Shown here: positions 1 to 64,000 of the stretch, piece by piece
Position numbering within the stretch: position 1 is the first letter of the stretch
Layout of the letters: each line of letters begins with the position of its first letter
From: an uncultured Elusimicrobia bacterium
GTDB taxonomy: Bacteria; Elusimicrobiota; Elusimicrobia; FEN-1173
Direction: 5' to 3'
Length of the DNA: 64,000 bases
Assembly (NCBI GenBank): GCA_964482515.1
Contig: CAYZXT010000001.1
Location: 169,373 to 233,372 of the forward strand
The notes under the pieces: generated by a model
The model's input: only the letters and a program-made list of their open reading frames with translations
The model's database searches: none
What the model was told of the DNA's origin: nothing
Program-made: the position numbers and the translations under genes

Positions 1-456
1 TTGTTTCTGCGCCTTCCGTTGCTCGGTTCCCTGGCGCAACGGATCGCCATGGCCCGTTTCGCCCACACCCTGGAAATCCTTCTATCGGGCGGTGTGCCGC
101 TCGTGGAGGCGCTCCAGACCGCCGCCGACGTCATGGGAAATAAAATCTTGCGCGCCCAAACACTGGAAGCCGCAGTGCGCGTCCGGCGCGGCGTTTCTTT
201 GGCTGAAAGTCTGAAGGCCTGCCCGGAGTTTTCGTCGCTGCTGCCGCAGATGGTCGCCATTGGCGAAGAGGGAAACACCGTCGAAAAGGCCCTGGGCCGC
301 GTGGCGATGATCTACGAAAGGGAATCCGACCGGGCGATGAAAACGATTCTCTCTCTGGTGGAGCCGGCGTTCATCCTCACGGTCGGCGGCGCGGTGGGGG
401 CCATCGTTGTGGCCATGCTGCTGCCGATCTTCCAGATCCCGGTGTTCGTGAGATGA
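1..456 (+). CDS. gspF: Type II secretion system platform protein GspF (PilC/GspF family), C-terminal portion; 5' end outside window
   Basis: Translation (ORF track 1..456) has the conserved GspF C-terminal region (LLSGGVPLVEAL...LPQMVAIGEEGN...EPAFILTVGGAVGAIVVAMLLPIF) and a C-terminal TM helix. It is followed by gspG with an ATGA overlap. Confidence 0.85.
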   Translation: MFLRLPLLGSLAQRIAMARFAHTLEILLSGGVPLVEALQTAADVMGNKILRAQTLEAAVRVRRGVSLAESLKACPEFSSLLPQMVAIGEEGNTVEKALGRVAMIYERESDRAMKTILSLVEPAFILTVGGAVGAIVVAMLLPIFQIPVFVR

Positions 457-923
457 AGAAAATCCGGGGGACTTTGGAGAATACACATCGCCCCGGATTG
501 GGGAACAGAGGGTTTACGTTGGTGGAAATGCTGCTCGTGGTGATCATCATTTCCACTCTGGCCGCCATGATCGTGCCGCGCTTCGCCGGGCGATCCGAGG
601 AGGCGAAAACGGCCGCCGCCGCGGCGGACGTGCGGGCCAACCTCGCCGCCGCCCTGGACCTCTACGAATTGGACAACGGCTTGTATCCCACGACGGCGCA
701 GGGGCTGGCCGCCCTTAAATCCGCTCCGACCTCCGCGCCGATGCCGAAACGATGGCGCGGCCCCTATTTGAAAAAGAACTCCCTCTCCGATCCCTGGGGA
801 AACCCCTACGTCTACCGGTCGCCGGGTTCGCACAACGCGGCGGACTACGATCTGTTTTCCACCGGGCCGGACGGCGCGGAAGGGAACGGTGACGATGTCA
901 CCAATTGGGACGAGCGTGGATAA
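453..923 (+). CDS. gspG: Type II secretion major pseudopilin GspG
   Basis: Prepilin leader then G/FTLVEMLLVVIIIS (class III signal with Glu+5). Conserved GspG core (AAAADVRANLAAALDLYELDNGLYPTTAQGLAAL...WRGPYL...DPWGNPYVY). ATG 453 overlaps gspF stop (ATGA). Confidence 0.93.
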   Translation: MKKIRGTLENTHRPGLGNRGFTLVEMLLVVIIISTLAAMIVPRFAGRSEEAKTAAAAADVRANLAAALDLYELDNGLYPTTAQGLAALKSAPTSAPMPKRWRGPYLKKNSLSDPWGNPYVYRSPGSHNAADYDLFSTGPDGAEGNGDDVTNWDERG

Positions 924-1392
924 GAAATGGCAAAGGGGTTTTACGTTGATTGAACTTGTTTTCGTGGTCATGCTTCTCGGCGTTTTCCTCGGGATGGCGG
1001 CGCCGGTCTTTCGCGGAGCCTACCGGGCTGTGGCTTTGGATGTGGCCGCGGACAGGTTGGTGGGATTGCTGGCCTACGGCCGGGAGCGGGCGGTCATGGA
1101 ACGTTCCCGGCTCCGGCTGGAAATTGATACCGCGACGGGATCTTATCGTCTTTTGCTGGAAGATCCGTCGGCGCCGGGAGATTTCCTCCCTTTGCGCGAG
1201 AGTATTGGGCGGGGGATATTGCTCCCCGCCGGTACGGTCCTGGAACCCGGCCGTCCCTATGTGGAGTTCCTTCCGGACGGGACGGTCGACGAAGGTTCCC
1301 TGACGATCAAGGGGGCGATGAACGACGTCCGGCGGATCGATTGGGATTCCCTCACCGGCAACGCGAGGGTCCATGATCCGGCGCGGGGCTGA
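916..1392 (+). CDS. gspH: Minor pseudopilin, GspH-like (prepilin N-terminal cleavage/methylation domain)
   Basis: Motif QRG/FTLIELVFVVMLLGV. Position directly after gspG. ORF track starts at ATG 889, but in-frame GTG 916 gives a canonical short leader (MDKKWQRG/FTLIE) and overlaps the gspG stop by 8 nt; start choice uncertain (889 or 916). Confidence 0.7.
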   Translation: MDKKWQRGFTLIELVFVVMLLGVFLGMAAPVFRGAYRAVALDVAADRLVGLLAYGRERAVMERSRLRLEIDTATGSYRLLLEDPSAPGDFLPLRESIGRGILLPAGTVLEPGRPYVEFLPDGTVDEGSLTIKGAMNDVRRIDWDSLTGNARVHDPARG

Positions 1393-1690
1393 GGGTTTCG
1401 TGCTGCTGGAGGTCTTGTTGTCCGCGTTGATTCTGACCGTGGGCGTGTTCGCCCTGTTCGGATCGTTCTCGTCTGCGCGGCGGATGGCGAAGGCGGAGGA
1501 GGAATGGACGCGGGCCGTTTTCCTCCTGGAAGCCGGGACTTGGGCATGGGAGAAAACCGGGAAGTGGCCGCCTACCGATGGAAACCTGCGCCACGACGAG
1601 GTTCAGGATAAATCCGCGCGGCGCGGAACCCTCTTCGTCCGCCTGTCGCCGGACCGGAACGATGAATTGTCTTTGTCGGCGTACCGATGA
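1373..1690 (+). CDS. gspI: Minor pseudopilin, GspI-like
   Basis: Leader MIRRGAEG/FVLLEVLLSALILTV (prepilin motif) in a ~105-aa protein. Size and position after gspH match GspI. Confidence 0.65.
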   Translation: MIRRGAEGFVLLEVLLSALILTVGVFALFGSFSSARRMAKAEEEWTRAVFLLEAGTWAWEKTGKWPPTDGNLRHDEVQDKSARRGTLFVRLSPDRNDELSLSAYR

Positions 1691-2265
1691 GAAAAAATGC
1701 GGAAGGCTACACGCTCGTGGAGTTGTTGATCGCCCTGGCCGTTTTTTCGGCCCTCGCCGCGTCCTTCGCCGTGGCGCTGCGGCAGGGGTTCCATTCCTGG
1801 AAGATGCAAAGGGAGGATCAGCTTCGCCGCCAGGAGGCGAGGGTTGTCTTGAACCGGCTGGCACGGGATCTGCGGAACGCCGTCCCGCTCGCGAAGGAAA
1901 GTTTCATCGGTTCGGAGCGGGAAATCATTTTCCATAGACCCGAGGAGAACGGGATCGTCCGCGTCCAGTATCGCCTGTCGGAGAATCACGGGAACACGGT
2001 CCTGGAACGCCGGCATCAGTTCCTGTCGCGGGAAGGGAACGGAACGCCGGTGCGGCGCGCCACGATTTCGTCGTCGATGAAAGTCCATTGGGAATTCGCC
2101 GCTAAATCCCCGGAAAACGGAGAGATTATTTGGCGGCGGAAGTGGACGGACGGCGATGGCTTCCCCTTGGGGATGCGCGTCCGGCTCGAGCTTCCGTCCG
2201 CGGACGGGCGTGCGCCGCCGGTCGTTTATCAGCGGATTTTGGATTTCCCCTTGGGAGGGACATGA
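1687..2265 (+). CDS. gspJ: Minor pseudopilin, GspJ-like
   Basis: Leader MRKNAEG/YTLVELLIALAVFSAL (prepilin motif). ~190 aa. ATGA overlap with gspI stop. Confidence 0.65.
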   Translation: MRKNAEGYTLVELLIALAVFSALAASFAVALRQGFHSWKMQREDQLRRQEARVVLNRLARDLRNAVPLAKESFIGSEREIIFHRPEENGIVRVQYRLSENHGNTVLERRHQFLSREGNGTPVRRATISSSMKVHWEFAAKSPENGEIIWRRKWTDGDGFPLGMRVRLELPSADGRAPPVVYQRILDFPLGGT

Positions 2266-2266
2266 C

Positions 2267-3130
2267 ATGGCGCGGCGCCGGAACGAAACCGGATCGCTCC
2301 TCATCATCGCTCTATGGGCGCTGCTCGTTGTGGGACTGCTGGCCCTGGGCGTTTCCCACGGCGCGCGGTTCGCGCTGCGGCTGACGGAATATCAGCGGGA
2401 CGAGATACGCCTGACCCAGGGCGCCAAGGCGGCCGCGGCTTTTTGCGCGGGAGTCGTGAGCGAGGAGGGTCCGCCGGTGACGGCCTTGAACCAGCCCTGG
2501 CGGGCGGACTTCAGCCGCGGCGGAGACCATCCCATTCCCGGCGGCTCGTTCACCGTCCACGGTTTCGGGTTAGTCGATGAAGAAGGGAAAGTCAATCTGA
2601 ACGAAGCGTCCGCCGGGGAGTTGAATCGGATTTTCGAAAACGAGCCGCGCTGCGTCGTTTCCGTCCAACAGCAGCGGCTGTTCAGCGTGTCGGAACTTCG
2701 GGCTCTTCCGGGCATGACCGTGGAAGCCTACGAGCGGATCAAGGACGCCGTGACGGTACACGGTTCCGGGCGGATCAATATCAATACCGCGGGCGCGAAG
2801 ACCTTGGAGTTCCTGGGGATGAAAAAACCCCTCATCGGCAAAATCATGAATTTTCGCGGCGGGCCGGACGGAATCAACGGGACGGCGGACGACGGTGTCT
2901 TTCGAAACCTCGCGGGCATGGCGGGCGAACTGGGGGCGCGCGTGGTTCTGACAGACGAGGAAAGGGCCGTGCTTGCGGAGCTTCTAAGTCGCGGCCGGTT
3001 AACGGTGAGGTCACGGGTTTTCGCCGGAGATTTCATCGTCCGCCTCAGCGACAGCCGCGCTATCCGGCGCTGCCGCGTGGTCTTCGACGCCGAGAGCGGC
3101 AAAATCCTTTCCTGGCGGGAGGAGCCGTGA
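2267..3130 (+). CDS. gspK: Type II secretion minor pseudopilin GspK-like
   Basis: In-frame ATG 2267 one nt after the gspJ stop. N-terminus GSLLIIALWALLVVGLLALGVSHGARFALRLTEYQRDE is typical of GspK. Helix-hairpin-helix-like region (SELRALPGMTVEAYERI). The longer ORF-track start 2156 overlaps gspJ and was not used. Confidence 0.75.
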   Translation: MARRRNETGSLLIIALWALLVVGLLALGVSHGARFALRLTEYQRDEIRLTQGAKAAAAFCAGVVSEEGPPVTALNQPWRADFSRGGDHPIPGGSFTVHGFGLVDEEGKVNLNEASAGELNRIFENEPRCVVSVQQQRLFSVSELRALPGMTVEAYERIKDAVTVHGSGRININTAGAKTLEFLGMKKPLIGKIMNFRGGPDGINGTADDGVFRNLAGMAGELGARVVLTDEERAVLAELLSRGRLTVRSRVFAGDFIVRLSDSRAIRRCRVVFDAESGKILSWREEP

Positions 3131-4542
3131 ACCATCGCGCCACCGGAATATTTTGGAACAGGCGGGGCGTGGCCGTGGCGGAGGTCGATAATTCTTCCTT
3201 TGCTCCGGTCGTGGCCAGGTGGGCTTGGGCCCCTTTCGAGACCGAATCGCTTGAGGGCCGGGCGCGGACGATCCATCAATTGTTCGTGGAATACAACTTC
3301 TCGCAAAAGACGGTCGTGGCCGCGCTGGCGCAAAAGGCCGCGCTCTTGAAAATCGTGACCCTTCCGGCGGCGTCGCCGGCGGACACCGCCTCCATGGCCG
3401 ACATTCAGGCGTGGAAACTGTTGCCTCTTTTGGCGGAGGAGCCGGAGTCCGGGTATGAGATTTTGGAGGAGAAGAGGACGGAGCGCCTCGTGGCTTTGAC
3501 CATCGCGCGGCGGGGAGAGACCGAGGATATCCTTTCGACGCTTTCCGCCGCGGGAGTCCGTCCGGAGAGCGTTGTTCCGGAGTTTTACGCGCTCCTGTTC
3601 GCTTCTTGCGGGAGAGCGCCGGCGGGCGACCTGGCCCTCATCCATACGGATGCGGAGCGGATGATCTTCGTTTGTTCGCGTCGGGAAAAAGTTTCCTTCG
3701 CCCGCGCCGTGGATTTCAATGGCGACGGGGATTCGCGCTATGACGATGAACGCATCCTGGCGGAGTGGCGCAAATGCGCTGGCGCGTTCGAGGGGCCGTA
3801 CGGCCCGGTGCGGATTGTTTTGGCGGGCGATGCCGCGGCTTTGCCTTACCTGAAGGAGCGGTTCCACAAGGAAACGGGTCTCCAGGTAGAATCTTCGGAC
3901 CCCTTTTCCATCGTCTCCCGCCTGGCGGGCGCGCCGGAAAACCTGGAGGGGCAAACCTGCGCGCTGGTCGCCCTCGGGGCGGCGATGTCCGCCGGGACAA
4001 CGCGCTTGAATTTCCTTCCCAGGGCGGAGAAGCAACGTCGCGCGAAAATCCTTCGCCTCCGGGAATGGGCGGGCGTGGCCGCGGCGGCTGTCTTTCTTTT
4101 CGCGTCTCTCGGCGTGGTTGCTTTCCAAAAGTCGCGTGAAATGAAACGGCGGCTGCAGATTATGGAAATGCGTCTCACTGTGCTGCGGCCGGAGGCGGTG
4201 GAGGCGGAGAAGATGCTGAAGGAAATCGCCCTCGCGCGGGCACGGCGGGATACCCGGGGAGCCGCGCTGGGCGTCCTGTCGGAGGTGAGCAAGACCATGT
4301 CCGCGGACGTCGCTTTGTCCGCGTTGGATTATGAGAAGGGAGAACGTGTGTCGATCCGGGCCGCGGCGCGGAACCTGTCCGCGGCGGCGTCCTGGGTCCG
4401 GCGCATCGCCCAGTCCGGAACCTTCCGAAGCGTGGAGCTGCGTTCCTCGTCGGTCCGCGAGGGCGCCGCAGGGGCCGTTGTGGACTTTCAGGCGGTGGGG
4501 ATCCTGACGCCGGGCGAAATGAATGAACTTACCCAGGGTTGA
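3127..4542 (+). CDS. gspL: GspL-like assembly protein (cytoplasmic PilM/actin-like domain, single TM, periplasmic PilN-like domain)
   Basis: GTG 3127 overlaps gspK stop (GTGA). Internal TM (WAGVAAAAVFLFASLGVVAF) follows a ~300-aa cytoplasmic domain and precedes a coiled-coil periplasmic part. Position in the F-G-H-I-J-K-L-M order. Confidence 0.55.
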   Translation: MNHRATGIFWNRRGVAVAEVDNSSFAPVVARWAWAPFETESLEGRARTIHQLFVEYNFSQKTVVAALAQKAALLKIVTLPAASPADTASMADIQAWKLLPLLAEEPESGYEILEEKRTERLVALTIARRGETEDILSTLSAAGVRPESVVPEFYALLFASCGRAPAGDLALIHTDAERMIFVCSRREKVSFARAVDFNGDGDSRYDDERILAEWRKCAGAFEGPYGPVRIVLAGDAAALPYLKERFHKETGLQVESSDPFSIVSRLAGAPENLEGQTCALVALGAAMSAGTTRLNFLPRAEKQRRAKILRLREWAGVAAAAVFLFASLGVVAFQKSREMKRRLQIMEMRLTVLRPEAVEAEKMLKEIALARARRDTRGAALGVLSEVSKTMSADVALSALDYEKGERVSIRAAARNLSAAASWVRRIAQSGTFRSVELRSSSVREGAAGAVVDFQAVGILTPGEMNELTQG

Positions 4543-5050
4543 TTTCTCCCGGCGGGAAAAAGTCGCGGCGGTTTCGGCGGCAACGGTCGTCTGCGTTTAT
4601 CTGCTTTGCCGGACGATGTTGTTTCCCGCGTGGGCGAGCTGGTGGATGTTGTCCGACGAGCTCTCCCTGCGCGAAGCAGAATTACGCAAAGCGCTCGCGC
4701 TGGCTCAATGGCGGGAGGATTTGATCGCGCAATGGAGGAGCATCGCCGGAAAGGAGACGTACTCCGCGCGCGGCGACCAAAACGCCATGGACCTGGTGCG
4801 GGACGCCGAATCCTGGGCCAAACGTTCGGGTGTGAAAATCATCGATCTGCGCCCGGTACGAGCCGAAGCTGCGGACAATCTTCATTCGACGGTCGGCGTC
4901 CATCTTTCGATCGAAGGAAGCTGGCCGTCCCTGGTACGCTTCCTGGAACGGGCGCAAAATGCCGGGCTGTCCGTGGAGTCGCTCCACATCCAACGTCCGC
5001 CCGACGGCGGACCAACGCTGTACGCGATGCTGTCCGTCGAAAAGATTTAA
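4523..5050 (+). CDS. gspM: GspM/PilO-like bitopic inner-membrane assembly protein
   Basis: N-terminal TM (AAVSAATVVCVYLLC), coiled coil, C-terminal alpha/beta domain. Last gene of the cluster before the terminator. Assignment is by position and architecture. Confidence 0.45.
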   Translation: MNLPRVDFSRREKVAAVSAATVVCVYLLCRTMLFPAWASWWMLSDELSLREAELRKALALAQWREDLIAQWRSIAGKETYSARGDQNAMDLVRDAESWAKRSGVKIIDLRPVRAEAADNLHSTVGVHLSIEGSWPSLVRFLERAQNAGLSVESLHIQRPPDGGPTLYAMLSVEKI

Positions 5051-5061
5051 TCGGCATCCAT

Positions 5062-5107
5062 AAAACAAAAAACCCTTCCCCGGTGAGGAGGAAGGGTTTC
5101 TGTTTTT
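5062..5107. terminator. Bidirectional Rho-independent terminator between convergent gspM(+) and rplI(-)
   Basis: A-tract aaaacaaaaa, a 9-bp GC stem (aacccttcc / ggaagggtt) with a 10-nt loop, then tctgttttt. A T-tract is present on both strands. Confidence 0.75.
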
Positions 5108-5109
5108 AA

Positions 5110-5138
5110 TCTGGATTCCGGCTTTCGCCGGAATGACG
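5110..5138. repeat. REP-like palindromic intergenic element (copy 1), tctggattccggctttcgccggaatgacg
   Basis: The 29-nt sequence is identical to 16664..16692. Contains inverted repeat ttccggc/gccggaa around loop tttc. Confidence 0.7.
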
Positions 5139-5142
5139 ACAT

Positions 5143-5598
5143 CTAGCCTTGGCGGGCGTTGACCTGGATCTTGAAGACCGCACGGACTTGCGGGTGCAGC
5201 CGCACGGCGCCGGTGAATTCGCCCGTGGCGCGGATGGGTTGGAACTCCACCCAGCGGCGGTCGATGGGGAACCCCTTTTCGCCCAGCACGTGGGCCACGT
5301 CGGCGGTGGTGACGGAGCCGAACAGCTTTCCGTCTTCGCCGGCGCGGGCCTGCAGGGTGACCACGATCTCCTGGATCTTCTTCGCCTCGGCCTGGGCCTC
5401 GGCGAGCTTCTTCTCGTTGTCGGCGGCGAGCTTTTTCTTCTGCTCTTCCACCTTTTCCAGTCCCCGTTTCGAGGCGATGGAGGCGAGCTTGCGCGGGAGC
5501 AGGTAGTTGCGCGCGTAACCGTTGGCCACGTCCATGACGTCGCCGGTCACGCCCAGGTTCGGAATGTCTTTTTGAAGGATGATTTTGGTTTTATGCAT
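5143..5598 (-). CDS. rplI: 50S ribosomal protein L9
   Basis: MHKTKIILQKDIPNLGVTGDVMDVANGYARNYLLPRKLA... is canonical L9. Start taken at internal Met (ATG at 5598), giving a normal-length L9; the ORF-track N-terminal extension to 5688 overlaps rpsR and was not used. Confidence 0.9.
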   Translation of the reverse strand: MHKTKIILQKDIPNLGVTGDVMDVANGYARNYLLPRKLASIASKRGLEKVEEQKKKLAADNEKKLAEAQAEAKKIQEIVVTLQARAGEDGKLFGSVTTADVAHVLGEKGFPIDRRWVEFQPIRATGEFTGAVRLHPQVRAVFKIQVNARQG

Positions 5599-5606
5599 GG
5601 TTGGCC

Positions 5607-6062
5607 TCAGGCGTCCGTGAAGGGTAAAAGCGCCAGGTTCTGCGCCCGCTTGATGGCGGACGTCATTTGACGCTGGTGCCGGGCGCAATTGCCCGTGGTC
5701 CGGCCGGCGAGGAGCTTCCCGCGGGCGGTCATGAAGTTGCGGAGGATGTGGATGGCTTTATAATCCACTTCGAAGACTTTCTCGGCGCAGAACTGGCAGA
5801 CCTTGCGCCGGGGGGGACCCATGCGCCGGCCGCCGCGTCCGCCGCCGGGGCCTGAAGAGGGACGTCCGGCTCCGCCGGGGCCCGAACGGTGCGGTCCGCC
5901 GGGGCGGTAGCCGCCCTGGCCTTGGCCGCCGGGGCGATAGCCGCCCTGTCCCTGGGGACGGGGCGTGTAGGTCGAAGGCGTCGATGCCGGGGCCGCAGGA
6001 GCGGCTGTTGGCTGCGCCGGGGTTTCCGGATTTGAAGGGGTTGTGGGTGTCGTCATGTTCAT
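5607..6062 (-). CDS. rpsR: 30S ribosomal protein S18 with ~80-aa N-terminal low-complexity (Pro/Thr/Ala then [10 protein letters not shown] repeats) extension
   Basis: C-terminal 71 aa ([71 protein letters not shown]) aligns end-to-end with canonical S18. The reading frame stays open upstream to 6062, where a strong SD (AAAGGAGA) sits a few nt before ATG 6062/6056. A canonical-length form would start at ATG 5822, which has no SD. Confidence 0.85.
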
Positions 6063-6068
6063 TCTCCT

Positions 6069-6530
6069 TTAGAAAGGGATTTCTTCGTCAGTTGCCGAGG
6101 CCGCGGGAGCGGATTCAGATGAGGCCCCCAGGACCGCCACCGGTTCGCCTTCGGCCGATTCTTCCGAGGCGGAGGATGCGTCCGCTTTTTCCAGGAACTG
6201 GACGCGCAGGGATTCGACTTCGATCCCCGACCGTTTTTGGCCTTCCTTGGTCTCCCAAGTCTTGCTCTTCAAACGGCCTTCCACGTAAACCGGGCTGCCT
6301 TTTTTCAAGCGTTCACCGCAGCGCTGGCCGGCTTCGCGCCAAACCACCACCGGGATGAAGGACGTGTCGTCCTTCCACTCGCCCGTGCCGTCCTTGTAGC
6401 GGCGGTTCACGGCCAGGTCGAAGCGGCAGACGGCCGCGCCCTTGGTGGTGAAGCGGAGTTCCGGGTCGCGGGTCAGGCGGCCCACCATGCGGACATCGTT
6501 AAGCTGGGGTAGACGTAGCGGGTTTGTCAC
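6069..6530 (-). CDS. ssb: Single-stranded DNA-binding protein
   Basis: OB-fold core (LNDVRMVGRLTRDPELRFTTKGAAVCRFDLAVNRRY...), low-complexity acidic tail ending DEEIPF. Overlaps rpsF 3' end by 32 nt if start 6530 is used (alternative Met at 6488). Confidence 0.9.
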   Translation of the reverse strand: MTNPLRLPQLNDVRMVGRLTRDPELRFTTKGAAVCRFDLAVNRRYKDGTGEWKDDTSFIPVVVWREAGQRCGERLKKGSPVYVEGRLKSKTWETKEGQKRSGIEVESLRVQFLEKADASSASEESAEGEPVAVLGASSESAPAASATDEEIPF

Positions 6531-6945
6531 CGGAAGCCTCCTTGGTTTCGGTCGCGGCGGGCGCTGTTCCTGCGGCGGCCGGTGCGGCGGTGGTCGGCGC
6601 GGACGTCACCGTGGTCGCTCCGGGGGCCAGCGGGCCTCTGCGCGGCGGAACCGGGCGGAAGACCGGGGCCTTGCAGGTCAGGTGGCGGATGATGTCGTCC
6701 GACACGCGGTAAAATTGGGTCATTTCCCCGAGGATGGTCCCGGGGCCTTCGAAGGTCATCAGGACGTAGAAGCCTTCGCGGTTGCGGTCGATGGGATAGG
6801 CCAGGCGGCGTCGTCCCCACTTGTCGACGGCCTTGAACTCTCCGCCGTTCTTGCTGATGATGCCTTTGAGTTTTTCGATGATGTCATCGAGCTTCTGGGG
6901 GGCTAATTCCACCGGGGCAATAAAGATGCTTTCGTATTTTTGCAC
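6499..6945 (-). CDS. rpsF: 30S ribosomal protein S6 with Ala/Pro/Thr-rich C-terminal tail
   Basis: MQKYESIFIAPVELAPQKLDDIIEKLKGIISKNGGEFKAVDKWGRRRLAYPI is canonical S6. GTG start at 6945 preceded by SD GAGGAGG. C-terminal ~50 aa are low complexity. Confidence 0.9.
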   Translation of the reverse strand: MQKYESIFIAPVELAPQKLDDIIEKLKGIISKNGGEFKAVDKWGRRRLAYPIDRNREGFYVLMTFEGPGTILGEMTQFYRVSDDIIRHLTCKAPVFRPVPPRRGPLAPGATTVTSAPTTAAPAAAGTAPAATETKEASGDKPATSTPA

Positions 6946-7024
6946 TCTGTTTCCTCCTCATGGGCTCCCGCCGGGCGGCGGGGTGGGCTGCGCTCGATGG
7001 AACCAGCGCAACCGAAGTGGGGGA

Positions 7025-7053
7025 ATGATAGCAAAAATGCCCGACGGCGACAA
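7025..7053 (-). promoter_or_regulatory. Candidate sigma70-type promoter for the rpsF-ssb-rpsR-rplI operon
   Basis: On the minus strand, TTGTCG-17nt-TATCAT lies about 80 nt upstream of the rpsF start. Identified by eye only. Confidence 0.25.
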
Positions 7054-7134
7054 TTGTTTATTCAGCGGAAGCCATCGTACGGCAGATCACAAACTGGTAG
7101 GATGTTTTCATAAATGAAGTGAAAGGACCCCTTT

Positions 7135-7641
7135 ATGAAAGAAATTTTTTCCACGGAATTCATCTCGCGCGTTATTCTGATCGGCGCCGGCGCCACGGCG
7201 GTCATGGACCTTTGGGCGCTTCTGTTGAAACAGTTCGGGATCAAGTCTTTGAACTTCGCGTTCCTGGGGCGCTGGATCGGCCACCTTCCCCAAGGGAAAT
7301 GGATCCACGAGAGCATCGCCCAGTCCGCCCCGGTGAAAGGCGAGCTGGTGATCGGGTGGTGCGCGCATTATTCCATCGGGATCACCTTCGCCGCGCTTCT
7401 GGTTTCCGTGTTCGGCCTGGGATGGGCGCGGTCGCCGTCCCTGCTCCCGGCGCTGCTTGTGGGGGTTTCGACGGTGGCGGCTCCCTTGTTCATCCTGCAG
7501 CCCGGCCTCGGGCTCGGGATCGCGTCTTCCAAGACCCCGACGCCCGTTTTCAACGCCCTCAAGAGCCTCGCCACGCACACGGTCTTCGGGTTCGGCCTAT
7601 ACCTCGCGGCGCTCGTAGCGGCCAAGTTTATTCCTATTTGA
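7135..7641 (+). CDS. DUF2938-family integral membrane protein
   Basis: 168 aa, 4-5 TM segments. N-terminal GAGATAVMDLWALLLKQFGI and downstream HYSIGITFAALL, LLPALLVG match the DUF2938 family signature as I recall it. RBS AAAGGA 8 nt upstream. Confidence 0.6.
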   Translation: MKEIFSTEFISRVILIGAGATAVMDLWALLLKQFGIKSLNFAFLGRWIGHLPQGKWIHESIAQSAPVKGELVIGWCAHYSIGITFAALLVSVFGLGWARSPSLLPALLVGVSTVAAPLFILQPGLGLGIASSKTPTPVFNALKSLATHTVFGFGLYLAALVAAKFIPI

Positions 7642-7721
7642 ACGCTGTTGGATTCTAGTTGGCACTTTCCAAACCCTCCGCAAAACTGTTAACATGGTGC
7701 TCTGATTTTCAGTCGTAGAAT

Positions 7722-7820
7722 CTTGCCGCACTCGCGTCAGCGCCGCGAGTACAGGCAGGCGGGGCCAGATATCTAATACTTGCCGCACTTTTCGCAGGGC
7801 GAAAAGTACAGGCAGGCGGG
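7722..7820 (+). repeat. Tandem pair of ~43-nt units (period 57 nt) in the tRNA-Thr leader, each being cttgccgcac-[hairpin]-gtacaggcaggcggg
   Basis: Unit A 7722..7764 has stem actcgcg/cgcgagt. Unit B 7779..7820 has stem acttttcg/cgaaaagt. Flanks are identical and the stems are fully different but both self-complementary. Confidence 0.6.
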
Positions 7821-7844
7821 CCCCAAGAGGGCCCGAATACCCCT

Positions 7845-7917
7845 GCCGGGGTAGCTCAGCTGGTAGAGCAGCCGCTTCGTAAGCGGCAGGTCGTCGGTTC
7901 GATCCCGATCCCCGGCT
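7845..7917 (+). tRNA. tRNA-Thr (anticodon CGU)
   Basis: 73 nt. Acceptor GCCGGGG/CCCCGGC, D-arm GCTC-AGCTGGTAG-GAGC, anticodon stem GCCGC/GCGGC with loop TTCGTAA (anticodon CGT), T-arm GTCGG-TTCGATC-CCGAT, discriminator T. CCA not encoded. Confidence 0.9.
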
Positions 7918-7950
7918 TATTTTTTCAGACGTGAAAACATTAATTGTCTC

Positions 7951-9408
7951 TTGATGCAGGGCCGTAGGCATGGTATTAGTAATCGTATCCAAATGATCTT
8001 GCGGGAGATACCCATTAATCGATTGTTTTCGGCCAAACGCGGGCGATTCCGTTATCTGACGGCGTCGCTCGTTTTTTTTGCGGGCGCCCTCCATGCCGCT
8101 TCCCCGGGAGCGGACAGCTTTTCGTTCCTGAACATCTCGCCCTACGCCCGCTCCGCTGCTTTGGCGGACGCGACTTCCGCCTACGTCGGCGATACCTTCT
8201 CCGTTTATTCCAACCCCGCGGGCCTGGCCCACCTCCAGGAAAAATCCGCTTCCATCAACCACGTCAGCCATTTCCAGGGCGTGGCCTACGACAACCTAAC
8301 CTATATAATGCCCTACGGCCGCGGCGGGGTCGGCGCGAGCCTGGGTTACCTGCGTTACTCGGACATTCCCAAAACGACGTTCAATCCCTCGGCGACGGCC
8401 ACGGGCGCGGACCGTTTCACCCAGTCGGGCGACATCGACGCCGGCGACTACGCCGCCTCGGTCGCCTGGGGGTTCCGCCATAACAGCAACCTCGCGCTGG
8501 GGGCGAACTTCAAGCTCGTCCAGGAAACCCTGGACACCAAATCCTCCGTGGCCGCGTTGTTCGACGCGGGGGGGATCTACCGTTTTCCGCTCTACCGCCA
8601 GTGGCGCGCGGCCGCCGTGCTGCAGAACGTGGGCTACGCCACCAAATTCATTTCCGAGACGCCCGACGTCCCGACCCGGCTGCGCGGCGGGCTCTTCTAT
8701 TCTCCGGAGATGTGGGCCGACTGGTCGGGGGAACTTGTCTATAACCTGCACGGGAACCCGGAGGTCGCCCTCGGCGGGGAATTCAGTTGGCAGCAGACGG
8801 CTTTCCTGCGCGCCGGTTACCGCTACGGTTTCCGCGATGCGAAGCTCGGGGGATTGACGGGCGCGTCCCTGGGCGTCGGCCTGAAGGCCGGTTCCTTCCG
8901 GCTGGACTACGCATTCCTTCCCTTCGGTGATTTGGGGGATTCGCACCGGATCTCCCTCGGCTGGAGCTTCGGCTCGCCTCGGACCGGCCGTGCCGCCGCG
9001 GAGCTGAAGCGCCCCATCGCGGTTTCCGAATTCGAGGCTGAGAACGTTTCGCTCGAGGACGCCCGGACCGCCGCGGGCTATCTGCGCATGGAACTGGAGC
9101 GCAGCAGCCCCTTCCGCGTCATGAACGTTTACGAGATGCGCGGCACCCTGGCGCGCAAGGCGTTTTCGCCCGCGTCCTGCCCCTCGCCGGACTGCGCCGT
9201 CAGGATGGGCCGGGCCCTCAACGTCGACAAGTTGATCGTGTGCAGCCTGGCCCGCCGCAACGAAGGTTTCTTCATCACGGGCGATCTGGTGGACGTCGGC
9301 ACGGGCACCGTGGAGAGACAGGAAACGATCGCGATCGCCTCCGCGGACCAGCTTCCGACGGCGTCGCGCGACCTGGCCAAACGATTCTTTCCGCCCGTTG
9401 TCAGATAA
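7951..9408 (+). CDS. Outer-membrane beta-barrel protein (PorV/UPF0164-like N-terminal barrel) fused to a C-terminal ~130-aa periplasmic alpha/beta module
   Basis: Signal peptide (RFRYLTASLVFFAGALHA/AS). Barrel with alternating amphipathic beta-strands and a C-terminal aromatic residue before a linker. The first residues of the mature protein (SFLNISPYARSAALADATSAYVGDTFSVYSNPAGL) recall PorV/FadL-type barrels. The true start is probably downstream of 7951 (ATG 7993 or TTG 8023). Confidence 0.6.
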   Translation: MMQGRRHGISNRIQMILREIPINRLFSAKRGRFRYLTASLVFFAGALHAASPGADSFSFLNISPYARSAALADATSAYVGDTFSVYSNPAGLAHLQEKSASINHVSHFQGVAYDNLTYIMPYGRGGVGASLGYLRYSDIPKTTFNPSATATGADRFTQSGDIDAGDYAASVAWGFRHNSNLALGANFKLVQETLDTKSSVAALFDAGGIYRFPLYRQWRAAAVLQNVGYATKFISETPDVPTRLRGGLFYSPEMWADWSGELVYNLHGNPEVALGGEFSWQQTAFLRAGYRYGFRDAKLGGLTGASLGVGLKAGSFRLDYAFLPFGDLGDSHRISLGWSFGSPRTGRAAAELKRPIAVSEFEAENVSLEDARTAAGYLRMELERSSPFRVMNVYEMRGTLARKAFSPASCPSPDCAVRMGRALNVDKLIVCSLARRNEGFFITGDLVDVGTGTVERQETIAIASADQLPTASRDLAKRFFPPVVR

Positions 9409-9435
9409 GCGGCTTTTTGGTTAGATAGTCTCGCG

Positions 9436-12207
9436 ATGCAGGCCACCGAAACCGTTCCCGAACGCCATCCTTCCAATTACTTAGCGGATTTTTTTTCGCG
9501 CCTGGTCGGCTACAGCCTTCCCGTCGTTTATTTCCTCGTCACCGTTTCCTTCTATTTAAGGACCTACGATTCCGCCCAGATTAAAATCACCCTGACCCAG
9601 ATCGGCTGCACCATGGTGATCCTGTTTTGGTTCGCCCAACTAATCCTGGAAAAGCGCTGGCCGCTCCGGAAGGACGACCTGCTGCTCGCCGCGCCTTTCC
9701 TGGCGTCGCTGCTTTCGGGCACGGTATCGTTCCTGCAATCCTCTTTCCTCGCCGGCAGCGTGGACGAATACATCCGCCGCGTGCTTTACGTGTTCATGGC
9801 CCTGATCGTCATCGTCGAGTTCCGCGGCTGGGACCGCCACCGCCGCCTCATGCGCTGGTTCCTGGCGGCCTTCGGCGTGGTGGTGTTCTACGGGTTCGTT
9901 CAGTTCTTCGACACGCGGCTTTTCCCGCCGGGCCAGGGAATGGGCATCGATCCCTTCGTCTGGCGCTACGCCTTCGGGCTGCGTCCGTTCTCCAGCTTCG
10001 GCAACCCCAACTTCTACGGCAATTTCCTGGTGCTGATCACGCCCATCGTGCTGGCGATGTATCTGAGCCGGGGCGGGCAGATCCTGCGCCCCTACGCGCT
10101 CATCGGCCTTTTGATCTTTGTGGTCTTCGGCACGGACAAACTCTTCACGGGCGTATTCGGCAGCATCGACGCCGCGACGCGCGTTTGGATCGAGGTCGGC
10201 CTGGTCGCGGGCCTGGCCCTCTCGGCCGGTCTGGTGTGGTGGAAGACGCCGGGCGCCGGCGCTTCGGGCATGCTGATCTTCCTGGGCGCGCTCTTCGTCA
10301 ACCTGTACGCCACGGAAACAAAGGGCGCCTGGCTGGGTTTCACCGCGTCCCTGATCGGCACCACGGTCCTGGTCGGGTTTTTCTTCCTGGGGGAGAACGC
10401 GGGCCGGCTGGCGAAGCGGCTGTTCGCCGTGGCCCTCATCGCCGCCGTCGTCGGCGCGAGCGTGGTGTTCTATTATTCGCGGCGCCGCATCAATTCCGTC
10501 AACTTCCGGATCTTCACCTGGATCGGGACCTGGGAAATGATCCGCGACCAACCCATCCTCGGCACCGGCATCGGATCGTTCAAGTGGACCTATCCGGCCT
10601 ACCGCCGCCCGCAGATCATCCAGATCGAAGGGAAGTCCAACACCGAGACCGACCACGCGGAGGACGAGTACCTCGAGGTTTGGTTCGACGAAGGCATCGT
10701 CGGCATCGGGATTTTCTTCTGGCTGATCCTGATGGTGAGCGTGTTGGGCGTCCGCGCCCTCAAGACGCTGACCAAGCAGACGGCCCAGGGGCCGCCCGGG
10801 ACCAAGCACGGCGAGCGCGCTTTCAGCATCCTGGCGTTCCTGGCCGCCTACTGGGGCGGGCTCGTGCATTGGCTGATGGACGTTTCCATCCGCTTCGTTT
10901 CATCGGGCATTTATTCGTTCCTGTTGCCCGGCCTGGTGGTGAGCCTCGCGCGCAACCGTATCCCGGTGCGGCAGGACCCGCCTTCCTCCCTGGACCGTTG
11001 GGTGCGGCTCGGCCTCGTGGTCTTTTGGGCCGCGACGCTGTTAAGCTTTCAGATGAGCTTCGTCCCCGTGCTGGCCTGCTGCGGCGCCCTCTGGCTGCTG
11101 GGGGAAGTGCTGGAGATCCGCCTGACGCCCGAAGCCGCGTCCCCGTCCGAGACCGCGCCGGCGTCCGACCTTTTGCAGGAGGGACTGCGCGCCACGCGGG
11201 TTTGGCAGTTCGCCGCCATCCTGGCCGTGGCCGCGCTGTGGGGCTACGGGTTCAACGTGTTCCGGAATTTCTTCATGGCCGACGTCAACCACAACATCGC
11301 CATCTTCTTTTCCAAGCAGGGCATCTGGGCCAAGTCCCCCGAGTTCGACGCCGCCGTGGCGGGCTTTCCGCCGGACATGCAGCGCGAGTACAAGGACATT
11401 GGCGGCGCCGTCGAGCATTACGAAACCGTGGTGCGGCTGAACCCCTTCTTCCCCATGGCGCGCTATTTCATCGGCAACGTCTACAACGACTGGGGTTCGA
11501 CGGTCTATTCCCAAAGCGTGGACGCCCGCCAGAAGGGCAACACGGCCCAGGCCGACGCGCTGCAGAAACGGGCCGAGGACATGTGGCGCAAGGCCATCGC
11601 CACCTACGACCGCGTAAAAAAGTTTGCGCCGAACTATGTCCAGACCCACCACCAGGTGGGATTGGTGTATCTGAAGATGGGCGACATGGCGCGCACGCTC
11701 GGCCAGGAGGACAAGGCGAAAGAGCATTGGGCGAACGCCCTGAAAAATTTCGAGCTCTACCGCCAGCTCGACCCCGTCTTCCCGCCGAACCATTACCGCA
11801 TGGCCTACGTGCACTATTCCCTGCAGGACTACGATAAAGCCGAGGCGGCTTACCTGGGCGCGCTTCCCTACAACAAGATGACGCCGGACCGCAACGCGGA
11901 AACCTATTCGAACCTCGGGCGGCTGGCCTACATCCAGCTGGCGAACAAATATCCCAACGCGAAGCAATGGCCGAAGGATTCGCCGGAATTCAAGAAGACG
12001 ATCGAGTATTACAAGCTGGCCGTCTCGGAAGCCGAACGGGCCCAGGGCGTCAACGGCTCGGACCGCTGGGCGATGGATTCATTGAAGGGGATGGCGCTGC
12101 TGTACTCGCGGGCGGACATGGAGAAGGAAGCCGTTGAGATTTGGCACAAGATCCGCGCCCTCAACCCCGAGGACCCGGATGTGAAGAGAGTCTTCGGCAT
12201 CAAATGA
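9436..12207 (+). CDS. Polytopic membrane protein with Wzy_C (O-antigen ligase/polymerase-like) domain and C-terminal TPR repeats (paralog 1)
   Basis: About 12 TM helices. Conserved SFGNPNFYGNFLVLITP loop motif typical of Wzy_C/WaaL/PglL-type proteins. C-terminal ~330 aa are TPR-like (GNVYNDWG..., VGLVYLKMGD..., MAYVHYSLQDYDKAEAAY...). Confidence 0.75.
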   Translation: MQATETVPERHPSNYLADFFSRLVGYSLPVVYFLVTVSFYLRTYDSAQIKITLTQIGCTMVILFWFAQLILEKRWPLRKDDLLLAAPFLASLLSGTVSFLQSSFLAGSVDEYIRRVLYVFMALIVIVEFRGWDRHRRLMRWFLAAFGVVVFYGFVQFFDTRLFPPGQGMGIDPFVWRYAFGLRPFSSFGNPNFYGNFLVLITPIVLAMYLSRGGQILRPYALIGLLIFVVFGTDKLFTGVFGSIDAATRVWIEVGLVAGLALSAGLVWWKTPGAGASGMLIFLGALFVNLYATETKGAWLGFTASLIGTTVLVGFFFLGENAGRLAKRLFAVALIAAVVGASVVFYYSRRRINSVNFRIFTWIGTWEMIRDQPILGTGIGSFKWTYPAYRRPQIIQIEGKSNTETDHAEDEYLEVWFDEGIVGIGIFFWLILMVSVLGVRALKTLTKQTAQGPPGTKHGERAFSILAFLAAYWGGLVHWLMDVSIRFVSSGIYSFLLPGLVVSLARNRIPVRQDPPSSLDRWVRLGLVVFWAATLLSFQMSFVPVLACCGALWLLGEVLEIRLTPEAASPSETAPASDLLQEGLRATRVWQFAAILAVAALWGYGFNVFRNFFMADVNHNIAIFFSKQGIWAKSPEFDAAVAGFPPDMQREYKDIGGAVEHYETVVRLNPFFPMARYFIGNVYNDWGSTVYSQSVDARQKGNTAQADALQKRAEDMWRKAIATYDRVKKFAPNYVQTHHQVGLVYLKMGDMARTLGQEDKAKEHWANALKNFELYRQLDPVFPPNHYRMAYVHYSLQDYDKAEAAYLGALPYNKMTPDRNAETYSNLGRLAYIQLANKYPNAKQWPKDSPEFKKTIEYYKLAVSEAERAQGVNGSDRWAMDSLKGMALLYSRADMEKEAVEIWHKIRALNPEDPDVKRVFGIK

Positions 12208-14639
12208 ACCGCCCGCTTCGCCCGCCCGCGATCCTGTTCTGGGTCCTGGCGGCCATGCATCTCGTCTGTCCCCTGCTTTTTTTCACCGACCTCACCCGCA
12301 ATCCCTACATCACGCAGATCGCGCTGCTGAACGGCGGCGTTTGGCTCATGGTCCTGATCTACACGGTGGACGCCCTGCGCCAGGGACGGTTCACGTTCTG
12401 GCGGACGCCCCTCGACGTGCCGCTCGTTTTGTTCTTGGCGGCGGCGCTCCTGTCCTGGGGGTTGTCCTGGATCGACCATCCGCCCTTTCGTCTGCCGATC
12501 TGGAACGAAGGTTCTCGGGTCACGCTTTTCCTGATCGTGAACGGCTTGCTGGTCTACTGGTTTTCCGCGCAGCTGAAGGACCCGGTATGGGACCGGCGTC
12601 TGCGGTTCGCGGTCCTGTTCGTGGGCTTCGCGGCCGGCGGCTACGGCATATTGCAATACATGGGCGTGGAGTTCATCTGGCCCCAGGCCCTCAACCCCTA
12701 CAGCGGCCGTCCGGTGTCCAGCTTCGGCAATCCCAACTTCCTCTCCTCCTATATGATCATGCTTCTGCCCCTCTGCCTGGCCCAGGGCCTCGAGGCGAAA
12801 ACTTCTTTTGAGCGCTGGGGGGCGACGGCGCTCTTCCTGCTGTTTTCCGGCTCCGTGATCTCCACCTTCACCCGGTCGTCCTGGATCGGCGGAGCGGCGG
12901 GCGTGCTGATGTTCGCTTTCTTCGCGCGGCGGCAGTGGAAGAAGCACAAAGCCTGGGCGCTGGGCGCGGTCCTGGCGGCGGTGCTGCTGGCGGGCTTCTG
13001 GCCGTCGAGTCCCCTGGCTGGGCGCTCGACCCGTCCCCTGGACCGGTTGACGGAACTGTACCGCGGCGTCACCACGGAAAAATCCTACGGTTCCTGGCAC
13101 CAGCGCCTGCTGATCTGGTCCTGCGCCCTGGACATGGTGAAGGAACGGCCCATCGTCGGAAAGGGCTGGGGATGTTTCGAGCTCTTTTATCCTTTTTACC
13201 AGGGCGCTTACCTGACGGACGACGTCTTCCGGACCTTCCGCACCCACGCCAACAACGCCCACAACCTCCTCATGGAGTTTTGGTCCCAGACGGGTTTCCT
13301 CGGACTAGGGATTTTCCTGTGGATATGTTTCCTCTTCTTCGAACTGGCCCGGCGCCGGATCCCGGCGGTCCCCGAAAGCGAGCGCCTGCCGGCCTGGGCC
13401 TTCCTCTCGGCCGGCGCGGCGATGCTCGTGGACAATTTCTTCGGCAACGTCTCGCTGTTCTTCGCCGTGCCCGCGTTCCTGTTCTTCTGGATGATGGGAA
13501 GCCTGGGCCGTACCCTCTCTCCGTCGGACGTGCGCGTCGTTCCGTCCCGGGGATGGAAATCGCTGGTCGTTTGCGCGGCGCTGGTTTTGGTTTCGCTGTG
13601 GGGGATCGGCCACGCCTACCGCTACTGGCGGTCGGAGGTGGATTATTTCAGCGGCTTCAAAAAAGCCAAGCAGGGCACGCTGAAGGATTCCATCGACGTT
13701 CTGGAAAAATCCGTGGCGGTGCGCCGCTGGGAAGTGAACACCAACTATGAGCTCGCCAACGCCTACGCCCGCCAATCGCGCTGGGCCTCCGATAACCGCC
13801 TGCCGTCCGAAGCCAAGGCGTACGCGGAGAAGGCCCTCTGGGCCTACGACGAGGCTCTCGCCGCCAACGCGGGGTACGACGAAATATATTTCAACCGCGG
13901 CACCATGCAGAACCATATGGGGAAACGGGACGAGGCGGTGCTGAGCTACCGCATGTCGATCCTGATCAATCCTCTGAACGCCGAAGCCTACAAGGCCCTG
14001 GGGAACCTCTACCTATCGCGCGAGGAAGACATGCCGCGGGCCATCGAGCTTTTCAGCCGCGCGCTGTTTTTCTTCCCCCGGGACCGCGACCTTTGGAACA
14101 ACCTGGGCTTTCTCTACACGCGCTCCAAGGAAAACCAAAAGGCCCTGGACGCCTTCGTCGGCGCCCTGAAGGTGGACCCCCATTTCGACCTGGCCTGGAA
14201 GAATTTCCTGATCGCCCTTCACGCCCTGGGGATCAAAGACCATCCCATGCTGAAGCTGCCCGATCTTTGGGCGGAGATGCAGAAGGCGATTGATCAAAAC
14301 CGGCTGCCCGCGGCCCGCCGCGCCGCCGAAGAGCTGGCGAAGCTTGCGCCGGAAAGCGTGGAGGTCCACCTGCTTTTGGCCAACATCTGCGCGCGGAGCA
14401 ACGCTCCCGACGCGGCCCTCGGGAATTACCGGAAGGTGATCGCCTGGGAGCCCGGCCATGGGGAGGCGCGCCTGAACATGGGGAAAGTGCTCCTGACCCA
14501 GGGCCGGAAGGCGGAGGCCGCGCAGCTTTTCCACGCGTTGTCTCTGGAGCGACCCCAAGACCAGGAAGTCCGGCAACTCCTCCTCGCGGCCGGTCCCGCC
14601 GCCTTGCCTTTACAGCCCAAAAACGATCTAGTAGAATGA
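12204..14639 (+). CDS. Polytopic membrane protein with Wzy_C (O-antigen ligase/polymerase-like) domain and C-terminal TPR repeats (paralog 2)
   Basis: ATG 12204 overlaps the upstream stop (ATGA). Same architecture and same SFGNPNFLSSYMIMLLP motif as paralog 1. TPR region (ANAYARQS..., YFNRGTMQNHMGKRDEA..., YKALGNLYL...). Confidence 0.75.
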   Translation: MNRPLRPPAILFWVLAAMHLVCPLLFFTDLTRNPYITQIALLNGGVWLMVLIYTVDALRQGRFTFWRTPLDVPLVLFLAAALLSWGLSWIDHPPFRLPIWNEGSRVTLFLIVNGLLVYWFSAQLKDPVWDRRLRFAVLFVGFAAGGYGILQYMGVEFIWPQALNPYSGRPVSSFGNPNFLSSYMIMLLPLCLAQGLEAKTSFERWGATALFLLFSGSVISTFTRSSWIGGAAGVLMFAFFARRQWKKHKAWALGAVLAAVLLAGFWPSSPLAGRSTRPLDRLTELYRGVTTEKSYGSWHQRLLIWSCALDMVKERPIVGKGWGCFELFYPFYQGAYLTDDVFRTFRTHANNAHNLLMEFWSQTGFLGLGIFLWICFLFFELARRRIPAVPESERLPAWAFLSAGAAMLVDNFFGNVSLFFAVPAFLFFWMMGSLGRTLSPSDVRVVPSRGWKSLVVCAALVLVSLWGIGHAYRYWRSEVDYFSGFKKAKQGTLKDSIDVLEKSVAVRRWEVNTNYELANAYARQSRWASDNRLPSEAKAYAEKALWAYDEALAANAGYDEIYFNRGTMQNHMGKRDEAVLSYRMSILINPLNAEAYKALGNLYLSREEDMPRAIELFSRALFFFPRDRDLWNNLGFLYTRSKENQKALDAFVGALKVDPHFDLAWKNFLIALHALGIKDHPMLKLPDLWAEMQKAIDQNRLPAARRAAEELAKLAPESVEVHLLLANICARSNAPDAALGNYRKVIAWEPGHGEARLNMGKVLLTQGRKAEAAQLFHALSLERPQDQEVRQLLLAAGPAALPLQPKNDLVE

Positions 14640-14697
14640 AAATCGTCGTCGGCGGCCATGGCCGTCCGGCGATAAAATCCATTTAAGGGAGACATCC

Positions 14698-15450
14698 ATG
14701 TCGGGTCATTCGCGCTGGGCGGGTATTAAACATAAGAAGGGCGCTGCCGATGCGAAGCGCGGAAAGATTTTCACCCGGATCGTGCGCGAACTGTCCATCG
14801 CGGCCAAGATCGGCGGCGGCAGCCCGGACAACAACCCCCGGCTCCGCAAGGCCATCGATGACGCCAAGGCCGCCAACATGCCCTCGGACAACGTCAAGAA
14901 GGCCATCGCCCGCGGCACCGGCGAGATCCCGGGCGTGGTGTACGAGGAAGTCTCCTACGAAGGCTACGGCCCGGGCGGCGCGGCCGTTTATCTGACCGGC
15001 ACCACCGACAACCGCAACCGCACTTCCTCCGAAATCCGCAAGATTTTCAGCAGCCACAACGGCAACCTCGGCGCGCCCGGCAGCGTGGCCTGGATTTTCC
15101 AGTTCAAGGGCTATATTTCCGTCGACAAAAAGTCCTGGCCGGACGAGGAGAAACTGATGGGCCTCGCCATCGACGCCGGCAGCGAGGACTTCAGGTCCGA
15201 CGATGAGGAAGTCTACGAGATCATCACGGCGCCCGCCGATTACGACAAGGTCAAGGCCGCCCTGGACGGCGCCAAGGTCCCGATGTCGACCGCGGAATTG
15301 ACCATGCTTCCGAACACCTACGTGAAAGTCACCGGGTCGGAGGCCGAGCAGACCATGGCCCTGCTGGGCGAGCTGGAAGATTATGACGACGTCAAAGAAG
15401 TCTTCACCAACGCCGACATCCCCAAGGACGTCGCGGAAAAAGTTGGGTGA
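14698..15450 (+). CDS. yebC: YebC/PmpR-family probable transcriptional regulatory protein
   Basis: MSGHSRWAGIKHKKGAADAKRGKIFTRIVRELSIAAKIGGGSPDNNPRLR is a highly conserved YebC N-terminus. SD GGGAG upstream. Classic position before ruvC. Confidence 0.92.
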   Translation: MSGHSRWAGIKHKKGAADAKRGKIFTRIVRELSIAAKIGGGSPDNNPRLRKAIDDAKAANMPSDNVKKAIARGTGEIPGVVYEEVSYEGYGPGGAAVYLTGTTDNRNRTSSEIRKIFSSHNGNLGAPGSVAWIFQFKGYISVDKKSWPDEEKLMGLAIDAGSEDFRSDDEEVYEIITAPADYDKVKAALDGAKVPMSTAELTMLPNTYVKVTGSEAEQTMALLGELEDYDDVKEVFTNADIPKDVAEKVG

Positions 15451-16019
15451 AAATCCTCGGCATTGATCCGGGCATAGCAACCACCGGCTGGGGCCTGGTG
15501 GAGAAGACCCCGCCCGACCGTTTCCGCATGCTGGCCAACGGCTGTTTCCTGACGGCGGCCCGCCAACCCATCGCCCTCCGCCTCCAACTCCTCGCCAACC
15601 AATTGCGCGACCTCGTGAACGCCGAGAAACCCGCGGCCGTCGCCATCGAAGAACTTTATTTTTCCAAGGAAAGCGGCAGCGCGGCCGCCGTGGGCCACGC
15701 GCGCGGCGCGATCCTGCTCGTGCTCCAGGATATGGGCCTGCCGATCTTCGAATACAACCCGCGCCAGGTGAAGATTGCCCTGACGGGGTACGGTTCCGCC
15801 GATAAATTCCAGATGCAGCACATGGTGACGCGATTGTTGAACTTGAAAGCCATCCCCAAACCCGACGACGCGGCCGACGCCCTCGCCATCGCCCTCTGCC
15901 ACCTCAACACGCTGCCCCTCGCCTCCGCCCAGAAGCGCGGGCGGTGGATGGAAACCCTTCAGGTACGGGAATCGGAAGAACTCAAACGCCGTATCGAGGC
16001 GGCGCGGGGGAAATCATGA
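15447..16019 (+). CDS. ruvC: Crossover junction endodeoxyribonuclease RuvC
   Basis: GTG start overlapping yebC stop (GTGA). MKILGIDPGIATTGWGLVEK... with catalytic Asp/Glu positions conserved. Confidence 0.9.
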   Translation: MKILGIDPGIATTGWGLVEKTPPDRFRMLANGCFLTAARQPIALRLQLLANQLRDLVNAEKPAAVAIEELYFSKESGSAAAVGHARGAILLVLQDMGLPIFEYNPRQVKIALTGYGSADKFQMQHMVTRLLNLKAIPKPDDAADALAIALCHLNTLPLASAQKRGRWMETLQVRESEELKRRIEAARGKS

Positions 16020-16627
16020 TCGCCAGCATGCGGGGGACGCTTTTGGAAAAGAGGGACGAAGCCGCGGTCGTGGAAGCGGGCGGCATTGGTTATGAAGTCT
16101 CGCTCAGCCCTTCCATCGTCGCGCAGCTGCCGGCCCCGGGGGAAGAGGTTTTGCTTTTCATCGCCGAGTCCACGGCCATGTACGGCGGCGGCACCACGCT
16201 CTACGGGTTTTTGAAGGCCGAGGAACGGCAGATTTTCAACGTGATGCGGGACAAGGTCCCGGGAACGGGCGCGAAAAAGGCCATGGAGTTTCTGGACAAG
16301 GCGTCGAAGTCCCTGCCGGATTTCCGCCGCGCCGTTCTGGACAAGGATGCGCGCGCCCTCACGACCGTTTTCGGCTTTTCGACGAAGACAGCGGAGAAGA
16401 TCGTGGCCGGCCTGCAGAACGCCCTGGGCGACATTCCGTTGATCGCGGGGACCGGGCGTCGGAGCTCATCGCCTTTCGAGGAAACGATCCAGGGTTTGGT
16501 GAGCCTGGGCTACAAGGAACCCGTTTCGCGCCAGGCCGCGGAAAGCGCCCGCGCGGCGCTGGGCGGCGATTCCACCGCTCAGGACATGATCCGCGAGGCA
16601 TTGAGGCATCTTTCAGGAAGAAGTTAA
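16016..16627 (+). CDS. ruvA: Holliday junction DNA helicase RuvA
   Basis: ATG 16016 overlaps ruvC stop (ATGA). MIASMRGTLLEK...GIGYEVSLS...LYGF... and a helix-hairpin-helix region are canonical RuvA. Confidence 0.9.
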   Translation: MIASMRGTLLEKRDEAAVVEAGGIGYEVSLSPSIVAQLPAPGEEVLLFIAESTAMYGGGTTLYGFLKAEERQIFNVMRDKVPGTGAKKAMEFLDKASKSLPDFRRAVLDKDARALTTVFGFSTKTAEKIVAGLQNALGDIPLIAGTGRRSSSPFEETIQGLVSLGYKEPVSRQAAESARAALGGDSTAQDMIREALRHLSGRS

Positions 16628-16633
16628 TCGTCT

Positions 16634-16692
16634 CCCCGGCGAAAGCCGGGGTCCAGTTAGCTTTCTGGATTCCGGCTTTCGCCGGAATGACG
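16634..16692. repeat. Composite REP/BIME-like element: hairpin ccccggc-GAAA-gccgggg, then REP copy 2 (tctggattccggctttcgccggaatgacg)
   Basis: 16664..16692 is identical to 5110..5138. The upstream hairpin core ccggcgaaagccgg is the exact reverse complement of the REP core ccggctttcgccgg. Located in the 81-nt ruvA-ruvB spacer. Confidence 0.65.
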
Positions 16693-16708
16693 GCATAAGG
16701 AAAATTTT

Positions 16709-17752
16709 ATGACTAAAATCGATGAAAACGAATTCCCTCGGGCGGTGTCGGCCGCCGTTCTGCCCGAGGAAGCGGTGGTGGACTCCGCCCTGAGGCCGCA
16801 GTCCCTGGACGAGTTCGTCGGCCAGGAGAAGCTGAAGGACAATTTGAAGGTCTTCATCGAAGCGGCCAAAAAACGCAAGGAGCCCCTGGACCACTGCCTT
16901 TTCTCCGCGCCCCCCGGCTTGGGGAAAACCACGCTGGCCCACATCATCGCCAAGGAAATGGGCGTGAACCTGCGCCAGACGTCCGGGCCAGTGCTCGAGC
17001 GCGTCGGCGACCTGGCCGCCATCCTCACGAACCTCGGCGAAGGCGACATCTTTTTTATCGACGAGATCCACCGCCTGAACCACGTGGTGGAGGAGGCGCT
17101 TTATCCGGCCATGGAGGATTACGCGCTGGACATCATCATCGGTCAGGGACCCTCGGCCAAGACCATCAAACTGCCGCTGCCGCGCTTCACTCTCGTCGGC
17201 GCCACGACGCGCGCGGGGCTTTTGACCGGACCGCTGCGCGACCGTTTCGGCATCGTGGCGCAGCTGGAGTTTTATGAAGACAAGGATTTGCTCCAGATCG
17301 TGAAACGCTCCTGCGGGATTTTATCCACGCCGCTGGAGGACGAAGCGGGCCGCGAGATCGCCCGCCGCTCCCGAGGTACGCCCCGCATCGCCAACCGCCT
17401 GCTCCGCCGCGTGCGCGATTTCGCGGAGGTGAAGTCCGGCGGGCGCATCGACATGAAGGTGACGCGCCACGCCCTCGACGCCTTGGAAGTGGACGCCCTG
17501 GGTTTGGACGCGTCGGACCGCCGCATCCTCGCCGCCATCATCGAGAAGTTCAACGGCGGGCCCGTCGGGGTGGACACCATCGCCGTGGCGGTGAGCGAAG
17601 AGCGCGACACCGTAGAAGACGTCTACGAACCCTATCTGATCAAAGGCGGTTTTTTAGCCCGCACGCCCCGCGGGCGCGTCGCCACGGCCCTGGCCTACAC
17701 CCATCTCGGAAAGACGCCTCCCAAGAATCTCCAGCCGAACGATCTCTTTTAA
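16709..17752 (+). CDS. ruvB: Holliday junction DNA helicase RuvB
   Basis: Walker [19 protein letters not shown], and a winged-helix C-terminus. Full-length RuvB. Confidence 0.93.
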
Positions 17753-17764
17753 TTACTCCATCCC

Positions 17765-18904
17765 ATGAACCGTTTTTCTTCCCTTCCTAAAGGATTCATT
17801 GCAGGCGTTTTTTTATGGCTCTGCGCGTCTCCCGCGGCGGCCTCTCCCTTGGTCCGCATCGGCATCACGGTGGGGGCCGAGTCCGCCCTCTTGGGCGCGG
17901 GCGCCTATTCCTTGAAGGCCGACGGAAAAATATCCGCTCTGACGCTGAAGGGGAAACTGTCCGCGACGGCCAAGGGGCGGCGGATCAAGGTCGGTTCGCG
18001 GGAGTGGCCGTCCGGCGTCGTCCTGTCCCCGGAAGAGAACGGACAATCCATTTCCGTCAACGGACGGCTTTACCGGGGAAAGATCGAATTGCGCGCGGAG
18101 GCGAACGGCCGGCTGACGGTCGTCAACGAACTCCCGGTGGACGATTACGTGCGCGGCATTCTCCTGCACGAGGTGTCGCCGGATTGGCCGGAGGAAGCGC
18201 TCAAGGCCCAGGCGGTCATCAGCCGCACCTACGCGCTGCGCAACCGCGGCAAGCACGGCCAGGCGGGGTTCGACCTCTGCAGTGAGACCCATTGTCAGTT
18301 ATACGGCGGGCGTTCCTCCGAACGGGATTCCATCGACCGGGCCGTGAAGGCCACGGAGGACGAAGTCCTTCTCTACAAAGACGCTTACGTGAACGCCGTG
18401 TTCCATTCCACCTGCGGCGGGACCACGGAGGAGAGTGACAACGTCTGGGAAAGCGAGGGCTCGGCCCCCTACCTGCAGATCGTCCGCTGCCGCTGGTGCA
18501 AGCGCTCGCGCCATTACAACTGGACGGGCGAAATCCGCGTGGACCAGCTCGGTCGCCGGCTCAACGCCGCGGGCATCAACGTGGGCGTGCCGAAGTCCTT
18601 GAAAGTGTTGTCGCGTTCGCGCTCCGGCCGCGCGGTGAACGTGCGCGTCATCGGAAGCAGGGGTTCCGCGGTGATGAAGGCCAACAAGTTCCGCTTGGCC
18701 GCGGACAGCCGCGTGGTGAAGAGCACCCATTGGACGGTGGTTTCGACGGGGCGCGAGCGATGGAAGTTTTCCGGCCGCGGCTGGGGGCACGGCGTGGGAC
18801 TTTGCCAGTGGGGGACCAAGGAGCAGGCGGACCAGGGGCGGAGCTATAAACAGATTTTGAAGTTCTATTACAAAGACGTGACGTTGGCGAAGAACCGGGT
18901 TTAG
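17765..18904 (+). CDS. SpoIID/LytB-domain protein (peptidoglycan remodelling)
   Basis: Signal peptide. Conserved SpoIID motifs (VDDYVRGILLHEVSPDWPEEALKAQAVISRTYAL, CSETHCQLYGG, VFHSTCGGTTEE). Confidence 0.85.
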   Translation: MNRFSSLPKGFIAGVFLWLCASPAAASPLVRIGITVGAESALLGAGAYSLKADGKISALTLKGKLSATAKGRRIKVGSREWPSGVVLSPEENGQSISVNGRLYRGKIELRAEANGRLTVVNELPVDDYVRGILLHEVSPDWPEEALKAQAVISRTYALRNRGKHGQAGFDLCSETHCQLYGGRSSERDSIDRAVKATEDEVLLYKDAYVNAVFHSTCGGTTEESDNVWESEGSAPYLQIVRCRWCKRSRHYNWTGEIRVDQLGRRLNAAGINVGVPKSLKVLSRSRSGRAVNVRVIGSRGSAVMKANKFRLAADSRVVKSTHWTVVSTGRERWKFSGRGWGHGVGLCQWGTKEQADQGRSYKQILKFYYKDVTLAKNRV

Positions 18905-19993
18905 ATGGACGCGATCGAAATCTCGCAGAAGGCCCTGGGTTTTCCGGACATCCCGGAAGAATTGATCGCTCAATCGCCGTTGGAAAAGCGCGACCACGCC
19001 CGCTTGATGGTGCTTGATCGTGCGTCGGGTTCCTTCCGCCACGCAGTGTTCCATCAATTGGAAGAGATGATTCGGCCGGGCGACGCGCTGGTGTTGAACG
19101 ACGTGAAGGTTTTTCCGGCGCGGCTGTTCGGCCGGAAGGAAACCGGCGGGCAGGTGAAGGTCTTATTGTTGAAGTGTCTCGGTGCGTCGGAAAGCGGAAC
19201 TGAAAATTGGATCGCCCTTTTGACGCCTTCCCTTCCAGCGGGGAAAGCCATCCTGTTTGCGGACGGCATCTCCGCGCGCGTCGAAGGCCAGGAGCCCTTG
19301 GGGGAATACCGGCTGACTTTTTCACGTTCGATTCGAAACGACCTCGCCCGGTTGGGAAAGATGCCTCTCCCGCCCTACATCCGCCGCGAAAGCTCCGATT
19401 CCCGCTACGAGAGCGACGAGCATTTTTATCAGACGGTCTACGCGGCGGAGGAAAAACCCGTCGTTTCGGAAAGATCCTGGACGCCGGGCGCCGTGGCCGC
19501 GCCGACCGCGGGATTGCATTTCACGGAAGCGATGCTCAACCGCCTGCGCGCCAAGGGTGTGAAGGTCGTCCGCATCACGTTGAAAGTGGGATGGGGGACT
19601 TTCCGTCCGATCCGCGGCGACGATTTCCGCCAACACCAGATGCTGCCGGAGGAATTCACGGTGACGGACGAGGCCGCGCAAACCATGAACGAGTCTCGCT
19701 CAAAAAACAGGTTGTGGGCGGTGGGAACGACGGTGGTCCGCACGCTGGAGACATTGTCCGACGAAAATGGGACAATACGTCCGGGTCGCGGAGAGACCGC
19801 TCTCTATATTTATCCGGGATACAAATTCAAGGCCGTGGATAAGCTCGTGACAAATTTCCATTTGCCCGGGCACACGCCGCTGCTCTTGGCCGCGGCCTTC
19901 TCCGGCACCGAAAAACTGAAGCCGGCCTACGAGGAAGCCATCCGCGAGAAATACCGTTTCTTCTCCTACGGCGACGCGATGGCGATAATTTAA
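18905..19993 (+). CDS. queA: S-adenosylmethionine:tRNA ribosyltransferase-isomerase
   Basis: FPDIPEELIAQSPLEKRDHARLMVLDR...GDALVLNDVKV...LPPYIRRES are conserved QueA blocks. Confidence 0.9.
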   Translation: MDAIEISQKALGFPDIPEELIAQSPLEKRDHARLMVLDRASGSFRHAVFHQLEEMIRPGDALVLNDVKVFPARLFGRKETGGQVKVLLLKCLGASESGTENWIALLTPSLPAGKAILFADGISARVEGQEPLGEYRLTFSRSIRNDLARLGKMPLPPYIRRESSDSRYESDEHFYQTVYAAEEKPVVSERSWTPGAVAAPTAGLHFTEAMLNRLRAKGVKVVRITLKVGWGTFRPIRGDDFRQHQMLPEEFTVTDEAAQTMNESRSKNRLWAVGTTVVRTLETLSDENGTIRPGRGETALYIYPGYKFKAVDKLVTNFHLPGHTPLLLAAAFSGTEKLKPAYEEAIREKYRFFSYGDAMAII

Positions 19994-19996
19994 TTT

Positions 19997-21154
19997 ATGA
20001 CAACCACGACCGAACACATCTATAAGCTCCTCAAAAAAGACACCTCCTCCGCCGCGCGGCGAGGGGTCGTGGCGCTTTCCCACGGCACCGTGCAGACGCC
20101 GGTGTTCATGCCCGTGGGGACGCAGGCCACGGTGAAGACCCTTTCCAGCGAGGACGTGGAATCCCTCGGCTACGAAATCATTCTCGCCAACACCTACCAT
20201 CTTTTCCTGCGGCCCGGCATCGACATGCTGGAACAGGCCGGCGGCCTACACAAATTCATGAGCTGGGACCGCAACATCCTCACGGACTCCGGCGGGTTCC
20301 AGGTTTTTTCCCTGGCGAACCGTCGCCAGATCACGGAGGACGGCGCGACCTTTTCATCCCATGTGGACGGCGCGCGGCACGTGCTCACGCCGGAGAACGT
20401 GGTCCAGTCCCAATTGCGCATGGGCGTGGACGTGGCCATGTGCCTGGACGAATGCCCGCCCTACCCGGTGACCGAAGCCTCGGCCCGCGACATGATGGAG
20501 CGGACGTTGCGCTGGGCGAACCGCTGCCGCGACGCCTGGAACCAATGGACCGATGAAAAGAAATTGTCCGCGCCCGCGACCCAGCTTTTCCCGATCGTCC
20601 AGGGCGCGACCTATCCGCCGCTGCGCCGCGAGAGCGCCGAGCGCACGATCGAGATGGATTTTCCCGGGTACGCCATCGGCGGCCTGTCCGTGGGCGAGCC
20701 GCGGGACGTGCTTTTCGAGATGCTGAAGTCCAGTATCGCGCCGCTGCCGGAGGACAAGCCCCGCTACCTCATGGGCGTGGGGAAACCGGAGGACATTCTG
20801 GAGGCCGTGGCCTGCGGTGTCGACATGTTCGACTGCGTCCTGCCCACGCGCAACGGCCGAAACGGCCAGGCCCTGACCTGGAGCGGGCCCCGTAACCTGC
20901 GCAACAACCGTTACCGCACCGATTCCGGGCCCATCGACCCCGCCTGTTCCTGCCCGGTTTGCCGCCGTTATTCGCGCCGTTACCTCGCCCATCTGTTCCG
21001 GTCGGGCGAATATCTGGGTTTAAGGCTCGCTTCTTTACACAATTTGGCCTTTATGGTAGACTTCATGCGCAAAATTCGCGACGCGATCGAAAGCGGTTCC
21101 TTCGGCGAATTTCGGACGGATTTTTTGAAAAATTATCGATCGGATAATGATTAA
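19997..21154 (+). CDS. tgt: Queuine tRNA-ribosyltransferase
   Basis: HGTVQTPVFMPVGTQATVK, LANTYHL, TDSGGFQVFSL, and zinc motif CxCxxC...H (CSCPVCRRYSRRYLAHL). Confidence 0.93.
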   Translation: MTTTTEHIYKLLKKDTSSAARRGVVALSHGTVQTPVFMPVGTQATVKTLSSEDVESLGYEIILANTYHLFLRPGIDMLEQAGGLHKFMSWDRNILTDSGGFQVFSLANRRQITEDGATFSSHVDGARHVLTPENVVQSQLRMGVDVAMCLDECPPYPVTEASARDMMERTLRWANRCRDAWNQWTDEKKLSAPATQLFPIVQGATYPPLRRESAERTIEMDFPGYAIGGLSVGEPRDVLFEMLKSSIAPLPEDKPRYLMGVGKPEDILEAVACGVDMFDCVLPTRNGRNGQALTWSGPRNLRNNRYRTDSGPIDPACSCPVCRRYSRRYLAHLFRSGEYLGLRLASLHNLAFMVDFMRKIRDAIESGSFGEFRTDFLKNYRSDND

Positions 21155-22247
21155 ATCGGATTTTTTCCGGCGACGGGCTTTCCTATATATAGGAGGAACC
21201 GTGGCCGGACTTTTGCTCTTTACAGATGTCCACGCCAAGATGGGCAAGGATGTTTTTGAGGCCGCGCGCAAAGGGATAGAGCAGGCCCTTTCCAGCCAGA
21301 CCGCCAGCATCCGAGAGAAGGCCGCGGCCGCGCTGGGCGACGTCAACTTTCCCGACGAGACCCGGTGGCTGAAGCAGGCCATGGAAGACGCCAACGAATA
21401 TGTCCGCATTGCGGCGGCGCTGTCGCTGCAGAAAAAGGGGGACACTTCCGGCAAGGCCGTGCTCCAGGACATCCTGGACCATACGCCTCCATCCCAGGCC
21501 AAGAACCCCATCCTTCAACAGCTGGAGTCCATCGCCGTGGCGAACAAACGCGCCGCCGCCGTCCGCGCCCTCGGGCTTTTCAACGAGCCTTCGGTCGTGG
21601 CCATCGTGAGGCGCGCCAGCCGCGACGACGACGCCCGGGTCAAGGACGCCGCCGCCGTGGCTTTGGGTCGATTGGGCGACAAGACCCAGCTCATCGTTTT
21701 CAACGACGCGCTGAAGGACGAAGACGCGGGCGTGCGGAAAGCCGCCATGGACGCTCTGGCCGAGATCGCTTCGCCCGACAGCGAACGGCAATTTTTGACC
21801 CGATTGAAGGATTCTTCCGGCGAGGTTCGGCTCGCGGCCGTTCTTGGATTGCAGCGCCTGGGAGACCCCGACGTTTGGCGGCACATCGCGGCGCTGATCC
21901 ACGACAACAACGCCCGCGTGCGGGAAGAAGTGGCGGACACGCTCGGATCGTGCAAGCAGAAGGAAGCGATCCCGGTCCTGAAGATTTTGATGGAGGACGA
22001 CAACGGGTTCGTCCGGATGCGGGCCTGCAAGTCCCTGGCCCTGTTGGGCGACCGTTCCGGGCTGGTTTTCCTGCGGCAGGGCATCGTGAACGAGGACGCC
22101 GACCTTCGCATGCGCGCCGCGGAGGGGTTGGGCGCCTTCAGCGACGAGAAGGATTGGGCGCCCCTGACGGCTCTGCTGAAAGACGCGGACGAACGCGTCC
22201 GTTTGGCCGCTTCCCTGGCGGTTTGGAAAAAGGGAGCAGTTCGATAG
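21147..22247 (+). CDS. HEAT/PBS-lyase-type repeat protein with Tat-like N-terminal signal
   Basis: N-terminus FFRRRAFLYIGGTVAGLLLF...VHA/K resembles a twin-arginine signal. Then about 8 HEAT-like repeats (VRIAAALSL, ARVKDAAAVALGRLGD, AGVRKAAMDALAEI, VRLAAVLGLQRLGD...). ATG overlaps tgt by 8 nt. Confidence 0.65.
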   Translation: MIKSDFFRRRAFLYIGGTVAGLLLFTDVHAKMGKDVFEAARKGIEQALSSQTASIREKAAAALGDVNFPDETRWLKQAMEDANEYVRIAAALSLQKKGDTSGKAVLQDILDHTPPSQAKNPILQQLESIAVANKRAAAVRALGLFNEPSVVAIVRRASRDDDARVKDAAAVALGRLGDKTQLIVFNDALKDEDAGVRKAAMDALAEIASPDSERQFLTRLKDSSGEVRLAAVLGLQRLGDPDVWRHIAALIHDNNARVREEVADTLGSCKQKEAIPVLKILMEDDNGFVRMRACKSLALLGDRSGLVFLRQGIVNEDADLRMRAAEGLGAFSDEKDWAPLTALLKDADERVRLAASLAVWKKGAVR

Positions 22248-22269
22248 TTTTTTCGGTTATTCAAGGAGG

Positions 22270-22671
22270 ATGTTCGTGAAAAAATTGACGGTTTTGGCAG
22301 TGATGATGTCATCGGTTTCTTCCGCCTGGGCTGACGCCGCGGCGGCTCCGGCTTCCGGCCCCGCAGGCGGCGGATTGCTCGGCTTGGCCCCCTGGATCGC
22401 GATCTTCGCGATCTTTTATTTCTTATTGATCCGCCCGCAGCAGAAGCAGGCTAAGGAACAGCAGAAGATGATCAACAATTTGAAACGCGGCGACCGCGTC
22501 CTCACCTCCGGTGGACTCTACGCCACCGTCCAGGCGGTCAAAGGCAAAGTCCTGGAAGTGAAGCTGAGCGATGAAGTGAAAGTCTTCATGGCCAAGAGCG
22601 CCGTCTCCCAGGTCGTGGCTGGGGACCCTTCGCAAGAGGCGGAAACCACCGAAATCGTCGCCAAGAGTTGA
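22270..22671 (+). CDS. yajC: Preprotein translocase subunit YajC (with N-terminal signal-like extension)
   Basis: Core LAPWIAIFAIFYFLLIRPQQKQAKEQQKMINNLKRGDRVLTSGGLYATVQAV is canonical YajC. Preceded by a ~35-aa hydrophobic/Ala-rich extension. Confidence 0.85.
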   Translation: MFVKKLTVLAVMMSSVSSAWADAAAAPASGPAGGGLLGLAPWIAIFAIFYFLLIRPQQKQAKEQQKMINNLKRGDRVLTSGGLYATVQAVKGKVLEVKLSDEVKVFMAKSAVSQVVAGDPSQEAETTEIVAKS

Positions 22672-22688
22672 TCGGAGAACCTTGACTC

Positions 22689-24122
22689 ATGCATAGAGCC
22701 TATTGGAAAACTCTTAGCATCGCCGCCGTCCTGCTGCTCGGAATTTTTTACCTCTACCCGTCGTTCACGTGGTACCAACAGCCCCGCGCCGAACAGGAAA
22801 AAATGCGGGCGCGCCGCCATCCCCTTGTCAATAAAATCCTCAACCTCGGCCTGGACCTGCAGGGCGGCATCCATATGCTGCTGGAGCTACAGACCGATAA
22901 ACTTCCCGACGACAAGCCCGAGACTGTGCGCGAAGCCGTGGAGCGGGCCATCGAAGTGATCCGCAACCGCGTGGACCAATACGGCCTCGTCGAGCCGCTC
23001 ATCGTGGCCCAGGGTGAAAAGTGGATCGTGGTCCAGCTGCCCGGCGTCACGGACCGCGAGCAGGCCAAAAGCCTGATCGGCCGCACCGCGCTGCTGGAGT
23101 TCCGCGTGGTGGAATCTTTGGCGGGTTACGGCGAACTTTTGACCAAGGCGCGCGAGATGGCGCTAGGTCCGAACAACCTCCACCCCGGCAACATGCCTGC
23201 GGAACTGAAGCCGCTGATTCCGGAGGGTATGGAATTGCTGCCCGGCAAAGAGGGATCTCTCTATCTGGTGAAAGCCCAGGCGGAAATGACCGGTTCCGCC
23301 CTGTCGAACGCCCGCGTTGAAATGGGCGGCGACTATTCGGGGATGCCCGTCGTGGGACTGGAGTTCAACCCCGAAGGCGCGAAACGTTTCGCGGATGTCA
23401 CCGAAGCTAACATCCAAAAGCAGCTGGCCATCGTCCTGGACGGCGTCGTGCAGTCCGCCCCGGTGATCCGCACCCGGATCCCGGACGGGCGCGCCGTGAT
23501 CGAAGGGAACTTCACGGCGGAGGACGCCAAATTCCTGAAGACGGTCCTCCAGGCCGGCGCGCTCCCGGCGCCGCTGAACCTGGTCGAGGAACGCACAGTC
23601 GGCCCGACCCTCGGCGACGATTCCATCAAGGCCGGCATGACGGCCTGCGCCATCGGCCTATGTTTGGTTTTCGTGTTCATGCTCGTTTACTATAAACTGT
23701 CCGGCCTCTTGGCCAACATGGCGCTGGTGCTCAACCTGTTCCTGCTGCTCGCCGCCATGGCCGCCCTGCACGCCACCTTGACCATGCCCGGCATCGCCGG
23801 CATCATCCTTTCCATCGGCATGGCCGTCGACGCCAACGTCCTCATCTTCGAACGTATCCGGGAAGAGCTGCGCCTGGGGAAGACGCCCCGGCTCGCCGTG
23901 GACCAGGGCTACGACCGCGCCTTCTCCGCCATCCTCGACGGAAACCTGACCACCATCACGGCCGCCGTCTTCCTGTTTCAGTTCGGCACCGGTCCGGTGA
24001 AAGGTTTCGGCATCTCCCTGATCCTGGGACTTCTGGTTTCCATGTTCACGGCCATCATCGTTACGCACGTGGTCTACGACTTCTTCTTTATGTGGCGTCC
24101 CGTGCAGAAATTGAGCATATAA
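22689..24122 (+). CDS. secD: Protein translocase subunit SecD
   Basis: Periplasmic domain plus 6-TM C-terminus (LGPTLGDDSIKAGM...IAGIILSIGMAVDANVLIFERIREE). Confidence 0.92.
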   Translation: MHRAYWKTLSIAAVLLLGIFYLYPSFTWYQQPRAEQEKMRARRHPLVNKILNLGLDLQGGIHMLLELQTDKLPDDKPETVREAVERAIEVIRNRVDQYGLVEPLIVAQGEKWIVVQLPGVTDREQAKSLIGRTALLEFRVVESLAGYGELLTKAREMALGPNNLHPGNMPAELKPLIPEGMELLPGKEGSLYLVKAQAEMTGSALSNARVEMGGDYSGMPVVGLEFNPEGAKRFADVTEANIQKQLAIVLDGVVQSAPVIRTRIPDGRAVIEGNFTAEDAKFLKTVLQAGALPAPLNLVEERTVGPTLGDDSIKAGMTACAIGLCLVFVFMLVYYKLSGLLANMALVLNLFLLLAAMAALHATLTMPGIAGIILSIGMAVDANVLIFERIREELRLGKTPRLAVDQGYDRAFSAILDGNLTTITAAVFLFQFGTGPVKGFGISLILGLLVSMFTAIIVTHVVYDFFFMWRPVQKLSI

Positions 24123-25040
24123 ATGGAATTCCTAAAGACTCCGAACTTCGATTTCCTCAAGGTCCGCAAATTCTTCTACGGGCTTTCCTCGGTATTGGCG
24201 CTCGTCACGGTCGCCTCGCTGGTCTATCACAAGGGGCCGAATCCCAGCATCGACTTCACCGGCGGGACTCTGGTGGAAGGGCATTTCCAAAACCCCGTCG
24301 CCCTGGAAGACGTGCGGAAAGTGCTTTCCGATTCCCACCTGGGGAGCCCGGACCTACAGAGCGTTCCGTCCCGGAACGCGGTGATCATCCGTTATAAGGC
24401 CGAAACCCACGCGAAGGAGGAATTCGCGAGCCAGATCACCGACATCATGAGCAAAAGTTTTTCCGGCAACGCCTTCACGCTCGACCGCGTCGATTTCGTC
24501 GGGCCCGTGGTGGGCAGGCACCTGATGCGCCAGGCGTTCATGGCTTTCATTTTCTCCTTGCTGGGCATCATCGTCTACGTGGCGTTCCGGTTCAAGAGCT
24601 GGATCTGGGGCGGCGCCGGCGTCGTGGCCCTCGCCCACGACGTTTTCCTGGCCTTGGGTTTCATGTCTGTGACCGGGCATGAGCTCTCCATCACCGTCAT
24701 CGCCGCGCTGCTCACCCTCGCCGGCTTTTCCATCAACGACACCATCGTCATCTTCGACCGGATCCGCGAGAACATGAACATGCGCCGGAAGGAGTCCCTG
24801 GACGTTTTGATCAACCGGTCCCTGAACGAAACGTTGTCCCGGACGATCATCACGTCCTTGACCGTTTTCATGGTCCTCCTTTCGCTCCTCTTTTTCGGCG
24901 GAGAAGTCATTCACGACTTCGCGTTGGCCTTGACCGTCGGCGTGTTCGTGGGAAGCTATTCCACCCTGTTCATCGCCACGCCGCTGGTTTATGACTGGCA
25001 GATGCGCCGGAGCCGGATGCGGGCCAACCGCCTCCGTTAA
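24123..25040 (+). CDS. secF: Protein translocase subunit SecF
   Basis: IDFTGGT..., ...AHDVFLALGFMSV...LAGFSINDTIVIFDRIREN are conserved SecF blocks. Directly follows secD. Confidence 0.92.
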   Translation: MEFLKTPNFDFLKVRKFFYGLSSVLALVTVASLVYHKGPNPSIDFTGGTLVEGHFQNPVALEDVRKVLSDSHLGSPDLQSVPSRNAVIIRYKAETHAKEEFASQITDIMSKSFSGNAFTLDRVDFVGPVVGRHLMRQAFMAFIFSLLGIIVYVAFRFKSWIWGGAGVVALAHDVFLALGFMSVTGHELSITVIAALLTLAGFSINDTIVIFDRIRENMNMRRKESLDVLINRSLNETLSRTIITSLTVFMVLLSLLFFGGEVIHDFALALTVGVFVGSYSTLFIATPLVYDWQMRRSRMRANRLR

Positions 25041-25083
25041 CAGCAGCCGCAGGGTCTCAGCGAGGCCGCCGCCGATCACGCCT

Positions 25084-25683
25084 ATGAAAAAGATCAAAAA
25101 ATTCCGCGTCCAGTCCCGCTCGTCCGCCGTGCTGCGGGGCCTCAAGGCCCTGACCGGCGATACCCGCCTCACCCCCGAACTTGAAAAAGCCGTGGAGCAG
25201 GAGATCCAGAACGCCCAGGACCTCTTCTCCACGGCGGCTTTTTATTCCACCTACAACGCCGAGCAGTCGCCGGCCTGGGCCGCGCCCATTTGGGAATCGA
25301 AAAATGAAAACGGCGCCAGTCCCGTCGCCCTCACGTTGTTCACGACGACGGTGGGCCCTTCCCTGGAAAAAGAGCTCTCAAGCAGCCTCGACCGCGGGGA
25401 AAACCTCCGCAGCCAGATCCTGACCTGCCTGGGCGAAGAGGCCGCGGAGCAGGCGTCCAACTTCGTCTACCGGCTGCTGCAGGAAGAGGCCAAACAGGAG
25501 TCCTGTGAGTTGTCCACGCGCCAGGCCGCGGAAGAAGCCCAGCAGCGTGAAATCCTTTCCGCCCTAGAAGCGGACAAGATCCCCGTCGTCCTGGACGATA
25601 AAGGGCACTTGACGCCGCGGTTCAGCCGCGCGGGCTATATCCTCTGGTGGCCGCCGGCCAAACAGCGCCGCGGCGCGAAATAA
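25084..25683 (+). CDS. Hypothetical protein (~200 aa, soluble)
   Basis: ORF in frame 24991..25683; first plausible start ATG 25084 (MKKIKKFRVQS). No family recognised with confidence. Confidence 0.5.
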   Translation: MKKIKKFRVQSRSSAVLRGLKALTGDTRLTPELEKAVEQEIQNAQDLFSTAAFYSTYNAEQSPAWAAPIWESKNENGASPVALTLFTTTVGPSLEKELSSSLDRGENLRSQILTCLGEEAAEQASNFVYRLLQEEAKQESCELSTRQAAEEAQQREILSALEADKIPVVLDDKGHLTPRFSRAGYILWWPPAKQRRGAK

Positions 25684-25706
25684 GGGCGTAGGCCAGGCCC
25701 CAGCCC

Positions 25707-26366
25707 GTGCTCTCTTTCAAAGACCGCGTCCTGGCCCGGGTCGTTTCCCGGCTCGGCTGGGCCTTCCTCCAGTTCATCGCAAAGACCTCCCGCATCCACC
25801 GCCATTACCCCGCCGGCGTGAAAGAATTGATCCGTTCGGACAAGCCCTTCATCTACACTTTCTGGCACCGCTACCAATTACTGAACGCCTATCTCCACAA
25901 GGGCGAGGGAGTCTACGTCCTCGTCAGCCAAAGCCGCGACGGCGAACTGATCGCGCGGGCGCTGCACCATTTCGGCATGAAGACCGTGCGCGGCTCCTCT
26001 TCCCGAAGGGCCGCCGGCGCGCTCCTGGAACTCATTCGTCGCGCCAAGGACGGGAGCCGGCTGGCTTTCACGCCCGACGGCCCGCGCGGACCGCTGGGGT
26101 CCGTCCACCAGGGCGTGATCGCCGTGGCGCGCGAGACGGGCCTTCCCGTGCTGGCGCTGGCCTGGGCCGGGACGCGCGTGAAGGAGCTGTCTTCCTGGGA
26201 CCGGTTCCTGGTCCCGCTTCCCTTCGCGCGCTATCACGTGGCCTACAGCGAGATGTTTTATGTGGAGCCGGGGGAAAGCGACGAGGCGGCGGAGGAAAAG
26301 ATCCGCGCCGCCATGAACCAGGTCGCGGAAAAGGCGGACCTCCTGTGCCGCGGCCACTCCGGATGA
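25707..26366 (+). CDS. DUF374-family (lysophospholipid-acyltransferase-like) protein, KDO-transferase-associated
   Basis: 219 aa. FWHRYQ...DG block and the conserved position immediately upstream of waaA, as in many proteobacterial genomes. Confidence 0.6.
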   Translation: MLSFKDRVLARVVSRLGWAFLQFIAKTSRIHRHYPAGVKELIRSDKPFIYTFWHRYQLLNAYLHKGEGVYVLVSQSRDGELIARALHHFGMKTVRGSSSRRAAGALLELIRRAKDGSRLAFTPDGPRGPLGSVHQGVIAVARETGLPVLALAWAGTRVKELSSWDRFLVPLPFARYHVAYSEMFYVEPGESDEAAEEKIRAAMNQVAEKADLLCRGHSG

Positions 26367-26370
26367 AAAC

Positions 26371-27657
26371 ATGCTTCTGACCTTGTACACCGTCGTCCTG
26401 ATCGTTTTTTCACCCGTTGTTTTGGCCGGGTTCGTCTGGCGCTTCGGCCTGCGGCGCACTTTCCTGGGTCTGCCGGAGCGCTTCGGCGGCGGAACGCGGA
26501 AGTTGAAGCCCGAAGAGAAAAACCGGACCGTGATCTGGACCCACGCCGCGTCGGTCGGCGAGGTCCGCGCCGTGGAAGCGTTCCTGCGCCTGTTGCCGGA
26601 GCGCATCCCGGGCGTCGTCCGCTGCCTCACCACCACGACGGTGAACGGGCGCGACCTGGCCGAGTCCCTGGACATCGCCGAGACCGTCCACCTGGCCCCG
26701 GCGGACTACCCGTTTTGCGTCGGACGTTTCCTGAACCGCTGGAGCCCCAAGGCCCTGGTGTTGGTGGAAACGGAGCTTTGGCCCCACTGGATCCATACGG
26801 CGCGGAAGCAAAACGTTCCGGTCCTCATCGTGAACGGCCGGCTGTCGGAGCGTTCCCTGCGTTCCTACCGGTTGCTGCCGGGCTTTTGGCGGCCCATCCT
26901 GGAAAGCATCGCCCGGATCGGGGCCCAGAGCCCCGGCCACGCGGCGCGCTGGCAGAGCCTCGGCGGAAAGCCGTCGCAGATCGTGGTGACGGGGAACCTG
27001 AAATACGACGTGGCGCTGCCCGATCCCGCGCAGCGCGCGGCGATTTTCCGCAAATACGGTTTCGCCGAATCGGATTACGTTTTGGTGTGCGGCAGCACCC
27101 ACGCCGGGGAGGAGGAGATCCTGATCGACGCGGTGGACTCGCTCCGGAAGCGCGGCGAAGCGGTGAAGCTCGTCCTGGCGCCGCGGCACGTGGAACGCGC
27201 GGCGGAATCGGCGCGGCTGCTGCACCGGGCCAACCTCCCTTTCCGGGTGCGTTCTGCCCATGTGGCGAACCCGGAATCCTTTCCCGTCATGGTCCTCGAC
27301 ACGCTGGGGGAATTGCAGAAAGTCTACGGGTTGGCGTCGGCGGCCTTCGTGGGAGGAAGCCTGATCCGCCGCGGCGGCCAGAACCCCCTGGAACCCGCGC
27401 GCTGGGGCGTCCCCGTGATCTTCGGGCCTTCCATGGAAAACTTCCAGGAAATGGCGGATTTGTTTTTGGAACGGAAGGGCGCGGTGCAGGTGGCCGACGG
27501 CAAGGCCCTGGAGGAATTGATCCTCGCGTGGAAGCGCGACCCGGCCGCCGCCCGGACCATCGGAAACGCGGCCCGCGCGACGGCCCTCTCCCAGGGCGGC
27601 TCCGTGGAAAAAAGCGTCGCCCTCTTGCAGGAAGTCCTTCGGTCGGCGCGGCCATGA
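26371..27657 (+). CDS. waaA: 3-deoxy-D-manno-octulosonic acid (KDO) transferase
   Basis: N-terminal membrane anchor, WTHAASVGEV motif, GT30/GT-B C-terminal domain (...CGSTHAGEEE...GGSL...GGQNPLEPA...GVPVIFGP). Confidence 0.9.
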   Translation: MLLTLYTVVLIVFSPVVLAGFVWRFGLRRTFLGLPERFGGGTRKLKPEEKNRTVIWTHAASVGEVRAVEAFLRLLPERIPGVVRCLTTTTVNGRDLAESLDIAETVHLAPADYPFCVGRFLNRWSPKALVLVETELWPHWIHTARKQNVPVLIVNGRLSERSLRSYRLLPGFWRPILESIARIGAQSPGHAARWQSLGGKPSQIVVTGNLKYDVALPDPAQRAAIFRKYGFAESDYVLVCGSTHAGEEEILIDAVDSLRKRGEAVKLVLAPRHVERAAESARLLHRANLPFRVRSAHVANPESFPVMVLDTLGELQKVYGLASAAFVGGSLIRRGGQNPLEPARWGVPVIFGPSMENFQEMADLFLERKGAVQVADGKALEELILAWKRDPAAARTIGNAARATALSQGGSVEKSVALLQEVLRSARP

Positions 27658-28673
27658 ATATCTTAGTGATCCGCCTGTCGTCGCTGGGTGACGTCATCCT
27701 CACCACGCCGCTCCTCGCCAGCATCAAGGCCGCCCGGCCGGAGAGCCGGGTGAGCGTCCTGGTCAAGAAGGCCTTCGCGGACGTTTTCCTCGGACATCCG
27801 GCGGTGGACGAGATATTGATCTTCGAAGAACGCGGACTGTTCGGCTGGCTGGGGGAAATCCGCCGCCGGCGCTTCGACGTCTGTCTCGACCTCCACGACA
27901 ATTTGCGTTCCGCGGTCTGGCGGACGTTTTCCGGCGCGAAGCGGACCGTCCGCTACGATAAGCGAACGGACGAGCGACGGATTCTGGTCCGCTCAAAGAC
28001 GTCCTCCCCGCGGCTCGAGCCGCCGGTGAAGGAGCGGTATCTGGAATGCCTGGCGGTTTTGGGGATCCCCGTGAAGGAACGCCGGACTTCCCTGCACGTG
28101 GCCGGCGCCGCTCGGCTGCCCGAGGATTGGCTCCGCGAATTCGGCGACGCGCCGCTGATCGGCGTCGCGCCGGGCGCGGCCCACGCGACCAAGCGTTGGC
28201 TGCCGGAACGGTTCGCCGCGGCCGCCGACTCCCTGGCCGAGAAAATTTCCGGGCGCGTCATCCTGCTCGGTACTCCGTCGGACGATGGGCCGGTCCGCGA
28301 AGTCCTTGAGTATTTGAAAACCCCGGCGCAGAATTTCGTTGGGCGCACATCGCTCAAAGAGTTCATGCTCCTCATCCGCCGCTGCGCGGTTCTTTTGACC
28401 AACGACTCGGGCGCGATGCATGTCGCTGCGGCCCAGGGCGTTCCCACGGCCGCCGTGTTCGGCCCGACCGTGCGCGACTTCGGCTTTTTTCCGGAGGAGG
28501 ATTGCGCGGAGGCGGTGGAGATCGGCGAGCTCTATTGCCGGCCCTGCAGTTTGCACGGCACGGAGCGTTGCCCCGAAGGCCATTTCCGCTGCATGCGGGA
28601 GATTTCCACGAAGCAAGTGCTGGACGCCGCGGAACGCGCTCTGGCGAAAACCCCGAAGCGCGTCTTAAAATGA
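27654..28673 (+). CDS. ADP-heptose:LPS heptosyltransferase (GT9 family)
   Basis: ATG overlaps waaA stop (ATGA). MNILVIRLSSLGDVILTTPLL...NDSGAMHVAAAQGVPTAAVFGPT are GT9 hallmarks. The upstream part of ORF-track 26715..28673 is in the waaA-overlapping frame and not part of the gene. Confidence 0.85.
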   Translation: MNILVIRLSSLGDVILTTPLLASIKAARPESRVSVLVKKAFADVFLGHPAVDEILIFEERGLFGWLGEIRRRRFDVCLDLHDNLRSAVWRTFSGAKRTVRYDKRTDERRILVRSKTSSPRLEPPVKERYLECLAVLGIPVKERRTSLHVAGAARLPEDWLREFGDAPLIGVAPGAAHATKRWLPERFAAAADSLAEKISGRVILLGTPSDDGPVREVLEYLKTPAQNFVGRTSLKEFMLLIRRCAVLLTNDSGAMHVAAAQGVPTAAVFGPTVRDFGFFPEEDCAEAVEIGELYCRPCSLHGTERCPEGHFRCMREISTKQVLDAAERALAKTPKRVLK

Positions 28674-29719
28674 AAATCCTCCACATCCTCGATGAGCGAT
28701 GGGACTCGGCCCTGACCGCCTACGGCTTGTTCCTGGCCGAGGCGCAGCAAAAGGCCGGCCAGGACGTCTTCATCGCGGCCAGGCCCGGACGCTACGCGTT
28801 CGAAACGGCGAAGGCCAAATCCATCCATGTCGTGCCTTTGTCGAACCCTGTGTCTCTCCGCTCTTGGGTCGCCCGCTCGGCGATCGACGTCGTGAACGCC
28901 CATACCGGGGCCGGACACACAATGGGACTGATTGCGGTCCTTGGTTGTTCGACGGTTTTGGTCCGCACGCGCGGCGAGGCGAGGGAGATCCGCCGCAACG
29001 TGCTCCATGCCCCGCTTTATCGCCGGACGGACGCCGTCATCGCCGCCTCCGCCCGGATCGCCGACCAATATCTCTCCGCCTTTCCCTCCGTGAAATCAAA
29101 ACTGTGGGTCGTGTACCCCGGGCTCGACGTGAAAAGCTATGAACCGGAACCGGCCGGGCGGTTGCGCTTCGCCCTGGTGGCGAGGCTGGATCCCGTGAAA
29201 GGGCAGGAAGTTTTCCTGGACGCGCTCGGGCTGATCAAGCATGAATTGAAGGACGAGGAGTTCGTGATCACCGGCGATGAGAAAAATACGCCGTTGAAAA
29301 AAATCTACGACAAGGTGGAGGCGCTCGGGCTGCAGCATTGGGTCCGGATCACCGGACGCCAGGAGGAAATCGGGCCGTTCATGCTCTCCTGCCACGCGGG
29401 CGTCATCACCTCGACGGGCAGCGAAGCGCTGTCCCGGGTTTGCCTGGAGTGGATGGCGGCCGGCCGTCCCGTGCTGGCTTCGGCCGTGGGCTGCCTGCCC
29501 GAACTGGTCTCCACCGGGGAGAATGGCTTTTTGGTGCCGCCCCGCAGCCCGGACGTCCTGGGCAAGGCCCTTTTGAAATTGATACGCGACGCGAACATGC
29601 GGCGCGCGATGGGCAAACGCGCCCACGAAATCGCGGCCGAGAGGTTCAACGCCGGCCGGTTCGTCCGGGAAACCCAAAAAATTTACGAGAAGGCGATCGA
29701 TGCGCGTCATTCATCTTAA
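28670..29719 (+). CDS. Glycosyltransferase family 4 (GT4)
   Basis: ATGA overlap with upstream gene. MKILHILDER...; C-terminal GT-B domain with E-x7-E-like region (...TSTGSEALSRVCLEWMAAGRPVLAS...GENGFLVPP). Confidence 0.8.
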   Translation: MKILHILDERWDSALTAYGLFLAEAQQKAGQDVFIAARPGRYAFETAKAKSIHVVPLSNPVSLRSWVARSAIDVVNAHTGAGHTMGLIAVLGCSTVLVRTRGEAREIRRNVLHAPLYRRTDAVIAASARIADQYLSAFPSVKSKLWVVYPGLDVKSYEPEPAGRLRFALVARLDPVKGQEVFLDALGLIKHELKDEEFVITGDEKNTPLKKIYDKVEALGLQHWVRITGRQEEIGPFMLSCHAGVITSTGSEALSRVCLEWMAAGRPVLASAVGCLPELVSTGENGFLVPPRSPDVLGKALLKLIRDANMRRAMGKRAHEIAAERFNAGRFVRETQKIYEKAIDARHSS

Positions 29720-30779
29720 TACGGAGAGAACCTGGCGCGGCGGAGAGCGCCAGACCTTCTGGCTGGCGCGGGAACTTAAGCGCCGCGGCCATGATTCCTG
29801 GGTGGCGTGCCGCCCCGGTTCTCCGCTGGATTCCGCGTCGCGGGCCGCCGGTCTTTCCACTGTCCCCACCCGCCCCTGGTTCGAGATGGATCCCTTCGCC
29901 GCGTCCCGGCTGCGGGAGTTCATGAAGCGGGAGCGGGTGGACGTCCTCCACGCCCACACCGGCCATGCCGTGGGACTGGGCGCCCTGGCCGTTTTGGACG
30001 CGGGCGCGCGGCTGGTCGCCACCCGGCGGGTGGACTTCCACCTCCGGAAGAATTTACTGACGCGCTGGAAATACCGACAGGTGTCGGCGGTCGTCGCCAT
30101 TTCCCAGAAAGTCAGAGACATCCTGGCGTCGGACGGGCTTGGTCCGGCGAAGATCGCGGTCGTCCCCAGCGGCGTCGATTCGGCGGACCATCCCTCCCGC
30201 GCCTCGGCGACGGACCTCCGCCGCCAGAAGAAGTTCGCCCCGACGGAAAAGATCATCGTCAACGCGGCGGCGCTGGTGCCGCACAAGGACCAGGGGTCGC
30301 TGCTGTCCGCCATGCCGGAAGTCCTCCGCCAAATCCCGGAGGCGCGGCTGCTGGTCCTGGGCGACGGCTTTTTGCGCCCGACCCTCGAAAAGAAAGCGCG
30401 CACTTTGCGGATCGACCAGCGCGTCAGCTTCCTCGGCCACCGGCCGGACGTCTTGGAATATATCGCCCTCGCCGACGTTTTTGTTTTATCATCCAAGGAG
30501 GAAGGACTCGGCACGTCGCTGATCGACGCCATGGCCATCGGGACGCCCACCGTCGCCACCTCCGGCGGCGGCATCCCGGAGATCTACGGCGGCGACCCGG
30601 CCGGGCTGGTCCGGCCCGGCGACAGCGCCGCCCTGGCGGCGGAAATCATCGCGGTCCTCGGGGACCCGGCGGAGGCGAAGCGGCGCGTCGAACAGGGGAC
30701 GGCGCGGGCGGCGGAGTTCACGGTGCAGAAAATGGCAGACCGATACGAAAAAATTTACGAAAATATACTCCGCCGATGA
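29700..30779 (+). CDS. Glycosyltransferase family 4 (GT4)
   Basis: MRVIHLNTERTWRGGERQ...SSKEEGLGTSLIDAMAIGTPTVATSGGGIPEI is a GT4 donor-binding domain. Overlaps the upstream gene by 20 nt. Confidence 0.8.
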   Translation: MRVIHLNTERTWRGGERQTFWLARELKRRGHDSWVACRPGSPLDSASRAAGLSTVPTRPWFEMDPFAASRLREFMKRERVDVLHAHTGHAVGLGALAVLDAGARLVATRRVDFHLRKNLLTRWKYRQVSAVVAISQKVRDILASDGLGPAKIAVVPSGVDSADHPSRASATDLRRQKKFAPTEKIIVNAAALVPHKDQGSLLSAMPEVLRQIPEARLLVLGDGFLRPTLEKKARTLRIDQRVSFLGHRPDVLEYIALADVFVLSSKEEGLGTSLIDAMAIGTPTVATSGGGIPEIYGGDPAGLVRPGDSAALAAEIIAVLGDPAEAKRRVEQGTARAAEFTVQKMADRYEKIYENILRR

Positions 30780-31555
30780 ATACCAGGCTGAGCGCCATCG
30801 TCATTACCCGCAACGAGGAACGGGACCTGCCCGCCTGCCTGGACAGTCTGAAAGGCTGGGTGGACGAGATCGTCGTGGTGGACAATGATTCCACGGACCG
30901 GACGAAGGCGATCGCGGCAGACTACGGCGCCAAAGTTTTCGACCACGAGTTCGAAGGATACGGCCCGCAGAAACAGTTCGCCCTCGAGCAAGCCACGGGC
31001 GAATGGGTCCTCAACGTCGATGCGGACGAACGCGTGACGCCCGCCCTGATATCCGAGATCGACGTGCTGCTGAAGGCCTCCGGCAAAGAGAACCTGCCGA
31101 GCGGTTATTCCATTCCTTTTCAGGTTTTCTTCATGGGACGGAGGCTGCGCTTCGGCGGTTGTTTCCGCGAGTTCCACATCCGCCTGTTCAAACGCGACAA
31201 GGCCCGCTACGGCGGCTCGCGGATCCACGAAGGCATCGAGGTGGACGGCCCGCTCGGGAAATTGGCCCAGCCCATACGGCACGAAAGCTACCGCAATTTC
31301 GCCGAGTACCTGGAGAAGTGCCGGAGCTACACGGGCTTGATCGCGGCGAAGAAGTTCCGGGAGGGGAAGCGGTTTTCCGCGTGGCATAATCTCCGGCTTC
31401 CCTGGGAATTCTTCGTTCGTTACTTTTTGAAACTGGGTTTTCTGGACGGCCGGGCCGGCTTCGCCTACGCGGCGCTCAGCTCATTTTACGCTTGGCTCAA
31501 GCATGTCCGCCTGACGGATTACGAAAGAGGGGTGGCTGACGATGGCTTTCATTGA
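30776..31555 (+). CDS. Glycosyltransferase family 2 (LPS core GT2)
   Basis: ATGA overlap. LSAIVITRNEERDLPACLDSL...EIVVVDNDSTDRT...DADE (GT-A fold, DxD). Confidence 0.8.
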   Translation: MNTRLSAIVITRNEERDLPACLDSLKGWVDEIVVVDNDSTDRTKAIAADYGAKVFDHEFEGYGPQKQFALEQATGEWVLNVDADERVTPALISEIDVLLKASGKENLPSGYSIPFQVFFMGRRLRFGGCFREFHIRLFKRDKARYGGSRIHEGIEVDGPLGKLAQPIRHESYRNFAEYLEKCRSYTGLIAAKKFREGKRFSAWHNLRLPWEFFVRYFLKLGFLDGRAGFAYAALSSFYAWLKHVRLTDYERGVADDGFH

Positions 31556-32351
31556 AACCGCCGTTGTTGTCGGGGGGTTGGCGGCCTTGGGCGCTTCGGC
31601 CCGCTGGAACTGGTGGCGGCCGCGCGCGGACGGCGTTCCGATCCTGATGTACCACAAAGTCGGCGATCCGCCTCCGGGATCGAAATTGAAAAAGCTCTGG
31701 GTGTCCGTTCCCCAGTTTCGCCGCCAAATGGAATATTTGATACGCCACGGATACACGCCCATGACGTTGCGCGAGATCGGCGAAAAACGGCGCCGCCAGG
31801 AACCCATTCCCGCGTCCGCCATGGTCATCACCTTCGACGACGGCTACAAGAACAACTACGACACCGCGTTCCCGATCCTCAAGGAGTTCGGTTATAAGGC
31901 CGTGGTTTACGTGGTCGTCAACTCTCTCGAAAAAGAAAATTTCTGGCACGATCCGGCGTCGGAAACGCGGATCCCGATGCTCTCCTGGAAAGAGGCGGCG
32001 GAGATGCAGGCCTACGGGATCGAGATCGGCTCCCACACCATGAACCATCCGCGCCTGGCCAACCTGCCGGTCGAGAAGGCGCGGGAAGAACTTGAAATGA
32101 GCAAGAAGACCATCGGCGAGCGGCTGGGCCTCGACCCGGTCTCCTTCGCCTATCCCTACGGCAACGGCCAGGACAACGCGACGCTCCAGGACATGGCGCG
32201 GGACGCGGGGTATGAAACCGCCGTATCGGTCCACAGCGGACTGGGCGACTTTCAAAATGCGCCCTATTGCCTGAAACGGATTTTCGTCCGCGGCGACGAT
32301 TTCGACGTCGACTTCCACCTGAACATGACCCGGGGGCGCTCCCGCCTTTAA
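31542..32351 (+). CDS. Polysaccharide deacetylase (carbohydrate esterase family 4)
   Basis: ITFDDGYKNNYDTAFPILKE (TFDDG motif), EIGSHTMNHPRL (H-x-x-H), plus N-terminal TM/signal segment. Confidence 0.8.
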   Translation: MAFIETAVVVGGLAALGASARWNWWRPRADGVPILMYHKVGDPPPGSKLKKLWVSVPQFRRQMEYLIRHGYTPMTLREIGEKRRRQEPIPASAMVITFDDGYKNNYDTAFPILKEFGYKAVVYVVVNSLEKENFWHDPASETRIPMLSWKEAAEMQAYGIEIGSHTMNHPRLANLPVEKAREELEMSKKTIGERLGLDPVSFAYPYGNGQDNATLQDMARDAGYETAVSVHSGLGDFQNAPYCLKRIFVRGDDFDVDFHLNMTRGRSRL

Positions 32352-33379
32352 TGCCGCCCCTCAAGATTCCCGCCAAAATCCTCGTCATCCAGCTCCGGCG
32401 CATCGGCGACGTCACCGTGACGGCCCCGGTCGTGCCGGCGCTGCGCGCCGCTTTTCCGTCGGCGTCCATCGATTTCCTGGTGGAAGCCGCCGCCGCGCCC
32501 GTGCTTCAGGGCATGCCCGGCCTGAACGAGATCATCGTGTTCGACAAGCGCCATTTCGTTTCGCACGTCAAACAAATTCGCGCGCGGCGCTACGACTGGG
32601 TCCTGGATTTCATGAACAACCCGCGCACGGCGCAGATTTCCATCCTGAGCGGAGCGCCCGTCCGCGCGGGGTTCCGAGTCCCGTTCTGGGAATGGGTCTA
32701 CACCCACCGCGTGGACCGTCCCGCTGTCCCGACCTACGCGGTCCAGAGCAAGTTCAACCTCCTGCGCGCGCTGGGATTGAACCCGCCGGCGCAGGTTTTG
32801 CCGAAGCTCGTGCTTTCCGACGATGATTTTTCCGGCGCCCGCGCCTGGTGGGAAACGAACCGCCTGGCGCAGTTTTCGGAACGGGTGGGCGTGGTGCCGA
32901 CCCACCGGCACGCGATCCGGCGCTGGCCTGCCGCGAAGTTCGCCCGCGTGATGGAAACGCTTTTGGAAAAGAAGGACCGCGCTTTGATCGTTTTCGGAGG
33001 GCCCGGCGAGGAAGACTATGTCCGCGACCTTCTCCGGCCGTTTCCGGAACGCGTGTTCCAGATCCCCGCGGGAAGTTTACGCCAGACCGCCGCGATCCTC
33101 GCCCGCTGCGACGCCGTGCTCACGAACGATTCCGGCCCCATGCATCTGGCCGTGGCCGCGGGCGCGCCGACCGTCACGATCTACGGCCCGACGTGGCCCG
33201 CGTCCTGGAACCCGCGCGTCGCGCCGCACCGCTGGGTGCAAGCGGAGGGCCTCAGCTGCGTCGGATGCAATTTTGATCGATGTCCCTACTCCCACGAATG
33301 CATGGAATGGGTGTCGCCCGAACGCGTCGCCTCGGAAGTGGAGTCCGTCCTGAAAAGCGGGGAACATGCGCTTCGCTGA
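32351..33379 (+). CDS. ADP-heptose:LPS heptosyltransferase (GT9 family), second copy
   Basis: ATG 32351 overlaps the upstream TAA (TAATG). KILVIQLRRIGDVTVTAP...NDSGPMHLAVAAGAPTVTIYGPT. Confidence 0.8.
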   Translation: MPPLKIPAKILVIQLRRIGDVTVTAPVVPALRAAFPSASIDFLVEAAAAPVLQGMPGLNEIIVFDKRHFVSHVKQIRARRYDWVLDFMNNPRTAQISILSGAPVRAGFRVPFWEWVYTHRVDRPAVPTYAVQSKFNLLRALGLNPPAQVLPKLVLSDDDFSGARAWWETNRLAQFSERVGVVPTHRHAIRRWPAAKFARVMETLLEKKDRALIVFGGPGEEDYVRDLLRPFPERVFQIPAGSLRQTAAILARCDAVLTNDSGPMHLAVAAGAPTVTIYGPTWPASWNPRVAPHRWVQAEGLSCVGCNFDRCPYSHECMEWVSPERVASEVESVLKSGEHALR

Positions 33380-34445
33380 TATTTTGGAGAGGAACGATTT
33401 CCTTTGGCGTTCCGCGGCCTGGGCGCCGTCGCTCATTTATGAAGCCGCGGTCAACGCGCGTTCCGGCGGCTACCGGAAAGGCTGGCTGGAAACGGTCCGC
33501 GCGCCTGTCCCGGTTTTCTGCGTCGGCAACATCACCGTCGGCGGCTCGGGCAAAACGCCGGGTGTGCTCTGGCTGGCCGAACACCTTCTGTCCAAAGGCC
33601 GCCGCCCCGCGGTCCTGACCCGGGGATACGGCCGCCGCGATGAGGACGAACTCCTGGTCGTCAGCGACGGAAAGTCCCTGCTGGCGGATGCCCGAGCATC
33701 CGGCGACGAACCGGTGATGCTGGCGCGCCGGCTGCCGTCGGTCCCCGTGGTGGCGGCGGCGGACCGCGCCTCGGCGGCGCGCAAAGCCGTGGAGGACTTC
33801 GGCGCCGACTGCCTGGTCCTGGACGACGGGTTCCAGCACCTGCGGCTTTTCCGGGATTTGGATTTGGTCTGCGTGGACGCTTCGGCGCCGCGCTCCTTCG
33901 GGCTGGGTTCCCGCGGCAGGAAACGCGCCATCTTGCCGGCGGGCGCGCTGCGGGAGCCGTTGTCGGGCCTGGCCCGGGCGGGATTGATCTTTCTGACCAA
34001 GGTCAACCACGCCAACCCGAAGGAATTGGCCCTTTTGCAAAAGCAATTGTCCGTTCTGGCGCCGGGCGTTCCCCAGGTGCCGGTCCGCTACGGTTTGGCG
34101 TTTTCGGACCCCGCCTCCGGCCGCGTCGTTTCACCGGAAGAGTTGAGGGGCCTGCGCGTCCTGTCGGTCTGCGGCCTGGCCCGGCCGAAGACGTTCGAGG
34201 ACGCGGTCCGGGAGGCGGGCGCCGACGTCCTTCCGCGGCGCTTCGCGGACCACCATTTTTTCACGGACGCGGAATTGTCCGGCATCGTGGCCGCGGCGGC
34301 CAAGGAGCGGCGCCGCATCATCGTGACGGAGAAAGATTTCCAGCGCCTGCCCGAGTGCTTTCCCTGCTGGGTGGCGCGCCTGCAGTGGATTCCCGATTCG
34401 ACCGACCCCCTATGGCTGCAAAAAATAAACTCGCTTATTTCCTAG
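33366..34445 (+). CDS. lpxK: Tetraacyldisaccharide 4'-kinase
   Basis: P-loop VGNITVGGSGKTP...LTRGYGR, DDGFQH. Confidence 0.88.
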   Translation: MRFADILERNDFLWRSAAWAPSLIYEAAVNARSGGYRKGWLETVRAPVPVFCVGNITVGGSGKTPGVLWLAEHLLSKGRRPAVLTRGYGRRDEDELLVVSDGKSLLADARASGDEPVMLARRLPSVPVVAAADRASAARKAVEDFGADCLVLDDGFQHLRLFRDLDLVCVDASAPRSFGLGSRGRKRAILPAGALREPLSGLARAGLIFLTKVNHANPKELALLQKQLSVLAPGVPQVPVRYGLAFSDPASGRVVSPEELRGLRVLSVCGLARPKTFEDAVREAGADVLPRRFADHHFFTDAELSGIVAAAAKERRRIIVTEKDFQRLPECFPCWVARLQWIPDSTDPLWLQKINSLIS

Positions 34446-35290
34446 AGTACGCCTTCGCCCGCGCTTTCGTGGGGGGGATGCGCGCCCTCCCGGAGGCCGT
34501 CGGACGTCCCGCCGGCCGCGCTCTCGCCCGCGCCGTCGGTAAAATCGTGTCGTCCCGCTCCCGCATGGCCGCGTCCAACCTGCGGCTGGCGTTCCCCGAT
34601 GCCGACGAAGGGCGGATCAGGCAATGGGTCCGGGAATGCTGGAATAATCTGGGGGAATTTATTTGGGAGTTTTCCCAGATCCCGGGCATGACTTCCGAGG
34701 ACTACTTCAAGACCGTCGACGTGGAGGGCATGGAACATTTGCGCCGCTCCCAGGCGGCGGGCAAGGGGATCATACTCATGACCGCCCATTACACGAACTG
34801 GGAGAGGCTGACGCAGCTGTTTTCGTTCTCGGGACTCAACCTGGCCGTCATCGCCCGGCGGATGAAGAACCCCTACGTCAACGATTTCATCACGGACATC
34901 CGCTCCCGGCACGGGACGCGGATATTCCTCCACAAGAACGCCGTGCGCGAATCCATCCGCTGGCTTAAACAAGGATTTACCGTCGGCATGCTGATCGACC
35001 AGCGCATCACCGACGGCGGCGCGCAGGTCCCGTTTTTCAACCGGCCCGCCTACACCACCACGCTGCCCGCCATCCTGGCCCTGCGCCTCGGGGCGCCGAT
35101 CCATCCCGTGCACAGCCGGCGGGTGGGGAACCGGCTGAAGATCCTCATTGATCCGGCCGTGGACGTGTCGGGCCTGAGCGCGAACGAGGAAGGCATCCTG
35201 GCCCTGACGGCGAAGCTGAACCTCGTGGTGGAATCCTGGGTGCGCGCGTATCCCCCGGCCTGGCTCTGGATACACGACCGGTGGAAATAG
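34412..35290 (+). CDS. lpxL: Lipid A biosynthesis (KDO)2-lipid IVA late acyltransferase (LpxL/LpxM/HtrB family)
   Basis: Start at ATG 34412 (MAAKNKLAYF). HYTNWE (H-x4-E catalytic motif), family-conserved blocks downstream. Confidence 0.8.
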   Translation: MAAKNKLAYFLEYAFARAFVGGMRALPEAVGRPAGRALARAVGKIVSSRSRMAASNLRLAFPDADEGRIRQWVRECWNNLGEFIWEFSQIPGMTSEDYFKTVDVEGMEHLRRSQAAGKGIILMTAHYTNWERLTQLFSFSGLNLAVIARRMKNPYVNDFITDIRSRHGTRIFLHKNAVRESIRWLKQGFTVGMLIDQRITDGGAQVPFFNRPAYTTTLPAILALRLGAPIHPVHSRRVGNRLKILIDPAVDVSGLSANEEGILALTAKLNLVVESWVRAYPPAWLWIHDRWK

Positions 35291-35294
35291 GACT

Positions 35295-36389
35295 ATGGCG
35301 GATTTAATTCCCGTCGGTTACGGGCTCCGGAACTTTTCCGGCATGACGGGCGTGAGCCGCTACCTGCGCGAGGTGGCGCGGCGTCTCCCGCAGGCCGGTT
35401 TCGAGGCGCGGATCGCGACCCGGCGGCATGGAGCGTCGGAAAAGAGCCTGGCCGTTTCACAAGTTCCCTGGATCCCGTTGACCTCCTGGTCTCGCGCGGC
35501 GAGCTTCGATTATTTCGCCCGGCGGCGGTTGAAGTCCATGGGCGCGCGATTGGTCCACGGACTGGGCGACCTCACGCGTCAGGACATCGTCTCCGTTAAT
35601 AACTGCGACGCGGCGGCGGCCCGCTATGTTCCCGACGGACGGAAGCCCTCCGCGGGCGTGGACTACGTCCGCCGCGGACAGTTTTCGCCGGAGGGAAGCC
35701 GCGTCATCATCGCCATCTCCGACCTAGTGAGGCGCGACGTCGTCGAGTTCTACGGGGTCCCGCCCGAAAAGATCGTCCGGCTCTATTTCGGCGTCGATTT
35801 GGATAAGTTTCATCCCCGGCGGCGGAGCGGGTCGCGCGCGCGGCTGTTGAGCGCCGCGGGCTGGCCGGAGGAAACCAAGGTCGTTCTCTCGGTCCTGTCG
35901 GGCGATCCGGCCAAGCGGAATTTTTCCCTGTTGGCGCGCGCCGTCGAACGTTTGTCCGAGAAACATCCCGCAGCGCTTTGCGTGGTGGGGAACATCCCCT
36001 GGCAGAAAGACGAGGCGGCCGCGCGGCTCGCCGGCAAAAAAATCTTCCATCACGTCCCGGCCACGCCGCAGGTCGAGGACTACTACGCGGCGGCGGACGC
36101 CTTCGCCCTTCCGGCCCATTACGAGGAGTTCGGTTTGACGGTGCTCGAGGCCCTCGCCTCGGGCTGCCCCGTGGTTTCGAGCCGGCGCTGCGGGGCCTCC
36201 GAGCTTTTGGTAAAAGGCTATAATGGAGACGTTTTTGATGATATGAACGATCCCGAAGAATTGTCCGAATTATTGCGGGGGATTCTTTTTTCCGGCGGCG
36301 GTTACTCCGGCGCCCGGGCCACGGCTGAAAAATATTCCTGGGAGAAGCATGTGACCGATTTGACCGACATCTACCGGAAATTGTTGTGA
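35295..36389 (+). CDS. Glycosyltransferase family 4 (GT4)
   Basis: C-terminal ...YEEFGLTVLEALASGCPVVSS...GYNGDVFD... is a typical GT4 EX7E region. Confidence 0.75.
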   Translation: MADLIPVGYGLRNFSGMTGVSRYLREVARRLPQAGFEARIATRRHGASEKSLAVSQVPWIPLTSWSRAASFDYFARRRLKSMGARLVHGLGDLTRQDIVSVNNCDAAAARYVPDGRKPSAGVDYVRRGQFSPEGSRVIIAISDLVRRDVVEFYGVPPEKIVRLYFGVDLDKFHPRRRSGSRARLLSAAGWPEETKVVLSVLSGDPAKRNFSLLARAVERLSEKHPAALCVVGNIPWQKDEAAARLAGKKIFHHVPATPQVEDYYAAADAFALPAHYEEFGLTVLEALASGCPVVSSRRCGASELLVKGYNGDVFDDMNDPEELSELLRGILFSGGGYSGARATAEKYSWEKHVTDLTDIYRKLL

Positions 36390-37609
36390 GCGGAGTTCAA
36401 TCCCTCCACTCTTTTCGACGGCTTGCCCTTGGCCTGACCGCGGCCTGCCTACCGATCTCCATCGCCGCTTCCAATGTCTGCGGCGCCCTGGCCCTCGCGG
36501 CCTGTGTGGTGCTCCTGTTCGCCGATCCGTCACGGCGGGAATATCGTTGGACCGGTTTGGAAATACCCTGGTTGATCTATCTTTCCGTTTGGTTCGCCGC
36601 GTCGGCTTTGTCGCCGTCCCCCGCCCGCAGCCTGTCGAAATTGTCGGCCTATGTCACCATTTTGTTTTTCCTGCTGGCCTCTCAAGGTCAGGACAAGGAC
36701 GATCTGACGCGGAACGTCAAAATTTTTTTGGCCGCCTGCGGCGTGGCGGGACTCTGGGGCGTGCTGCAGTACGTTTCGGGCGCGGACTGGAATCCGGGGA
36801 CCAACCAATTGTCCCTTCCCGATTGGATGACGTCGCTGCCGTCGAGCCTGGCCCAGGCGTTGGCCACGCGGAACGGGCGGTCCCTGGGATTTTTCAGCCA
36901 CCCTCTCACCTACGCCGAGGTTCTGCTCGTAGGCTGGACCTTGAGCCTCGCCCAGATTTTTCAGCTTCACCGCAAGGCCGGGCCCTTCTGGCTGTTCGTC
37001 TTCTTCGCCACATCGGGAGGTCTGCTGTGCAGCGAGAGCCGCGGCGTTTGGCTTTCGATGTTCGTTCTGCTCGCCGTCTGGGGCGTCGTCCGCCGGAAGA
37101 AACGTGTCCTCATGGCCCTGGGTCTGTTGGTCGCGGCGGGAGGACTCCTGGTCGCATTCAATCCGAAAGTGCAGCACCGTGTGCAGAGCCTCCGACATGT
37201 CGCCGTGGATCCCTCCAGCAACATCCGTTTGGGGTTGTGGCGTGCGGCCGGCCGGGCGTTCGCCGAGCGTCCGGTTTTGGGCGTCGGGATGGGGAACGTC
37301 CGACTGGTATCCGGCGCAGGGCCGGAGCCCAATAAGGTTTGGTCGGAGACGCACAATATCTTCCTTCAGGCGGGCGTAGAAGCGGGGATCGTCGGCCTGG
37401 CCGCATTCTGCGGATTTCTTTTCGCGGCGGCACGGCTCCTTTGGCGGGCGTCCTCTCCCGGATGGCGCGACGGCCTATTCTTCGCGTTCGTCGGGATATT
37501 GTTCGCGGGGTTGACCGAATCCTGGATGCGCGACGCGGAAGTCATGATCGTGATGAATTTTATTCTGGGGAGCGCCGCCCTCGCGATGCGGAGGAAACAG
37601 GATGCCTAA
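36386..37609 (+). CDS. waaL: O-antigen ligase family protein (WaaL-like, Wzy_C domain)
   Basis: GTG start overlapping upstream stop (GTGA). About 10 TM helices and a large periplasmic loop (...SFFSHPLTYAEVLLVGW...CSESRGVW...ETHNIFLQ). Embedded in the core-LPS cluster. Confidence 0.7.
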   Translation: MSGVQSLHSFRRLALGLTAACLPISIAASNVCGALALAACVVLLFADPSRREYRWTGLEIPWLIYLSVWFAASALSPSPARSLSKLSAYVTILFFLLASQGQDKDDLTRNVKIFLAACGVAGLWGVLQYVSGADWNPGTNQLSLPDWMTSLPSSLAQALATRNGRSLGFFSHPLTYAEVLLVGWTLSLAQIFQLHRKAGPFWLFVFFATSGGLLCSESRGVWLSMFVLLAVWGVVRRKKRVLMALGLLVAAGGLLVAFNPKVQHRVQSLRHVAVDPSSNIRLGLWRAAGRAFAERPVLGVGMGNVRLVSGAGPEPNKVWSETHNIFLQAGVEAGIVGLAAFCGFLFAAARLLWRASSPGWRDGLFFAFVGILFAGLTESWMRDAEVMIVMNFILGSAALAMRRKQDA

Positions 37610-38150
37610 GCGGCCCGCCGTTTTCCTCGACCGCGACGGCACGTTGATGAAGGACGCCGTCTACGCGGACCATCCGGACGACGTGGATGTTTACCGCCGG
37701 GCGCCGGCCGCGCTCAGGCTTTTGCAGAAGGCCGGCTTTGCCTTGGTCGTCGTCACCAATCAGTCCGGACTCGGGCGCGGCTACTTCACGTGGGCGCAGC
37801 TTCGGCGCGTGCACGGCCGGTTGGACCAACTGTTGCGACGCCGGGGCGTTCGACTCGATGGGTTTTTCATTTGCCCGCACCGGCCGTCCGACGGATGCAA
37901 ATGCCGCAAGCCCAAGGTCGATCTCGTGAAACAGGCGGCGCGGAAATTGAATCTGGACCTGAAGGGTTCCGTCATGGTGGGCGACCGGGTTTTGGATCTG
38001 GAAATGGCCCGGAAACTGAAAATTTCGGGCGTCCGGGTTAGGACCGGCCACGGCTGGTCGGAAAAGCCCCGGGTGACCGGCGATTACGCCGGACGCGACC
38101 TCATGGACGCGGCCCGCTGGATCCTGGCCAAAAGAAGGGGTTCGCTTTAA
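37602..38150 (+). CDS. gmhB: D-glycero-D-manno-heptose 1,7-bisphosphate phosphatase
   Basis: HAD motif I AVFLDRDGTL, zinc-binding CPHRPSDGCKCRKPK, VGD..D motif. Confidence 0.9.
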   Translation: MPKRPAVFLDRDGTLMKDAVYADHPDDVDVYRRAPAALRLLQKAGFALVVVTNQSGLGRGYFTWAQLRRVHGRLDQLLRRRGVRLDGFFICPHRPSDGCKCRKPKVDLVKQAARKLNLDLKGSVMVGDRVLDLEMARKLKISGVRVRTGHGWSEKPRVTGDYAGRDLMDAARWILAKRRGSL

Positions 38151-40372
38151 TGGTTCCGAAGAAACCGGTTTTGTCCCGCACAAGTCCCGCCGTTTACGCC
38201 TGGCATGGTTTCCTGCTCGCGGCCCTCGTCCTCGTGCAGGGCGTTTATCTCCTTTGGTGGCTGCGCAACGACACCCGTCCGCCGGCCTGGGACGAGTCAC
38301 ACCATCTCCTGATCGCCGAGAATTACAGCCGCGCCATCGAGGACCGGAACTGGGAAGCCCTGGTCCGCCCCGTTTTTTCCAACTACCCGCCGCTCTATCA
38401 TCTCACCCTGTCTCCCTTCATGGATCGCTCGGAGGATGTGAACGCCGTCGTCAAGAAGGCCATCGGCGTCAACATCGGCTATCTGTGTTTGTTGATCGTG
38501 GCCGTCTATTTTCTGGGGGAAGCGCTTGTGTCGTCGGAGGCGGGGTTCTGCGCCGCGGCCATGGCGTCTTTCTCGCCGATCATGCTCTGGTTGGCGCACC
38601 GGCCCATGATCGACATGCCCTTGGCCGCCTGGGTGGCTCTGGCGTTGCTCTGCCTGGTGCAGTCCGATTATTTTGAGAAACCGTGGTGGAGCCTGGCTCT
38701 GGGACTTGCCTTCGGCGCGGGCATGATGACCAAGTGGTCCTTCATCGTTTACGCCGGCGTCCCCGTGGCCTGGGGATTCATCCGCGCTGTCATCGGCGGC
38801 CGGTGGCGGCCGATCCTCCTGTTCCTGCTCGGCGCCGTCGTCGTGGCGGGACCTTGGTACGCGTTCAACGGACTGCCTTCCGTCCTGAAAACGCAAAAAC
38901 TGGCGGCGATCAAGGAGGCGCGCGACCCGGCCCGCTGGAGTTTCGCGAGCGCCACCTGGTATCTGCGCGCCGCGGCCAACGACGGAATCATGTGGCCCAT
39001 GGCGCTGGCCGCCGTCGCCGGCATTGTGGCGGCCGTCCTCAGCGGGCGCTGGCTGCTTCTGACGTGGATGTTGGTTCCCCTGGTGTTTTTTAGCTCGGTG
39101 CAGAACAAGGACCTTCGCTATTACGTGCCGGCCCTGCCTTCCCTCGCTTTGATGATTGCGGCCGTGCCCGAGCGTTTTTCCGCCGGGTCGCGGCGGCTTT
39201 GGTTCATCGGCTGGACCGGCCTGGCTGTTTTCCTCGGCGTCGCCTACGGAACGGCGGACCGCTGGCCGGCCCCGCTTCAAAGGGCCGCGGCCTTCGCCGG
39301 GCTCGAACCTCTTTACAACATGCGACGCGCGCCGGGGAACCCTTCCGAGATGCACCACGACTATTCGTCGAAGGAAGACTGGAAGACCGACGAGATTTTA
39401 AAATTCATTCAAGACCGGTCCGTCGCAGGCAAACTCAGCCGGGTCAGCCTGATCAGCAACCATCCCTATTTCCAGACGTGGAACCTGCGTTTCGCGACGA
39501 AGGTCCGGGGGTGGAACGATATCGTCCTCTTCAACCCGAAACGCCGCTTGGGGGAATTCTCGGATTTCATCCTCTGGAAGACCGGGGACATGGGGCCGGA
39601 GTTCACGCTGGGTTACCTCGCGGACGCCGCCCGAATCCTGCAGGAACAGCCGCTCTGGCTGGAAAAAACCTTCACGCGCGTGATGCAATGGCCGCTGCCC
39701 GACGGCTCCCAGGCCGTCCTGTTCCAGCGCGACGTGAAAAGCGTGGCGTGGCCGTCGGCGCTGGGCGAAGTGGTTTTCGAGCTGAAACAATTCCCACTGC
39801 CCCGCTTCGAAGCAGAGGGGCTTCGCGTCCACCTCGTCCCCGCCTCCGCGGGCCAGGCGAAAAAGGGTGAATTCACTCGAATTGTTATAGAATGTGACCG
39901 CCTCGATTATCGCGGATTGGTTTTGGAAAGCGTCCGGATAGACGGCCGGGACGTCCAGATCAATTTACCGAGGCTGCTGGAAAATAGGGAGCTGCTCTTT
40001 CTCCGGGTGGGGGAACTCCGGCCGTCGGTCCAGATCGGCGGCGAGACCCTGGTCCGGTATCTTCAAGCGAGGGCCCGCTGGTTGCGCGACCCGCGGGTGG
40101 CGCTGGAAGACGGTCTTGTCCGCGTATCGGGGCGCGCGCATGGATTGCCTTTGAACGTGTCGGCCCGGGCGGAACTCTCCCCGACGCGCGACGCGGTGAC
40201 GCTGACCTTGGATTCGGCGCGGATCGGCCCGGTTCCGCTCCCGCTGTTTTTAATCCGCGCTTATACGTGCAAGACGTTTTCTCTGGATCCGTCAAAGGAT
40301 CTGCAGTTTCCAGTTCGCATGGACGAACTGACTATCAAAAATGGTCTGCTGACCGTGAGGAGTTCTTCGTGA
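38150..40372 (+). CDS. ArnT/PMT-like (GT39/GT83-type) polytopic glycosyltransferase fused to a ~350-aa C-terminal extracytoplasmic domain of unknown function
   Basis: N-terminal ~390 aa with about 10 TM helices and a first-loop acidic motif (WDESHH). C-terminal half is soluble with no recognised motifs. Confidence 0.55.
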   Translation: MVPKKPVLSRTSPAVYAWHGFLLAALVLVQGVYLLWWLRNDTRPPAWDESHHLLIAENYSRAIEDRNWEALVRPVFSNYPPLYHLTLSPFMDRSEDVNAVVKKAIGVNIGYLCLLIVAVYFLGEALVSSEAGFCAAAMASFSPIMLWLAHRPMIDMPLAAWVALALLCLVQSDYFEKPWWSLALGLAFGAGMMTKWSFIVYAGVPVAWGFIRAVIGGRWRPILLFLLGAVVVAGPWYAFNGLPSVLKTQKLAAIKEARDPARWSFASATWYLRAAANDGIMWPMALAAVAGIVAAVLSGRWLLLTWMLVPLVFFSSVQNKDLRYYVPALPSLALMIAAVPERFSAGSRRLWFIGWTGLAVFLGVAYGTADRWPAPLQRAAAFAGLEPLYNMRRAPGNPSEMHHDYSSKEDWKTDEILKFIQDRSVAGKLSRVSLISNHPYFQTWNLRFATKVRGWNDIVLFNPKRRLGEFSDFILWKTGDMGPEFTLGYLADAARILQEQPLWLEKTFTRVMQWPLPDGSQAVLFQRDVKSVAWPSALGEVVFELKQFPLPRFEAEGLRVHLVPASAGQAKKGEFTRIVIECDRLDYRGLVLESVRIDGRDVQINLPRLLENRELLFLRVGELRPSVQIGGETLVRYLQARARWLRDPRVALEDGLVRVSGRAHGLPLNVSARAELSPTRDAVTLTLDSARIGPVPLPLFLIRAYTCKTFSLDPSKDLQFPVRMDELTIKNGLLTVRSSS

Positions 40373-40926
40373 TCGGACGATGGCGAGTTTTTTTCGGGTT
40401 TGTGGCGGGATTTTTGTTTCTCTTTCTTTCCCACGCGGCTTCCTGGCCGCGGGTTTGGGCGGGGTTGGCGCTTTCGTTCATCGGGCTGCTCGTCCGCGCC
40501 TGGGCCGCCGGTTATTTGGAGAAGGGCAAGCGGCTGGCCCAGGACGGTCCTTACTCCTTCATTCGCCACCCGCTTTACGCCGGAAGTTTCCTCCTGGCTC
40601 TGGGTTTTTGCGTCGCGGGCACGGGGTCCTTCCGAACCTGGCACGGCGCGGTCCTTTGGGTCGTTTTCGTTGTCCTGTTTTTCGGAGTCTATCCGAAACG
40701 GATCCGCGAGGAGGAGGCCACGCTTGAGGCGCACTTCGGCGATCCCTGGCGCGAGTTTGTCCGTCTGCGGAAGCGCTTCCTTCCCCGCTTGTCGCCCGTT
40801 CGCCGCGACAATCCCGATACCTTCGTTCTGGCCCGCTACATCAAGAACACCGAATATAACGCCTTCATCGGCTGGCTGGCCGGCGTGGCCGTGATCCTTT
40901 TCAAGGCATTCCAAGAATTGGGATAA
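40369..40926 (+). CDS. ICMT/PEMT-family membrane methyltransferase (isoprenylcysteine carboxyl methyltransferase-like)
   Basis: GTG 40369 overlaps the upstream stop (GTGA); alternative ATG 40267 would overlap by 106 nt. Hallmark motifs IRHPLYAGSFLLALG and C-terminal EE...L...FG..W..F. Confidence 0.75.
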   Translation: MIGRWRVFFGFVAGFLFLFLSHAASWPRVWAGLALSFIGLLVRAWAAGYLEKGKRLAQDGPYSFIRHPLYAGSFLLALGFCVAGTGSFRTWHGAVLWVVFVVLFFGVYPKRIREEEATLEAHFGDPWREFVRLRKRFLPRLSPVRRDNPDTFVLARYIKNTEYNAFIGWLAGVAVILFKAFQELG

Positions 40927-41762
40927 TGACCGCCGGCCTCGTTCGATTCCTGCGCAGGCAACCCACGGGGTTGTTGCTTCCTTTGCTTCTGTTGTCCATC
41001 CCCTCCCTGGCGGAGACCCCCGCTTTCATCTGGCGGAGCCGGCCCAACGCGGCTTTTCAAGTCGGCGAGTCCATTCTTTATGTGATCAAGTACGGGATCG
41101 TTCCCTCCGGTTTCGCGACGCTGGAAATCCCCAATGAAGAGATGGTCGGCGACCGCAAGGCTTTCCATATTGTCTCCCGCGCCAAAACCAACAAGGGAAC
41201 GGACGTTTTTTTTAAGGTGCGGGACGTGAATGAATCGTGGATGGACGTGGAGAGCCTTTGCTCTCTCCGGTTTTATCAGCATTTAAGGGAAGGACTGCAT
41301 GAGCGGCTCACCCGGACTGAATACGATCACCCCAACGGAAAATTCATTTTTTGGAAGCGCCGCAAAGGGAAGGAAACCACGAACGAAGGCGGAATGCCGC
41401 CCTATGTTCAGGATGTCCTTTCCAGCCTTTATTACATCCGCACCCAGGAGTTGGAGGTGGGGAAGGATTACGCCCTGGACGCCAATTCCAGCGGCAAAAC
41501 CTGGCCGTTAAAGGTCCATGTGGAAAAGATCCAGACCATCAAAGTCCCGGCGGGGAGGTTTGAATGTTATAAGGTGGAACCTATCCTGGCGGGGGACGGC
41601 ATCTTTCAGCAGAAGGGCAAGCTGGAGGTCTGGTTGACGCGTGATGAGCGCAAAATCCCGGTGCTTTTGAGGTCCCGGGTCATGGTGGGGGCCTTTGACG
41701 CGGAGATGCAGGCATACCGCCCGGACGGTTCCGGTGAGGACCCCGCCGCCAGGGCTTTTTGA
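40926..41762 (+). CDS. Secreted protein, DUF3108-like
   Basis: ATG overlaps the upstream TAA. Signal peptide (LLLPLLLLSIPSLA/ET). Beta-rich; block YVQDVLSSLYYIRTQ resembles the DUF3108 signature as I recall it (not certain). Confidence 0.5.
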   Translation: MTAGLVRFLRRQPTGLLLPLLLLSIPSLAETPAFIWRSRPNAAFQVGESILYVIKYGIVPSGFATLEIPNEEMVGDRKAFHIVSRAKTNKGTDVFFKVRDVNESWMDVESLCSLRFYQHLREGLHERLTRTEYDHPNGKFIFWKRRKGKETTNEGGMPPYVQDVLSSLYYIRTQELEVGKDYALDANSSGKTWPLKVHVEKIQTIKVPAGRFECYKVEPILAGDGIFQQKGKLEVWLTRDERKIPVLLRSRVMVGAFDAEMQAYRPDGSGEDPAARAF

Positions 41763-41865
41763 TAAATCCTTGAAAAAAACGTTGTAATCTTGTTGAATTT
41801 CGTTAAACTTACACTTACGGATTCATTTTTAGTGGGGATTTTAATACTCGTTGAAAGGATGACCT
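41763..41865 (+). promoter_or_regulatory. AT-rich intergenic promoter region and RBS for the 41866 gene
   Basis: About 70% AT against a 64% GC background. Candidate elements TTGAAA (41771), TTGTAA-16-TAAACT (41783..41810). SD AAAGGA 7 nt before ATG 41866. Confidence 0.35.
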
Positions 41866-42483
41866 ATGACAACAAAGGCATTTTCTAAGAAAGAGGCGTT
41901 GCAGTTCGGTTGGAACACCATGAAAACCAACGTGGGGTTCTTCATCGGATTGCTCCTGATCGTTTGGGCTATTTCCGTTATCCCGGGCATCATTAATAAT
42001 TTCGTCAAGGTCACGGCCGTCGCCCTGATCGTGGCCATCGTCTTCCGGTTCATCCAATGGTTTCTGGAGATCGGCCTCATCAAGATCAGCCTGGCTTTTG
42101 TGGACGGGAAAACGCCGGCCATTCCGGAGCTGTTTTCCGGCAAAGAGGTTTATTGGAAATACGTCGGCGGCACCATCCTCTACGGGTTGATCGTCTTCGG
42201 CGGCATCCTGCTGTTGATCGTGCCGGGGATCATCTGGTCCATCCAGTTCTTTTTCTACAGCTACCTGATCGTGGAAAAGGGAATGAAGCCCATCGACGCC
42301 TTGAAGGCCAGCTCGGCCATGACCAAGGGGCATAAATGGGAATTGTTCCTCTTCGGCTTGATCACGCTCGGCGTCAATTTGCTCGGCGCCCTCTGCTTGC
42401 TGGTCGGGCTTTTCGCCACCGTCCCCACGACTTTGGTGGCCCTGGCGACGATCTACCGCAAGCTGTCCAACCAGAACGCTTAG
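41866..42483 (+). CDS. Integral membrane protein of unknown function (5-6 TM), compositionally atypical
   Basis: 205 aa. Lower GC and different codon usage from its neighbours. Own promoter region and a strong downstream terminator. Confidence 0.7.
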   Translation: MTTKAFSKKEALQFGWNTMKTNVGFFIGLLLIVWAISVIPGIINNFVKVTAVALIVAIVFRFIQWFLEIGLIKISLAFVDGKTPAIPELFSGKEVYWKYVGGTILYGLIVFGGILLLIVPGIIWSIQFFFYSYLIVEKGMKPIDALKASSAMTKGHKWELFLFGLITLGVNLLGALCLLVGLFATVPTTLVALATIYRKLSNQNA

Positions 42484-42515
42484 TTAACGTCCGGTCATAG
42501 TCATCCTTTAATGGT

Positions 42516-42557
42516 CCGCCCATTCGGGGTTCGCCCCGGGTGGGCGGTTCTTTTGTG
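42516..42557 (+). terminator. Rho-independent terminator
   Basis: ccgccca-(nested cgggg ttcg ccccg hairpin)-tgggcgg followed by ttcttttgtg. Confidence 0.75.
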
Positions 42558-42596
42558 CATGTTCGAGCGATCAGGATTTGATGTTTTTTTTCGAAT

Positions 42597-43628
42597 TTGG
42601 TAAAAATTCTCGTGCCAACCGTTACGACTGGAAAATCCTTAAAAACATCCCAGCTTATTTCGCGGCTCAGCCGCTTCGCCAGGACGCCCGTCTTGGTTGT
42701 GGGCGACCTCATGGTGGACCGCTATATCCGCGGCCAGGTGAACCGCCTCTCCCCGGAAGCGCCGGTTCCCGTTGTCCACGTGCGGCAGGAAGATTTCATG
42801 CCGGGCGGCGCGGGGAACGTGGCTTGCAACATCGCGGCCCTGGGCGGAATCCCGTATCTTATTTCCGTGGTGGGTCAGGACGCCGAGGGCGACCGCCTTG
42901 TCTCCCTTCTCCGCGAGCGCGGCGTGGACGTGGACGGCATGGTGAAGGACGATTCCCGCCCCACGATCGTTAAAACGCGCGTCATGGCGGGCCACCAGCA
43001 GGTGGTTCGCTTCGACCACGAAAGCCATCAGCCGCTGCAACGGGAAATCAACGCCGCCGTCCTGCGCCGCATTCAAGGTGTTCTCCCTAAAGTGAAGGGC
43101 ATCATCATTTCCGATTACGGCAAGGGTTTGATCAACGCCAGCCTGCTGCCCTCCATCCTCGCCCTGGCCCGCCGCCACAAGAAAATCGTCACCGTCGATC
43201 CCAAGGTGGAGCATTTCCTGCGCTACCGCGGCGTCCATTGCATCACCCCCAATCTGAAGGAAGCCATGGAGGGGATGCGTTCCCTTCCGCCCAAAACGGA
43301 CGCGGACGTCGATGCTTTGGGCCGCCGGATTTTGACGCGGCTCAAATCTCACACGGTGTTGATCACACGCGGCGAGAGGGGCATGAGCCTCTATGAAGCG
43401 TCGGGCAAGGTCACCCATATCCCGTCCCAGGCTTTGGAAGTCTTCGACGTGACCGGCGCGGGCGACACGGTGATCTCGACGTTCACGCTGGCCCTCGCGT
43501 CGGGCGCATCCTGGATCGAGGCCGCCCACCTCTCCAACCTGGCGGCGGGCGTGGTGGTGGCCAAGCTCGGCACGGCCACGGCGAAGCCCGATGAAATCCG
43601 CGCGGCCATGGCCCATTGGAAGCAATGA
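42597..43628 (+). CDS. hldA: D-glycero-beta-D-manno-heptose-7-phosphate kinase (HldE domain I / ribokinase-like)
   Basis: VLVVGDLMVDRYIRG, ...GGAGNVACNIAALGG, C-terminal DVTGAGDTVISTF anion-hole motif. Only the kinase domain is present; no adenylyltransferase domain. Confidence 0.85.
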   Translation: MVKILVPTVTTGKSLKTSQLISRLSRFARTPVLVVGDLMVDRYIRGQVNRLSPEAPVPVVHVRQEDFMPGGAGNVACNIAALGGIPYLISVVGQDAEGDRLVSLLRERGVDVDGMVKDDSRPTIVKTRVMAGHQQVVRFDHESHQPLQREINAAVLRRIQGVLPKVKGIIISDYGKGLINASLLPSILALARRHKKIVTVDPKVEHFLRYRGVHCITPNLKEAMEGMRSLPPKTDADVDALGRRILTRLKSHTVLITRGERGMSLYEASGKVTHIPSQALEVFDVTGAGDTVISTFTLALASGASWIEAAHLSNLAAGVVVAKLGTATAKPDEIRAAMAHWKQ

Positions 43629-44353
43629 ACGTTCTAGCGGTCATCCCCGCGCGCTATGCGTCGCAGCGTTTTCCGGGGAAGCCCCTGGCCGAGATCGCGG
43701 GGAAGCCCATGGTCCGCTGGGTCTATGAGGCGGCGCGGCGGGCATTGCCTCGGGTGATCGTGGCCACGGATGATAAACGAATATTGTCGGCCGTCCGCGC
43801 GTTCGGCGGCGAAGCCATGTTGACATCGGCGCGTTGCAAGAGCGGCACCGACCGGGTGGCGGAAGTGGCGCGGAAAGTTCCCGCGCGGCTCTATTTGAAC
43901 ATCCAGGGCGACGAACCGCTCATGACCACGCGGACAGTGAAGAAAGTTTTGGAATTGCACCGCGATGGGAAAGTCGTGATGGGGACCGCGGCCACGGTTT
44001 TGGCGGATGACGAGGCCTGGCGCGACCCGAACGTGGTGAAGGTCCTGGTGGACCGGAACAAACGGGCGATTTATTTCTCCCGCGCGACCCTGCCGTTCTT
44101 CCGTGACGGCGCGCCGAAGAAGCCGCCGAAGGAAGTCCAAAAACACCTGGGGATCTATTCCTACGCCGCGCCGCTGCTGCGGCGGTTCGTGCGCTGGCCC
44201 GAAACGTTTTTGGAGCGGTCCGAGAGGTTGGAGCAATTGCGCGCCCTGGAGAACGGGGTCTCCATCCACGTCGCCTTTACGCCCGACGATTCCATCGGCG
44301 TCGACCATCCGTCGGACGCGAAGCGCGCGGCAACGATTTTGCGGAAACGCTAA
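43625..44353 (+). CDS. kdsB: 3-deoxy-manno-octulosonate cytidylyltransferase (CMP-KDO synthetase)
   Basis: ATGA overlap. MNVLAVIPARYASQRFPGKPLAEIAGKPMV...NIQGDEPL are canonical KdsB blocks. Confidence 0.92.
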   Translation: MNVLAVIPARYASQRFPGKPLAEIAGKPMVRWVYEAARRALPRVIVATDDKRILSAVRAFGGEAMLTSARCKSGTDRVAEVARKVPARLYLNIQGDEPLMTTRTVKKVLELHRDGKVVMGTAATVLADDEAWRDPNVVKVLVDRNKRAIYFSRATLPFFRDGAPKKPPKEVQKHLGIYSYAAPLLRRFVRWPETFLERSERLEQLRALENGVSIHVAFTPDDSIGVDHPSDAKRAATILRKR

Positions 44354-44364
44354 GCACAATTTAA

Positions 44365-46005
<1,641 letters not shown>

Positions 46006-46014
46006 GGGGAGGCC

Positions 46015-46857
46015 ATGAAATCGCAGAACGAAGTCCGGGTCGGAAACTTCTCCTTCTCCAACGACCGCCCCCTGTCGATCATCGCCGGGCCCTGCATCGT
46101 TGAGAACGAAGCGCTGACCCTGCGGGTCGCGAAGGCCCTGAAGGAAATCTCCCGGCAACTGAAGTTTAACCTGGTTTTCAAATGTTCGTTCGACAAGGCC
46201 AACCGGTCCTCGACGGAATCCTACCGCGGCCCAGGCATGGAGGAAGGGCTGCGCATCCTGGCCCGCGTCAAGCGCGAGACCGGCCTGCCGATCCTGACGG
46301 ACATTCACGAGACCCATCAGGCGGCGCCCGCGGCGCGGGTGGCGGACATCCTCCAGATCCCGGCCTTCCTTTCCCGGCAGACGGACCTTTTGCTGGCCGC
46401 GGCGCGCACCCCCGCCGTGGTGAACGTGAAGAAGGGACAGTTTTTGTCCCCCTGGGACATGAAGAACGTGGTGAAAAAGATCGAAGAGGGCGGGGGCCGC
46501 AAGATCGCCCTGACCGAGCGCGGCGCGTCCTTCGGTTATCACAATTTGGTGGTGGACATGAGGGGCCTGGAAGTGATGAAATCCTTTATGTACCCTGTGA
46601 TCTTCGACGCCACGCACAGCGTGCAGCTTCCCGGCGCGCAGGGCAAGTCCAGCGGCGGCCAGCGGGAGTTCATCTACCCCTTGGCGCGGGCGGCGGTGGC
46701 CGTGGGCGTGGCGGCGGTGTTCATGGAAGTGCATCCGAAACCGGAAACGGCCCTTTCCGACGGGCCGAACGCGGTGCGGATGTCGGATGTTAGGACGCTG
46801 GTCCAGCGATTGCAAAGAATCGATAGCGTCGTCAAAAATAGGAGAATGGGACTATGA
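46015..46857 (+). CDS. kdsA: 2-dehydro-3-deoxyphosphooctonate aldolase (KDO-8-phosphate synthase)
   Basis: ...[10 protein letters not shown]...[12 protein letters not shown]...[10 protein letters not shown] are canonical KdsA blocks. Confidence 0.93.
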
Positions 46858-47159
46858 AATGCCCGTCCTGCGGACTCGAAAATAAGAAGACCTCGAAATT
46901 TTGTTCCCAGTGCGGCACGGCCGTCGCGACCGCGCCGGCGGCGAAGCCGAAAGCGGCGGCCCCCCGCGAGATATTGGCGACGGACGTGTCCGCCGATCTG
47001 TGGCGGCCCGATTGGAAATGGCACCTTCGCTCGCTCGCCGTTATTTATGTCGTTCTCTTCATCGTTTATCTGGGGATCAGCCGGTTCCTTTCCAAAGTGC
47101 CCGAACCCTACCGCATGCGCGATATCCCGGCGGAAATGACGCCCTGGCTGAAGCGGTAA
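46854..47159 (+). CDS. Small zinc-ribbon membrane protein (CxxC...CxxC + 1 TM), unknown function
   Basis: [21 protein letters not shown] then Ala/Pro-rich linker and [21 protein letters not shown]-coupled to the kdsA stop. Confidence 0.55.
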
Positions 47160-47171
47160 TTCCCGGTCCCC

Positions 47172-48173
47172 GTGAAAAACTCCGCGGCGAAAAATAAAAA
47201 TTCCTCTCCAAACGACTGGCGCGCCCGCGCCCGCCGCACCCTACAAATCGAAGCCCGCGCCGTGGCCCGCCAGATCAGCCACGTCGACGGACAATTCATC
47301 GAGGCCGCCCGGCTCATGGCCGAATGCCGTGGGCGCGTGGTCGTGATGGGCGTGGGGAAATCGGGCCTGATCGGCCGCAAGCTCACCGCGACTCTGTCCT
47401 CCACCGGAACGCCGTCCCTGTTCGTCCATCCCACCGAAAGCCTGCACGGCGACGCCGGCATGCTCGTGCCGGGCGACGTCTGTTTGGTCCTTTCCTACTC
47501 GGGCCAGACCGAGGAGCTTAAAAAAGTGATCTCGGTCGTCCGCTCCCGCAAGCTCCCGATCATCGCCATGACCGGCAATCCCTCGTCCATGCTCGGCCGT
47601 TCCGCCGACGTGAACGTCAACGTGAACGTTTCCCAGGAAGCCTGCCCCTACAACATCACGCCCACCGCCTCCACCACCGCCATGCTGGCCGTGGGCGACG
47701 CGCTGGCGCTCCTCATCATGGAGATAAAAGGTTTCGATAAAGACGATTTCGCCCGGCTCCATCCGGCGGGCATGCTGGGCAAGCGTTTGACGATGCGCGT
47801 GTCCGGCCTCATGCACAAGGGAGCGGAGAACCCGGTCGTTGGTCAGGAAAAGACCGTGCGCGAGGCGTTGATCATCATGACGCGCACGCGCCTCGGCGCC
47901 GCTTCGGTGGTGGACAAGCGCGGACGGCTCGCCGGCGTGTTCACGGACGGCGACCTGCGGCGGGGCCTGCAGCGCGACCCGCAATTGTTGGCTCGGCCGC
48001 TTTCCCAGGTGATGACGCGCCATCCCCGGACCGTTTTGGAGAACGAGCTGGCTGCGGACGCGGCGCCGCTTTTCCGCCGGTACGGTCTGGACAACCTCCC
48101 GGTCCTGGACCGCAAGGGACGCCCGGTGGGGGTCCTGGACGAGAAGGATTTGCTGGAAGAGGGACTGGTCTGA
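47172..48173 (+). CDS. kdsD: Arabinose-5-phosphate isomerase (SIS + tandem CBS domains)
   Basis: VMGVGKSGLIGRKLTATLSSTGTP, SYSGQTEEL (SIS domain) and C-terminal CBS pair. Located in the kdsD-kdsC-lptC-lptA-lptB array. Confidence 0.9.
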   Translation: MKNSAAKNKNSSPNDWRARARRTLQIEARAVARQISHVDGQFIEAARLMAECRGRVVVMGVGKSGLIGRKLTATLSSTGTPSLFVHPTESLHGDAGMLVPGDVCLVLSYSGQTEELKKVISVVRSRKLPIIAMTGNPSSMLGRSADVNVNVNVSQEACPYNITPTASTTAMLAVGDALALLIMEIKGFDKDDFARLHPAGMLGKRLTMRVSGLMHKGAENPVVGQEKTVREALIIMTRTRLGAASVVDKRGRLAGVFTDGDLRRGLQRDPQLLARPLSQVMTRHPRTVLENELAADAAPLFRRYGLDNLPVLDRKGRPVGVLDEKDLLEEGLV

Positions 48174-48724
48174 TGCCGCTCCTCTCGCCGGCGGAGATCG
48201 GGGAGCGCGCGAAAAAAATAAGGCTCTTCGCCATGGACGTGGACGGCGTCTTGACCGACGGTTCCATCATCGTGTTGAACTCCGGCGAGGAAGTGAAGTT
48301 CTGGAACGTGCGCGACCGTATCGGTTTTTTCATGCTCAAACGGAGCCCGGTGGATTTCACGCTCGCGTGGATCACGGGCCGCGAGTCTCCCCAGGTGGAA
48401 ACGCGCGCCAAGGAACTTCACGTCCATTCGCTCTACCAAAAGTCGGAAGACAAGGGAAAGGCCCTCTTCGAGGTCCTGCGGCGTTTCAACCTGCAGCCGG
48501 CCGAGGCCCTTTTCATCGGCGACGACCTGGTGGACCTGCCGGCGCTGAAAATGGCGGGCCTGGCCGTCTGTCCGTCGGACGCCGCGGACGAGGTGAAGGC
48601 CGTCTGCCATTGGGTCACGCAAGTCCCCGGCGGGCGCGGCGTGTTCCGTGAAACCGTGGACACGGTCCTGAAGGCCCAGGGCCTCTGGCCCGCCGTCCTT
48701 CGCCAATTTGAGAATCCCTCGTAG
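48173..48724 (+). CDS. kdsC: 3-deoxy-D-manno-octulosonate 8-phosphate phosphatase
   Basis: HAD family: FAMDVDGVLTDG, ...GDDLVDLP... TGATG overlap with kdsD. Confidence 0.9.
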   Translation: MPLLSPAEIGERAKKIRLFAMDVDGVLTDGSIIVLNSGEEVKFWNVRDRIGFFMLKRSPVDFTLAWITGRESPQVETRAKELHVHSLYQKSEDKGKALFEVLRRFNLQPAEALFIGDDLVDLPALKMAGLAVCPSDAADEVKAVCHWVTQVPGGRGVFRETVDTVLKAQGLWPAVLRQFENPS

Positions 48725-49271
48725 GCCGCTCCTCGTTTTTCTGCTGGCCGCGGGGTTGACCTCCTGCCGCCCCGCGCCGTCCACGCCGCCTCCCGCGGCA
48801 AAAGGCCCTCTCCCGGATCAGACCATGCGCGATTTTTCCTTGAACAATTACATGAAGGGCCAATTGGATTGGGCGCTGACGGCCCCCCACGCGGACATCT
48901 TCGAACTCGAGCACCGGGTCGAAATGGAGCGGCCGTTCATCCAGTTCTATAAGGATGCCGAGAAAAGCTCCACGCTGGAGTCCATGCGCGGGCGCATCAA
49001 CACGGAGAGCAAGGACATGTGGGCCTGGGACAGCGTCGTGATGACGTCCACCGACGGCGCCCGCCTGACCTCGGACTGGATGCAGTACGTGAGCGCCCTC
49101 GACCGCATTCAGTCCACGGCGCCCGTCACCATCACCCGCGGCGGGTCCGTGACCAACGGCGTGGGATGGGAGGCCAAACCGGACCTGTCGCAGATCGTGA
49201 TCCACAAGCAGACGATGGAGATCACGCCGGAAGACATGCCAAGCCGCCGCCGGTCGGGGAAAAAGAAGTGA
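48708..49271 (+). CDS. lptC: LPS export system protein LptC (apparently lipoprotein-anchored)
   Basis: TTG start. N-terminus LLVFLLAAGLTSC has a lipobox-like LTSC. The rest matches the LptC/DUF1239 beta-jellyroll pattern (...TSTDGARLTSDWMQY...APVTITRGGSVTNGVGWEAKPD...). Confidence 0.7.
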   Translation: MRIPRRPLLVFLLAAGLTSCRPAPSTPPPAAKGPLPDQTMRDFSLNNYMKGQLDWALTAPHADIFELEHRVEMERPFIQFYKDAEKSSTLESMRGRINTESKDMWAWDSVVMTSTDGARLTSDWMQYVSALDRIQSTAPVTITRGGSVTNGVGWEAKPDLSQIVIHKQTMEITPEDMPSRRRSGKKK

Positions 49272-50179
49272 ACCGGGCGGCGCTCCGCCGGACCGCGTTC
49301 ATCGCGGCCGTTTCGCTGTTGTTCGGAACAGGCGGCCTGCTTTTTGCGGCCAGCGCGGTCTTGGCGCCTAGGGACGGCAGGTCCGAAGACGGCCGGCCCG
49401 CGCCGAAAACCATCATCACCGGCAGCCGCATGAACCTCCTCAACAAAGGCGACGCCGTGGAGTTCGTGGGAGGCGTCAAGGTCGTCCGCGGCAACGATTC
49501 CCTGTCCGCCGACAGGGTCCTTTCGGAGGAAAAGAAGGGGTTGGTCCACGCCTGGGGGAACGTTTATCTCCGTCGCAACGTTCCCGAGGAGAACATCAAA
49601 CTGGAAGCCTGGTCCCAGGAAGCGGCCTATAACACCGACACCAGTTCCGCCACGTTGCGGAACAAGGGGTCGCAGGCCAAGCTGAGGCGCTCCGATCTGT
49701 CTTCGGACGGAGAGCGGTTGTCGAAGACGTCCTACTTGGAAATGAAGGCCGTGCGCATGACGTTTTTTGAATCGACGGACCCCCGGCCCTCCGCGGTCAT
49801 GGGATATCCTCTGGTTTCAACCGCGCCCGTCGCCGCGAGCACGTCGACTTTCGGCGCCATGGAGGCCCAGGGCGACGTTTATGTGTTCTCCCAGGAAGTG
49901 TCGACGTCCGCGCCGACGAAGAAAACCGAGATCTGGGCGACCGAATCATTTTTTGAGGGGCGGGGCCGGCGGGCCGTTTTCTGGAATAAAGACGGCGGGA
50001 GCGCGGCTTTTCCCTTTCCCCGCGCGCGTCAGGAGGAAGACGACGCCGTCCGGAACCTCAAAGGGGAAACGCTGATTTATCATATGGACGACCAGCGGCT
50101 GGTCGTCCAAGGGCGCGTTTCGGCGGAGATGTGGACGCCGAAAAAATCCACGGACACGATGAAGAAAGAAGGACGGTGA
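49268..50179 (+). CDS. lptA: LPS export periplasmic protein LptA (OstA-like N-terminal domain) with extended C-terminal region
   Basis: GTG start overlapping the lptC stop (GTGA). Signal/TM, then the OstA_N beta-jellyroll pattern (ITGSRMNLLNKGDAVEFVGGVKVVRGNDSLSADRV...). About 300 aa, longer than E. coli LptA. Confidence 0.7.
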   Translation: MNRAALRRTAFIAAVSLLFGTGGLLFAASAVLAPRDGRSEDGRPAPKTIITGSRMNLLNKGDAVEFVGGVKVVRGNDSLSADRVLSEEKKGLVHAWGNVYLRRNVPEENIKLEAWSQEAAYNTDTSSATLRNKGSQAKLRRSDLSSDGERLSKTSYLEMKAVRMTFFESTDPRPSAVMGYPLVSTAPVAASTSTFGAMEAQGDVYVFSQEVSTSAPTKKTEIWATESFFEGRGRRAVFWNKDGGSAAFPFPRARQEEDDAVRNLKGETLIYHMDDQRLVVQGRVSAEMWTPKKSTDTMKKEGR

Positions 50180-50907
50180 GCGGCATGGGACTTCGCGCGA
50201 GCAATTTAAAGAAAACCTACGGCCTGAAGACCGTGGTCAACGGCGTAAGCCTGGAAGTGAACCCGGGCGAGATCGTCGGACTGCTGGGCCCCAACGGCGC
50301 GGGCAAAACCACGTCGTTCTACATGATCGTCGGGTTGATCCCGCCGGACGCTGGGAGCATTTTCATCGACGACCTGGAGGTGACGGACCTTCCGATGTAC
50401 CGGAGGGCCCGGTCCGGCCTCGGCTACCTTTGCCAGGAACCCTCGATCTTCCGGAAAATGACCGTCGAGGACAACCTGAACGCCATCCTGGAGCATCTTC
50501 CCTTGACGAAGCAGGAACAGAACGAAAAGCGGGAAAAGCTCTTGGAGGACCTGGGCCTGACCCGCCTACGCAAGCAGATGGCCTACACCCTTTCGGGCGG
50601 CGAGAAGCGGCGCACGGAGATCGCCCGCGCGCTCACGACCGATCCACAGTACCTGCTTTTGGACGAGCCCTTCGTCGGCATCGACCCGGTGGCGGTGAAC
50701 GACATACAGGAAGTCCTCGGCTCCTTGAAAAAAATGGGCCTCGGGCTCCTCATCACCGACCACAACGTCCAGGCGACCTTGGAAATCGTGGACCGGGCCT
50801 CCATCATCCACGGCGGCCAGATTTTGGTGCAGGGCAGCGCCAGCGATCTCTTGAACTCCGCCGAGGCCCGGAGAGTTTACTTAGGGGAAAAATTCCGCCT
50901 CACGTAG
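50176..50907 (+). CDS. lptB: LPS export ABC transporter ATP-binding protein LptB
   Basis: Walker A GPNGAGKTTSF, signature LSGGEKRRTEIARAL, Walker B LLLDEPFVGID. GTG 50176 (GTGA overlap) or ATG 50185. Confidence 0.92.
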   Translation: MSGMGLRASNLKKTYGLKTVVNGVSLEVNPGEIVGLLGPNGAGKTTSFYMIVGLIPPDAGSIFIDDLEVTDLPMYRRARSGLGYLCQEPSIFRKMTVEDNLNAILEHLPLTKQEQNEKREKLLEDLGLTRLRKQMAYTLSGGEKRRTEIARALTTDPQYLLLDEPFVGIDPVAVNDIQEVLGSLKKMGLGLLITDHNVQATLEIVDRASIIHGGQILVQGSASDLLNSAEARRVYLGEKFRLT

Positions 50908-51012
50908 GCAGCCCAGAGAAAAAATTGAGGAAGAATTCCCGCTGATTTATCGACGTAAAATCAGTTTACAATTGTTACAAGTGACTTATGACACAGTCTT
51001 TTCATGCAATCA

Positions 51013-51041
51013 TTGACATAGGGGTTTCGTGGGACTACACT
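51013..51041 (+). promoter_or_regulatory. Sigma70-like promoter for the pilin-like three-gene island
   Basis: TTGACA-17 nt-TACACT located 42 nt upstream of ATG 51083, in a 175-nt AT-rich spacer after lptB. Confidence 0.45.
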
Positions 51042-51082
51042 TGTTGAGACGAAGGGGTAAAATCCGTTTACACAGGTCGCCC

Positions 51083-52423
51083 ATGTCTAAAGCCGCTAAC
51101 TCAATGTTTTTGCGATTGCTCGCTCTCTTTAATCCGACCGGTCCGGGTCGGTCGAATTTATTCCGCCCTGTCGCCGCAGAGACCGGCTCCGTCGTCGTTC
51201 TCATTGTCATGCTCATCAGCCTCCTGGCTTTTATTCCCGTCGGGACTCAGTTGGTGAAGATGGCCCGCCAAAATATCGGGCTTCAGCTGCATTCCACCGT
51301 CCAAGCCGACAACGTGGCCCGCGCCGGCTTGACGGACGCCGTCGCCTGGTTCCGCCGCCAAACAACCCAACCTGTGCGGAATTTGGGAACCCCCTATCCG
51401 GACGCGGCATTCGCCCCGGTCGACAGTGGCGACCCCGACGACACCGACACGATAGATGCGGCCATCGGACTGGTGAAGGAATACGACTTGGGAGAATCGA
51501 ACAACCTCTGGGCGCGTTATGAAGTGCGGCGCCAGGCTGTGGACAACGTTGCCGATCCCTCGGCCAACGATCCGCACGCCGTGCACGACATCACGCTCCT
51601 GCGCTTGCAAGGGTCGACCGATACATTGAACGGCGGGGGGCTGGCCTGGTATATCGAAAGCGTGGGGTATGTTTATCGCCGAAGGGACCCGTCCGTGGCT
51701 TACAACGTCGCTCCCAACGAGATCGTCGGCCGGTCGCGCGTGGCCACGGAAATCCGGCGCGTCGCCTTGAACCGCGCGGAAGCCAACGCCGCGGTGGTGA
51801 TCACCAGCCGCGGCAGCGGCACCATCAATACCAATTGCCGGGTCGTGGGGGGCAGCACCGCCTACGGCGTCGCCTATTGCGGCGGCTCCGGCGGGACATG
51901 GGGGAACTCATCCACGCCTGTGCGCACGTCGGGAACCACGGCGTGGAATTACAGCATCACGTCGGGCGCCTTCAATACGAGCTTGGACATTCAGTCTCTC
52001 TTCGGCGTGACCCCCTATGAGCTGAAGCTCATGGCGGACTACAGCGTGTCCACCGTTGCCCAATTGCCGAGCGATTATCCATCGGCGTCCTTGGTTTTCA
52101 TCGACGGTCCGGCGACGTTCGACGACCCTCGTCCCTTAAGGGGCGGCGGGATTCTCTTCGTCAACGGCAACCTCACTCTCTCCGGCTTGAGCACCAACAC
52201 CCATATTTTCAGCGGGCTGATCTATGTCAACGGCAACTGCACCATCACCGGGCCCGCCACGATCTCGGGAACGCTCTGGGTGACGGGCAGCCTCACGATG
52301 AGTGGCGGCAGCGACGTCGCGGAAGTCCTTTTTGACGGCGATATCCTGACCGCCGTCCAACAGCAGGTGGGCCAGTACCGCGAGAACAAGTCCGCCTATC
52401 ACGTTTTCTCGGCGCAAAAATGA
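51083..52423 (+). CDS. PilX/GspK-like pilus-associated protein (N-terminal hydrophobic PilX_N-like segment, C-terminal parallel-beta-repeat region)
   Basis: Start moved to ATG 51083 because ORF-track ATG 51029 lies inside the predicted promoter. N-terminus GSVVVLIVMLISLLAFIPVGTQLVKMARQNIGLQLHSTVQADNVARAGLTDAVAWFRR parallels the PilX/GspK N-terminal architecture, with no G/FxxxE cleavage motif. C-terminal repeats GGGILFVNGNLTLSG / GLIYVNGNCTITG / GTLWVTGSLTMSGG. Confidence 0.6.
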   Translation: MSKAANSMFLRLLALFNPTGPGRSNLFRPVAAETGSVVVLIVMLISLLAFIPVGTQLVKMARQNIGLQLHSTVQADNVARAGLTDAVAWFRRQTTQPVRNLGTPYPDAAFAPVDSGDPDDTDTIDAAIGLVKEYDLGESNNLWARYEVRRQAVDNVADPSANDPHAVHDITLLRLQGSTDTLNGGGLAWYIESVGYVYRRRDPSVAYNVAPNEIVGRSRVATEIRRVALNRAEANAAVVITSRGSGTINTNCRVVGGSTAYGVAYCGGSGGTWGNSSTPVRTSGTTAWNYSITSGAFNTSLDIQSLFGVTPYELKLMADYSVSTVAQLPSDYPSASLVFIDGPATFDDPRPLRGGGILFVNGNLTLSGLSTNTHIFSGLIYVNGNCTITGPATISGTLWVTGSLTMSGGSDVAEVLFDGDILTAVQQQVGQYRENKSAYHVFSAQK

Positions 52424-55400
52424 AAAATAAACGTCCCGCTCATCTCGGCGAAAAAGGGTTCACCCTGGTGGAGGTCGTCATCGCCATGGTCGTCCTAAGC
52501 GTTGTGGCATTGGGCAGCATGAAGGCTTTCTGGTTCATCAGCCAGCAAAACGTGATCGTGAACAAGCGGTCTTTCGCGGCTCAAAAAGCCGTTCAGATGA
52601 TCGAGGAACTCAGGGGCCTCATCGCGGACGCGGACACGGAGATCGGGGTCCTCGATAACTACGACAACGGCAGCGGCTATAAATACACCTTGTCGACCCG
52701 TTCGGAAGTGAATGCGAACCTCTCCACGGTCGACCCCGGCGATCTGCCGGGCGATCCCATCAGCGGAAACAGCGGATTGAAATTCAAGCGCCAAGTCCGC
52801 GTGCTGCAGATGCCGAACGAAGAGTTGGCCCGGCGGGTCTATGTGCGCGTTTACGATAGCGGGAACAACGAAGTCCTCGCCGAGACCGTCAGCGTGTTGC
52901 GCAGCGTCCGAAACCAGTTCTATCCCACCCAGGAGTACGATGTCTATGTCCTCAGCCTGGAAAACGTTCCGGGGTGGTGGAGCGCCTTGTCCACCCTTCA
53001 GCCCACGTTCGACAGCATGGTGGAGGACCTGAAGGTCCGCAATCCGGGGCTTAACCTGAGGGTCCATTACATCACCCGATTGGCCTACGGGCGCGACCCG
53101 TTTTACATGCCGTACACCAACGACGCCACGCGCGCGGACAACGTCGCGTCACCCTGGGTTTATTTCTATCCGGGCAACGTGGATCGACCCAGTGTCGGGG
53201 ATTTTTATTATTACGTGCCTGACGGGTTCCAGGGGCGGATCAACATAGACGGCACAGTCGTCAACCCGAATTCGTACAGCATCGCCGATCAATACAACCA
53301 GGCGGTGCGCTATCCGGATGAGGAGTCCCTCTATGCTGCGGCGGTGGCTTCGGCCGCGGCCACCGGCACGACGGCGCCTGAAATCAGTTTGCGCATGCTG
53401 TGGGAGCGCATGATCACAAGCTCGGACACCTATCGCAACCTGTTCGTGGTGAACCTGCACGGAGAGCTGCTGCCTTTGCCGCCCATGCGCAACTATTCGG
53501 ACGCGGCGAAGGCGCCGATGGTTTCCACATACACCAACGTCCGCGCTGTGACCCACCCCGAAAGGTTGCAGTATGCCTCCGGCAGCCAGGTGAACCTGCG
53601 CGTGTACACGTACGTGATGGATCCTACCAATGCGGCATGGACGGATACTTCTTCCACTACACTGAACATCCTGATCAGCACGCCGCTCATTTCGGGCAAC
53701 GTCACCGTCCGGAAAGTCACCGGCAATTCCGGCGCAAATTACGCATGGGGAGCCGCCTCGGCCGGCACCGATTATGTCTTTTCAAATCCGACGCCTGCCA
53801 CCACCCTCATCACTCTTTTCAACAGTCCTCTCAGACATGCCGAGGCCGGCAACGGGACAGGTCTTCGCTCAACGCACCGTTTGCACGGCCTGGAATATAT
53901 TCCAAGTCCGCTGGCCGGTAGCGGGGCTTCCTTCGCGGAAGGAGACAAGGACCTGGCGGATCCGGACGACGACGATGATCCCCATAACACCGCCCGCTGG
54001 GTGATCCAAATCGCCGCCGGCGCTTTGAGCAATGGGATGCATACCTTTGAAACCCGCCTGGGCGACGATTACACCACGGGCACTTCCACCAACCAGCCTA
54101 CGAATATTTCCCGCACCTATACGTGGGTGGGAACCACGGCGCCCGCGACGGAAAAATATCAGTTCATGGGCGATCCCCGCCATATGCCCTATGTCGATGT
54201 CAAGGCTGAGCTGGGATACAATTGGTACTTCAACAATGCCACCTTCGTGTCTGGCGATTACCCGGGCTATACCAACGTCCAGAACCGTTGGAACGGGACG
54301 GCGAACGTGGACATCCCGCGCTACATGCAGGCCCTGCGCACCGGGCTCATGAACGCAGAAGGGATTTGGACCAGCATGACGGGTTTTTCCAATTACTATG
54401 TGGGGCTGGGCGGCGAGATCGGTTATGACGCCTCCAACGGGTTCTCCAACAGCATCGATATCGTGGGAACGCCTTGGAACAACGCGGGCACCATCGGCGT
54501 CCAGGAAATCACCAGCGGGGCCGGTTCTTCCTCCGAGAACTATTCCCGGATCATTTCCAGCGATAACAACAACTGGTGGGGACTTTACTGGCTGGGCGAA
54601 CTCTACCCGGACAGCGCCTACTCCCTTTGGAGTTCCAGCGGGAACCTTCCCGTGGGCACTAACCAATATTACCGGCGACGCTTCAACGGAGTGACCGGAT
54701 TCGCCGCAAGCGAAGTCCAGAAGCGCCTCTCCGAGAGAGGCTCCTCGTCTTTCTTCAACGGGAACCCGTCCGGGAACGACAGTTCCTGGTTCAACCACCA
54801 GTACCGGGACGGCAACGGCGCGACCCTGACCGTCATCGGATCGACGGTGGCCGCGGACTTCAACTTTCCGCTTTTAAGCAGCATGAACGCCGACCGGCCT
54901 TTTCTGTTGAACATGACCGACACGAGCCGCCGGCCGGACGAGTGGAACCTGGCGCCCTACAACGTGACGTCCGGAGCGTCGCGGCAGCGGACCACGCTCA
55001 GCACCTTCGAAACGTGGTACGAAACGACCGGATATACATCGACGGAAGATTCCAGCGCTTTGCTCAGGTTCCACCTGGGAGCTGGCACGCGCGTGGGCAA
55101 CGTGGTCATGAACGGCCTTTCGCCCACCGGCAGTTTCGGCAACTCCCAGATCGCCAAACTTTGTTTAACCAACCAGCTTCGGGCCTTCATGACCCTCGGC
55201 AGCCCCGCCGCGACCCAGGGGGCCATCGCGCAAGTGCCGTTGGTGTCCATCACTTCGCCGACCGTGTCCAGCGAGCTTCCTCTCACTGTTACGAGCATCA
55301 ACGTAACCTGGTCCACCGCCTGGACGCGTTGGGACGGCGCCCCTTACACGAGCGCTTATGCGGGGTATGCGTCGCCGCCCGGCATGGGGTATAATGTGAA

Positions 55401-55617
55401 ATATTCGGTCGACAACGGCCAAACCTGGAGGTTCGTCAACACGGGGCTTTCGGCGACAGCCGGCGTTTACTCCGCCGCGAATGCGGTCACTAGCCCGGTC
55501 ACCTGGGACGTGTCGGCCTTCGGCGCCGGGACCTATATACTACGCGTAGAAGGCTATCGAAACAACTTGCCCATGCATTATTCCCACCATCAAAGAAGGG
55601 TGTACATCCGGCGTTAG
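52420..55617 (+). CDS. Giant (1065 aa) prepilin-type protein: class III signal + N-methylation motif followed by ~1000-aa extracellular region with an Asp-box (BNR) motif
   Basis: ATGA overlap with the upstream gene. Leader MKNKRPAHLGEK-G/FTLVEVVIAMVVLSVVALG (Gly-1, Glu+5). Very Asn/Ser/Thr/Gly/Tyr/Trp-rich body. Asp-box SVDNGQTW near the C-terminus. Confidence 0.75.
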   Translation: MKNKRPAHLGEKGFTLVEVVIAMVVLSVVALGSMKAFWFISQQNVIVNKRSFAAQKAVQMIEELRGLIADADTEIGVLDNYDNGSGYKYTLSTRSEVNANLSTVDPGDLPGDPISGNSGLKFKRQVRVLQMPNEELARRVYVRVYDSGNNEVLAETVSVLRSVRNQFYPTQEYDVYVLSLENVPGWWSALSTLQPTFDSMVEDLKVRNPGLNLRVHYITRLAYGRDPFYMPYTNDATRADNVASPWVYFYPGNVDRPSVGDFYYYVPDGFQGRINIDGTVVNPNSYSIADQYNQAVRYPDEESLYAAAVASAAATGTTAPEISLRMLWERMITSSDTYRNLFVVNLHGELLPLPPMRNYSDAAKAPMVSTYTNVRAVTHPERLQYASGSQVNLRVYTYVMDPTNAAWTDTSSTTLNILISTPLISGNVTVRKVTGNSGANYAWGAASAGTDYVFSNPTPATTLITLFNSPLRHAEAGNGTGLRSTHRLHGLEYIPSPLAGSGASFAEGDKDLADPDDDDDPHNTARWVIQIAAGALSNGMHTFETRLGDDYTTGTSTNQPTNISRTYTWVGTTAPATEKYQFMGDPRHMPYVDVKAELGYNWYFNNATFVSGDYPGYTNVQNRWNGTANVDIPRYMQALRTGLMNAEGIWTSMTGFSNYYVGLGGEIGYDASNGFSNSIDIVGTPWNNAGTIGVQEITSGAGSSSENYSRIISSDNNNWWGLYWLGELYPDSAYSLWSSSGNLPVGTNQYYRRRFNGVTGFAASEVQKRLSERGSSSFFNGNPSGNDSSWFNHQYRDGNGATLTVIGSTVAADFNFPLLSSMNADRPFLLNMTDTSRRPDEWNLAPYNVTSGASRQRTTLSTFETWYETTGYTSTEDSSALLRFHLGAGTRVGNVVMNGLSPTGSFGNSQIAKLCLTNQLRAFMTLGSPAATQGAIAQVPLVSITSPTVSSELPLTVTSINVTWSTAWTRWDGAPYTSAYAGYASPPGMGYNVKYSVDNGQTWRFVNTGLSATAGVYSAANAVTSPVTWDVSAFGAGTYILRVEGYRNNLPMHYSHHQRRVYIRR

Positions 55618-55626
55618 GCCCATCCC

Positions 55627-56697
55627 ATGTCGACTTTCCGGATTTTCTTAAAAAAAACATTCAAATCCATTACGCGGATTGCCGGCGGCGAGCGGGGAAT
55701 CACCTTCGTGGAAGTTCTAATCACGGGCGCGCTGGTCGCCGTCCTGGTTTTGTCCGTTGTGCCGCTCTTCAATGTCACCAGCCGGGGTTTCACCAGTTTG
55801 GAGGTCAATACCGTGCTTTCCTCGGGATCGCAGGCGGCGCTGAACAAAATACAGCACCGGCTCGTGGAAAGCAAGCGGATATTCGGCAACACCGCCAGCG
55901 ACAACGCCTTCCTGGCCAAAGTGACGTTCAGCGGCGCTCCCTCCGTTTTGTCGGGCAGCAAGTTGCCGGTAATTGTTTCTACGGCATCCATTTCACCGAG
56001 CAGCGCGACGTTCAACGCTGCCAACGTGGGGAACAGCCTTTTTTTCGCGAGCTTGGACTCCACGGCGGATTTCGACGACATCGCCGTGTCCGGCGGTACG
56101 CAGGGAATCCGGATCGATACCTATGTCTTCAATTATTACTACCTCAGCCCTGATTCGTCCCAAACCATCGGCGGAAGCGCCGTGAGGCGATTGTGGGAAT
56201 GGCACAGCGTCCGCTACGCTGACTACATACAGATCGTGAATATCACCGACACGACGAAACGCACAAACACCATCACAGCCCTTAAAAATTCCGGGATAGA
56301 TTATGCGTGGTGTTCTTCGGCCACCGTTGCGACATCCGCTTTCTACACTTTAACCGCCGGCAACGCGAACCCCGGAGCCAGTTCGGGTCATTCGATCCCC
56401 AAAGCCTCCGGCAGTAATTCCCAGAAAAATATGCTTCAGTTGGTCCGCGGCGTCACCACGGGCGGCTTCCGTTATTCCGTATCGCCCAACACCAGCGGGA
56501 GTTTCAACCCGAAACATACCGTGCCGGTATACGGCATGGCGTCGGGGAATTTTCCTTCGGGGTTTGAGGTGCTGGTCGTGGGCCCCAGCGGTACCCGGCA
56601 GGTGTTCATGCGCCTTGTGCTGGCAGCCCAGGGTAGTTTCAAAGGATTCCTGTCAAACGATCAGACGGTGCTGGTGACGACGAGGGATGTGTGGTGA
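55627..56697 (+). CDS. Pilin/pseudopilin-like protein (356 aa) with long leader
   Basis: ...ITRIAGGERG/ITFVEVLITGALVAVLVLSVV (Gly-1, Glu+5) after a 24-aa leader. Ser/Thr/Gly/Asn-rich beta-type C-terminal domain. Confidence 0.65.
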   Translation: MSTFRIFLKKTFKSITRIAGGERGITFVEVLITGALVAVLVLSVVPLFNVTSRGFTSLEVNTVLSSGSQAALNKIQHRLVESKRIFGNTASDNAFLAKVTFSGAPSVLSGSKLPVIVSTASISPSSATFNAANVGNSLFFASLDSTADFDDIAVSGGTQGIRIDTYVFNYYYLSPDSSQTIGGSAVRRLWEWHSVRYADYIQIVNITDTTKRTNTITALKNSGIDYAWCSSATVATSAFYTLTAGNANPGASSGHSIPKASGSNSQKNMLQLVRGVTTGGFRYSVSPNTSGSFNPKHTVPVYGMASGNFPSGFEVLVVGPSGTRQVFMRLVLAAQGSFKGFLSNDQTVLVTTRDVW

Positions 56698-57422
56698 GCC
56701 AAATCACCTACGGAACGGCCTTCGCGGCGGGCATCATTTCATTCCTCTCCCCATGCGTTTTGCCCCTTGTGCCGGGATACATTTCCTTCATCTCGGGACT
56801 CTCGCTTGATGAGTTGACGAAAACCCAGGATCGCGCGGCTGTGAACCGGAGGACGGCCGTGGGCTCCATCGCTTTCACGCTTGGATTCGCTTCGGTGTTC
56901 ACGGCGCTGGGCGCTTCCGCGTCGGTGGTGGGCCAATGGTTGTTCGACTATCAGGCCGTCCTGAGCAAGATTGCCGGCGCGATCATTTTCTTCTTCGGGC
57001 TGCACACCATGGGCGTCCTTCCGATAAAGTGGCTTTATTATGAAAAGCGGTTCCAGGCGAACAAGACGGCGCCGGGCGCCGTGGGCGCTTTCGTGATGGG
57101 ACTGGCCTTTGCTTTCGGTTGGACGCCCTGCATCGGCCCCATCCTCGCCGGTATCCTGGCGCTAGCCGCGACGCAAGACACGGTGGCTCAAGGAACGATG
57201 CTGCTCTTCGTGTATTCCATGGGATTGGGGATCCCTTTCATCCTGACCGGTTTTGGTGTCAACACGTTCCTCCGCTTCTTCGCGCGCTACAAGCGGTTCA
57301 TCCGCTGGGGGGAGATCGCGGCCGGGTTTCTGCTGGTGGCCATCGGCGTCCTGATTTTCTTCAACCGCCTCACCGTGCTCATCAATTACCTGCCCGACTC
57401 CTTCATGCGCTTCGCCCGCTGA
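56691..57422 (+). CDS. ccdA: Cytochrome c-type biogenesis / thiol:disulfide interchange membrane protein CcdA (DsbD beta-domain family)
   Basis: Two conserved Cys in TM1 and TM4 (FLSPCVLPLVPGY...; GWTPCIGPILAGIL). 6 TM. Confidence 0.85.
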   Translation: MVSQITYGTAFAAGIISFLSPCVLPLVPGYISFISGLSLDELTKTQDRAAVNRRTAVGSIAFTLGFASVFTALGASASVVGQWLFDYQAVLSKIAGAIIFFFGLHTMGVLPIKWLYYEKRFQANKTAPGAVGAFVMGLAFAFGWTPCIGPILAGILALAATQDTVAQGTMLLFVYSMGLGIPFILTGFGVNTFLRFFARYKRFIRWGEIAAGFLLVAIGVLIFFNRLTVLINYLPDSFMRFAR

Positions 57423-57497
57423 CCGTTCCGCCGCTTTACCCGCCTTTCTTTCCTTACTAAAATAGTTTTCATCCCTTTCCCGCGAGGCTGCTCGACC

Positions 57498-59699
57498 ATG
57501 TCATCCGTAAAACCCAACGCGCTCATCCACGAAAAAAGTCCCTACCTCCTTCAGCACGCCCATAACCCGGTGGATTGGATGCCCTGGGGCGACGCTGCCT
57601 TCGCGCGCGCGCGGAGCGAAAGCAAACCTATCTTCCTTTCGATCGGCTATTCCACCTGCCACTGGTGCCACGTGATGGAACGGGAATCTTTTGCCAACGC
57701 CGACATCGCCGCGCTCATGAACAGAAACTTTGTCTGCATCAAAGTGGACCGGGAGGAGCGGCCCGACGTGGACAAGATCTATATGACCGCGGTGCAGGCC
57801 ATCACCGGCCAAGGGGGATGGCCTTTGAACGCGTGGCTGACGCCCGGCCTGAAACCGTTCTACGGCGGGACCTACTTCCCGCCCGAATCGCGTTGGGGCC
57901 GTCCGGGTTTTCCGGAGATATTGGAACGCATCGCGGAGATGTGGACGGCCGAACGGGAGAAGCTGGAGGATTCCGGCCGGCAGATCCAGGAATTGCTGGC
58001 GCAATCGCTGGGCGGGCGGGATTTGAGCGGCGCCCTGGACCCGAAGGCGCTGGATTCCGCGTTCAAATATTTTTCCATGGCCTTCGACGAAAAATGGGGC
58101 GGGTTCCGGGAAGCGCCCAAATTCCCCATGCCGGTCTACCATAATTTTCTTTTGCGGTATTATGCCTCAACCAAAAAACAGGAAGCGTTGGATATGTCCC
58201 TGGAAACCCTGCGCGCCATCGCCGCGGGCGGGATCTACGATCAAATCGGCGGCGGGTTCCACCGCTATTCCACGGACGAGCGCTGGCACGTCCCGCATTT
58301 CGAGAAGATGCTTTATGACAACGCGCAGCTGGCGGTCAATTATATCGAGGCGTTCCAGATTTCGGGGGACGAGAATTTCGCCCGCGTCGCGCGCGAGACC
58401 CTGGATTACGTCTTGCGCGACATGTCCCACCCGGACGGGGGGCTTTATTCCGCCGAAGACGCCGACAGCCTGCCGCCGGAACTGGTCGGCCAGGTGGAAG
58501 ACAAGGGGCATGAGCACCGCGCCGCCCTCTCCGCAGAGCTCCGAGGACAGGCCGCGGTCCAGAGGACCGACGACTCGGCCGAAGGCGCGTTCTATATTTG
58601 GAAATACAGCGAGCTGATGCAGCTCCTGGGTCCGGTGAACGGCGAGATCTTTTGCCTCCATTACGGCGCATCGCCCAACGGCAACGCGGAGTCCGATCCA
58701 CAGGGGGAGTTCGAGAACAAAAACATCCTGTTCTTCGCCCATAACGTTGACGCGGTCGCCGCCCGATTCAAGAAATCCCCAGAGGAGGTCCGCCGCATCC
58801 TCGATGATTCGCGGCGGAAGGTTTTCATGTCGCGCGAGAGGCGGCCCCGCCCGCAACGCGACGATAAAATCCTGGCTTCCTGGAACGGCCTCGCGCTGTC
58901 GGCCTTCGCCAAGGCCGCGCAGGTTTTCGACGACGCGAAATACCGGGAGGCGGCGCAGCGGATCGCGCGGTTCCTGAAGACCCATTTATACGACGCGAAG
59001 GATGGAAGGTTGTATCGGCGCTGGCGCGACGGCGCACGCGGAATCCCCGGCACGGCGGACGATCACGCGTTCCTCGCGCAGGGGCTTTTGGATCTCTATG
59101 AGGCGGACTTCGACGCGGGCTGGCTGGCCTGGGCGGAAACGCTAACGCAGAAGCAAAACGATCTTTTCCTAGACAGGGAGCGCGGCGGGTTCTACATGAC
59201 CGCGTCCGATCACGACGGGAATATTTCCCTGCGCAGCAAAGAGGACATGGACAACGTGGAGCCGTCGGCGGCGTCGGTGGCGGCGTTGAACCTCCTGCGG
59301 CTGGCGGAACTGACGGACCGCGATGACTTTCGAAAGATCGCGGAGCAGACGTTGATCTCCTTCGGTTCGGCCATGGGGGAACAGCCCCAGGCGCTGCCTC
59401 AGATGCTTGTTGCCTTGGATTATTATTTCGCCAAGCCGCGGCAAATCGTCGTCGCGGGCGAGCGCGACGGCACCGATACGCGAGCTCTTCTGCGCGAAGT
59501 CCATCAGAGATTCCTCCCTCATAAAATCGTGTTCCTGCTCGACGGCTCAGGTGCGGAACGCGAACTCCTGGATCGCCTGCCCTATTTGAAGGACATGGCT
59601 CCCGTGGGCGGCAAAGCGTCGGCCTACGTCTGCGTGGACCGTGCCTGCGCGCTGCCGGTGAACGAACCCGGCAAGCTGGCGGAAATCCTGGCCCGTTAG
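57498..59699 (+). CDS. Thioredoxin-domain protein YyaL (DUF255 + six-hairpin glycosidase-like domain)
   Basis: [52 protein letters not shown] is a highly conserved YyaL/DUF255 N-terminus. Confidence 0.9.
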
Positions 59700-59752
59700 G
59701 GGAGCGGTCCGCCACCTTCGAGGTTGTCTCCGAGGATAGATTGGACAATCGT

Positions 59753-59781
59753 TTGATTCCTTCCTTCCATTTCTATAGAAT
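59753..59781 (+). promoter_or_regulatory. Candidate sigma70-type promoter of glgC
   Basis: TTGATT-17 nt-TAGAAT located about 50 nt upstream of ATG 59829. Confidence 0.35.
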
Positions 59782-59828
59782 GACGTAGGCAAGATAATCC
59801 ATCTTTCACAACAAGGTGCTTCCATCCA

Positions 59829-61061
59829 ATGAAACGATCCAAAGTGTTGGGCCTCATCATGGCGGGCGGTAAGGGCGAACGGCTCGTCCCTCTCACGCGC
59901 GAACGCGGCAAGCCGGCCGTTCCCTTCGGCGGAAAATACAGGATCGTGGATTTCGTTCTGAGCAATTTCGTCAACTCCGGAATATTCTCCGTCTACGTCC
60001 TCGTCCAGTACCTCTCACAGTCGCTGATCGACTACCTCCGCACCAGCTGGCGCAATCGCGGCATCATCAACGACCACTTCATCACCGTGGTGCCGCCCCA
60101 GATGCGCATGGGGGAGATGTGGTATCGCGGCACGGCGGACGCCGTTTCGCAGAACCTGAACCTGATACGGGATTTTGATCCGGACCTCGTGGCCGTTTTC
60201 GGCGCGGACCACATCTACCGCATGGACATCGGCCAGATGCTGGCGTTCCACGTGGAGAAGGGCGCGGAAGTGACGGTGGCCTCCCTGCCCGTGCCCATCG
60301 AGAGGGCCCGCGGCTTCGGCATCATCAAGGTGAATAAATCCGGCCGCGTGATCAGGTTCGAGGAGAAACCGAAAAACCCGGATCCCATGCCGGGAAACCC
60401 GCAGATGGCTTTTTCCTCCACGGGGAATTACATCTTCAACCGGGACCTTCTGGAAGAAGTGCTGATGGAGGACGTGAAAAAAGATTCCGCCCATGATTTC
60501 GGCAAAACGATCATCCCATCCATCATCAAACGCGCCAAGGTCTACGCCTACAACTTCACGGCCGCCGACATTCCGGGGATGAAACCCTACGAGGAACGCG
60601 GTTACTGGCGGGACGTCGGCGACCTGGAATCCTACTGGTCCGCCCACATGGACCTGCTGGGCGAGAAGCCGAAGCTGGACCTGAACAACGACGAATGGCC
60701 CATTTACGCGGGCCGCTTCGATGGGCCGTCGGCCCACATCCTGGGCGGCGAGGTCGCGGACAGCATGATCGGCACCGGCTGCGTGGTCCACAACGCGGTC
60801 GTCCGCCATTCCGTCCTGGGGCGGGGCGTCATCATCCATCCCGGCGCGCTGGTGGAAGACAGCATCATCATGGATTTTTCGGAGATCATGCCCGGCTGCC
60901 GGTTCCGCCGCGTCGTATCGGACCGCTTCAATATGTTCGGCCCCGACACCGAGATCGGCTATGATGCTGAAAAAGACAGGGCCGCCGGCTATCACGTGGA
61001 CAAATCCGGCATCGTGGCCATCGGCCGCGGCCGCAGCAAATGGGCTCATCTTAAGCGGTAG
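59829..61061 (+). CDS. glgC: Glucose-1-phosphate adenylyltransferase
   Basis: LGLIMAGGKGERLVPLTRERGKPAVPFGGKYRIVDFVLSNFVNSGI, ...GTADAV...; left-handed beta-helix C-terminus. Confidence 0.93.
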   Translation: MKRSKVLGLIMAGGKGERLVPLTRERGKPAVPFGGKYRIVDFVLSNFVNSGIFSVYVLVQYLSQSLIDYLRTSWRNRGIINDHFITVVPPQMRMGEMWYRGTADAVSQNLNLIRDFDPDLVAVFGADHIYRMDIGQMLAFHVEKGAEVTVASLPVPIERARGFGIIKVNKSGRVIRFEEKPKNPDPMPGNPQMAFSSTGNYIFNRDLLEEVLMEDVKKDSAHDFGKTIIPSIIKRAKVYAYNFTAADIPGMKPYEERGYWRDVGDLESYWSAHMDLLGEKPKLDLNNDEWPIYAGRFDGPSAHILGGEVADSMIGTGCVVHNAVVRHSVLGRGVIIHPGALVEDSIIMDFSEIMPGCRFRRVVSDRFNMFGPDTEIGYDAEKDRAAGYHVDKSGIVAIGRGRSKWAHLKR

Positions 61062-61068
61062 ATGTTGA

Positions 61069-63492
61069 ATGTCGAACGACAAACGTTTCATTTGCATTCA
61101 CGGCCATTTCTATCAGCCTCCCCGCGAGGATCCCTGGCTTGAAGCTATTGAAGTCCAGGATTCCGCCTATCCCGCCCACGACTGGAACGAGCGCGTCCAC
61201 ATGGAGTGTTACGCGCCGAACACCGCCTCCCGCATACTCGACGGCCAGGGCCGCATCGCCGAGATAGTCGAAAACTATTCCAAGATAAGCTTCAACTTCG
61301 GCCCCACCCTCCTTTCCTGGATGGCGGCCTATGATCCCGAGACCTACGGGCGCATCCTCGAGTCCGATAAAAAAAGCCGCGACGCGCGCGGCGGGCACGG
61401 CAACGCCGTGGCCCAGGTCTATAACCACGTCATCATGCCGCTGGCCACCGACCGCGACAAGGTCACCCAGGTCGTCTGGGGGATCCGGGACTTCCAGAAG
61501 CGTTTCGGCCGAATGCCCGAGGGCATGTGGCTGTCGGAAACCGCGGTGGACAGCCAGACGCTTGAGATTTTGGCGGAGATGGGGATTAAATACACCATCC
61601 TCTCGCCGCAACAGGCCGGCGCCATCCGGTCGATCGAGGACCCGCTGGCGCCCTGGCAGGACGTGTCCGGCGGGCGGATCGATCCCAGCCGGCCCTACCG
61701 ATGGGTGTCCGACAGCGGGCTGAGCCTGGACATATTCTTCTACGACGGACCCATCTCCCAAGCCATCGCTTTCCAGGGGTTGCTGAACAACGGCGAGTAT
61801 TTCGCGGGCCGGCTGACGCACGGTTTTTCCGATGACCGGAAGCGCTCCCAGCTCGTGCACGTCGCCACCGACGGCGAGAGTTACGGGCACCACCATCGTT
61901 TCGGCGACATGGCTTTGGCCTACGCCTTGCGGAAGATCGAGAAGGAAGGTTCGCCTCGCCTCACCAACTACGGCGAGTACCTGGAGAAGAACCCGCCGGA
62001 CTGGGAAGTCCACATCGTCGAGCGATCCTCCTGGAGCTGCTTGCACGGGATCGAACGCTGGCGCTCGGACTGCGGCTGCCGCATCGGCGCCCAGGCGAAC
62101 TGGAACCAGTCCTGGCGCGGGCCCCTGCGCGAATCGCTCAATTGGCTGCGCGACCGCCTCGACGCTATCTTCGCGTCCAAGGGCGCGGCGTATTTCCGCG
62201 ATCCCTGGCAGGCGCGCAACAACTATATCGACGTGATGTTCGACCGGAGCGACGAATCGGTCAAAAACTTTTTCGCGCACAACCAGTCGCGGGAGCTCGG
62301 CCCGGCGGAACAGGCTGAGGCGTTGAAGCTTTTGGAAATGCAGCGCCACGGACAGTTCATGTTCACCAGCTGCGGCTGGTTCTTCGACGAGCTGTCCGGC
62401 ATCGAAGGCGTGACCGTGCTCCGCTTCGCGGGCCGCGCGCTCCAGCTCGCCGAGCAATTTTCCGAAAAGCCTCTGGAGGCCGACTTCCTGTCCCATCTGG
62501 CCAAGGCCAAAAGCAACATCCCCGAGTTCGGCGACGGGCGGCGCGTCTTCCAGCGTTTCGTGAAGCCCGCCATGACGGACCTCGCCCGCGTGGCGGCTCA
62601 CGTGGCCATGGCGGGCCTCATCGACGACGGCCCCGATGAGGGAAGGGTCTACTGCTATGCCTATAAACATCTCGACCGGAGGAAAGCCGCGCGTCCCGGC
62701 TCGGCGCTTTCCACGGGCCGGTTGCGGATCGTTTCCGACATCACGCGCGAGGCCCTGGAGCGGGATTATCTGTCTCTGCACCTGGGCGGACATGATTTCC
62801 GCGCCGGGCTCAGGCCGGCGGAAGGCGCGGCCGCGCCTTCGTCGGATCACCTCCTTCAGAAATTCCAGGACGGTTCCTTGGACGATCTTGCCGCCGCCCT
62901 GGAAAAAGACTACGGCCCGCGGATTTACTCCCTGCAGGACATGTTGTTGGAAACGCGCCGGGACGTCCTCGGCCGCATCATCCGCCAAATGGTGGGCCGC
63001 TACGACGGACCCTATCGCCAGCTGGTCGACGAAAACATCAAGCTGATCAATTACCTGCGGGACACGAATTTCCCGATCCCGGCCGCGTTCCGCCTGGCGC
63101 TGCAGTACGTTTTGAACCGGGATTTCGAGGACGGCGTCGCGCGCTTCGACGGCCGACCAGAGTCCATCGAGAGGCTGTCCGCGGTGCGCGCCGACGCGCG
63201 GAAGTTCGGCATCGACCTGGACGAGAACATGGCCGCGGACATGGTCCGGCGGCAGGTCAGCCGTCTCATGGGCGAGCTTTCCAAGGATTTGGATTTGGCC
63301 GTCGCCCAGCAGATCCTCGCCTACCTTGAATTGGCTTCCCGGCTCGAGTTGAACCTTTTCCTTTGGCACGCCGAAAACCTTTTCTACCGCTTATGGCACG
63401 AGCGCCTGCGGAATTCTCCCGTCATGAACAACGGGTCGGGGGAAATCTTTCGCCGTCTGGCGCAGCGGTTCCGGCAGGTCGTGCCGGTTTAA
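61069..63492 (+). CDS. Glycoside hydrolase family 57 enzyme (alpha-glucan branching/4-alpha-glucanotransferase type) with C-terminal DUF3536-like region
   Basis: FICIHGHFYQPPREDPW (GH57 HxHQP motif), ...GMWLSETAV..., GESYGHHH. Confidence 0.85.
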   Translation: MSNDKRFICIHGHFYQPPREDPWLEAIEVQDSAYPAHDWNERVHMECYAPNTASRILDGQGRIAEIVENYSKISFNFGPTLLSWMAAYDPETYGRILESDKKSRDARGGHGNAVAQVYNHVIMPLATDRDKVTQVVWGIRDFQKRFGRMPEGMWLSETAVDSQTLEILAEMGIKYTILSPQQAGAIRSIEDPLAPWQDVSGGRIDPSRPYRWVSDSGLSLDIFFYDGPISQAIAFQGLLNNGEYFAGRLTHGFSDDRKRSQLVHVATDGESYGHHHRFGDMALAYALRKIEKEGSPRLTNYGEYLEKNPPDWEVHIVERSSWSCLHGIERWRSDCGCRIGAQANWNQSWRGPLRESLNWLRDRLDAIFASKGAAYFRDPWQARNNYIDVMFDRSDESVKNFFAHNQSRELGPAEQAEALKLLEMQRHGQFMFTSCGWFFDELSGIEGVTVLRFAGRALQLAEQFSEKPLEADFLSHLAKAKSNIPEFGDGRRVFQRFVKPAMTDLARVAAHVAMAGLIDDGPDEGRVYCYAYKHLDRRKAARPGSALSTGRLRIVSDITREALERDYLSLHLGGHDFRAGLRPAEGAAAPSSDHLLQKFQDGSLDDLAAALEKDYGPRIYSLQDMLLETRRDVLGRIIRQMVGRYDGPYRQLVDENIKLINYLRDTNFPIPAAFRLALQYVLNRDFEDGVARFDGRPESIERLSAVRADARKFGIDLDENMAADMVRRQVSRLMGELSKDLDLAVAQQILAYLELASRLELNLFLWHAENLFYRLWHERLRNSPVMNNGSGEIFRRLAQRFRQVVPV

Positions 63493-63507
63493 TCGGGACA
63501 ACAAAAA

Positions 63508-63537
63508 TTGACAACGTTCGTTCCGATTAAATAGAAT
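63508..63537 (+). promoter_or_regulatory. Candidate sigma70-type promoter for the isocitrate dehydrogenase gene
   Basis: TTGACA-18 nt-TAGAAT. About 125-nt leader ending in SD GAGAGGGA before ATG 63662. Confidence 0.4.
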
Positions 63538-63661
63538 CATCGGGCCATCGGATCCAGCCATGCCTCTGTCTTTCTCCAGATCACCGGTTTCAACCAGGAA
63601 GAATTGATCCCGCGGACGGAGCATCCATCGCCAGTATCGTGTTTTCAGAGAGGGAAAAACC

Positions 63662-64000
63662 ATGACTACGCATAACGTTACATTGATACCCGGAGACGGC
63701 ACGGGCCCGGAAATCACGGCCGTCGTCCAGAAAATCCTCGAAGCCACCGGCGTGAAGATCGCCTGGGACGTAGTCGAGGCGGGCGCCGACGTGGTCGAAA
63801 AATACGGCACGCCGCTGCCGGACAACGTTTTGGCTTCAATCCGAAAGAATAAAGTGGCCCTGAAGGGTCCCCTCACCACGCCCATCGGCACGGGCTTCCG
63901 ATCCGTGAACGTGGCTCTGCGGAAGGAACTGGACCTTTTCGCCTGCCTTCGACCCTGCAAATCCTACGCGGGCGTCCGTTCGCGCTATGAGAAAATCGAC
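63662..64000 (+). CDS. NAD-dependent isocitrate dehydrogenase (isocitrate/isopropylmalate dehydrogenase family), N-terminal 113 aa; 3' end outside window
   Basis: [13 protein letters not shown]...[38 protein letters not shown] matches the IDH3-type NAD-IDH N-terminus closely. Confidence 0.85.

Follow-up and report, generated by a model that had tools for sequence, protein, structure and literature searches.

In the 64,000 nt of Elusimicrobia DNA analysed here (the window, 64 kb), the gene for tRNA-Thr(CGU) is preceded by two tandem long hairpins which are a real, selected structure, with compensatory changes in relatives. Together with a short GC-rich hairpin and a linker of nearly constant length, the long hairpin makes up a module, a candidate for a new structured RNA motif that a narrow lineage of Elusimicrobiota carries in its pre-tRNA leaders. 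Our preferred reading, to which we give a probability of roughly 0.6, is that of a lineage-restricted, modular and structured element of pre-tRNA 5' leaders and inter-tRNA spacers that is removed by RNase P.

Tandem hairpins ahead of tRNA-Thr(CGU)

The original prediction described a tandem 43-nt motif with identical flanks and different, self-complementary centres. When the flanks were searched as an exact pattern (CTTGCCGCAC-N-GTACAGGCAGGCGGG), two matches were obtained in the 64-kb window, at 7722-7763 and 7779-7820, both on the + strand, against 0.00 expected by chance (100 shuffles). A looser pattern (GCCGCAC-N-GTACNGGC) returned the same two sites only, and the covariance model described below likewise detected no further copy of the unit in the window. 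The tandem arrangement and the pairing of identical flanks with different centres were thus confirmed, while the length had to be corrected: each unit measures 42 nt, with a period of 57 nt. The same leader was found in an independent assembly from another sequencing run (Logan SRR14787577, L003), so that the tandem hairpins are not an assembly artefact. The features of the locus are as follows.

7667..7695 (+): putative tRNA-Thr promoter, with a -35-like TTCCAA (7667-7672), a 17-nt spacer and an extended -10 (7687-7695)
7702..7712 (+): small hairpin CUGA-UUU-UCAG (CTGATTTTCAG), formed in the MFE fold, where the transcript is predicted to begin
7716..7721 (+): TAGAAT, without a TG extension and with no -35 at 16-18 nt
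7722..7759 (+): unit 1 (W1), the distal long hairpin; the exact-flank unit extends to 7763
7760..7778 (+): inter-unit spacer CGGGGCCAGATATCTAATA; 15 nt between the exact-flank units
7779..7816 (+): unit 2 (W2), the tRNA-proximal long hairpin, with a basal helix as in W1
7818..7834 (+): short GC hairpin GGGCCC-CAAGA-GGGCCC
7835..7844 (+): 10-nt single-stranded linker GAAUACCCCU, ending at the predicted RNase P cleavage site
7845..7917 (+): tRNA-Thr (anticodon CGU), CCA not encoded (ARAGORN; Rfam tRNA model, 67.3 bits)
7918..7925 (+): TATTTTTT run directly 3' of the acceptor stem, read from the sequence

The flanks of W1 and W2 are identical over 25/25 nt, and the centres are unlike: ACTCGCG/CGCGAGT with the loop TCAGCGC in W1, ACTTTTCG/CGAAAAGT with the loop CAGGG in W2. 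Four of the seven stem pairs that both centres share differ, and every differing pair is still paired. The "flanks" themselves belong to the helix: CUUGCC and GGCAGG pair at its base, and a bulged A and a C.A mismatch interrupt it, so that a unit forms an imperfect hairpin 38 nt long with about 14-15 pairs. From the base upwards, W1 consists of the outer stem CUUGCC/GGCAGG, a G-C pair, the C.A mismatch and the inner stem ACUCGCG/CGCGAGU closed by the loop UCAGCGC, with the bulged A at 7753, and the corresponding inner stem of W2 is ACUUUUCG/CGAAAAGU, with the loop CAGGG. In its sequence, the inter-unit spacer resembles a short hairpin that has decayed (cf. GGACCcagatGGTCC in the relative L006, see below), with an AU-rich stretch after it; the 12 nt preceding W2 are 83% A+T, against 38% for the whole window.

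Minimum free energies on the + strand are -19.6 (W1) and -19.5 kcal/mol (W2). The minus strand folds slightly better (-22.8 and -21.2 kcal/mol) because the conserved C.A becomes G.U there; the + strand has U.G pairs of its own, at pair O5 in the window units and at pair a in unit L6A of L006. Base-pair chemistry alone thus does not pick the tRNA strand. Folding z-scores are -4.5 for W2 and -3.9 for leader plus tRNA, and they reach -5.3 for the dicistron of the relative L015 and -5.7 for the leader of L006. When leader and tRNA were folded together (window, L015), the hairpins and the cloverleaf stayed separate.

The tRNA-Thr(CGU) gene is the sole tRNA gene in the window. Upstream of the motif lie rplI-rpsR-ssb-rpsF on the - strand and a DUF2938 gene on the + strand, and downstream follow genes for a PorV/UPF0164-like protein and for Wzy_C-TPR proteins. 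None of the neighbouring genes scanned is a cas, integrase, transposase or reverse-transcriptase gene. The closest named homologues of RuvB (16709-17752) come from Elusimicrobiota MAGs. Ribosomal protein S18 (5607-6062, -; 149-151 aa) has its S18 domain only at residues 97-146, following an N-terminal extension of about 95 residues that is present in the L004 and L006 species too. An imperfect direct repeat (ATTTTCAGTCG / ATTTTTTCAGACG) at 7705-7715 and 7919-7931 brackets leader and tRNA; its second copy (7919-7931) is not kept in L010.

Other intergenic structures were seen elsewhere in the window. An identical 28-nt element, CTGGATTCCGGCTTTCGCCGGAATGACG, which contains the hairpin ATTCCGGC-TTTC-GCCGGAAT, occurs in two intergenic regions (5111-5138 and 16665-16692), and a related hairpin, CCCCGGC-GAAA-GCCGGGG, lies at 16634-16651 near the second site. 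A similar hairpin (ATTCCGGC-GAAA-GCCGGAAT) stands beside a GIY-YIG gene in the relative L067 (7408-7427). The CTGGATTCCGGCTTTCGCCGGAATGACG elements look like a dispersed REP-like family distinct from the tRNA-leader motif. Between a T2SS-M-like gene and rplI, a canonical bidirectional terminator (AAAACCCTTCC-ccggtgagg-GGAAGGGTTT, 5072-5108) is flanked by A- and T-runs, and the genome thus uses ordinary T-tract terminators.

Modules in relatives and compensatory changes

Orthologous loci were retrieved via the flanking proteins, and modules were found in two of them, L006 and L015. L006 shares the rpsF-ssb-rpsR-DUF2938 synteny with the window, and its DUF2938 protein is 85% identical; DUF2938 homologues of less than 85% identity were not syntenic (L007), and contigs reached through RuvB (L069, L070) stop short of the tRNA. 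In the L006 species, DUF2938 is separated from the tRNA promoter by an inserted gene of 158 aa. Two units precede tRNA-Thr in this genome. The promoter box (19/19 nt) is followed by unit L6A, with the stem AUCACGGC/GCCGUGAU (ATCACGGC/GCCGTGAT as DNA), and by a hairpin GGGCCC-CAAGA-GGGCCC identical to that of the window. Then come a remnant of the left flank of a unit (TTTGCCGCAT) and unit L6B, with the stem UUUUGC/GCAAAA, its own short hairpin GGACC-CAGAU-GGUCC and a 10-nt linker up to the start of the tRNA. L015, whose PorV-like protein is 53% identical to that of the window, has one module before tRNA-Phe(GAA) (UUUUCC/GGAAAA plus CCGGCCC-AGA-GGGCCGG) and another before tRNA-Thr(CGU), located in a 97-nt inter-tRNA spacer (UUUCCC/GGGAAA plus GGCCC-GCAC-GGGCC).

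The full module starts with an AU-rich single strand (50-83% A+T ahead of each long hairpin, against 38% overall). The long hairpin itself, with about 14-15 bp, comes next; the short GC hairpin (5-7 bp) follows at a distance of 1-4 nt, and a single-stranded linker of 9-10 nt leads to the predicted RNase P site. The orientation relative to the tRNA is identical in 6/6 units (window, L006, L015). The linker is 9-10 nt long in all four motif-bearing tRNA leaders and 12-13 nt in the more distant L065 and L067. Perfect short hairpins stand at the equivalent position in L006, L015 (twice), L065 and L067, so that the short hairpin is perfect, yet divergent in sequence, in six leaders, at 9-13 nt from the tRNA.

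The six long hairpins were aligned by structure, each being checked against its source sequence; they come from 3 species and 4 tRNA loci and are not independent of one another. In the inner stem (pairs a-h), all 47 of 47 cells are paired in the six units, and two-sided changes occur at seven pairs (O4, b, d, e, f, g and h), with pair e taking the forms C-G, U-A, G-C and A-U. Shuffling, in which the 3' partners were re-dealt among the sequences and relatedness was ignored, gave a mean of 32.6 paired cells (sd 2.5), and 0/20,000 shuffles reached 47. Over all 15 pairs, 81/89 cells are paired against 64.3 expected, and again 0/20,000 shuffles reached the observed value. The proximal units alone show compensatory swaps (CG/CG, GC/GC, CC/GG) plus a change from U-A to C-G; the stems of the two distal units are wholly unlike. 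As a chance control, 53 matches to the flanks in viral contigs had centre stems of only 1-3 pairs, none reaching at least 4 bp. The claim that the differing stems reflect a selected structure rather than a plain duplication is borne out by these other pairing stems in L006 and L015.

A search with a covariance model had also been proposed. Our model R1, built solely from L6B and the two L015 modules, recovered the window at 7780-7844 with 42.8 bits (E = 3.6e-7), the sole match with E <0.1 in the 64 kb with filters off. W1, which is without a short hairpin and has a different stem, scored 9.5 bits.

Conservation is distributed unevenly along the hairpin. The basal half (GCCGCAC...GUAC(A)GGC) and the T-A pair above it are conserved in sequence. 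The irregularity of the helix is a C.A mismatch in five units, whereas L6A has C-G there and U.G at the neighbouring pair; a wobble-type pyrimidine(5').purine(3') irregularity is thus kept at the same helix level, and a bulged A may or may not accompany it. In geometry, a protonated A.C pair is equivalent to a G.U pair. Variable in sequence are the apical stem, the short hairpin and the loops (UCAGCGC, CAGGG, AUC, AGA, AGA and GGA), and the apical half of the long hairpin seems to need only to pair. RNAalifold on a MAFFT alignment proposed an alternative outer helix, CCGC/GCGG; every pair of it is invariant, so that it is neither supported nor excluded, and the outer helix used here is the contiguous one, on which the MFE folds of the single sequences all agree.

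In L015, a single base distinguishes the flanks of the two units. Flanks are not the same from one genome to another, with covariation at pairs O4 and O5. This distribution, with flanks nearly or fully identical within a genome, suggests either that the helix base is recognised by a co-evolving, trans-acting partner or that short tracts have undergone gene conversion.

More distant relatives differ in their leaders: in L067 a short GC hairpin is accompanied by an unrelated hairpin, L065 has the short hairpin only, L011 a different leader, and L068 a leader of only about 10 nt. The long hairpin is thus confined to a narrow lineage and the short hairpin is more widespread; since the long hairpin is missing from all four loci, the module is dispensable for tRNA maturation as such. 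Two observations on L067 are added here. About 120 nt separate its tRNA-Thr promoter from the end of an upstream called gene (positions 1-7047; 9,801 residues), and a 95-nt tRNA-Ser call by ARAGORN inside a Wzy_C gene (9818-9912) is probably a false positive.

The pattern GCCGCACTYN{10,14}RAGTACRGSNNGGC matched 49 loci in metagenome contigs, almost all in coding regions and none next to a tRNA, in a collection that covers the lineage poorly (the contig of L015 itself was not returned). In two groups of these loci the flanks GCCGCAC...GTAC(G/A)GC enclose a centre stem of 5-6 bp: L019/L024/L059 (L024:10100-10160), with TCATGG-aag-CCATGA followed by a short hairpin CTGCC...GGCAG, and L037/L047/L052 (L037:13402-13488), with TCACG-aaagc-CGTGA. 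R1 gave them only 17-22 bits, and no tRNA or Rfam RNA lies nearby. In L004 (3585-3630; L005 alike), the terminator after DUF2938 (GACGTG...CACGTC + TTTTTT) holds CTTGCCGCAC in its loop, the exact left flank of the window units, which could be the remnant of a unit or a coincidence. Plasmids and phages gave no match to the module.

Probable transcription with the tRNA and possible roles

The original prediction had both units co-transcribed with the tRNA from a -10-like TAGAAT. Co-transcription is supported by the comparison with relatives, from a different promoter. The extended -10 at 7687-7695, TGTTAACAT (TGtTAACAT), has counterparts of the form TGnTAnnAT at the equivalent place in L011 (TGaTACAAT), L015 (TGgTATACT), and L065 and L067 (TGcTACAAT), each followed by a GC-rich discriminator, and the 19-nt box CCGCAAAACTGTTAACATG is identical in L006. 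A strict sigma-70 scan reported no promoter, and the promoter box CGCAAAACTGTTAACATG gave two chance matches only (Aquificota, Shewanella) when searched against genome contigs. Transcription is predicted to start at about 7702, and CTGATTTTCAGTC of the small hairpin at 7702-7712 is kept in L006. With the conserved extended -10 upstream of both units, they would lie inside a pre-tRNA leader of about 143 nt. TAGAAT is an improbable promoter: it is not kept in L006 (...cagtctgacattttgatcgccgc at this position), has neither a -35 nor a TG, and would start transcription inside unit 1; it is probably a mere part of the AU-rich single-stranded stretch preceding that unit. The TATTTTTT run is likely to be the end of the tRNA-Thr transcription unit, and the same T-run is found 3' of the tRNA in L010, L011, L015 and L066. 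In L015 the spacer unit lies between two co-oriented tRNAs with no promoter-like sequence ahead of it, and must therefore be part of the precursor.

Context favours an RNA rather than a DNA structure, on the tRNA strand, given the common orientation of the six units, the fixed spacing to the RNase P site and the fact that no minus-strand gene reads through. At 4/4 loci in 3 species, the unit lies on the tRNA strand between the putative promoter, or a preceding tRNA, and the tRNA, and its pairs are kept by compensatory changes.

The main non-RNA rival is a palindromic repeat acting at the DNA level, similar to REP elements, MITEs or recombination sites, whose position in tRNA leaders would reflect an insertion preference and not an RNA function. 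It would form a single-stranded DNA hairpin that is kept perfect by template switching of its arms, or that is the target of an HUH/RAYT-type or other recombinase. Such an element would account for a minus strand that folds at least as well as the plus strand and for flanks that are the same within a genome and differ between genomes, as in REP-RAYT pairs. The variable copy number, with the left-flank remnant in L006, would fit as well, as would the 10-mer CTTGCCGCAC in the terminator loop of L004 and L005 and the two metagenome groups in which the same flanks surround a 5-6 bp centre stem with no tRNA close by. However, both pattern and covariance model single out the tRNA leader as the sole carrier in 64 kb, all six units are co-oriented with a fixed spacing to the tRNA, the module contains a second hairpin that covaries independently, no plasmid or phage matched, and the real dispersed REP-like element of the window, CTGGATTCCGGCTTTCGCCGGAATGACG, looks quite unlike it. 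We regard the DNA-level repeat as disfavoured and unlikely.

Among RNA readings, the main alternative is that the leader itself is the product, RNase P freeing a stable, highly structured small RNA that would act in trans, with a length of about 140 nt in the window and of about 60 nt for each L015 module. It could for example act as a protein decoy or scaffold, bound through the conserved basal helix and offering more binding sites where units are repeated in tandem. The E. coli tRNA operons offer a precedent, as spacer-derived regulatory RNAs are known from them. The modular tandem architecture with a conserved helix base and unconserved loops, the very stable folds, the flanks that co-vary within a genome and the dispensability of the module for tRNA maturation in relatives would all agree with a released functional RNA or protein decoy. 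Against it, no conserved single-stranded sequence is available for base-pairing with targets, there is no candidate partner protein, and only 3 species are involved, so that we hold this alternative to be rather improbable. The boldest proposal, and quite a doubtful one, sees in the module the unit that binds a protein in a small ribonucleoprotein system of Elusimicrobiota not known before. RNase P would then release a stable leader RNA with one to several hairpins of identical base, and their conserved basal helix with its wobble would evolve together with an RNA-binding protein or nuclease specific to the lineage. If this were true, tRNA transcription would be coupled to the titration or delivery of the bound protein.

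It is highly improbable that the hairpins are a transcriptional signal, be it a terminator or insulator against read-through from DUF2938, an attenuator, or a boxB/put-type hairpin that modifies RNA polymerase. Stable GC-rich hairpins within an untranslated leader are what such a signal would look like, and TGCTCT at 7698-7703 resembles the start of an rrn boxA; but this sequence is not kept (TGGCCT in L006), and no conserved boxA (TGCTCTTTAACAA-like) stands next to the hairpin (TGCTCTGATTTTCAG in the window, TGGCCTGATTTTCAG in L006). An intrinsic terminator was rejected, as a terminator scan of 7400-8200 was empty and no unit is followed by a T-run, the next nucleotides being GGGGCC or GGGCCC, while the genome uses ordinary T-tract terminators (5072-5108; after the tRNA). 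Moreover, the promoter sits between the upstream gene and the hairpins, and the L015 unit lies between two co-oriented tRNAs only 97 nt apart. Finally, a recent tandem duplication of chance palindromes without selected structure would explain two adjacent units with identical flanks, but it is scarcely credible and is already contradicted by the four of seven shared stem pairs that differ between the centres and all still pair, by four more units in two other species with an inner stem paired throughout, by the shuffles, none of which reached the observed pairing, and by the chance-match control, which showed no such stems.

We return to the structured leader and spacer element, for which a cis-acting role in processing or stability is our best guess. 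The module would be transcribed within the precursor, fold independently of the cloverleaf and be cut off by RNase P. The RNase P protein contacts leader positions -4 to -8, and a linker of 9-10 nt would be just long enough for this contact. A protein or a double-strand-specific nuclease probably recognises the conserved basal helix, with an RNase III-type enzyme or a lineage-specific binder as candidate partners. The role of the variable apical helix may be to make the hairpin long and stable; it would shield the precursor, insulate it and delimit processing between AU-rich stretches at which single-strand endonucleases of the RNase E/Y type enter. Unequal recombination between units would change their copy number (1-2 per leader, plus the remnant).

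Bacterial pre-tRNA 5' leaders are usually regarded as short, unstructured and unconserved, and the module would differ from this picture, as it shows clear covariation, is common to different tRNAs and occurs in tandem copies. In a phylum that is largely uncultured and has hardly been studied, it would open an entry into the processing and stability of tRNA precursors or into leader-derived RNAs, and it is well suited as a candidate for a new RNA family model. Its practical impact is modest, since it is a simple element, restricted to a narrow lineage and dispensable in relatives.

Comparison with known systems

Searches against Rfam 15 matched only tRNA, both in the window at the gathering threshold and in 7500-8100 with E up to 10, and the same holds for L006, L015, L065 and L067 at the gathering threshold. 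In the literature we found no described tRNA-leader motif; the motif surveys of Breaker and Weinberg mention tRNAs only beside GOLLD and ROOL.

Several identities were considered and rejected. A CRISPR array does not agree with only two units, differing centres, a distance of 15 nt and a conserved position ahead of a tRNA. ARAGORN gave no tRNA pseudogene, and hammerhead or other ribozymes, T-box and Y RNA/YrlA had no Rfam match. The loops (AGA, GGA, CAGGG, AUC) are not conserved as in a CsrA-type GGA-loop sponge, and a sarcin-ricin/loop E reading of AGUA fails because the opposite strand is GCAC and not GAA. Pairing between leader and trailer of the tRNA-Thr unit was considered and rejected as well.

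With integron attC sites the module shares a conserved outer sequence, a variable self-complementary centre and extrahelical bases. Unlike in attC, the outer sequences are GCCGCAC, which fits RYYYAAC at 5/7 positions, and GTAC(A)GGC, where GTACAGG misfits GTTRRRY; the neighbouring genes include neither cassettes nor an integrase, and the position before tRNAs is conserved across species.

The boxB-boxA-boxC leaders of rrn operons and the put RNAs of phage HK022 are also hairpins of conserved structure in the untranslated leaders of stable RNAs, and put, too, consists of two hairpins. The module differs in having no conserved boxA, TGCTCT being present in the window and not in L006, and with so short a transcript there is little need for antitermination.

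Like REP and BIME elements, the module is a GC-rich palindrome, 35-40 nt long and made imperfect by a mismatch or bulge, that has a genome-specific sequence and can occur in tandem. The REP-type palindrome with mismatch and bulge is present; GTAG is absent, and GTAC lies inside the 3' arm. Unlike REP/BIME, which occur as many dispersed copies in both orientations, the module is confined to the tRNA leader in the 64 kb, with two copies in a single orientation, and its variable apical stem covaries; the REP-like CTGGATTCCGGCTTTCGCCGGAATGACG of the window has another sequence and stands in other contexts.

Closest in role are the processing and spacer hairpins of stable-RNA operons, such as those of rRNA and tRNA ETS and ITS regions, RNase III stems and the E. 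coli 3'ETS-leuZ. Like these, the module would be transcribed together with the tRNA and removed by processing; it lies outside the mature tRNA, and its apical part is conserved in structure and not in sequence. It matches no described family in Rfam, and it differs from them in several respects: whereas rRNA processing stems are formed by distant 5' and 3' flanks, the module is made of local hairpins and constitutes a self-contained two-hairpin unit, held at a fixed 9-10 nt from the RNase P site, arranged in tandem and common to the leaders of different tRNAs.

Follow-up and report, generated by a model that had tools for sequence, protein, structure and literature searches.

The O-antigen ligase WaaL (CAZy family GT121), represented by the Cupriavidus metallidurans enzyme (PDB 7TPG/7TPJ), has a 12-TM GT-C_B fold and a characteristic residue set, R191, R265 and H313, in which R191 binds a phosphate of undecaprenyl diphosphate (Und-PP) and H313 is the proposed acceptor-activating base. 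The PglL/PilO (TfpO) O-oligosaccharyltransferases (O-OTases) have the same Wzy_C domain and an Arg/Arg/His set of their own (R224, R298 and H349 in Neisseria meningitidis PglL), and the histidine equivalences between WaaL and PglL have been described (PMC3643930, PMC10920833). PglL is separated from WaaL by PglL_A (Pfam PF15864; Schulz et al. 2013; PMC3643930), and in clan GT-C1 the polymerases and SEDS proteins carry Glu or Asp where the O-ligases carry His (Meitil et al., PMC10920833).

Several glycosyltransferases, whether membrane-bound or soluble, use a TPR arm to bind their protein substrates. The eukaryotic TMTC1-4 proteins are glycosyltransferases with such an arm, of the GT-C_A (ArnT/PMT-like) type and using monophosphate-linked sugars. 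TfpW, the pilin arabinosyltransferase of Pseudomonas aeruginosa, is likewise a GT-C_A (ArnT/PMT-like) enzyme using monophosphate-linked sugars; its C-terminal TPR domain is periplasmic, and a dual role in polymerisation and transfer has been proposed for this pilin glycosylase. The GT-B enzyme OGT is cytosolic, and the TPR arms of OGT and SPY bind substrate proteins. C-terminal TPR motifs have also been reported in PglL and in WsfB, the S-layer O-OTase of Paenibacillus alvei, which joins Wzy_C and TPR in one protein and acts on a protein acceptor, and in the WsaB/WsaA system of Geobacillus stearothermophilus, also with a protein acceptor, a TPR protein is encoded beside the Wzy_C enzyme. TPR domains serve in addition as polysaccharide-export scaffolds.

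A further group, the cyanobacterial IctB proteins (TIGR00947), has to our knowledge neither TPR arms nor a known function. These proteins are ~470 aa long, and nearly all of the strains surveyed have a single copy (PMC4594306); the loop pattern NPN[L] is a hallmark of IctB-type Wzy_C proteins (Pereira et al. 2015, PMC4594306). Here we describe a pair of Wzy_C-TPR genes, never studied before, from an uncultured Elusimicrobiota MAG, and compare it with these systems in terms of residues, architecture and gene neighbourhood.

Results

Organisation of the locus

The pair lies in a 64-kb window, i.e., the whole stretch of DNA analysed, where three co-directional ORFs encode an outer-membrane barrel and two large membrane proteins, A and B (Table 1). 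Coordinates and strand of all three agree with the initial annotation, as does the coupling of A to B by 4 nt, which was read directly from the sequence as an ATGA overlap; the barrel gene and A are spaced by 27 nt. The ORFs have a GC3 of 0.82-0.87 and hundreds of full-length homologues (E = 0 to 1e-150), and are therefore real genes rather than chance ORFs. The locus is flanked by rpsF-ssb-rpsR-rplI, DUF2938, tRNA-Thr and yebC-ruvCAB. Pilin loci had been noted in the window, and a type II secretion (T2SS) operon does end 3 kb upstream of the barrel gene.

Table 1 Features of the locus and its context, with positions counted from the start of the window
Feature	Coordinates	Strand	Description
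T2SS operon (context)	1..5050	+	gspF (cut by the window end), gspG, pseudopilins, gspK-like gene, PilM/PilN-type gspL, gspM
Barrel gene	7993..9408	+	PorV/PorQ-family (FadL-fold) outer-membrane beta-barrel; start likely
Protein A gene	9436..12207	+	923 aa, Wzy_C + TPR
A GNPNF motif	10000..10014	+	N190-P191-N192 invariant; loop equivalent to the B TM5-TM6 periplasmic loop (position from the A-B alignment)
A K296 (TETKGAW)	10321..10323	+	Position of WaaL R191 / B R224 (hhalign, A vs B)
A R358	10507..10509	+	Equivalent to WaaL R265 / B R301 (alignment to 7TPG)
A acidic loop motif NTETDHAEDEYLE	10639..10677	+	Alignment to 7TPG and to B
Protein B gene	12204..14639	+	811 aa, Wzy_C + TPR
B GNPNF motif	12726..12740	+	N176-P177-N178, TM5-TM6 periplasmic loop; invariant in 63/63
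B R224 (TFTRSSW)	12873..12875	+	Equivalent to WaaL R191 (residue-level alignment to 7TPG); R in 63/63
B R301	13104..13106	+	Equivalent to WaaL R265; R in 63/63
B loop motif RTHANNAHNLLME	13239..13277	+	Contains H353, equivalent to WaaL H313
Short WaaL-like O-antigen ligase (context, outside the module)	36386..37609	+	407 aa, no TPR, no NPN motif

A and B were thought to be additional to, and distinct from, a WaaL encoded with the LPS genes, and this holds. The short WaaL-like gene (78.2 bits against Wzy_C) sits in an LPS-core operon with waaA, GT4, GT9, lpxK, gmhB-like and kdsA/B/D genes, with GT4, GT9, LpxK and a HAD phosphatase encoded on its flanks, and its product aligns with B over 226 aa at 25% identity (E 3e-6). 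The A/B pair itself lies outside LPS core and O-antigen loci.

Protein B

Both proteins combine a WaaL-fold enzyme domain with a long C-terminal TPR domain, as had been proposed: A (63.2 bits) and B (72.3 bits) exceed the Pfam gathering score for Wzy_C (31.7), and each has several TPR families above threshold. The TPR regions, put at ~330 aa each in the initial annotation, span roughly 315-335 aa. In the AF2 model of B, 12 TM helices match the WaaL fold and are followed by a 13th helix (aa ~451-475), preceded by a basic loop, and by a TPR superhelix (aa ~478-800, within a TPR region of about aa 478-811), which the modelled topology would place in the periplasm. Relative to WaaL, B thus adds a TM helix, a ~330-aa arm predicted to be periplasmic, and an NPN motif; identity to WaaL is only 16%.

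The B profile aligns with 7TPG at E 5.5e-9, pairing R224, R301 and H353 with R191, R265 and H313. The counterparts of H353 in E. coli WaaL and N. meningitidis PglL are H338 and H349, respectively, and both H348 and H353 are kept in 63/63 orthologues. On this Arg-Arg-His set, the best reading of B is as a ligase- or O-OTase-like protein.

Protein A

A consists of a WaaL-fold GT-C membrane domain (aa 1-~610) and a TPR arm (aa ~610-923) that we infer to be periplasmic. Profile-profile comparison with the B family gives a probability of 100% (E 5e-43). The residues of A differ from those of WaaL, with Lys in place of the first Arg and Glu in place of the His, whereas B keeps all three. K296 and R358 are K and R, respectively, in 54/54 A orthologues, and by analogy K296 may contact a phosphate of Und-PP. 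H407, the equivalent of WaaL H311, is kept in 54/54 orthologues, and E409, at the position of the catalytic H313, in 53/54; this placement of Glu for His is based on 7TPG alignments of 12.6-17 bits (best stretch 12.6 bits, E 0.019) together with the strong A-B profile alignment. Periplasmic-loop catalytic residues, whose lack had been named as grounds for abandoning the original interpretation, are present in B (R224/R301/H353) and in A (K296/R358/E409). The Arg-Arg-His set is split between the two, being complete in B and altered in A, and the two proteins are not equivalent.

Wzy-type inverting polymerases have Glu or Asp for the ligase His and one or two conserved Arg, a combination seen in A and not in B, which has His. 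The best reading of A is therefore polymerase-like, as far as its Lys-Arg-Glu residues can suggest. A shares with these polymerases and SEDS proteins the acidic residue and the conserved Arg; however, it has a TPR arm and no nearby Wzx/Wzz, and in sequence it resembles B and IctB more than any of the polymerase families tested. Conservation in A is highest in the periplasmic loop, where an invariant array (R358, R390, R391, E398, N402, T403, E404, D406, H407, E411, E414 and D418) forms a pattern typical of active or ligand-binding sites and not of sites in decay.

The outer-membrane barrel

The barrel ORF opens at TTG 7951 and stops at 9408, and ATG 7993 is the likely start, from which the N-terminus reads MILREIPINRLFSAKRGRFRYLTASLVFFAGALHA followed by ASPG and resembles a signal peptide. 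An outer-membrane barrel upstream of the pair had been predicted; this was confirmed and refined to a plugged, 14-strand PorV/FadL-type barrel with N-terminal plug helices. The protein passes the NCBIfam PorV/PorQ family model NF033709 (136.9 bits, cutoff 90) and falls below the equivalog cutoffs for PorV (44.6 vs 250) and PorQ (95.2 vs 220), and no T9SS family matches were found among the genes scanned in the 64-kb window. What sets it apart from PorV/PorQ of the T9SS and from FadL is an additional alpha/beta domain at the C-terminus (aa ~345-471, nt 9025..9408), which most relatives do not have.

Conservation of the pair

Homologues of A number 588, and every named one is from Elusimicrobia. 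An A-type gene lies directly upstream of a B-type gene on the same strand in 57 of the 62 loci with enough upstream sequence, with an estimated median gap of ~22 nt, and at 31-60% identity the pairing is kept throughout Elusimicrobia and Endomicrobia. Because of this recurrence in the informative Elusimicrobia loci, the A/B duplication must be ancient, and the pair is a phylum-wide conserved unit. The two genes had been described as tandem paralogues, which is correct in a deep sense only: with 24% identity and two separately conserved orthologous families, they are not a local duplication.

The barrel gene adjoins the pair in about half of loci (23-25 of 51). A T4P/T2SS-like cluster (ATPase, platform, pilin, PilO and secretin) directly follows the pair in 17 of 80 related loci; in most loci a directly adjacent pilin gene is absent. 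Wzx and Wzz genes, whose adjacency had been set down as evidence against the original interpretation, do not recur among the neighbours in these 80 loci, nor do genes for an initiating transferase or glycosyltransferases. A large part of the neighbourhood is housekeeping (yebC-ruvCAB, secA, lnt, yajC-secDF), and this synteny may carry no functional signal.

Discussion

We tentatively favour the view that the locus is a conserved Elusimicrobiota envelope-glycosylation module, with a polymerase-like A and a ligase-like B acting on Und-PP-glycans and TPR arms that choose the acceptor. Its core would be a co-translated inner-membrane pair of WaaL-fold (GT-C, GT121-like) proteins using undecaprenyl-diphosphate-linked glycans at the periplasmic face. 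In B, the two arginines would hold the lipid diphosphate and the histidine would activate the acceptor, making B the transferase that puts the glycan onto its final acceptor. The most likely role of A is either to lengthen or polymerise the lipid-linked glycan or to serve a second acceptor of different chemistry. One extra TM helix in B, and apparently three in A, would place the ~320-aa TPR superhelix in the periplasm, where it could pick out the acceptor and keep it in place.

The acceptors are probably proteins, most likely periplasmic or surface ones such as pilins, pseudopilins or PorV-bound surface proteins, and in lineages that encode the barrel alongside, the arms may also dock it. The top structural matches of the TPR domains are OGT and SPY; together with the likeness to the TPR domains of TfpW and of WsfB/PglL, the nearby T4P/T2SS genes and the PorV-type barrel, we lean by analogy towards a protein acceptor. 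We also count towards it that, in relatives, PorV-like barrels adjoin giant proteins with weak T9SS C-terminal-domain matches. The likeness to TfpW, TMTC1-4 and OGT lies in the TPR arm, as their catalytic domains are not homologous to A or B, and that to WsfB and WsaB/WsaA is by description, with both being Gram-positive S-layer systems inside glycan-synthesis gene clusters, unlike A/B. The suggestion that A and B belong to the PglL/PilO family was not borne out, since PglL_A is absent from both even at E <= 10. PglL/PilO and the pair are both encoded outside LPS loci, the pair having pilus and secretion genes near it at some of its loci, and B alone shares the Arg/Arg/His set; in A/B, however, the TPR domain is far longer, the two paralogues form an obligate pair and there is usually no adjacent pilin gene. 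Curated O-OTase models gave no match to A or B. The missing PglL_A and O-OTase matches, the lack of an adjacent pilin in most loci, the housekeeping synteny and the presence of the barrel in only about half of the loci argue against the module as we read it, as do the use of TPR domains as polysaccharide-export scaffolds, the alignment-based placement of Glu for His in A, and IctB as the best curated relative.

The same residues would also fit a pair in which A polymerises and B ligates a second surface polymer, either a glycolipid or an LPS-linked polysaccharide, comparable to those of the O-antigen or A-LPS type. The TPR arms would bind no protein substrate but serve in the periplasm as a scaffold, or to set chain length, and pass the product through the barrel to the outer membrane. 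TPR domain and barrel would then be the periplasmic and outer-membrane parts known from synthase-dependent polysaccharide export, consistent with the barrel gene directly upstream of the pair in about half of loci. Barrels of the FadL/PorV type have a lateral opening to the outer membrane, a route that would suit a lipid-anchored product. We consider this possible but somewhat unlikely: half of the loci are without the barrel, the genes for Wzx, Wzz, an initiating transferase and glycosyltransferases do not recur beside the pair in the 80 loci, and a dedicated WaaL is already present in the LPS operon. The barrel is moreover of the plugged 14-strand type and not a 16-18-strand polysaccharide porin, and the module differs from synthase-dependent systems (BcsC, PgaA, AlgK/E), which combine an open porin of that size with a GT2 synthase.

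It is improbable that A and B are IctB-like and transfer no glycan to an external acceptor, serving instead a housekeeping envelope role, e.g., recycling or modifying undecaprenyl-linked intermediates or a peptidoglycan-associated function, with TPR arms that recruit envelope-biogenesis partners. IctB is the best curated sequence match, spanning the whole membrane domain in the case of B, and both proteins have its NPN[LF] loop motif, as GNPNF with F rather than L after NPN. However, the scores (59.3 bits for A and 68.2 bits for B) are far under the TIGR00947 cutoff of 366.4, and the WaaL diphosphate-binding arginines and catalytic His are perfectly kept in B, which argues for genuine transferase chemistry. 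The comparison would also explain little, as we know of no function for IctB itself. Least probable is a heterodimer of one enzyme and one catalytically altered regulatory or scaffold subunit, like a pseudo-enzyme partner: strict pairing and translational coupling do suggest a complex and A departs from the canonical Arg-Arg-His set, but its loop is its most conserved part, with an array typical of an active or ligand-binding site, and polymerases normally have Glu at the base position (PMC10920833).

The glycosylation module that we favour could be taken further, to a heteromeric A/B polymerase-ligase machine in which both TPR arms extend through the periplasm to the outer membrane and dock the PorV-type barrel, so that attachment of the glycan to surface proteins or outer-membrane lipid is physically coupled to delivery; we regard this as a decidedly long shot. 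Elusimicrobiota are not known to have a T9SS. If such a machine existed, A, B and the barrel would be the functional counterpart of the T9SS attachment complex (PorV/PorU/A-LPS), made up of unrelated enzymes, and could form the general O-glycosylation or surface-anchoring system of the phylum.

Gene organisation

Between 7951 and 14639 the window holds three open reading frames (ORFs) in the same direction, with a third-position GC of 0.82-0.87. A barrel gene is followed after 27 nt by two Wzy_C-tetratricopeptide repeat (TPR) genes, here termed A and B, and the start codon of B shares four bases with the TGA stop of A (ATGA). The initial annotation of a barrel and two Wzy_C-TPR genes coupled by 4 nt was borne out in every particular by the ORFs, the ATGA overlap and the Pfam (Wzy_C, TPR) and NCBIfam matches. 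Its distinction of A and B from the WaaL of the LPS cluster also held, as the latter, itself a Wzy_C protein, is short and has no TPR region. Scans of 7600..15000 for promoters and terminators did not exceed the shuffled expectation, therefore operon boundaries were set by gene spacing alone. Homologues of A and B are currently annotated as 'O-antigen ligase family protein' or 'tetratricopeptide repeat protein', and we found no paper on the Wzy_C-TPR proteins of Elusimicrobia.

Features of the window discussed in the text, with their positions
Feature	Position	Strand	Remarks
Type II secretion operon	first 5 kb		gspF, gspG, pseudopilins, gspK-like, gspL-like, gspM
rpsF-ssb-rpsR-rplI	flank of module	opposite	housekeeping
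DUF2938 gene, tRNA-Thr(CGT)	upstream of module		
Tandem hairpin repeats	7723..7763, 7780..7820	+	between DUF2938 gene and tRNA-Thr
Barrel ORF	TTG 7951, plausible start ATG 7993, end 9408	+	signal-peptide-like N-terminus from ATG 7993
Barrel C-terminal domain	9025..9408		alpha/beta, ~125 aa
Protein A	9436..12207	+	923 aa; passes Pfam thresholds for Wzy_C and several TPR families
Insertion in A	10069..10257		residues ~212-274
Protein B	ATG 12204..14639	+	811 aa; passes Pfam thresholds for Wzy_C and several TPR families
yebC-ruvC-ruvA-ruvB, spoIID, queA, tgt, yajC-secDF	downstream of module		housekeeping
HEAT-repeat protein	21147..22247	+	366 aa; between tgt and yajC
LPS-core operon	further along		waaA, GT4s, deacetylase, GT9, lpxK, gmhB-like, kdsA/B/D, lptA-like
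Short Wzy_C protein (WaaL)	36386..37609	+	inside LPS-core operon; no TPR
GT-C membrane protein	38150..40372	+	740 aa; directly after WaaL and gmhB-like genes
Pilin-like protein	52420..55617	+	1065 aa; after lptA-like and ABC ATPase genes

Active sites and topology

A and B are both WaaL-fold enzymes with intact yet different periplasmic active sites, each carrying a TPR arm. Single-sequence searches of their membrane domains against PDB sequences returned no match; family profiles were required. The membrane-domain profile of B aligned to the WaaL sequence with an E of 5.5e-9, placing R224, R301 and H353 against WaaL R191, R265 and H313, whose counterparts are R215/R288/H338 in E. coli WaaL and R224/R298/H349 in N. 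meningitidis PglL (PMC3643930). All three residues of B are invariant in 63/63 orthologues. The profile of the A family aligned to that of the B family with a probability of 100% and weakly to WaaL (E 0.019), and the residues of A at the three key positions are K296, R358 and E409. These occur in 53-54 of the 54 orthologues, within an invariant acidic loop (NTE-DH-E-E--E), and H407, two residues before E409, is also invariant. In the GT-C1 clan, polymerases and SEDS carry Glu/Asp exactly at the position of the O-ligase His (PMC10920833), and the His of B and Glu of A at this ligase-base position suggest that B is a ligase or O-OTase and that A is polymerase-like.

The loop motif GNPNF is invariant in both A and B, whereas the short WaaL of the LPS operon has SHPL in its place. 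An NPN[L] pattern is diagnostic of cyanobacterial IctB-type Wzy_C proteins (PMC4594306), and IctB (TIGR00947) was the best NCBIfam match of A and B, with scores of 59-68 bits where the cutoff is 366. The comparison of PglL/PilO with WaaL motifs proposed in the initial annotation gave a divided result: the Arg-Arg-His set common to WaaL and PglL is kept in B, but A has Lys-Arg-Glu, and even at a limit of E ≤ 10 the PglL_A model (PF15864) matched none of A, B and the short WaaL, for which reason membership of A and B in the PglL family was rejected.

The termini of WaaL are cytoplasmic. The AlphaFold model of B (25 homologues; pLDDT 90.4, pTM 0.87) has twelve helices matching WaaL. Beyond them come a basic loop (RTLSPSDVRVVPSRGWK), one more helix, the thirteenth (aa ~451-475), and finally the TPR superhelix. 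Basic loops are predicted on the cytoplasmic side, while the large catalytic loop and the conserved motifs FFTDLTRNPY, GNPNF, TRSSW and DN--GNVS are predicted on the periplasmic side, and from this arrangement, with the thirteenth helix added to the WaaL-like twelve, the TPR arm of B is predicted to be periplasmic. Protein A appears to have three extra hydrophobic segments past the core, with the same outcome.

Relative to its family consensus, A of the window also has a hydrophobic insertion of ~62 aa, apparently two extra transmembrane helices; lengths in the A family range from ~750 to 1040 aa.

Distribution and gene neighbourhoods

A large protein collection contained 666 homologues of B and 588 of A, and those with names were all from Elusimicrobia, Endomicrobiales or unclassified MAGs. 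Scanning a single genome for each species gave 316 loci with B relatives; the titles of the best 80 were nearly all Elusimicrobia or Endomicrobia MAGs, with the exceptions of two 'bacterium' and one 'Candidatus Obscuribacterium magneticum'. The membrane domain of B had only 125 relatives at E ≤ 1e-30 among 1.84 billion cluster representatives, and distant relatives in the cluster look-up were labelled 'Elusimicrobiota' or 'bacterium', or carried no name. Judged by sequence, the B family is small and centred on Elusimicrobiota.

Of the 62 loci whose sequence extends 3.2 kb or more upstream of B, 57 have an A-type gene immediately before B on the same strand; the median gap is estimated at ~22 nt. 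This pairing, together with an identity of 24% between A and B (against 31-60% between either protein and its orthologues), points to a duplication older than the radiation of the phylum, with the genes coupled ever since. The pair is obligately co-encoded across the phylum and separate from both the LPS-core operon and the WaaL within it. One related locus (L027, ~6.9-14 kb) has three Wzy_C-TPR genes in succession, then another PorV-like barrel.

The pair is the sole invariant part of three recurrent contexts. The window belongs to the first, barrel-A-B-yebC-ruvCAB; among 51 informative loci, 23-25 have the barrel gene as the immediate upstream neighbour of A. In the second (17/80 loci), A-B precedes a type IV pilus/T2SS-like cluster comprising an ATPase, platform protein, pilin, PilO-like protein and secretin. 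The third, in Endomicrobia, runs LpoB-like lipoprotein, sugar epimerase, recR-like gene, A, B, secA and lnt; in L030, L031 (143..742), L046 and L052, which have this order, the lipoprotein three genes upstream of the pair carries an LpoB domain (PF13036; best E in the batch scan 1.9e-42). An NAD-dependent sugar epimerase gene upstream of the pair was found in five Endomicrobia loci only.

Clear orthology to O-antigen polymerases with adjacent Wzx or Wzz genes had been named beforehand as a refutation, and neither gene recurs in the 80 related loci. Nor does any glycosyltransferase family recur there, and an O-antigen or EPS locus of the classical Wzy-dependent kind was therefore rejected. One batch scan of 146 further neighbours listed no Wzx, Wzz, initiating transferase or glycosyltransferase, the commonest family occurring at most four times.

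The outer-membrane barrel

The barrel protein scored 136.9 bits against the NCBIfam PorV/PorQ family model (cutoff 90) and fell under both the PorV and PorQ equivalog cutoffs. Its model has a pLDDT of 72 (80-90 in the barrel part) and is of the plugged FadL type; this FadL/PorV fold rules out a polysaccharide porin as used in synthase-type EPS export. The C-terminal domain is present in few relatives (L018 1177..2556; L040 6270..7742) and has a CsgG/TolB_N/LpoB-like pattern (VAVxDF...G.F.V...C....A..G..L..DK...G). Family searches gave nothing significant for it (a weak TolB_N match, and a faint CsgG match in one homologue), alone it had no Pfam match, and hhalign against the LpoB-like neighbours gave a probability of 13%. 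Barrel-TPR fusions occur among the PorV-like homologues (P0250, P0253, P0255), but provide no Rosetta-stone support for a barrel-TPR contact because their loci contain no Wzy_C genes.

Two further loci (L085 221..6390; L003 1..2194) encode large proteins with weak matches to T9SS sorting domains (Por_Secre_tail, CHU_C), immediately followed by PorV-like relatives of this barrel, which hints that Elusimicrobia-like MAGs may encode T9SS-like pairs of cargo and anchor.

Functional interpretation

WaaL-fold enzymes have mostly been studied singly, in O-antigen ligation to LPS or in pilin glycosylation. Here, a poorly known phylum retains two deeply diverged copies as neighbours, of which one has the ligase base His and the other the polymerase base Glu, with a large TPR arm fused to each and a PorV-type barrel often adjoining. 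While the WaaL-fold enzyme, TPR repeats and PorV-like barrel are of known kinds, the fixed pairing, the His-versus-Glu split, the long, predicted periplasmic TPR arms and the phylum-wide conservation are new. We consider it probable that A and B are functionally diverged, catalytically competent transferases forming a conserved pair.

More tentatively, we propose that both would use undecaprenyl-diphosphate (Und-PP)-linked glycans, which polymerase-like A may elongate or polymerise and B may transfer to a final acceptor that the TPR arms would select. We lean towards protein acceptors since a dedicated enzyme is already present for LPS ligation, genes of O-OTases are typically found away from glycan loci (PMC3643930), pilus and secretion clusters recur beside the pair, the barrel belongs to the PorV type, which binds proteins, and TPR arms on glycosyltransferases, e.g., OGT and SPY, bind substrate proteins. 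Further examples are the pilin glycosylase TfpW, with a periplasmic TPR, and WsfB and PglL, which are reported to have C-terminal TPR motifs.

Alternatively, the pair may serve a second glycan, linked to lipid or LPS, for which the TPR arms would form an export scaffold. This reading would suit the polymerase/ligase split and a TPR-plus-barrel analogy, but is rather unlikely given a plugged barrel and neighbourhoods free of Wzx, Wzz and glycosyltransferase genes. It is improbable that A and B are IctB-like proteins with a housekeeping role; IctB is their best sequence relative, but its own function has, to our knowledge, been an open question for decades. That A is a non-catalytic partner is very improbable because its loop is invariant.

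If A and B are a coupled polymerase and transferase with TPR-guided acceptor choice, they would represent a compact natural glycoconjugation system, a first handle on Elusimicrobiota surface glycosylation, and a natural experiment in which one residue switch (His vs Glu) separates ligase from polymerase chemistry in GT-C1. Furthermore, the common NPN motif ties A and B to cyanobacterial IctB and suggests that IctB may be an Und-PP-glycan transferase.

Other features of the window

The tandem repeats upstream of the module each consist of TTGCCGCAC, a hairpin and GTACAGGCAGGCGGG, a pattern with two matches against none expected by chance and no Rfam family match. Their inner hairpins differ with fully compensated stems (CTCGCG/CGCGAG vs CTTTTCGC/GCGAAAAG). 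Downstream, the conserved queA-tgt-yajC-secDF block is interrupted by the gene of a protein composed entirely of HEAT repeats (HEAT_2, E 7e-50). In the 740-aa protein of the LPS operon, a GT-C membrane domain of the ArnT/PMT type (PMT_2, PMT) is joined to an LmeA-like domain at the C-terminus that binds phospholipid; the protein is a third periplasm-facing glycosyltransferase in the window. The giant pilin-like protein lies among ORFs that lack a family match, and Pfam recognises in it only the prepilin methylation motif at the N-terminus.

Follow-up and report, generated by a model that had tools for sequence, protein, structure and literature searches.

Two putative modules for LPS decoration at the 3′ end of a lipid A/core operon from Elusimicrobiota

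Within the 64-kb window (the whole stretch of 64,000 nucleotides that was analysed) from an uncultured Elusimicrobia bacterium, a membrane glycosyltransferase of the GT-C type, an ICMT-type methyltransferase and an exported DUF3108 protein are encoded in succession in a lipid A/core gene cluster, which raises the question of whether the three genes install one decoration on lipopolysaccharide (LPS) or several. A two-module view rests on what family matches and folds, synteny, gene fusions, the predicted topology and the independent distribution of the genes show, and from these we infer which substrates are used, on which side catalysis takes place, which sugar is transferred and that the two beta-rich domains bind lipid. 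Our preferred reading, to which we give a probability of about 0.55, is that the 3′ end of this operon encodes two separable LPS decorations rather than one three-gene machine: DUF3108 would be coupled to a methylation like that of LmtA, and a sugar would be added in the periplasm in the manner of ArnT. In this best reading, both would be kinds of LPS decoration already known, in a new form.

The three genes are co-directional, real ORFs on the plus strand, each with significant family matches and with homologues in other genomes (Table 1). The preliminary description had taken all of them as 4-nt coupled, but the actual overlaps are 1 nt between the GmhB stop and the GT-C start at 38150 (TAATG), 4 nt between the GT-C stop and the methyltransferase start at 40369 (GTGA), and 1 nt between the methyltransferase stop and the DUF3108 start at 40926 (TAATG). 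Orthologue alignment backs the GTG start of the methyltransferase and disfavours a longer ORF of 219 aa. The DUF975 gene, which also lies 3′ of DUF3108 at four other loci (L014, L016, L018 and L019), is probably the last of the transcription unit. It is followed by a strong terminator and then by an hldE-like kinase gene, kdsB, pyrG, kdsA, kdsD, lptA and lptB, so the LPS cluster does not end with the three genes, contrary to what had been supposed.

Table 1. Features in and around the three-gene segment (window positions)
Feature	Position	Strand	Remarks
GmhB (D,D-heptose 1,7-bisphosphate phosphatase)	37602..38150	+	NCBIfam NF006506 E 4e-47; upstream neighbour of GT-C
GT-C/LmeA protein, whole ORF, 740 aa	38150-40372	+	PMT_2, PMT and LmeA matches
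GT-C transmembrane glycosyltransferase domain, aa 1-390	38150..39319	+	about 11 TM helices
Predicted periplasmic alpha/beta "mid" domain, aa ~400-530	39347..39739	+	without Pfam family
LmeA-like domain (PF11209, formerly DUF2993), beta-rich, lipid-binding class, aa ~541-737	39770..40360	+	
ICMT-fold SAM-dependent membrane methyltransferase, 185 aa, GTG start	40369..40926	+	Pfam ICMT/PEMT; LmtA-like
DUF3108 protein, 278 aa	40926..41762	+	signal peptide and ~15-strand beta-barrel
DUF975 membrane protein	41866..42483	+	Pfam DUF975 E 2e-12
Intrinsic-terminator-like hairpin	42516..42547	+	14-bp stem, 11 GC pairs, T-rich tail

The 740-aa protein has a multi-pass membrane domain with the GT-C fold and matched the Pfam models PMT_2 (PF13231; E 1.3e-7, 32.4 bits against a gathering score of 26.1), PMT (PF02366; E 6.8e-7, 29.5 against 22.7 bits) and LmeA (E 3e-13); the PMT and PMT_2 models take in ArnT-type proteins too. 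The acidic W47-D48-E49 motif directly after TM1, placed in the first extracytoplasmic loop by the structure model and the positive-inside rule, was invariant in 10 homologues, D48 being retained in the majority of distant ones, and D48/E49, D155, K195 and N319-K-D-x-R-Y324 are conserved on predicted periplasmic sides. The odd count of TM helices and a K/R-rich N-terminus would, by prediction only, put the C-terminal 370 aa outside; in the model, both the conserved polar residues and the C-terminal domains are predicted to be periplasmic.

ArnT (PmrK; CAZy GT83) is the undecaprenyl-phosphate-L-Ara4N:lipid A transferase, with analogues in FlmK of Francisella (GalN), LgmB of Bordetella (GlcN) and RgtA-D of Rhizobium (GalA). 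The earlier label of an ArnT/PMT-like GT39 could be kept as far as the ArnT/PMT class of GT-C is concerned, but its GT39 part is unsupported, because ArnT is the only solved relative detectable by sequence in the PDB. The reading as a GT39 protein O-mannosyltransferase is likewise disfavoured: the closest sequence relatives are not PMTs, no MIR domain matched the 740-aa protein at E<=0.01, and the region of the PMT-type luminal loop is short in the model. Orthology with ArnT is not supported either, as identity to ArnT is only 14-16%, the NF009784 equivalog scored 21.3 bits against a cut-off of 567, the protein carries an extra LmeA-like domain of ~200 aa, and Ara4N donor genes were not found in the window. 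The reported lack of arnA/B/C/D was confirmed and extended, with no arnA/B/C/D/E/F-type gene turning up in the scan of window ORFs; TM helices and an ArnC match are both missing from the GT2 at 30776-31555, the CE4 deacetylase in the window has no ArnD match, and no polyprenyl-phosphate-sugar synthase or flippase was found within the 64 kb.

The C-terminal part, previously regarded as an unknown 350-aa fusion domain, resolves into the alpha/beta mid domain and a Pfam LmeA-like domain. The former bears the conserved motifs EDWK, NHPYF, GEFSDFILxK and WPLPDGS and is common to a wider set of ~530-aa GT-C proteins; in the latter, aa 569-737 match PF11209 above the gathering score (50.8-53.1 against 27.3 bits; model positions 40-215 of 217). 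Proteins that combine GT-C and LmeA in this way make up a stable family spanning more than 100 sequence clusters, with 221 cluster representatives mostly of 680-790 aa. Mycobacterial LmeA (Rv0817c/MSMEG_5785) is a periplasmic, phospholipid-binding protein of the Chorein-N/TULIP type, which partners and maintains the polyprenyl-phosphate-sugar-dependent GT-C MptA (PMC7643837, PMC6791001). In contrast to that pair, the GT-C and its LmeA-like partner are joined here in one chain, with the LmeA-like part at the C-terminus; the lineage is one of LPS-producing Elusimicrobiota, and the GT-C resembles ArnT rather than MptA. By analogy, the LmeA-like domain is proposed to hold the acceptor or donor lipid within the enzyme itself.

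The methyltransferase matched the Pfam models ICMT (E 1.4e-8, 35.5 bits against a gathering score of 24) and PEMT with similar scores, and RHPLY (residues 66-70) and E115/E116 were invariant in 28 orthologues, which bears out its previous placement in the ICMT class by RHPxY and EE motifs. It shares the fold, the SAM-binding C-terminal half and these motifs with Ste14/ICMT, the profile match to Ma-ICMT (PDB 4A2N, E 1e-7) covering the SAM-binding half, but differs in its LPS gene context and in having no prenylated-protein pathway context. The best NCBIfam match was TIGR04571 LmtA (E 5e-12, residues 33-174), longer and slightly better than that to the prenylcysteine methyltransferase model (41 bits). 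The LmtA score, at 46 bits, falls well short of the model's cut-off (325) and hardly exceeds that of the prenylcysteine model, so lipid A phosphate is a candidate substrate only; the protein is also short relative to the 252-position LmtA model. LmtA of Leptospira interrogans is likewise a SAM-dependent membrane methyltransferase of the ICMT/Ste14 type and O-methylates the 1-phosphate of lipid A (PMC4402001, PMC10248169). Methylated lipid A phosphate has been reported only from Leptospira, and a 2023 survey presents it as unique to the genus (PMC10248169). The suggestion that such a phosphate would be a novel decoration is thus not upheld, as it is already known LmtA chemistry. Since the enzyme uses SAM and its motif loops are rich in K/R (4 and 13 K+R) and predicted to face the cytoplasm, simple action at the periplasmic face, as proposed earlier, is not supported. 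The genomic tie to lipid A genes suggests the 1-phosphate of Kdo2-lipid A as an LmtA-like putative substrate, backed by the context of 42 of 50 clade members described below.

The third protein matched DUF3108 over nearly the whole model (positions 2-208 of 209; E 1.2e-41, 143.3 bits against a gathering score of 26). A signal-like N-terminal segment (aa ~1-29, ending SLA/ET) and a predicted all-beta, ~15-strand exported barrel of the YmcC-like fold agree with its initial portrayal as a DUF3108-like secreted beta-rich protein. DUF3108 has been called enigmatic, although a crystal structure (PDB 3FZX) has been reported (PMC4364669), and no link of it to an ICMT-type methyltransferase and lipid A genes was found in the searchable literature. 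Its fold neighbours are the lipid-carrier barrels LolA, LolB, RseB and LmcA; set against DUF3108 (PF11306; 3FZX) and the LolA/LolB/LppX/RseB/LmcA barrels, the 278-aa protein has no lipobox. The signal peptide and the existence of LysM-DUF3108 fusions point to a periplasmic DUF3108. Given its conserved charged residues (E48, R99, D100, E122, D163 and R172), it could also be catalytic instead of passively binding lipid.

In a rough NJ tree of tblastn segments, which contains no Leptospira sequence, DUF3108 lay within 2.5 kb at 31 of 81 loci with ICMT relatives, and all 31 fell in one clade of 50 leaves, against 0 of 31 outside it. In three phyla, members of this clade adjoin lpxK, lpxL, waaA, gmhB and heptosyltransferase genes; 42 of the 50 are flanked by DUF3108 and/or lpxK, lpxL, waaA, gmhB or hldE-like genes, whereas 28 of the 31 more distant homologues have no LPS context. 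Elusimicrobiota, Acidobacteriota and Gemmatimonadota all include genomes with the pair, which is fused into a single ORF in no fewer than three lineages (L021 of Elusimicrobia, L029 and L050 of Blastocatellia, and P0147), a partnership not described for LmtA. All three genes are found together in the window and, syntenic at 40-50% identity, at five other loci (L002, L004, L015, L017 and L019). Ten loci have the methyltransferase and DUF3108 without the GT-C (L011, L012, L014, L016, L018, L021, L024, L046, L048 and L083), three have the GT-C and DUF3108 without the methyltransferase (L090, L117 and L009), and one has the GT-C alone, 3′ of Wzy_C (L115). The triad of the preliminary description therefore dissolves, as the GT-C and the methyltransferase occur independently of each other.

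This distribution also bears on a single obligate pathway at the periplasmic face, in which, for example, the GT-C would add a sugar, the ICMT-type enzyme would methylate or methyl-esterify it, and DUF3108 would assist, to yield one new decoration. The stop-to-start overlaps in the window and the five-locus synteny would fit such a pathway, but close relatives lack one or the other enzyme, and the SAM-binding loops are predicted to be cytoplasmic whereas the GT-C product arises in the periplasm, so we consider it quite improbable and the least credible of the alternatives. Unlikely, although less so, is that the GT-C/LmeA protein is no LPS enzyme but a polyprenyl-phosphate-mannose-dependent transferase (PMT/MptA-like) for another envelope glycan or for proteins, clustered here by its envelope role. 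Against this, every relative of 31-79% identity with enough recovered flanking DNA is part of a lipid A/core cluster, where it follows Wzy_C or GmhB directly, and the missing MIR domain and the sole sequence-level PDB match, to ArnT, argue in the same direction. More distant GT-C relatives adjoin GDP-mannose genes, not lipid A genes, a point that weighs against the preferred reading.

Between these two in credibility, and still improbable, is that the methyltransferase and DUF3108 act on a non-LPS lipid (a phospholipid, a polyprenyl phosphate or something related to lipoproteins, for example), DUF3108 carrying it in the manner of LolA and the lipid A link reflecting general clustering of outer-membrane biogenesis genes. 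The near-equal PEMT and ICMT scores, the prenylcysteine model scoring almost as high as LmtA, LolA and LolB among the fold neighbours, and the distant homologues without LPS context are consistent with this, but the specific placement of the DUF3108-linked clade by lipid A and core genes and the longer, slightly better LmtA match speak against it.

Under the preferred reading of two separable decorations, the first module and conserved core would be formed by the ICMT-fold methyltransferase together with the exported DUF3108 barrel, the two being physically paired. SAM would bind to the enzyme on the cytoplasmic side, and the most likely reaction is O-methylation of an anion on lipid A or the inner core while it is still in the inner leaflet, ahead of flipping by MsbA, with Leptospira LmtA as the precedent; the enzyme's last TM helix would lead to the periplasm, where DUF3108 may take hold of the lipid part of that substrate or of its product. 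More tentatively, the pair may be a two-compartment machine present in at least three phyla and more than once joined in a single polypeptide, in which lipid A or a different LPS anion is methylated from the cytoplasm and a tethered, LolA-like periplasmic barrel captures, checks or hands on the methylated lipid. The second, accessory module is proposed to be an ArnT-like GT-C, which would use a polyprenyl-phosphate-linked sugar to glycosylate lipid A or core at the periplasmic face, sugar and acceptor both being putative, while the fused LmeA-like domain may hold the acceptor or donor lipid, mirroring free LmeA with MptA in mycobacteria.

The predicted lipid A decorations are so far known mainly from Leptospira and polymyxin-resistance systems, and our reading predicts methylation of lipid A/LPS phosphate or carboxylate outside Leptospira. 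Charge-masking LPS changes bear on how permeable the outer membrane is, on how well cells resist cationic peptides and on recognition by innate immunity. The widespread DUF3108 gains a testable context in LPS loci, methyltransferase partnership or fusion, and periplasmic tethering. The GT-C-LmeA fusion provides independent support for the mycobacterial proposal that LmeA-type domains work with polyprenyl-phosphate-sugar-dependent GT-C enzymes, and extends the principle to LPS producers. If the two-compartment reading is true, it would give DUF3108 its first function, and methylated lipid A, thought to be unique to Leptospira, would occur widely among uncultured diderm phyla; the fusion would, in parallel, be a natural "Rosetta stone" for LmeA-type lipid-transfer domains acting directly on GT-C enzymes.

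A single long same-strand LPS supercluster spans about 26.3-50.9 kb of the window (62% G+C), and it holds the three genes considered here, which code for a GT-C glycosyltransferase with a C-terminal LmeA-like domain (GT-C/LmeA), an ICMT-type methyltransferase and a DUF3108 protein. Their junctions read TAATG, GTGA and TAATG, corresponding to overlaps of 1, 4 and 1 nt rather than 4 nt throughout as previously described. The GTG start of the methyltransferase is backed by an alignment of 28 orthologues beginning MIxRWRVF. Homologues and related loci carry names that put the lineage in Elusimicrobiota. A promoter scan found 3 candidates against 2.8 expected, no better than chance, and Rfam and tRNA scans gave zero matches within the region of the three genes; the sole RNA gene detected in the window is a tRNA-Thr. 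Recent horizontal acquisition of the module was rejected on the uniform GC3 (0.70-0.86) throughout the cluster. The spacer between the DUF3108 and DUF975 genes (from 41763) is 103 bp long with just 31% G+C, and DUF975 also lies 3′ of DUF3108 in L014, L016, L018 and L019 (L-numbers denote related loci from other genomes). Counting the Wzy_C gene of the supercluster, the window contains three ligase-like genes.

Features of the supercluster, in order, and further features of the window
Feature	Coordinates	Strand	Remarks
waaA, GT9 heptosyltransferase, two GT4 genes			supercluster start
GT2	30776-31555	+	259 aa
CE4 deacetylase	31542-32351	+	269 aa
Second GT9, lpxK, lpxL-like gene, GT4
Wzy_C/O-antigen-ligase-like gene	36386-37609
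gmhB
GT-C/LmeA gene	38150-40372		740 aa
ICMT methyltransferase gene	40369-40926		185 aa; GTG start at 40369
DUF3108 gene	40926-41762		278 aa
DUF975 membrane-protein gene	41866-42483		Pfam match; 3′ of DUF3108
Terminator-like hairpin	42516-42547		strong, strongest in region; 3′ of DUF975 gene
hldE-like kinase, kdsB, pyrG, kdsA, kdsD, lptA, lptB			after hairpin
tRNA-Thr (CGT)	7845-7917	+
Adjacent 923- and 832-aa proteins	9436-12207; 12141-14639	+	Wzy_C/O-antigen-ligase-like membrane domain, long C-terminal TPR arrays
1065-aa protein	52420-55617	+	N-terminal prepilin-type methylation motif; no other Pfam match
Neighbours of 1065-aa protein	51029-52423; 55627-56697		no Pfam family

The preliminary description suggested that the three genes may act as one LPS-decorating triad, a reading not supported by the neighbourhoods compiled with tblastn searches of the window proteins and precomputed gene calls, in which GT-C is distributed independently of ICMT and DUF3108. 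The GT-C gene is flanked by Wzy_C or GmhB on one side and ICMT on the other in the window, L002, L004, L015, L017 and L019; it is missing from L011, L012, L014, L016, L018, L021, L024, L046, L048 and L083, where ICMT immediately follows Wzy_C, LpxL or GmhB; and it occurs without ICMT in L090, L117/L118 and L009, and without either partner in L115/L116. By this distribution, DUF3108 is the constant gene of the Elusimicrobiota clusters, and ICMT and GT-C are separate optional inserts. A locus search with a 10-sequence alignment returned distant relatives only. Distant GT-C/LmeA members in L006 (10001-12148) and L007 (10001-12352) are divergent to genes for SAM synthetase and a second nucleotidyltransferase as well as manC, manA and manB, and a class I methyltransferase lies close by; in L007, the family gene precedes a heptosyltransferase and a GT2, and another PMT_2 protein is found in the vicinity. 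L009 has a second GT-C-type membrane protein, DUF2079 (9891-11555), between GT-C and DUF3108, and in L090 a 503-aa PMT_2 protein (12808-14319, minus strand) is convergent with DUF3108 and a waaA-DUF374 fusion (1-1639) has a 646-aa product, compared with 428 aa for WaaA of the window.

The association of ICMT with DUF3108 was followed by scanning a genome collection with the alignment of methyltransferases, which yielded 80 loci, and by building a rough neighbour-joining ICMT tree of 81 leaves that included no Leptospira LmtA sequence. DUF3108 lies within 2.5 kb of ICMT in 31 of the 81 loci, and all 31 belong to a single clade whose 50 leaves represent Elusimicrobiota, Acidobacteriota and Gemmatimonadota; among the remaining 31 leaves, mostly Planctomycetota and Omnitrophota, none has DUF3108 and three have lipid A genes. 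Furthermore, reading frames and Pfam matches identify single-ORF ICMT-DUF3108 fusions in L021 (Elusimicrobia), L029 and L050 (Blastocatellia) and the homologous protein P0147; in the L021 fusion, the last TM helix continues directly into the mature barrel and a separate signal peptide is absent. The clade-restricted linkage and these fusions are classic indications that ICMT and DUF3108 would be physical partners, with the barrel probably on the periplasmic side. DUF3108 is also fused to LysM in several homologues of 354-385 aa (P0217-P0219, P0222 and P0246), suggesting a peptidoglycan-proximal periplasmic placement, and in the 477-aa P0220 a TM segment links it to a GmhB-like HAD phosphatase. 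At the Gemmatimonadota loci, DUF3108 is followed by an uncharacterised 353-aa protein without a Pfam family (8836-9897 in L043) and then by ICMT, some 2 kb downstream of lpxL.

The description of the 278-aa protein as a secreted, beta-rich DUF3108-like protein agrees with its DUF3108 match (E 1e-41), its signal-peptide-like N-terminus ending ...SLA/ET without a lipobox, and a structure model with a barrel of about 15 strands (pLDDT 90.6). DUF3108, which is mentioned in just five papers of the searchable literature, is a YmcC-fold protein (PDB 3FZX) with no assigned function (PMC4364669), and a single-sequence search of PDB sequences with DUF3108 gave nothing meaningful.

Assignment of the 185-aa protein to the ICMT/PEMT class with RHPxY and EE motifs is likewise sustained, by Pfam matches to both families, by RHPLY and E115/E116 being invariant among orthologues, and by alignment of its profile with the SAM-binding half of Ma-ICMT (E 1e-7). 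Its top NCBIfam match is TIGR04571 (E 5e-12, residues 33-174), the model of LmtA, the Leptospira lipid A 1-phosphate O-methyltransferase, yet the score of 46 bits is far under the cut-off of 325; the topology and sidedness assumed for LmtA itself come from the review literature and general background. The two loops that carry the motifs are rich in lysine and arginine (4 and 13 K+R), which predicts a cytoplasmic location, and the last hydrophobic helix leads outward. As SAM is a cytoplasmic cofactor, the proposed action of the methyltransferase at the periplasmic face is unsupported.

The 740-aa protein is an ArnT-like GT-C. Pfam matches it to PMT_2 (E 1.3e-7) and PMT (E 6.8e-7), and its AlphaFold model, built with 17 homologues, is confident (pLDDT 88.4, pTM 0.84), with a helical membrane part that extends to around residue 385, then an alpha/beta domain (about 413-527) and a beta-rich one (541-737). 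Foldseek ranked ArnT of Cupriavidus metallidurans at the top (E 5e-9), followed by ALG12, ALG9, STT3, Pmt4, AftA and PglB. Since a single-sequence PDB search gave chance-level matches only, a family profile was needed; against all PDB sequences it matched ArnT alone (E 0.003), placing the Asp of IDxPLAAW and the Tyr of NKDLRY opposite those of ArnT's LDMTLAG and LPGY. The ArnT/PMT-class assignment is thus borne out by fold ranking and profile, but the GT39 label is unsupported, because the MIR domain is absent and sequence-level relatives include no PMT. ArnT orthology was rejected as well, at 21 bits against a cut-off of 567. D48/E49 immediately follow TM1, and D155, K195 and N319-R323 show little or no variation; given about 11 TM helices and an N-terminus rich in K/R, all of them are probably periplasmic, as are the C-terminal 370 residues. 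That C-terminal part had been called an unknown domain of about 350 aa, which stands for the middle alpha/beta domain, matching no Pfam family, but not for the last, which is LmeA-like (PF11209, residues 569-737, E 3e-13, 50.8 bits against a cut-off of 27.3). The middle domain is the best-conserved part, with 56-58% identity versus 45-48% for the membrane domain (L002, L004/L005). When residues 400-740 were used in an exhaustive phmmer search, 221 cluster representatives were recovered (124 at E<=1e-10), most of 680-790 aa with the matched part at about 370-720, indicating that this architecture defines a stable, uncharacterised family rather than an isolated fusion. LmeA itself, a periplasmic protein that binds phospholipid and has Chorein-N and TULIP features, maintains MptA, a polyprenyl-phosphate-mannose-dependent GT-C, in mycobacteria (PMC7643837, PMC6791001).

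The 64-kb window yielded no polyprenyl-phosphate sugar synthase, and candidates for the sugar moved by GT-C are mannose, uronic acid or an amino sugar. The upstream GT2+CE4 pair, overlapping by 14 nt, was rejected as an ArnC/ArnD- or LgmA/LgmC-like donor pathway: GT2 lacks TM helices, neither protein matches the ArnC or ArnD models, and the pair is also found in L012, L014, L016 and L018, which lack GT-C. The pair is kept in 12 of the related Elusimicrobiota LPS clusters compared, whether GT-C is present or not. CE4 is PgaB/IcaB-like with an N-terminal TM helix, and GT2 presumably resembles the WaaE/KdtX-type cytoplasmic core transferases. The pair may point to a de-N-acetylated core sugar.

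Taken together, our results favour two independent LPS decorations (probability roughly 0.55). LmtA-like methylation would take place at the cytoplasmic leaflet, by a methyltransferase physically coupled to a putative periplasmic lipid-binding DUF3108 barrel, and ArnT-like glycosylation would occur in the periplasm, by a GT-C bearing its own putative lipid-binding domain of LmeA type. A single pathway served by all three genes would suit their overlapping arrangement in the window, but is improbable in view of the GT-C genes found apart from ICMT and DUF3108. A non-LPS role of GT-C is similarly doubtful; although distant members of the family (24-28% identity) adjoin manC, manB and manA, the window gene itself stands among core and lipid A genes. 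It is also unlikely that the methyltransferase acts on a non-LPS lipid: although the prenylcysteine methyltransferase model scores nearly as well as the LmtA model (41 vs 46 bits), the flanks of 42 of the 50 clade leaves hold DUF3108 and/or lpxK, lpxL, waaA, gmhB or hldE-like genes.

Each component of these two decorations is already of a known kind, namely an ArnT-like GT-C, an LmeA domain, an ICMT/LmtA-type methyltransferase and DUF3108. What appears to be undescribed in the searchable literature is the family of GT-C-LmeA fusions located in LPS clusters, and the cross-phylum pairing and fusion of ICMT with DUF3108 beside lipid A genes. Methylated LPS is still described as unique to Leptospira (PMC10248169); the two-decoration reading implies that it would also occur outside this genus, an occurrence that likewise appears undescribed in that literature.

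Follow-up and report, generated by a model that had tools for sequence, protein, structure and literature searches.

Minor-pilin tip complexes determine the binding targets of a type IV filament and also whether assembly takes place at all, and have been studied almost solely in Proteobacteria, Firmicutes and Thermus and, recently, in cyanobacteria. In the type II secretion system (T2SS), the tip consists of GspK-GspI-GspJ (ETEC, 3CI0; Pseudomonas XcpX-V-W, 5VTM), encoded in the order I-J-K, and GspK carries an alpha-domain. Priming and tip sets of the PilY1 type combine a Glu5-less PilX cap with a large tip protein of ~1,000 aa or more. Cyanobacterial PilX-PilV-PilW-FimT sets can be orphan and multicopy and then supply alternative tips for one machine; their solenoid PilX proteins (PilX_Com, PilX_EPS/HpsA) and ComZ contain a triangular, ice-binding-protein-like solenoid before the last pilin strand. 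Modular type IV pilins are pilins with a grafted tip module (the vWA module of Streptococcus sanguinis PilB; the lectin module of PilC, with its partner PilA; ETEC CofB), and grafting of PA14 and ConA-like lectin modules recurs among them; the largest modular pilin in a survey has 860 aa in total (PMC8179133).

Here we describe a cassette of three co-oriented genes, denoted A, B and C, between lptB and a ccdA-like gene in the genome of an uncultured Elusimicrobia bacterium. The window, that is, the whole stretch of DNA analysed, comprises 64,000 nucleotides, and its features are listed in Table 1. The gene sizes and placement agree with the original prediction from the nucleotide sequence, as do the gene identities (a PilX/GspK-like protein, a giant prepilin and a long-leader pilin). 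The same prediction held that no described system matches the trio. This is true of the specific family, which is undescribed, but not of the architecture, which is that of a core minor-pilin set (PilX-PilV-PilW order, as in cyanobacteria, together with a solenoid-bearing PilX of the ComZ type and one modular pilin). On the best reading, the trio is a variant of the known core minor-pilin sets with a giant modular PilV-like subunit as its distinguishing part, and we put the probability that it is an orphan set of this kind, forming the tip or priming complex of a type IV filament, at about 0.6.

Table 1. Features of the trio locus. Nucleotide positions refer to the window; a slash within a leader sequence marks the predicted cleavage site.
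Feature	Position (nt)	Residues (aa)	Strand	Description
gspF(3' end)-G-H-I-J-K-L-M operon	1-5050		+	gspD and gspE lie just upstream of the window
lptB (ABC_tran)	50131-50907			upstream flank of the trio
Palindrome TGATTT-N9-AAATCA	50943-50963		+	5' of the promoter; read from the sequence
Sigma-70-like promoter	51013-51041		+	TTGACA 51013-51018, 17-nt spacer, TACACT 51036-51041
Gene A	51083-52423	446	+	PilX/GspK-class minor pilin without Glu5
A, alpha1 helix		34-92
A, 4-stranded pilin sheet		129-225
A, ice-binding-protein-like beta-solenoid	51788-52330	236-416
A, last strand		433-442
Gene B	52420-55617	1065	+	giant modular prepilin
B, leader		13 aa		ends KG/FTLVE
B, GspI/PilV-like pilin module	52459-52959	14 to about 180
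B, GATase1/ThuA-like alpha/beta region		about 181-385
B, beta-sandwich and mixed regions		after ~385		hot spot for insertions around aa 400-450
B, FN3-like C-terminal sandwich		941-1065
Gene C	55627-56697	356	+	prepilin with 24-aa leader (...GGERG/ITFVE)
ccdA-like DsbD_TM gene	56691-57422		+	start overlaps the stop of C

Of the 4-nt overlaps proposed for the whole trio, only the one between A and B is present (ATGA), and a 9-nt gap lies between B and C. The stop of C and the start of the ccdA-like gene share GTGGTGA, so that the trio transcript probably runs on beyond C and the ccdA-like gene is, judging from this overlap, probably co-transcribed with the trio in this lineage. The conserved cassette excludes this gene, which is absent beside the trio in other lineages.

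A has no match to any Pfam or NCBIfam family at E<=1, the T2SSK and PilX_N models included; the N-terminus of A aligns with that of the GspK encoded in the window at an 'ETGS' motif. The predicted structure of A resembles GspK and ComZ, with a pilin fold into which a large domain is inserted before the last beta-strand. By this model, A is a PilX/GspK-class pilin with a ComZ-type beta-solenoid. The glycine is invariant across the A family (60/60 ungapped sequences) and precedes a hydrophobic stretch in which the residue at +5 is hydrophobic rather than Glu.

The class III signals predicted in B and C are conserved across both families, with glycine at -1 in all ungapped sequences and an invariant Glu5 (64/64 sequences of the B family and 46/46 ungapped sequences of the C family, where the motif is G followed by (F/I/V)TLVE). 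The signal of A has the pattern of the capping subunits GspK and PilX, and the absence of Glu5 from A with its presence in B and C supports a filament tip complex.

The N-terminus of B is recognised by the N_methyl models (PF07963, 27.9 bits, cutoff 21.2; TIGR02532, 24.8 bits, cutoff 16.3), and a pilin N-terminus opens all non-truncated sequences among the top 150 B family representatives listed, from which obvious N-terminally truncated fragments were set aside. The class-specific models TIGR01707 gspI (17.1 bits, cutoff 44.35) and TIGR02523 PilV (19.5 bits, cutoff 52.2) cover the N-terminal helix only, and no similarity of B to the GspI of the same genome was detected. In the predicted structure, the pilin module matches GspI-class structures. 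The GspI-, GspK-, PilX- and PilV-type class assignments made here derive from predicted structures; the sequence HMMs for GspI, PilV, GspJ, GspK and PilX give no match above cutoff. The ~880-aa remainder of B matches no Pfam or NCBIfam model and has no solved or annotated whole-protein counterpart. Consisting of a pilin module and these additional domains, B is a modular type IV pilin sensu Raynaud et al. 2021, and represents the largest pilin architecture that we found mentioned.

About 100 residues of the B core are near-invariant across phyla, and many of the conserved residues are His, Asp, Glu, Arg and Asn clustered in the GATase1/ThuA/GIFT-like domain. In paralogues, the insertion point of PA14 or LamG_3 domains falls at about aa 405-425, inside a stretch of low conservation, and weaker matches to Kelch and discoidin domains occur among the lectin-type inserts. 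Such inserts at hot spots agree with the modular pilin concept (PMC8179133), although the lectin modules of B sit within a conserved core and are not appended to it. The combination of a conserved core with lectin-type inserts at fixed hot spots suggests that B is a conserved scaffold, plug or catalytic core displaying variable, probably glycan-binding, units. The very strong conservation of the ~100 core residues is unusual for an adhesin, and an enzymatic or structural role fits equally well. The conserved polar cluster offers a concrete target for finding out what these organisms grasp or process by means of fibres. More specifically, the B core might be an enzyme or a glycan-handling machine on a dynamic fibre, or a pilin-fused functional replacement of PilY1 that acts as tip plug and sensor in Elusimicrobiota, Thermoanaerobaculia and Planctomycetota; in both cases the cassette would represent a distinct, phylum-spanning class of type IV filament tips. 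We regard this version as unlikely.

PF07963 N_methyl matches 41/48 C family members (best E 1.7e-8), whereas the C protein of the window scores nothing. The match of C to TIGR01711 gspJ is confined to aa 1-32 (19 bits, cutoff 64.85), hhalign aligned the helix alone with the GspJ of the window, and pilin N-termini were the sole matches in a PDB profile search. Across the C family, other pilin HMMs cover the N-terminal ~60 aa only, far under cutoff; the weak matches of some C homologues to the HpsB and HpsC HMMs are likewise far under cutoff and mostly involve the N-terminal helix. We infer a PilW/GspJ-like position for C from gene order, size and Glu5 only.

Compared with GspK-GspI-GspJ, A has a beta-solenoid in place of the alpha-domain, B is about tenfold larger than GspI, and the genes run in the order K-I-J. 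The trio also lies apart from the machinery genes, comes without a GspH and reaches no sequence HMM of these subunits; the likeness of C to GspJ is putative. The Glu5-less cap and the large tip protein are shared with the PilY1-type sets; however, the large protein of the trio is itself a PilV-like pilin, the cassette lacks FimU, and a PilY1/PilC beta-propeller was sought in the trio proteins and not detected. The cassette would add a candidate solution of the PilY1 type, with pilin and large tip protein joined in one polypeptide. The cyanobacterial sets match A-B-C in their X-V-W order and, together with Thermus ComZ, in the position of the solenoid in A. They differ in that the enlarged cyanobacterial subunit is PilX (HpsA) rather than a PilV-like protein, and in the presence of FimT, which is absent from the trio cassette, with a GspH-like gene following C at two loci (L070 and L056); these sets come from different phyla and show no detectable sequence homology to the trio. 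B shares with modular pilins the graft of a tip module onto a pilin, but its module is ~880 aa long, multi-domain and outside any Pfam or NCBIfam model.

The analysis is consistent with the following model. The N-terminal helices would insert A, B and C into the inner membrane, where a prepilin peptidase encoded elsewhere would cut after the conserved glycine. A, as the Glu5-less, ComZ-like capping subunit of the PilX/GspK class, B, as a GspI/PilV-class pilin with an extension of ~880 residues at its globular end that makes up a multi-domain module, and C, as a third pilin with Glu5 at the PilW/GspJ place of the cyanobacterial sets, would then come together as a heterotrimer on a platform/ATPase machine whose genes lie at another locus, for which the gspD-M genes 46-50 kb away are the candidate in this genome. 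Polymerisation beneath the heterotrimer would begin with a GspH/FimU-type adaptor and continue with the major (pseudo)pilin, so that the solenoid of A and the 115-kDa module of B would end up at the fibre tip. The gene structures, the signals, the fold of A and that of the pilin module of B, the synteny and the distribution are established here, while heterotrimer formation, tip location, partner machine and ligand make up the inferred part of the model.

The A-B-C order is kept in about 70/82 loci from at least four phyla, including Elusimicrobiota, Acidobacteriota (Thermoanaerobaculia), Planctomycetota and others. B homologues form 431 clusters at 50% identity and occur in hundreds of genomes; some genomes contain multiple copies of the cassette, and the whole cassette is duplicated in tandem at two loci (L021, L003). 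No conserved neighbours besides A-B-C were found across the loci, and the flanking contexts vary by lineage. The trio is thus a compact, strictly syntenic unit in phyla with few cultured members, and its definition would sharpen gene annotations, which at present say 'hypothetical' or 'PilV family'. The Verru_Chthon cassette is another conserved small cassette with a very large protein and prepilin-type proteins in poorly studied phyla. The trio does not belong to it (TIGR02596, TIGR02599, TIGR02600 and related models): the TIGR02599 scores of C homologues do not exceed ~20 bits (cutoff 256.5) and come from the N-terminal helix only, and A and B show no match to any of the models.

As predicted, a T2SS pseudopilin operon lies ~46 kb from the trio, and no ATPase, secretin or major pilin is encoded within about 10 kb of it; in those parts of the window that were covered, no gene for a prepilin peptidase turned up. 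At 80/82 loci, filament machinery is absent within 10 kb. At locus L070, a GspH-like prepilin gene directly follows the trio (24% identity over 123 aa to the GspH of the window, E 2e-5), and then come T2SSF, T2SSE+MshEN, PilN-like and T2SSM_b genes. This machinery is of the same type as the gsp system of the window, with an MshEN-type GspE (41.7% identity over 523 aa), GspF, a PilN-like protein and T2SSM_b. The GspH-like gene at L056 is located immediately after C, and a stand-alone gene for an MshEN domain (E 4e-28 to PilF) lies 1.5-2 kb from the trio at six Thermoanaerobaculia loci. The gspD-M machine of this genome is accordingly proposed as the candidate assembly machine of the trio, although the gsp operon already holds an H-I-J-K set of its own, which counts against this partnership. 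The idea of a tip complex acting in trans is supported by the GspK/ComZ-like A, the GspI-like module of B, the Glu5 pattern and the contiguity with machinery at L070.

The near-universal separation from machinery genes could also mean that the signal serves for export or membrane anchoring only, and that A, B and C act in the periplasm or at the inner membrane, for instance on LPS or glycans, and never polymerise. Large expansions of N-methyl proteins with an obscure role exist in some phyla; the local kds/lpt context is one of LPS genes; at one locus (L001), the trio neighbours Wzy_C, glycosyltransferase and MatE genes; and the conserved B core, with its GATase1/ThuA/GIFT-like domain, is enzyme-like. 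However, Glu5 that is invariant in B and C and missing in A is a pattern specific to filament assembly, A and B have complete GspK- and GspI-class pilin folds beyond an anchor helix, the trio at L070 is contiguous with GspH-F-E-N-M genes, and the flanking contexts vary among lineages. Pure anchoring is hence improbable in our assessment.

A filament tip could belong to a secretion endopilus, with the trio as an alternative GspK-I-J set that reprograms a T2SS-like machine for export of, for example, polysaccharide or specific cargo, by analogy with cyanobacterial HpsA-D. A T2SS-like machine is the only one observed in this part of the genome, that of L070 has the T2SS-type features MshEN-GspE, GspF and T2SSM_b, the L001 trio adjoins a polysaccharide gene cluster, and some C homologues resemble HpsB or HpsC. 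These Hps matches lie far under cutoff and mostly in the N-terminal helix; moreover, a 115-kDa tip with lectin-type inserts suits surface exposure better than a periplasmic piston, and the trio has no linked gene for a secretin or a cargo, which makes this alternative doubtful. A competence pilus, in which A would be a DNA receptor analogous to ComZ of Thermus, is very unlikely: ice-binding proteins and tapirin adhesins are closer matches to the solenoid of A than ComZ is, B has no DNA-binding-like module, the lectin-type inserts point to glycans, and no com genes are linked to the trio.

The original prediction also described the trio as an inserted island with a GC content of 52-58% against 64%. 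The block has 58.7% GC (55-64% per 500-nt window) compared with 62.0 +/- 1.7% for windows sized as the block. It is the compositional extreme of the 64-kb window, within its lowest 1% for GC and with a tetranucleotide distance of 0.246 against 0.136 +/- 0.028 (~4 SD over the mean), but the GC shift is small. Most of it comes from GC1 (0.48-0.57 in the trio), lowered by Asn/Ser/Thr/Tyr-rich proteins, whereas the GC3 values of the trio (0.71-0.78) coincide in part with those of the gsp genes (0.76-0.78) and stay within the range of native genes. Horizontal acquisition between lptB and ccdA would fit this composition and the presence of a separate promoter within an AT-rich spacer. However, a tRNA gene and flanking direct repeats were sought around the block and not found, and there is no integrase among the ORFs examined. 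The nearest relative (85-89% protein identity) has the trio in the matching kds-lpt ... ccdA context, with the same flanks. B homologues sort by phylum, 47 of the 50 nearest neighbours being from the same phylum, which makes recent transfer unlikely. Insertion as an island is thus largely refuted and highly improbable; the trio is native and anciently conserved.

The predicted promoter upstream of A matches at 10/12 positions and is the top-scoring of 6 sites in the region, where 2.8 are expected. Its position implies that A starts at ATG 51083 rather than at GTG 51029. Both hexamers are kept in two related contigs (L086, L087), in which the spacer has diverged. The palindrome 5' of the promoter, a possible operator, is also kept in both contigs.

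The three prepilin-type genes A, B and C stand between lptB and a DsbD_TM/ccdA gene (table). A promoter-like site, TTGACA-17-TACACT, is located at 51013-51041 of the window and matches at 10 of 12 positions; because its -10 box falls within the frame opened by GTG 51029, the start of A was placed at ATG 51083. This start is confirmed by the database protein P0121, which is identical across all 446 residues. Both hexamers are kept in two contigs of one relative, with a diverged spacer. Related contigs also share a palindrome (TGATTT-N9-AAATCA, 50943-50963), which precedes the -35 box by about 50 nt and may be an operator; a stretch of about 40 nt of the 5' leader is likewise conserved. The original prediction held that the three ORFs are coupled by 4-nt overlaps, which is correct for A and B, sharing an ATGA, and incorrect for B and C, which are 9 nt apart. 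The end of C overlaps the start of ccdA (GTGGTGA), no terminator was found after C, and the pilin cassette seems to share a transcript with thiol-redox genes in the lineage of the window only. A 733-aa protein with DUF255 and thioredoxin domains is encoded 3' of the ccdA-like gene (the genes span 56691-59699), and the translation of B contains a single cysteine.

Features of the cassette region in the window and in two loci of relatives that carry the cassette (L070 and L036)
Feature	Sequence	Position	Orientation	Description
lptB	window	50131-50907		flank on the 5' side of the trio
A	window	51029/51083-52423	co-oriented with B and C	446 aa from ATG 51083
B	window	52420-55617	co-oriented with A and C	1065 aa
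C	window	55627-56697	co-oriented with A and B	356 aa
DsbD_TM/ccdA gene	window	56691-57422		flank on the 3' side of the trio
Trio and machinery genes	L070	7865-14246		order: trio, GspH-like prepilin, 240-aa ORF, T2SSF, T2SSE+MshEN, 297-aa ORF, PilN-like, T2SSM_b
Stand-alone MshEN-domain protein	L036	15816-16454	- strand	212 aa

All three proteins carry prepilin signals. In B, the leader MKNKRPAHLGEKG is followed by FTLVE; Glu5, the fifth residue of the mature pilin, is invariant in 64 homologues, and Gly-1, the residue before the cleavage site, is found in every sequence ungapped at that column. The 24-residue leader of C ends in G/ITFVE, with Glu5 conserved in 46 of 46 ungapped homologues. The motif of A consists of (E/Q)(R/K)G, followed after the cleavage site by S-A-L and a hydrophobic stretch; the Gly is present in all 60 ungapped homologues, and the +5 residue is hydrophobic. 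One subunit without Glu5 and two with it is the well-established pattern that distinguishes the capping GspK/PilX from GspI/J or PilV/W (restated in bioRxiv 10.64898/2026.02.12.705559). When the three proteins were scanned against Pfam and NCBIfam, the sole match was the N-terminal methylation motif of B, which passed Pfam N_methyl; this profile also matches 41 of the 48 C-family proteins.

The structures of A and B were modeled with confidence using AlphaFold2 with family alignments (pLDDT 87.2 and pTM 0.79 for A; pLDDT 87.0 and pTM 0.82 for B). In A, a solenoid sits as an insertion ahead of the final pilin strand, as reported for ComZ and all cyanobacterial PilX. In profile searches against PDB sequences, the A family gave weak beta-helix matches, and the B and C families matched pilin N-terminal helices only; this helix is the sole part of C recognised by sequence methods. 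Gene A contains a direct repeat with a 66-nt period (52146-52251, 75% identity), the units of which encode consecutive coils of the beta-solenoid, each 22 residues long. Alignment of A with GspK of the window using hhalign covered the N-terminal helices and nothing beyond, as did that of C with GspJ, and BLAST detected no similarity between the pilin module of B and GspI of the same genome. Foldseek comparison of B to the PDB yielded only weak beta-sandwich matches (TMq at most 0.10). A PilY1-like reading was rejected, as no propeller domain was found.

The trio is best interpreted as an orphan set of core minor pilins, putatively an A-B-C heterotrimer, that would serve a type IV filament as its tip or priming complex. 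Under this interpretation, A would be a PilX/GspK-like cap bearing a solenoid of the ComZ type, B a GspI/PilV-like pilin enlarged to a 115-kDa modular subunit, and C a third pilin. The data establish the genes, their signals, the folds of A and of the pilin module of B, the synteny, the distribution and one physical link to machinery, whereas the heterotrimer, its place at the tip, the partner machine, the class of C and the function are inferred. A less likely explanation is that A, B and C are anchor-only envelope proteins. The trio could also, with less probability, be the tip of a secretion endopilus of the Hps type or of a competence pilus. Matches of C to Verru_Chthon, Hps, GspJ and ComG models span only the N-terminal helix and are far below the cutoff.

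At 102 positions of B, conservation reaches at least 95% across phyla; these positions, many of them His, Asp, Glu, Arg and Asn, are dense in residues 170-400, 575-600 and 719-745. B paralogues contain insertions, 100-500 residues long, that recur at the same hot spots, following profile positions ~390-545 and ~600; among them PA14 and ConA-like LamG_3 domains, and weakly discoidin or Kelch domains, are recognisable. Together, these features suggest a conserved core, acting as a scaffold, a plug or a catalyst, on which variable units that bind ligands, probably glycans, are presented. Such a design fits the 'modular pilin' strategy, where grafted PA14 and lectin domains are found repeatedly (PMC8179133).

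More than 298 full-length homologues of B were found in the first protein database searched, and 431 clusters at E ≤ 1e-30 in a library of 1.84 billion representatives; a pilin N-terminus opens all of the top 150 representatives listed, obvious N-terminally truncated fragments aside. Among 185,579 species genomes, 290 relatives of B were identified, in Elusimicrobiota, Acidobacteriota (mostly Thermoanaerobaculia, including the isolate genome CP011806.1), Planctomycetota, FCPU426 and Eisenbacteria. Complete genomes with the cassette include CP011806.1 (Acidobacteria bacterium Mor1), OY970284.1 and a 2.19-Mb JGI contig. By tblastn, the A-B-C order on one strand is retained in about 70 of the 82 distinct loci; most of the others are cut by the end of a contig or have a strongly diverged A gene. 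Several genomes contain two to four copies of the cassette, with up to three or four in single MAGs, and tandem arrangements include two full trios (L021, 2359-14295) and A-B followed by A-B-C (L003, 3721-14236); L020, L022, L024 and L026 also belong to these duplicated or multi-copy cases. A second giant prepilin (817-859 aa) is encoded near the trio in L009 and L037. When 1,057 ORFs of 83 loci were clustered all against all, no conserved neighbours beyond A, B and C emerged; an apparent fourth conserved cluster consisted of antisense shadow ORFs.

Existing annotations of the family are 'hypothetical protein', 'prepilin-type N-terminal domain protein' and 'PilV family protein', and nothing on it was found in the literature on Elusimicrobia pilins, the Verru_Chthon cassette and TTHA1873. 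As a kind of system the cassette has precedents in minor-pilin tip complexes, in PilX/ComZ proteins with a solenoid and in modular pilins. The specific cassette, a strictly conserved three-gene unit found across several phyla, is new, and its novelty lies in the very large, highly conserved, unannotated module borne by a PilV-like subunit, rather than by PilX or a separate PilY1.

The trio was originally described as an inserted island of lower GC content. The 5.7-kb block is indeed the most deviant stretch of this size in the window (GC 58.7%, ranging over 55-64% in 500-nt windows, vs 62.0 ± 1.7% for same-size windows; tetranucleotide distance 0.246 vs 0.136 ± 0.028). Most of the GC deficit, however, falls on first codon positions (GC1 0.48-0.57), owing to the abundance of Asn, Ser, Thr and Tyr in the proteins, whereas the GC3 range (0.71-0.78) and that of the gsp genes of the window (0.76-0.78) overlap. 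No tRNA gene or flanking repeat was found at the block, and a relative with 85-89% protein identity shares the order kdsA-kdsD-kdsC-lptC-lptA-lptB-A-B-C-ccdA. The insertion is therefore unsupported, and a foreign origin of the block is essentially excluded. B sequences cluster by phylum, with the nearest neighbour in the same phylum in 47 of 50 cases, which speaks for a long history of vertical inheritance. In GC, the pilin block deviates less than the region 41001-42500, where GC falls to the lowest value of any kilobase in the window (52%) and which covers a DUF3108 gene and a gene for a DUF975 membrane protein.

A GspE/PilB-type ATPase is encoded within 10 kb of the trio in only 2 of 82 loci, and the cassette is thus characteristically orphan. 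It is contiguous to machinery genes in a single locus of the 82, L070, from a Thermoanaerobaculia MAG, where a complete X-V-W-H set heads a machine operon; the prepilin following the trio shows 24% identity to GspH of the window over 123 residues (E 2e-5). In L056, a GspH-like gene lies directly 3' of C. A stand-alone MshEN-domain gene (E 4e-28 to PilF) is located 1.5-2 kb from the trio in six Thermoanaerobaculia loci, downstream of it in L036, L028, L043, L048, L058 and L077; MshEN is the c-di-GMP-binding N-terminal domain of PilB/PilF/MshE.

In the genome of the window, 46-50 kb upstream of the trio, lies a gspD-E-F-G-H-I-J-K-L-M operon that resembles the machine operon of L070 in general type; its GspG and GspH are encoded at 453-923 and 889-1392. 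This operon has a small H-I-J-K set of its own, so that the trio would provide the gsp machine, its putative partner, with an alternative tip. The protein in the GspL position (471 aa, 3127-4542) matches PilM_2 and PilN, not T2SSL, and GspE carries an MshEN domain; the 'T2SS' of the window therefore has T4P/MSHA-like features.

A few kilobases from the gsp operon, two tandem genes (9436-12207 and 12141-14639) encode large proteins with Wzy_C (O-antigen ligase-like) domains and many TPR repeats, and in L001 Wzy_C, glycosyltransferase and MatE genes lie directly upstream of the trio. Since the Wzy_C proteins include the pilin O-oligosaccharyltransferases, these genes may be linked to the pilins through pilin glycosylation. 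The region 7845-9408 contains tRNA-Thr(CGT) (7845-7917), followed by a gene whose 485-aa product shows weak PorV-like and TolB_N-like matches.
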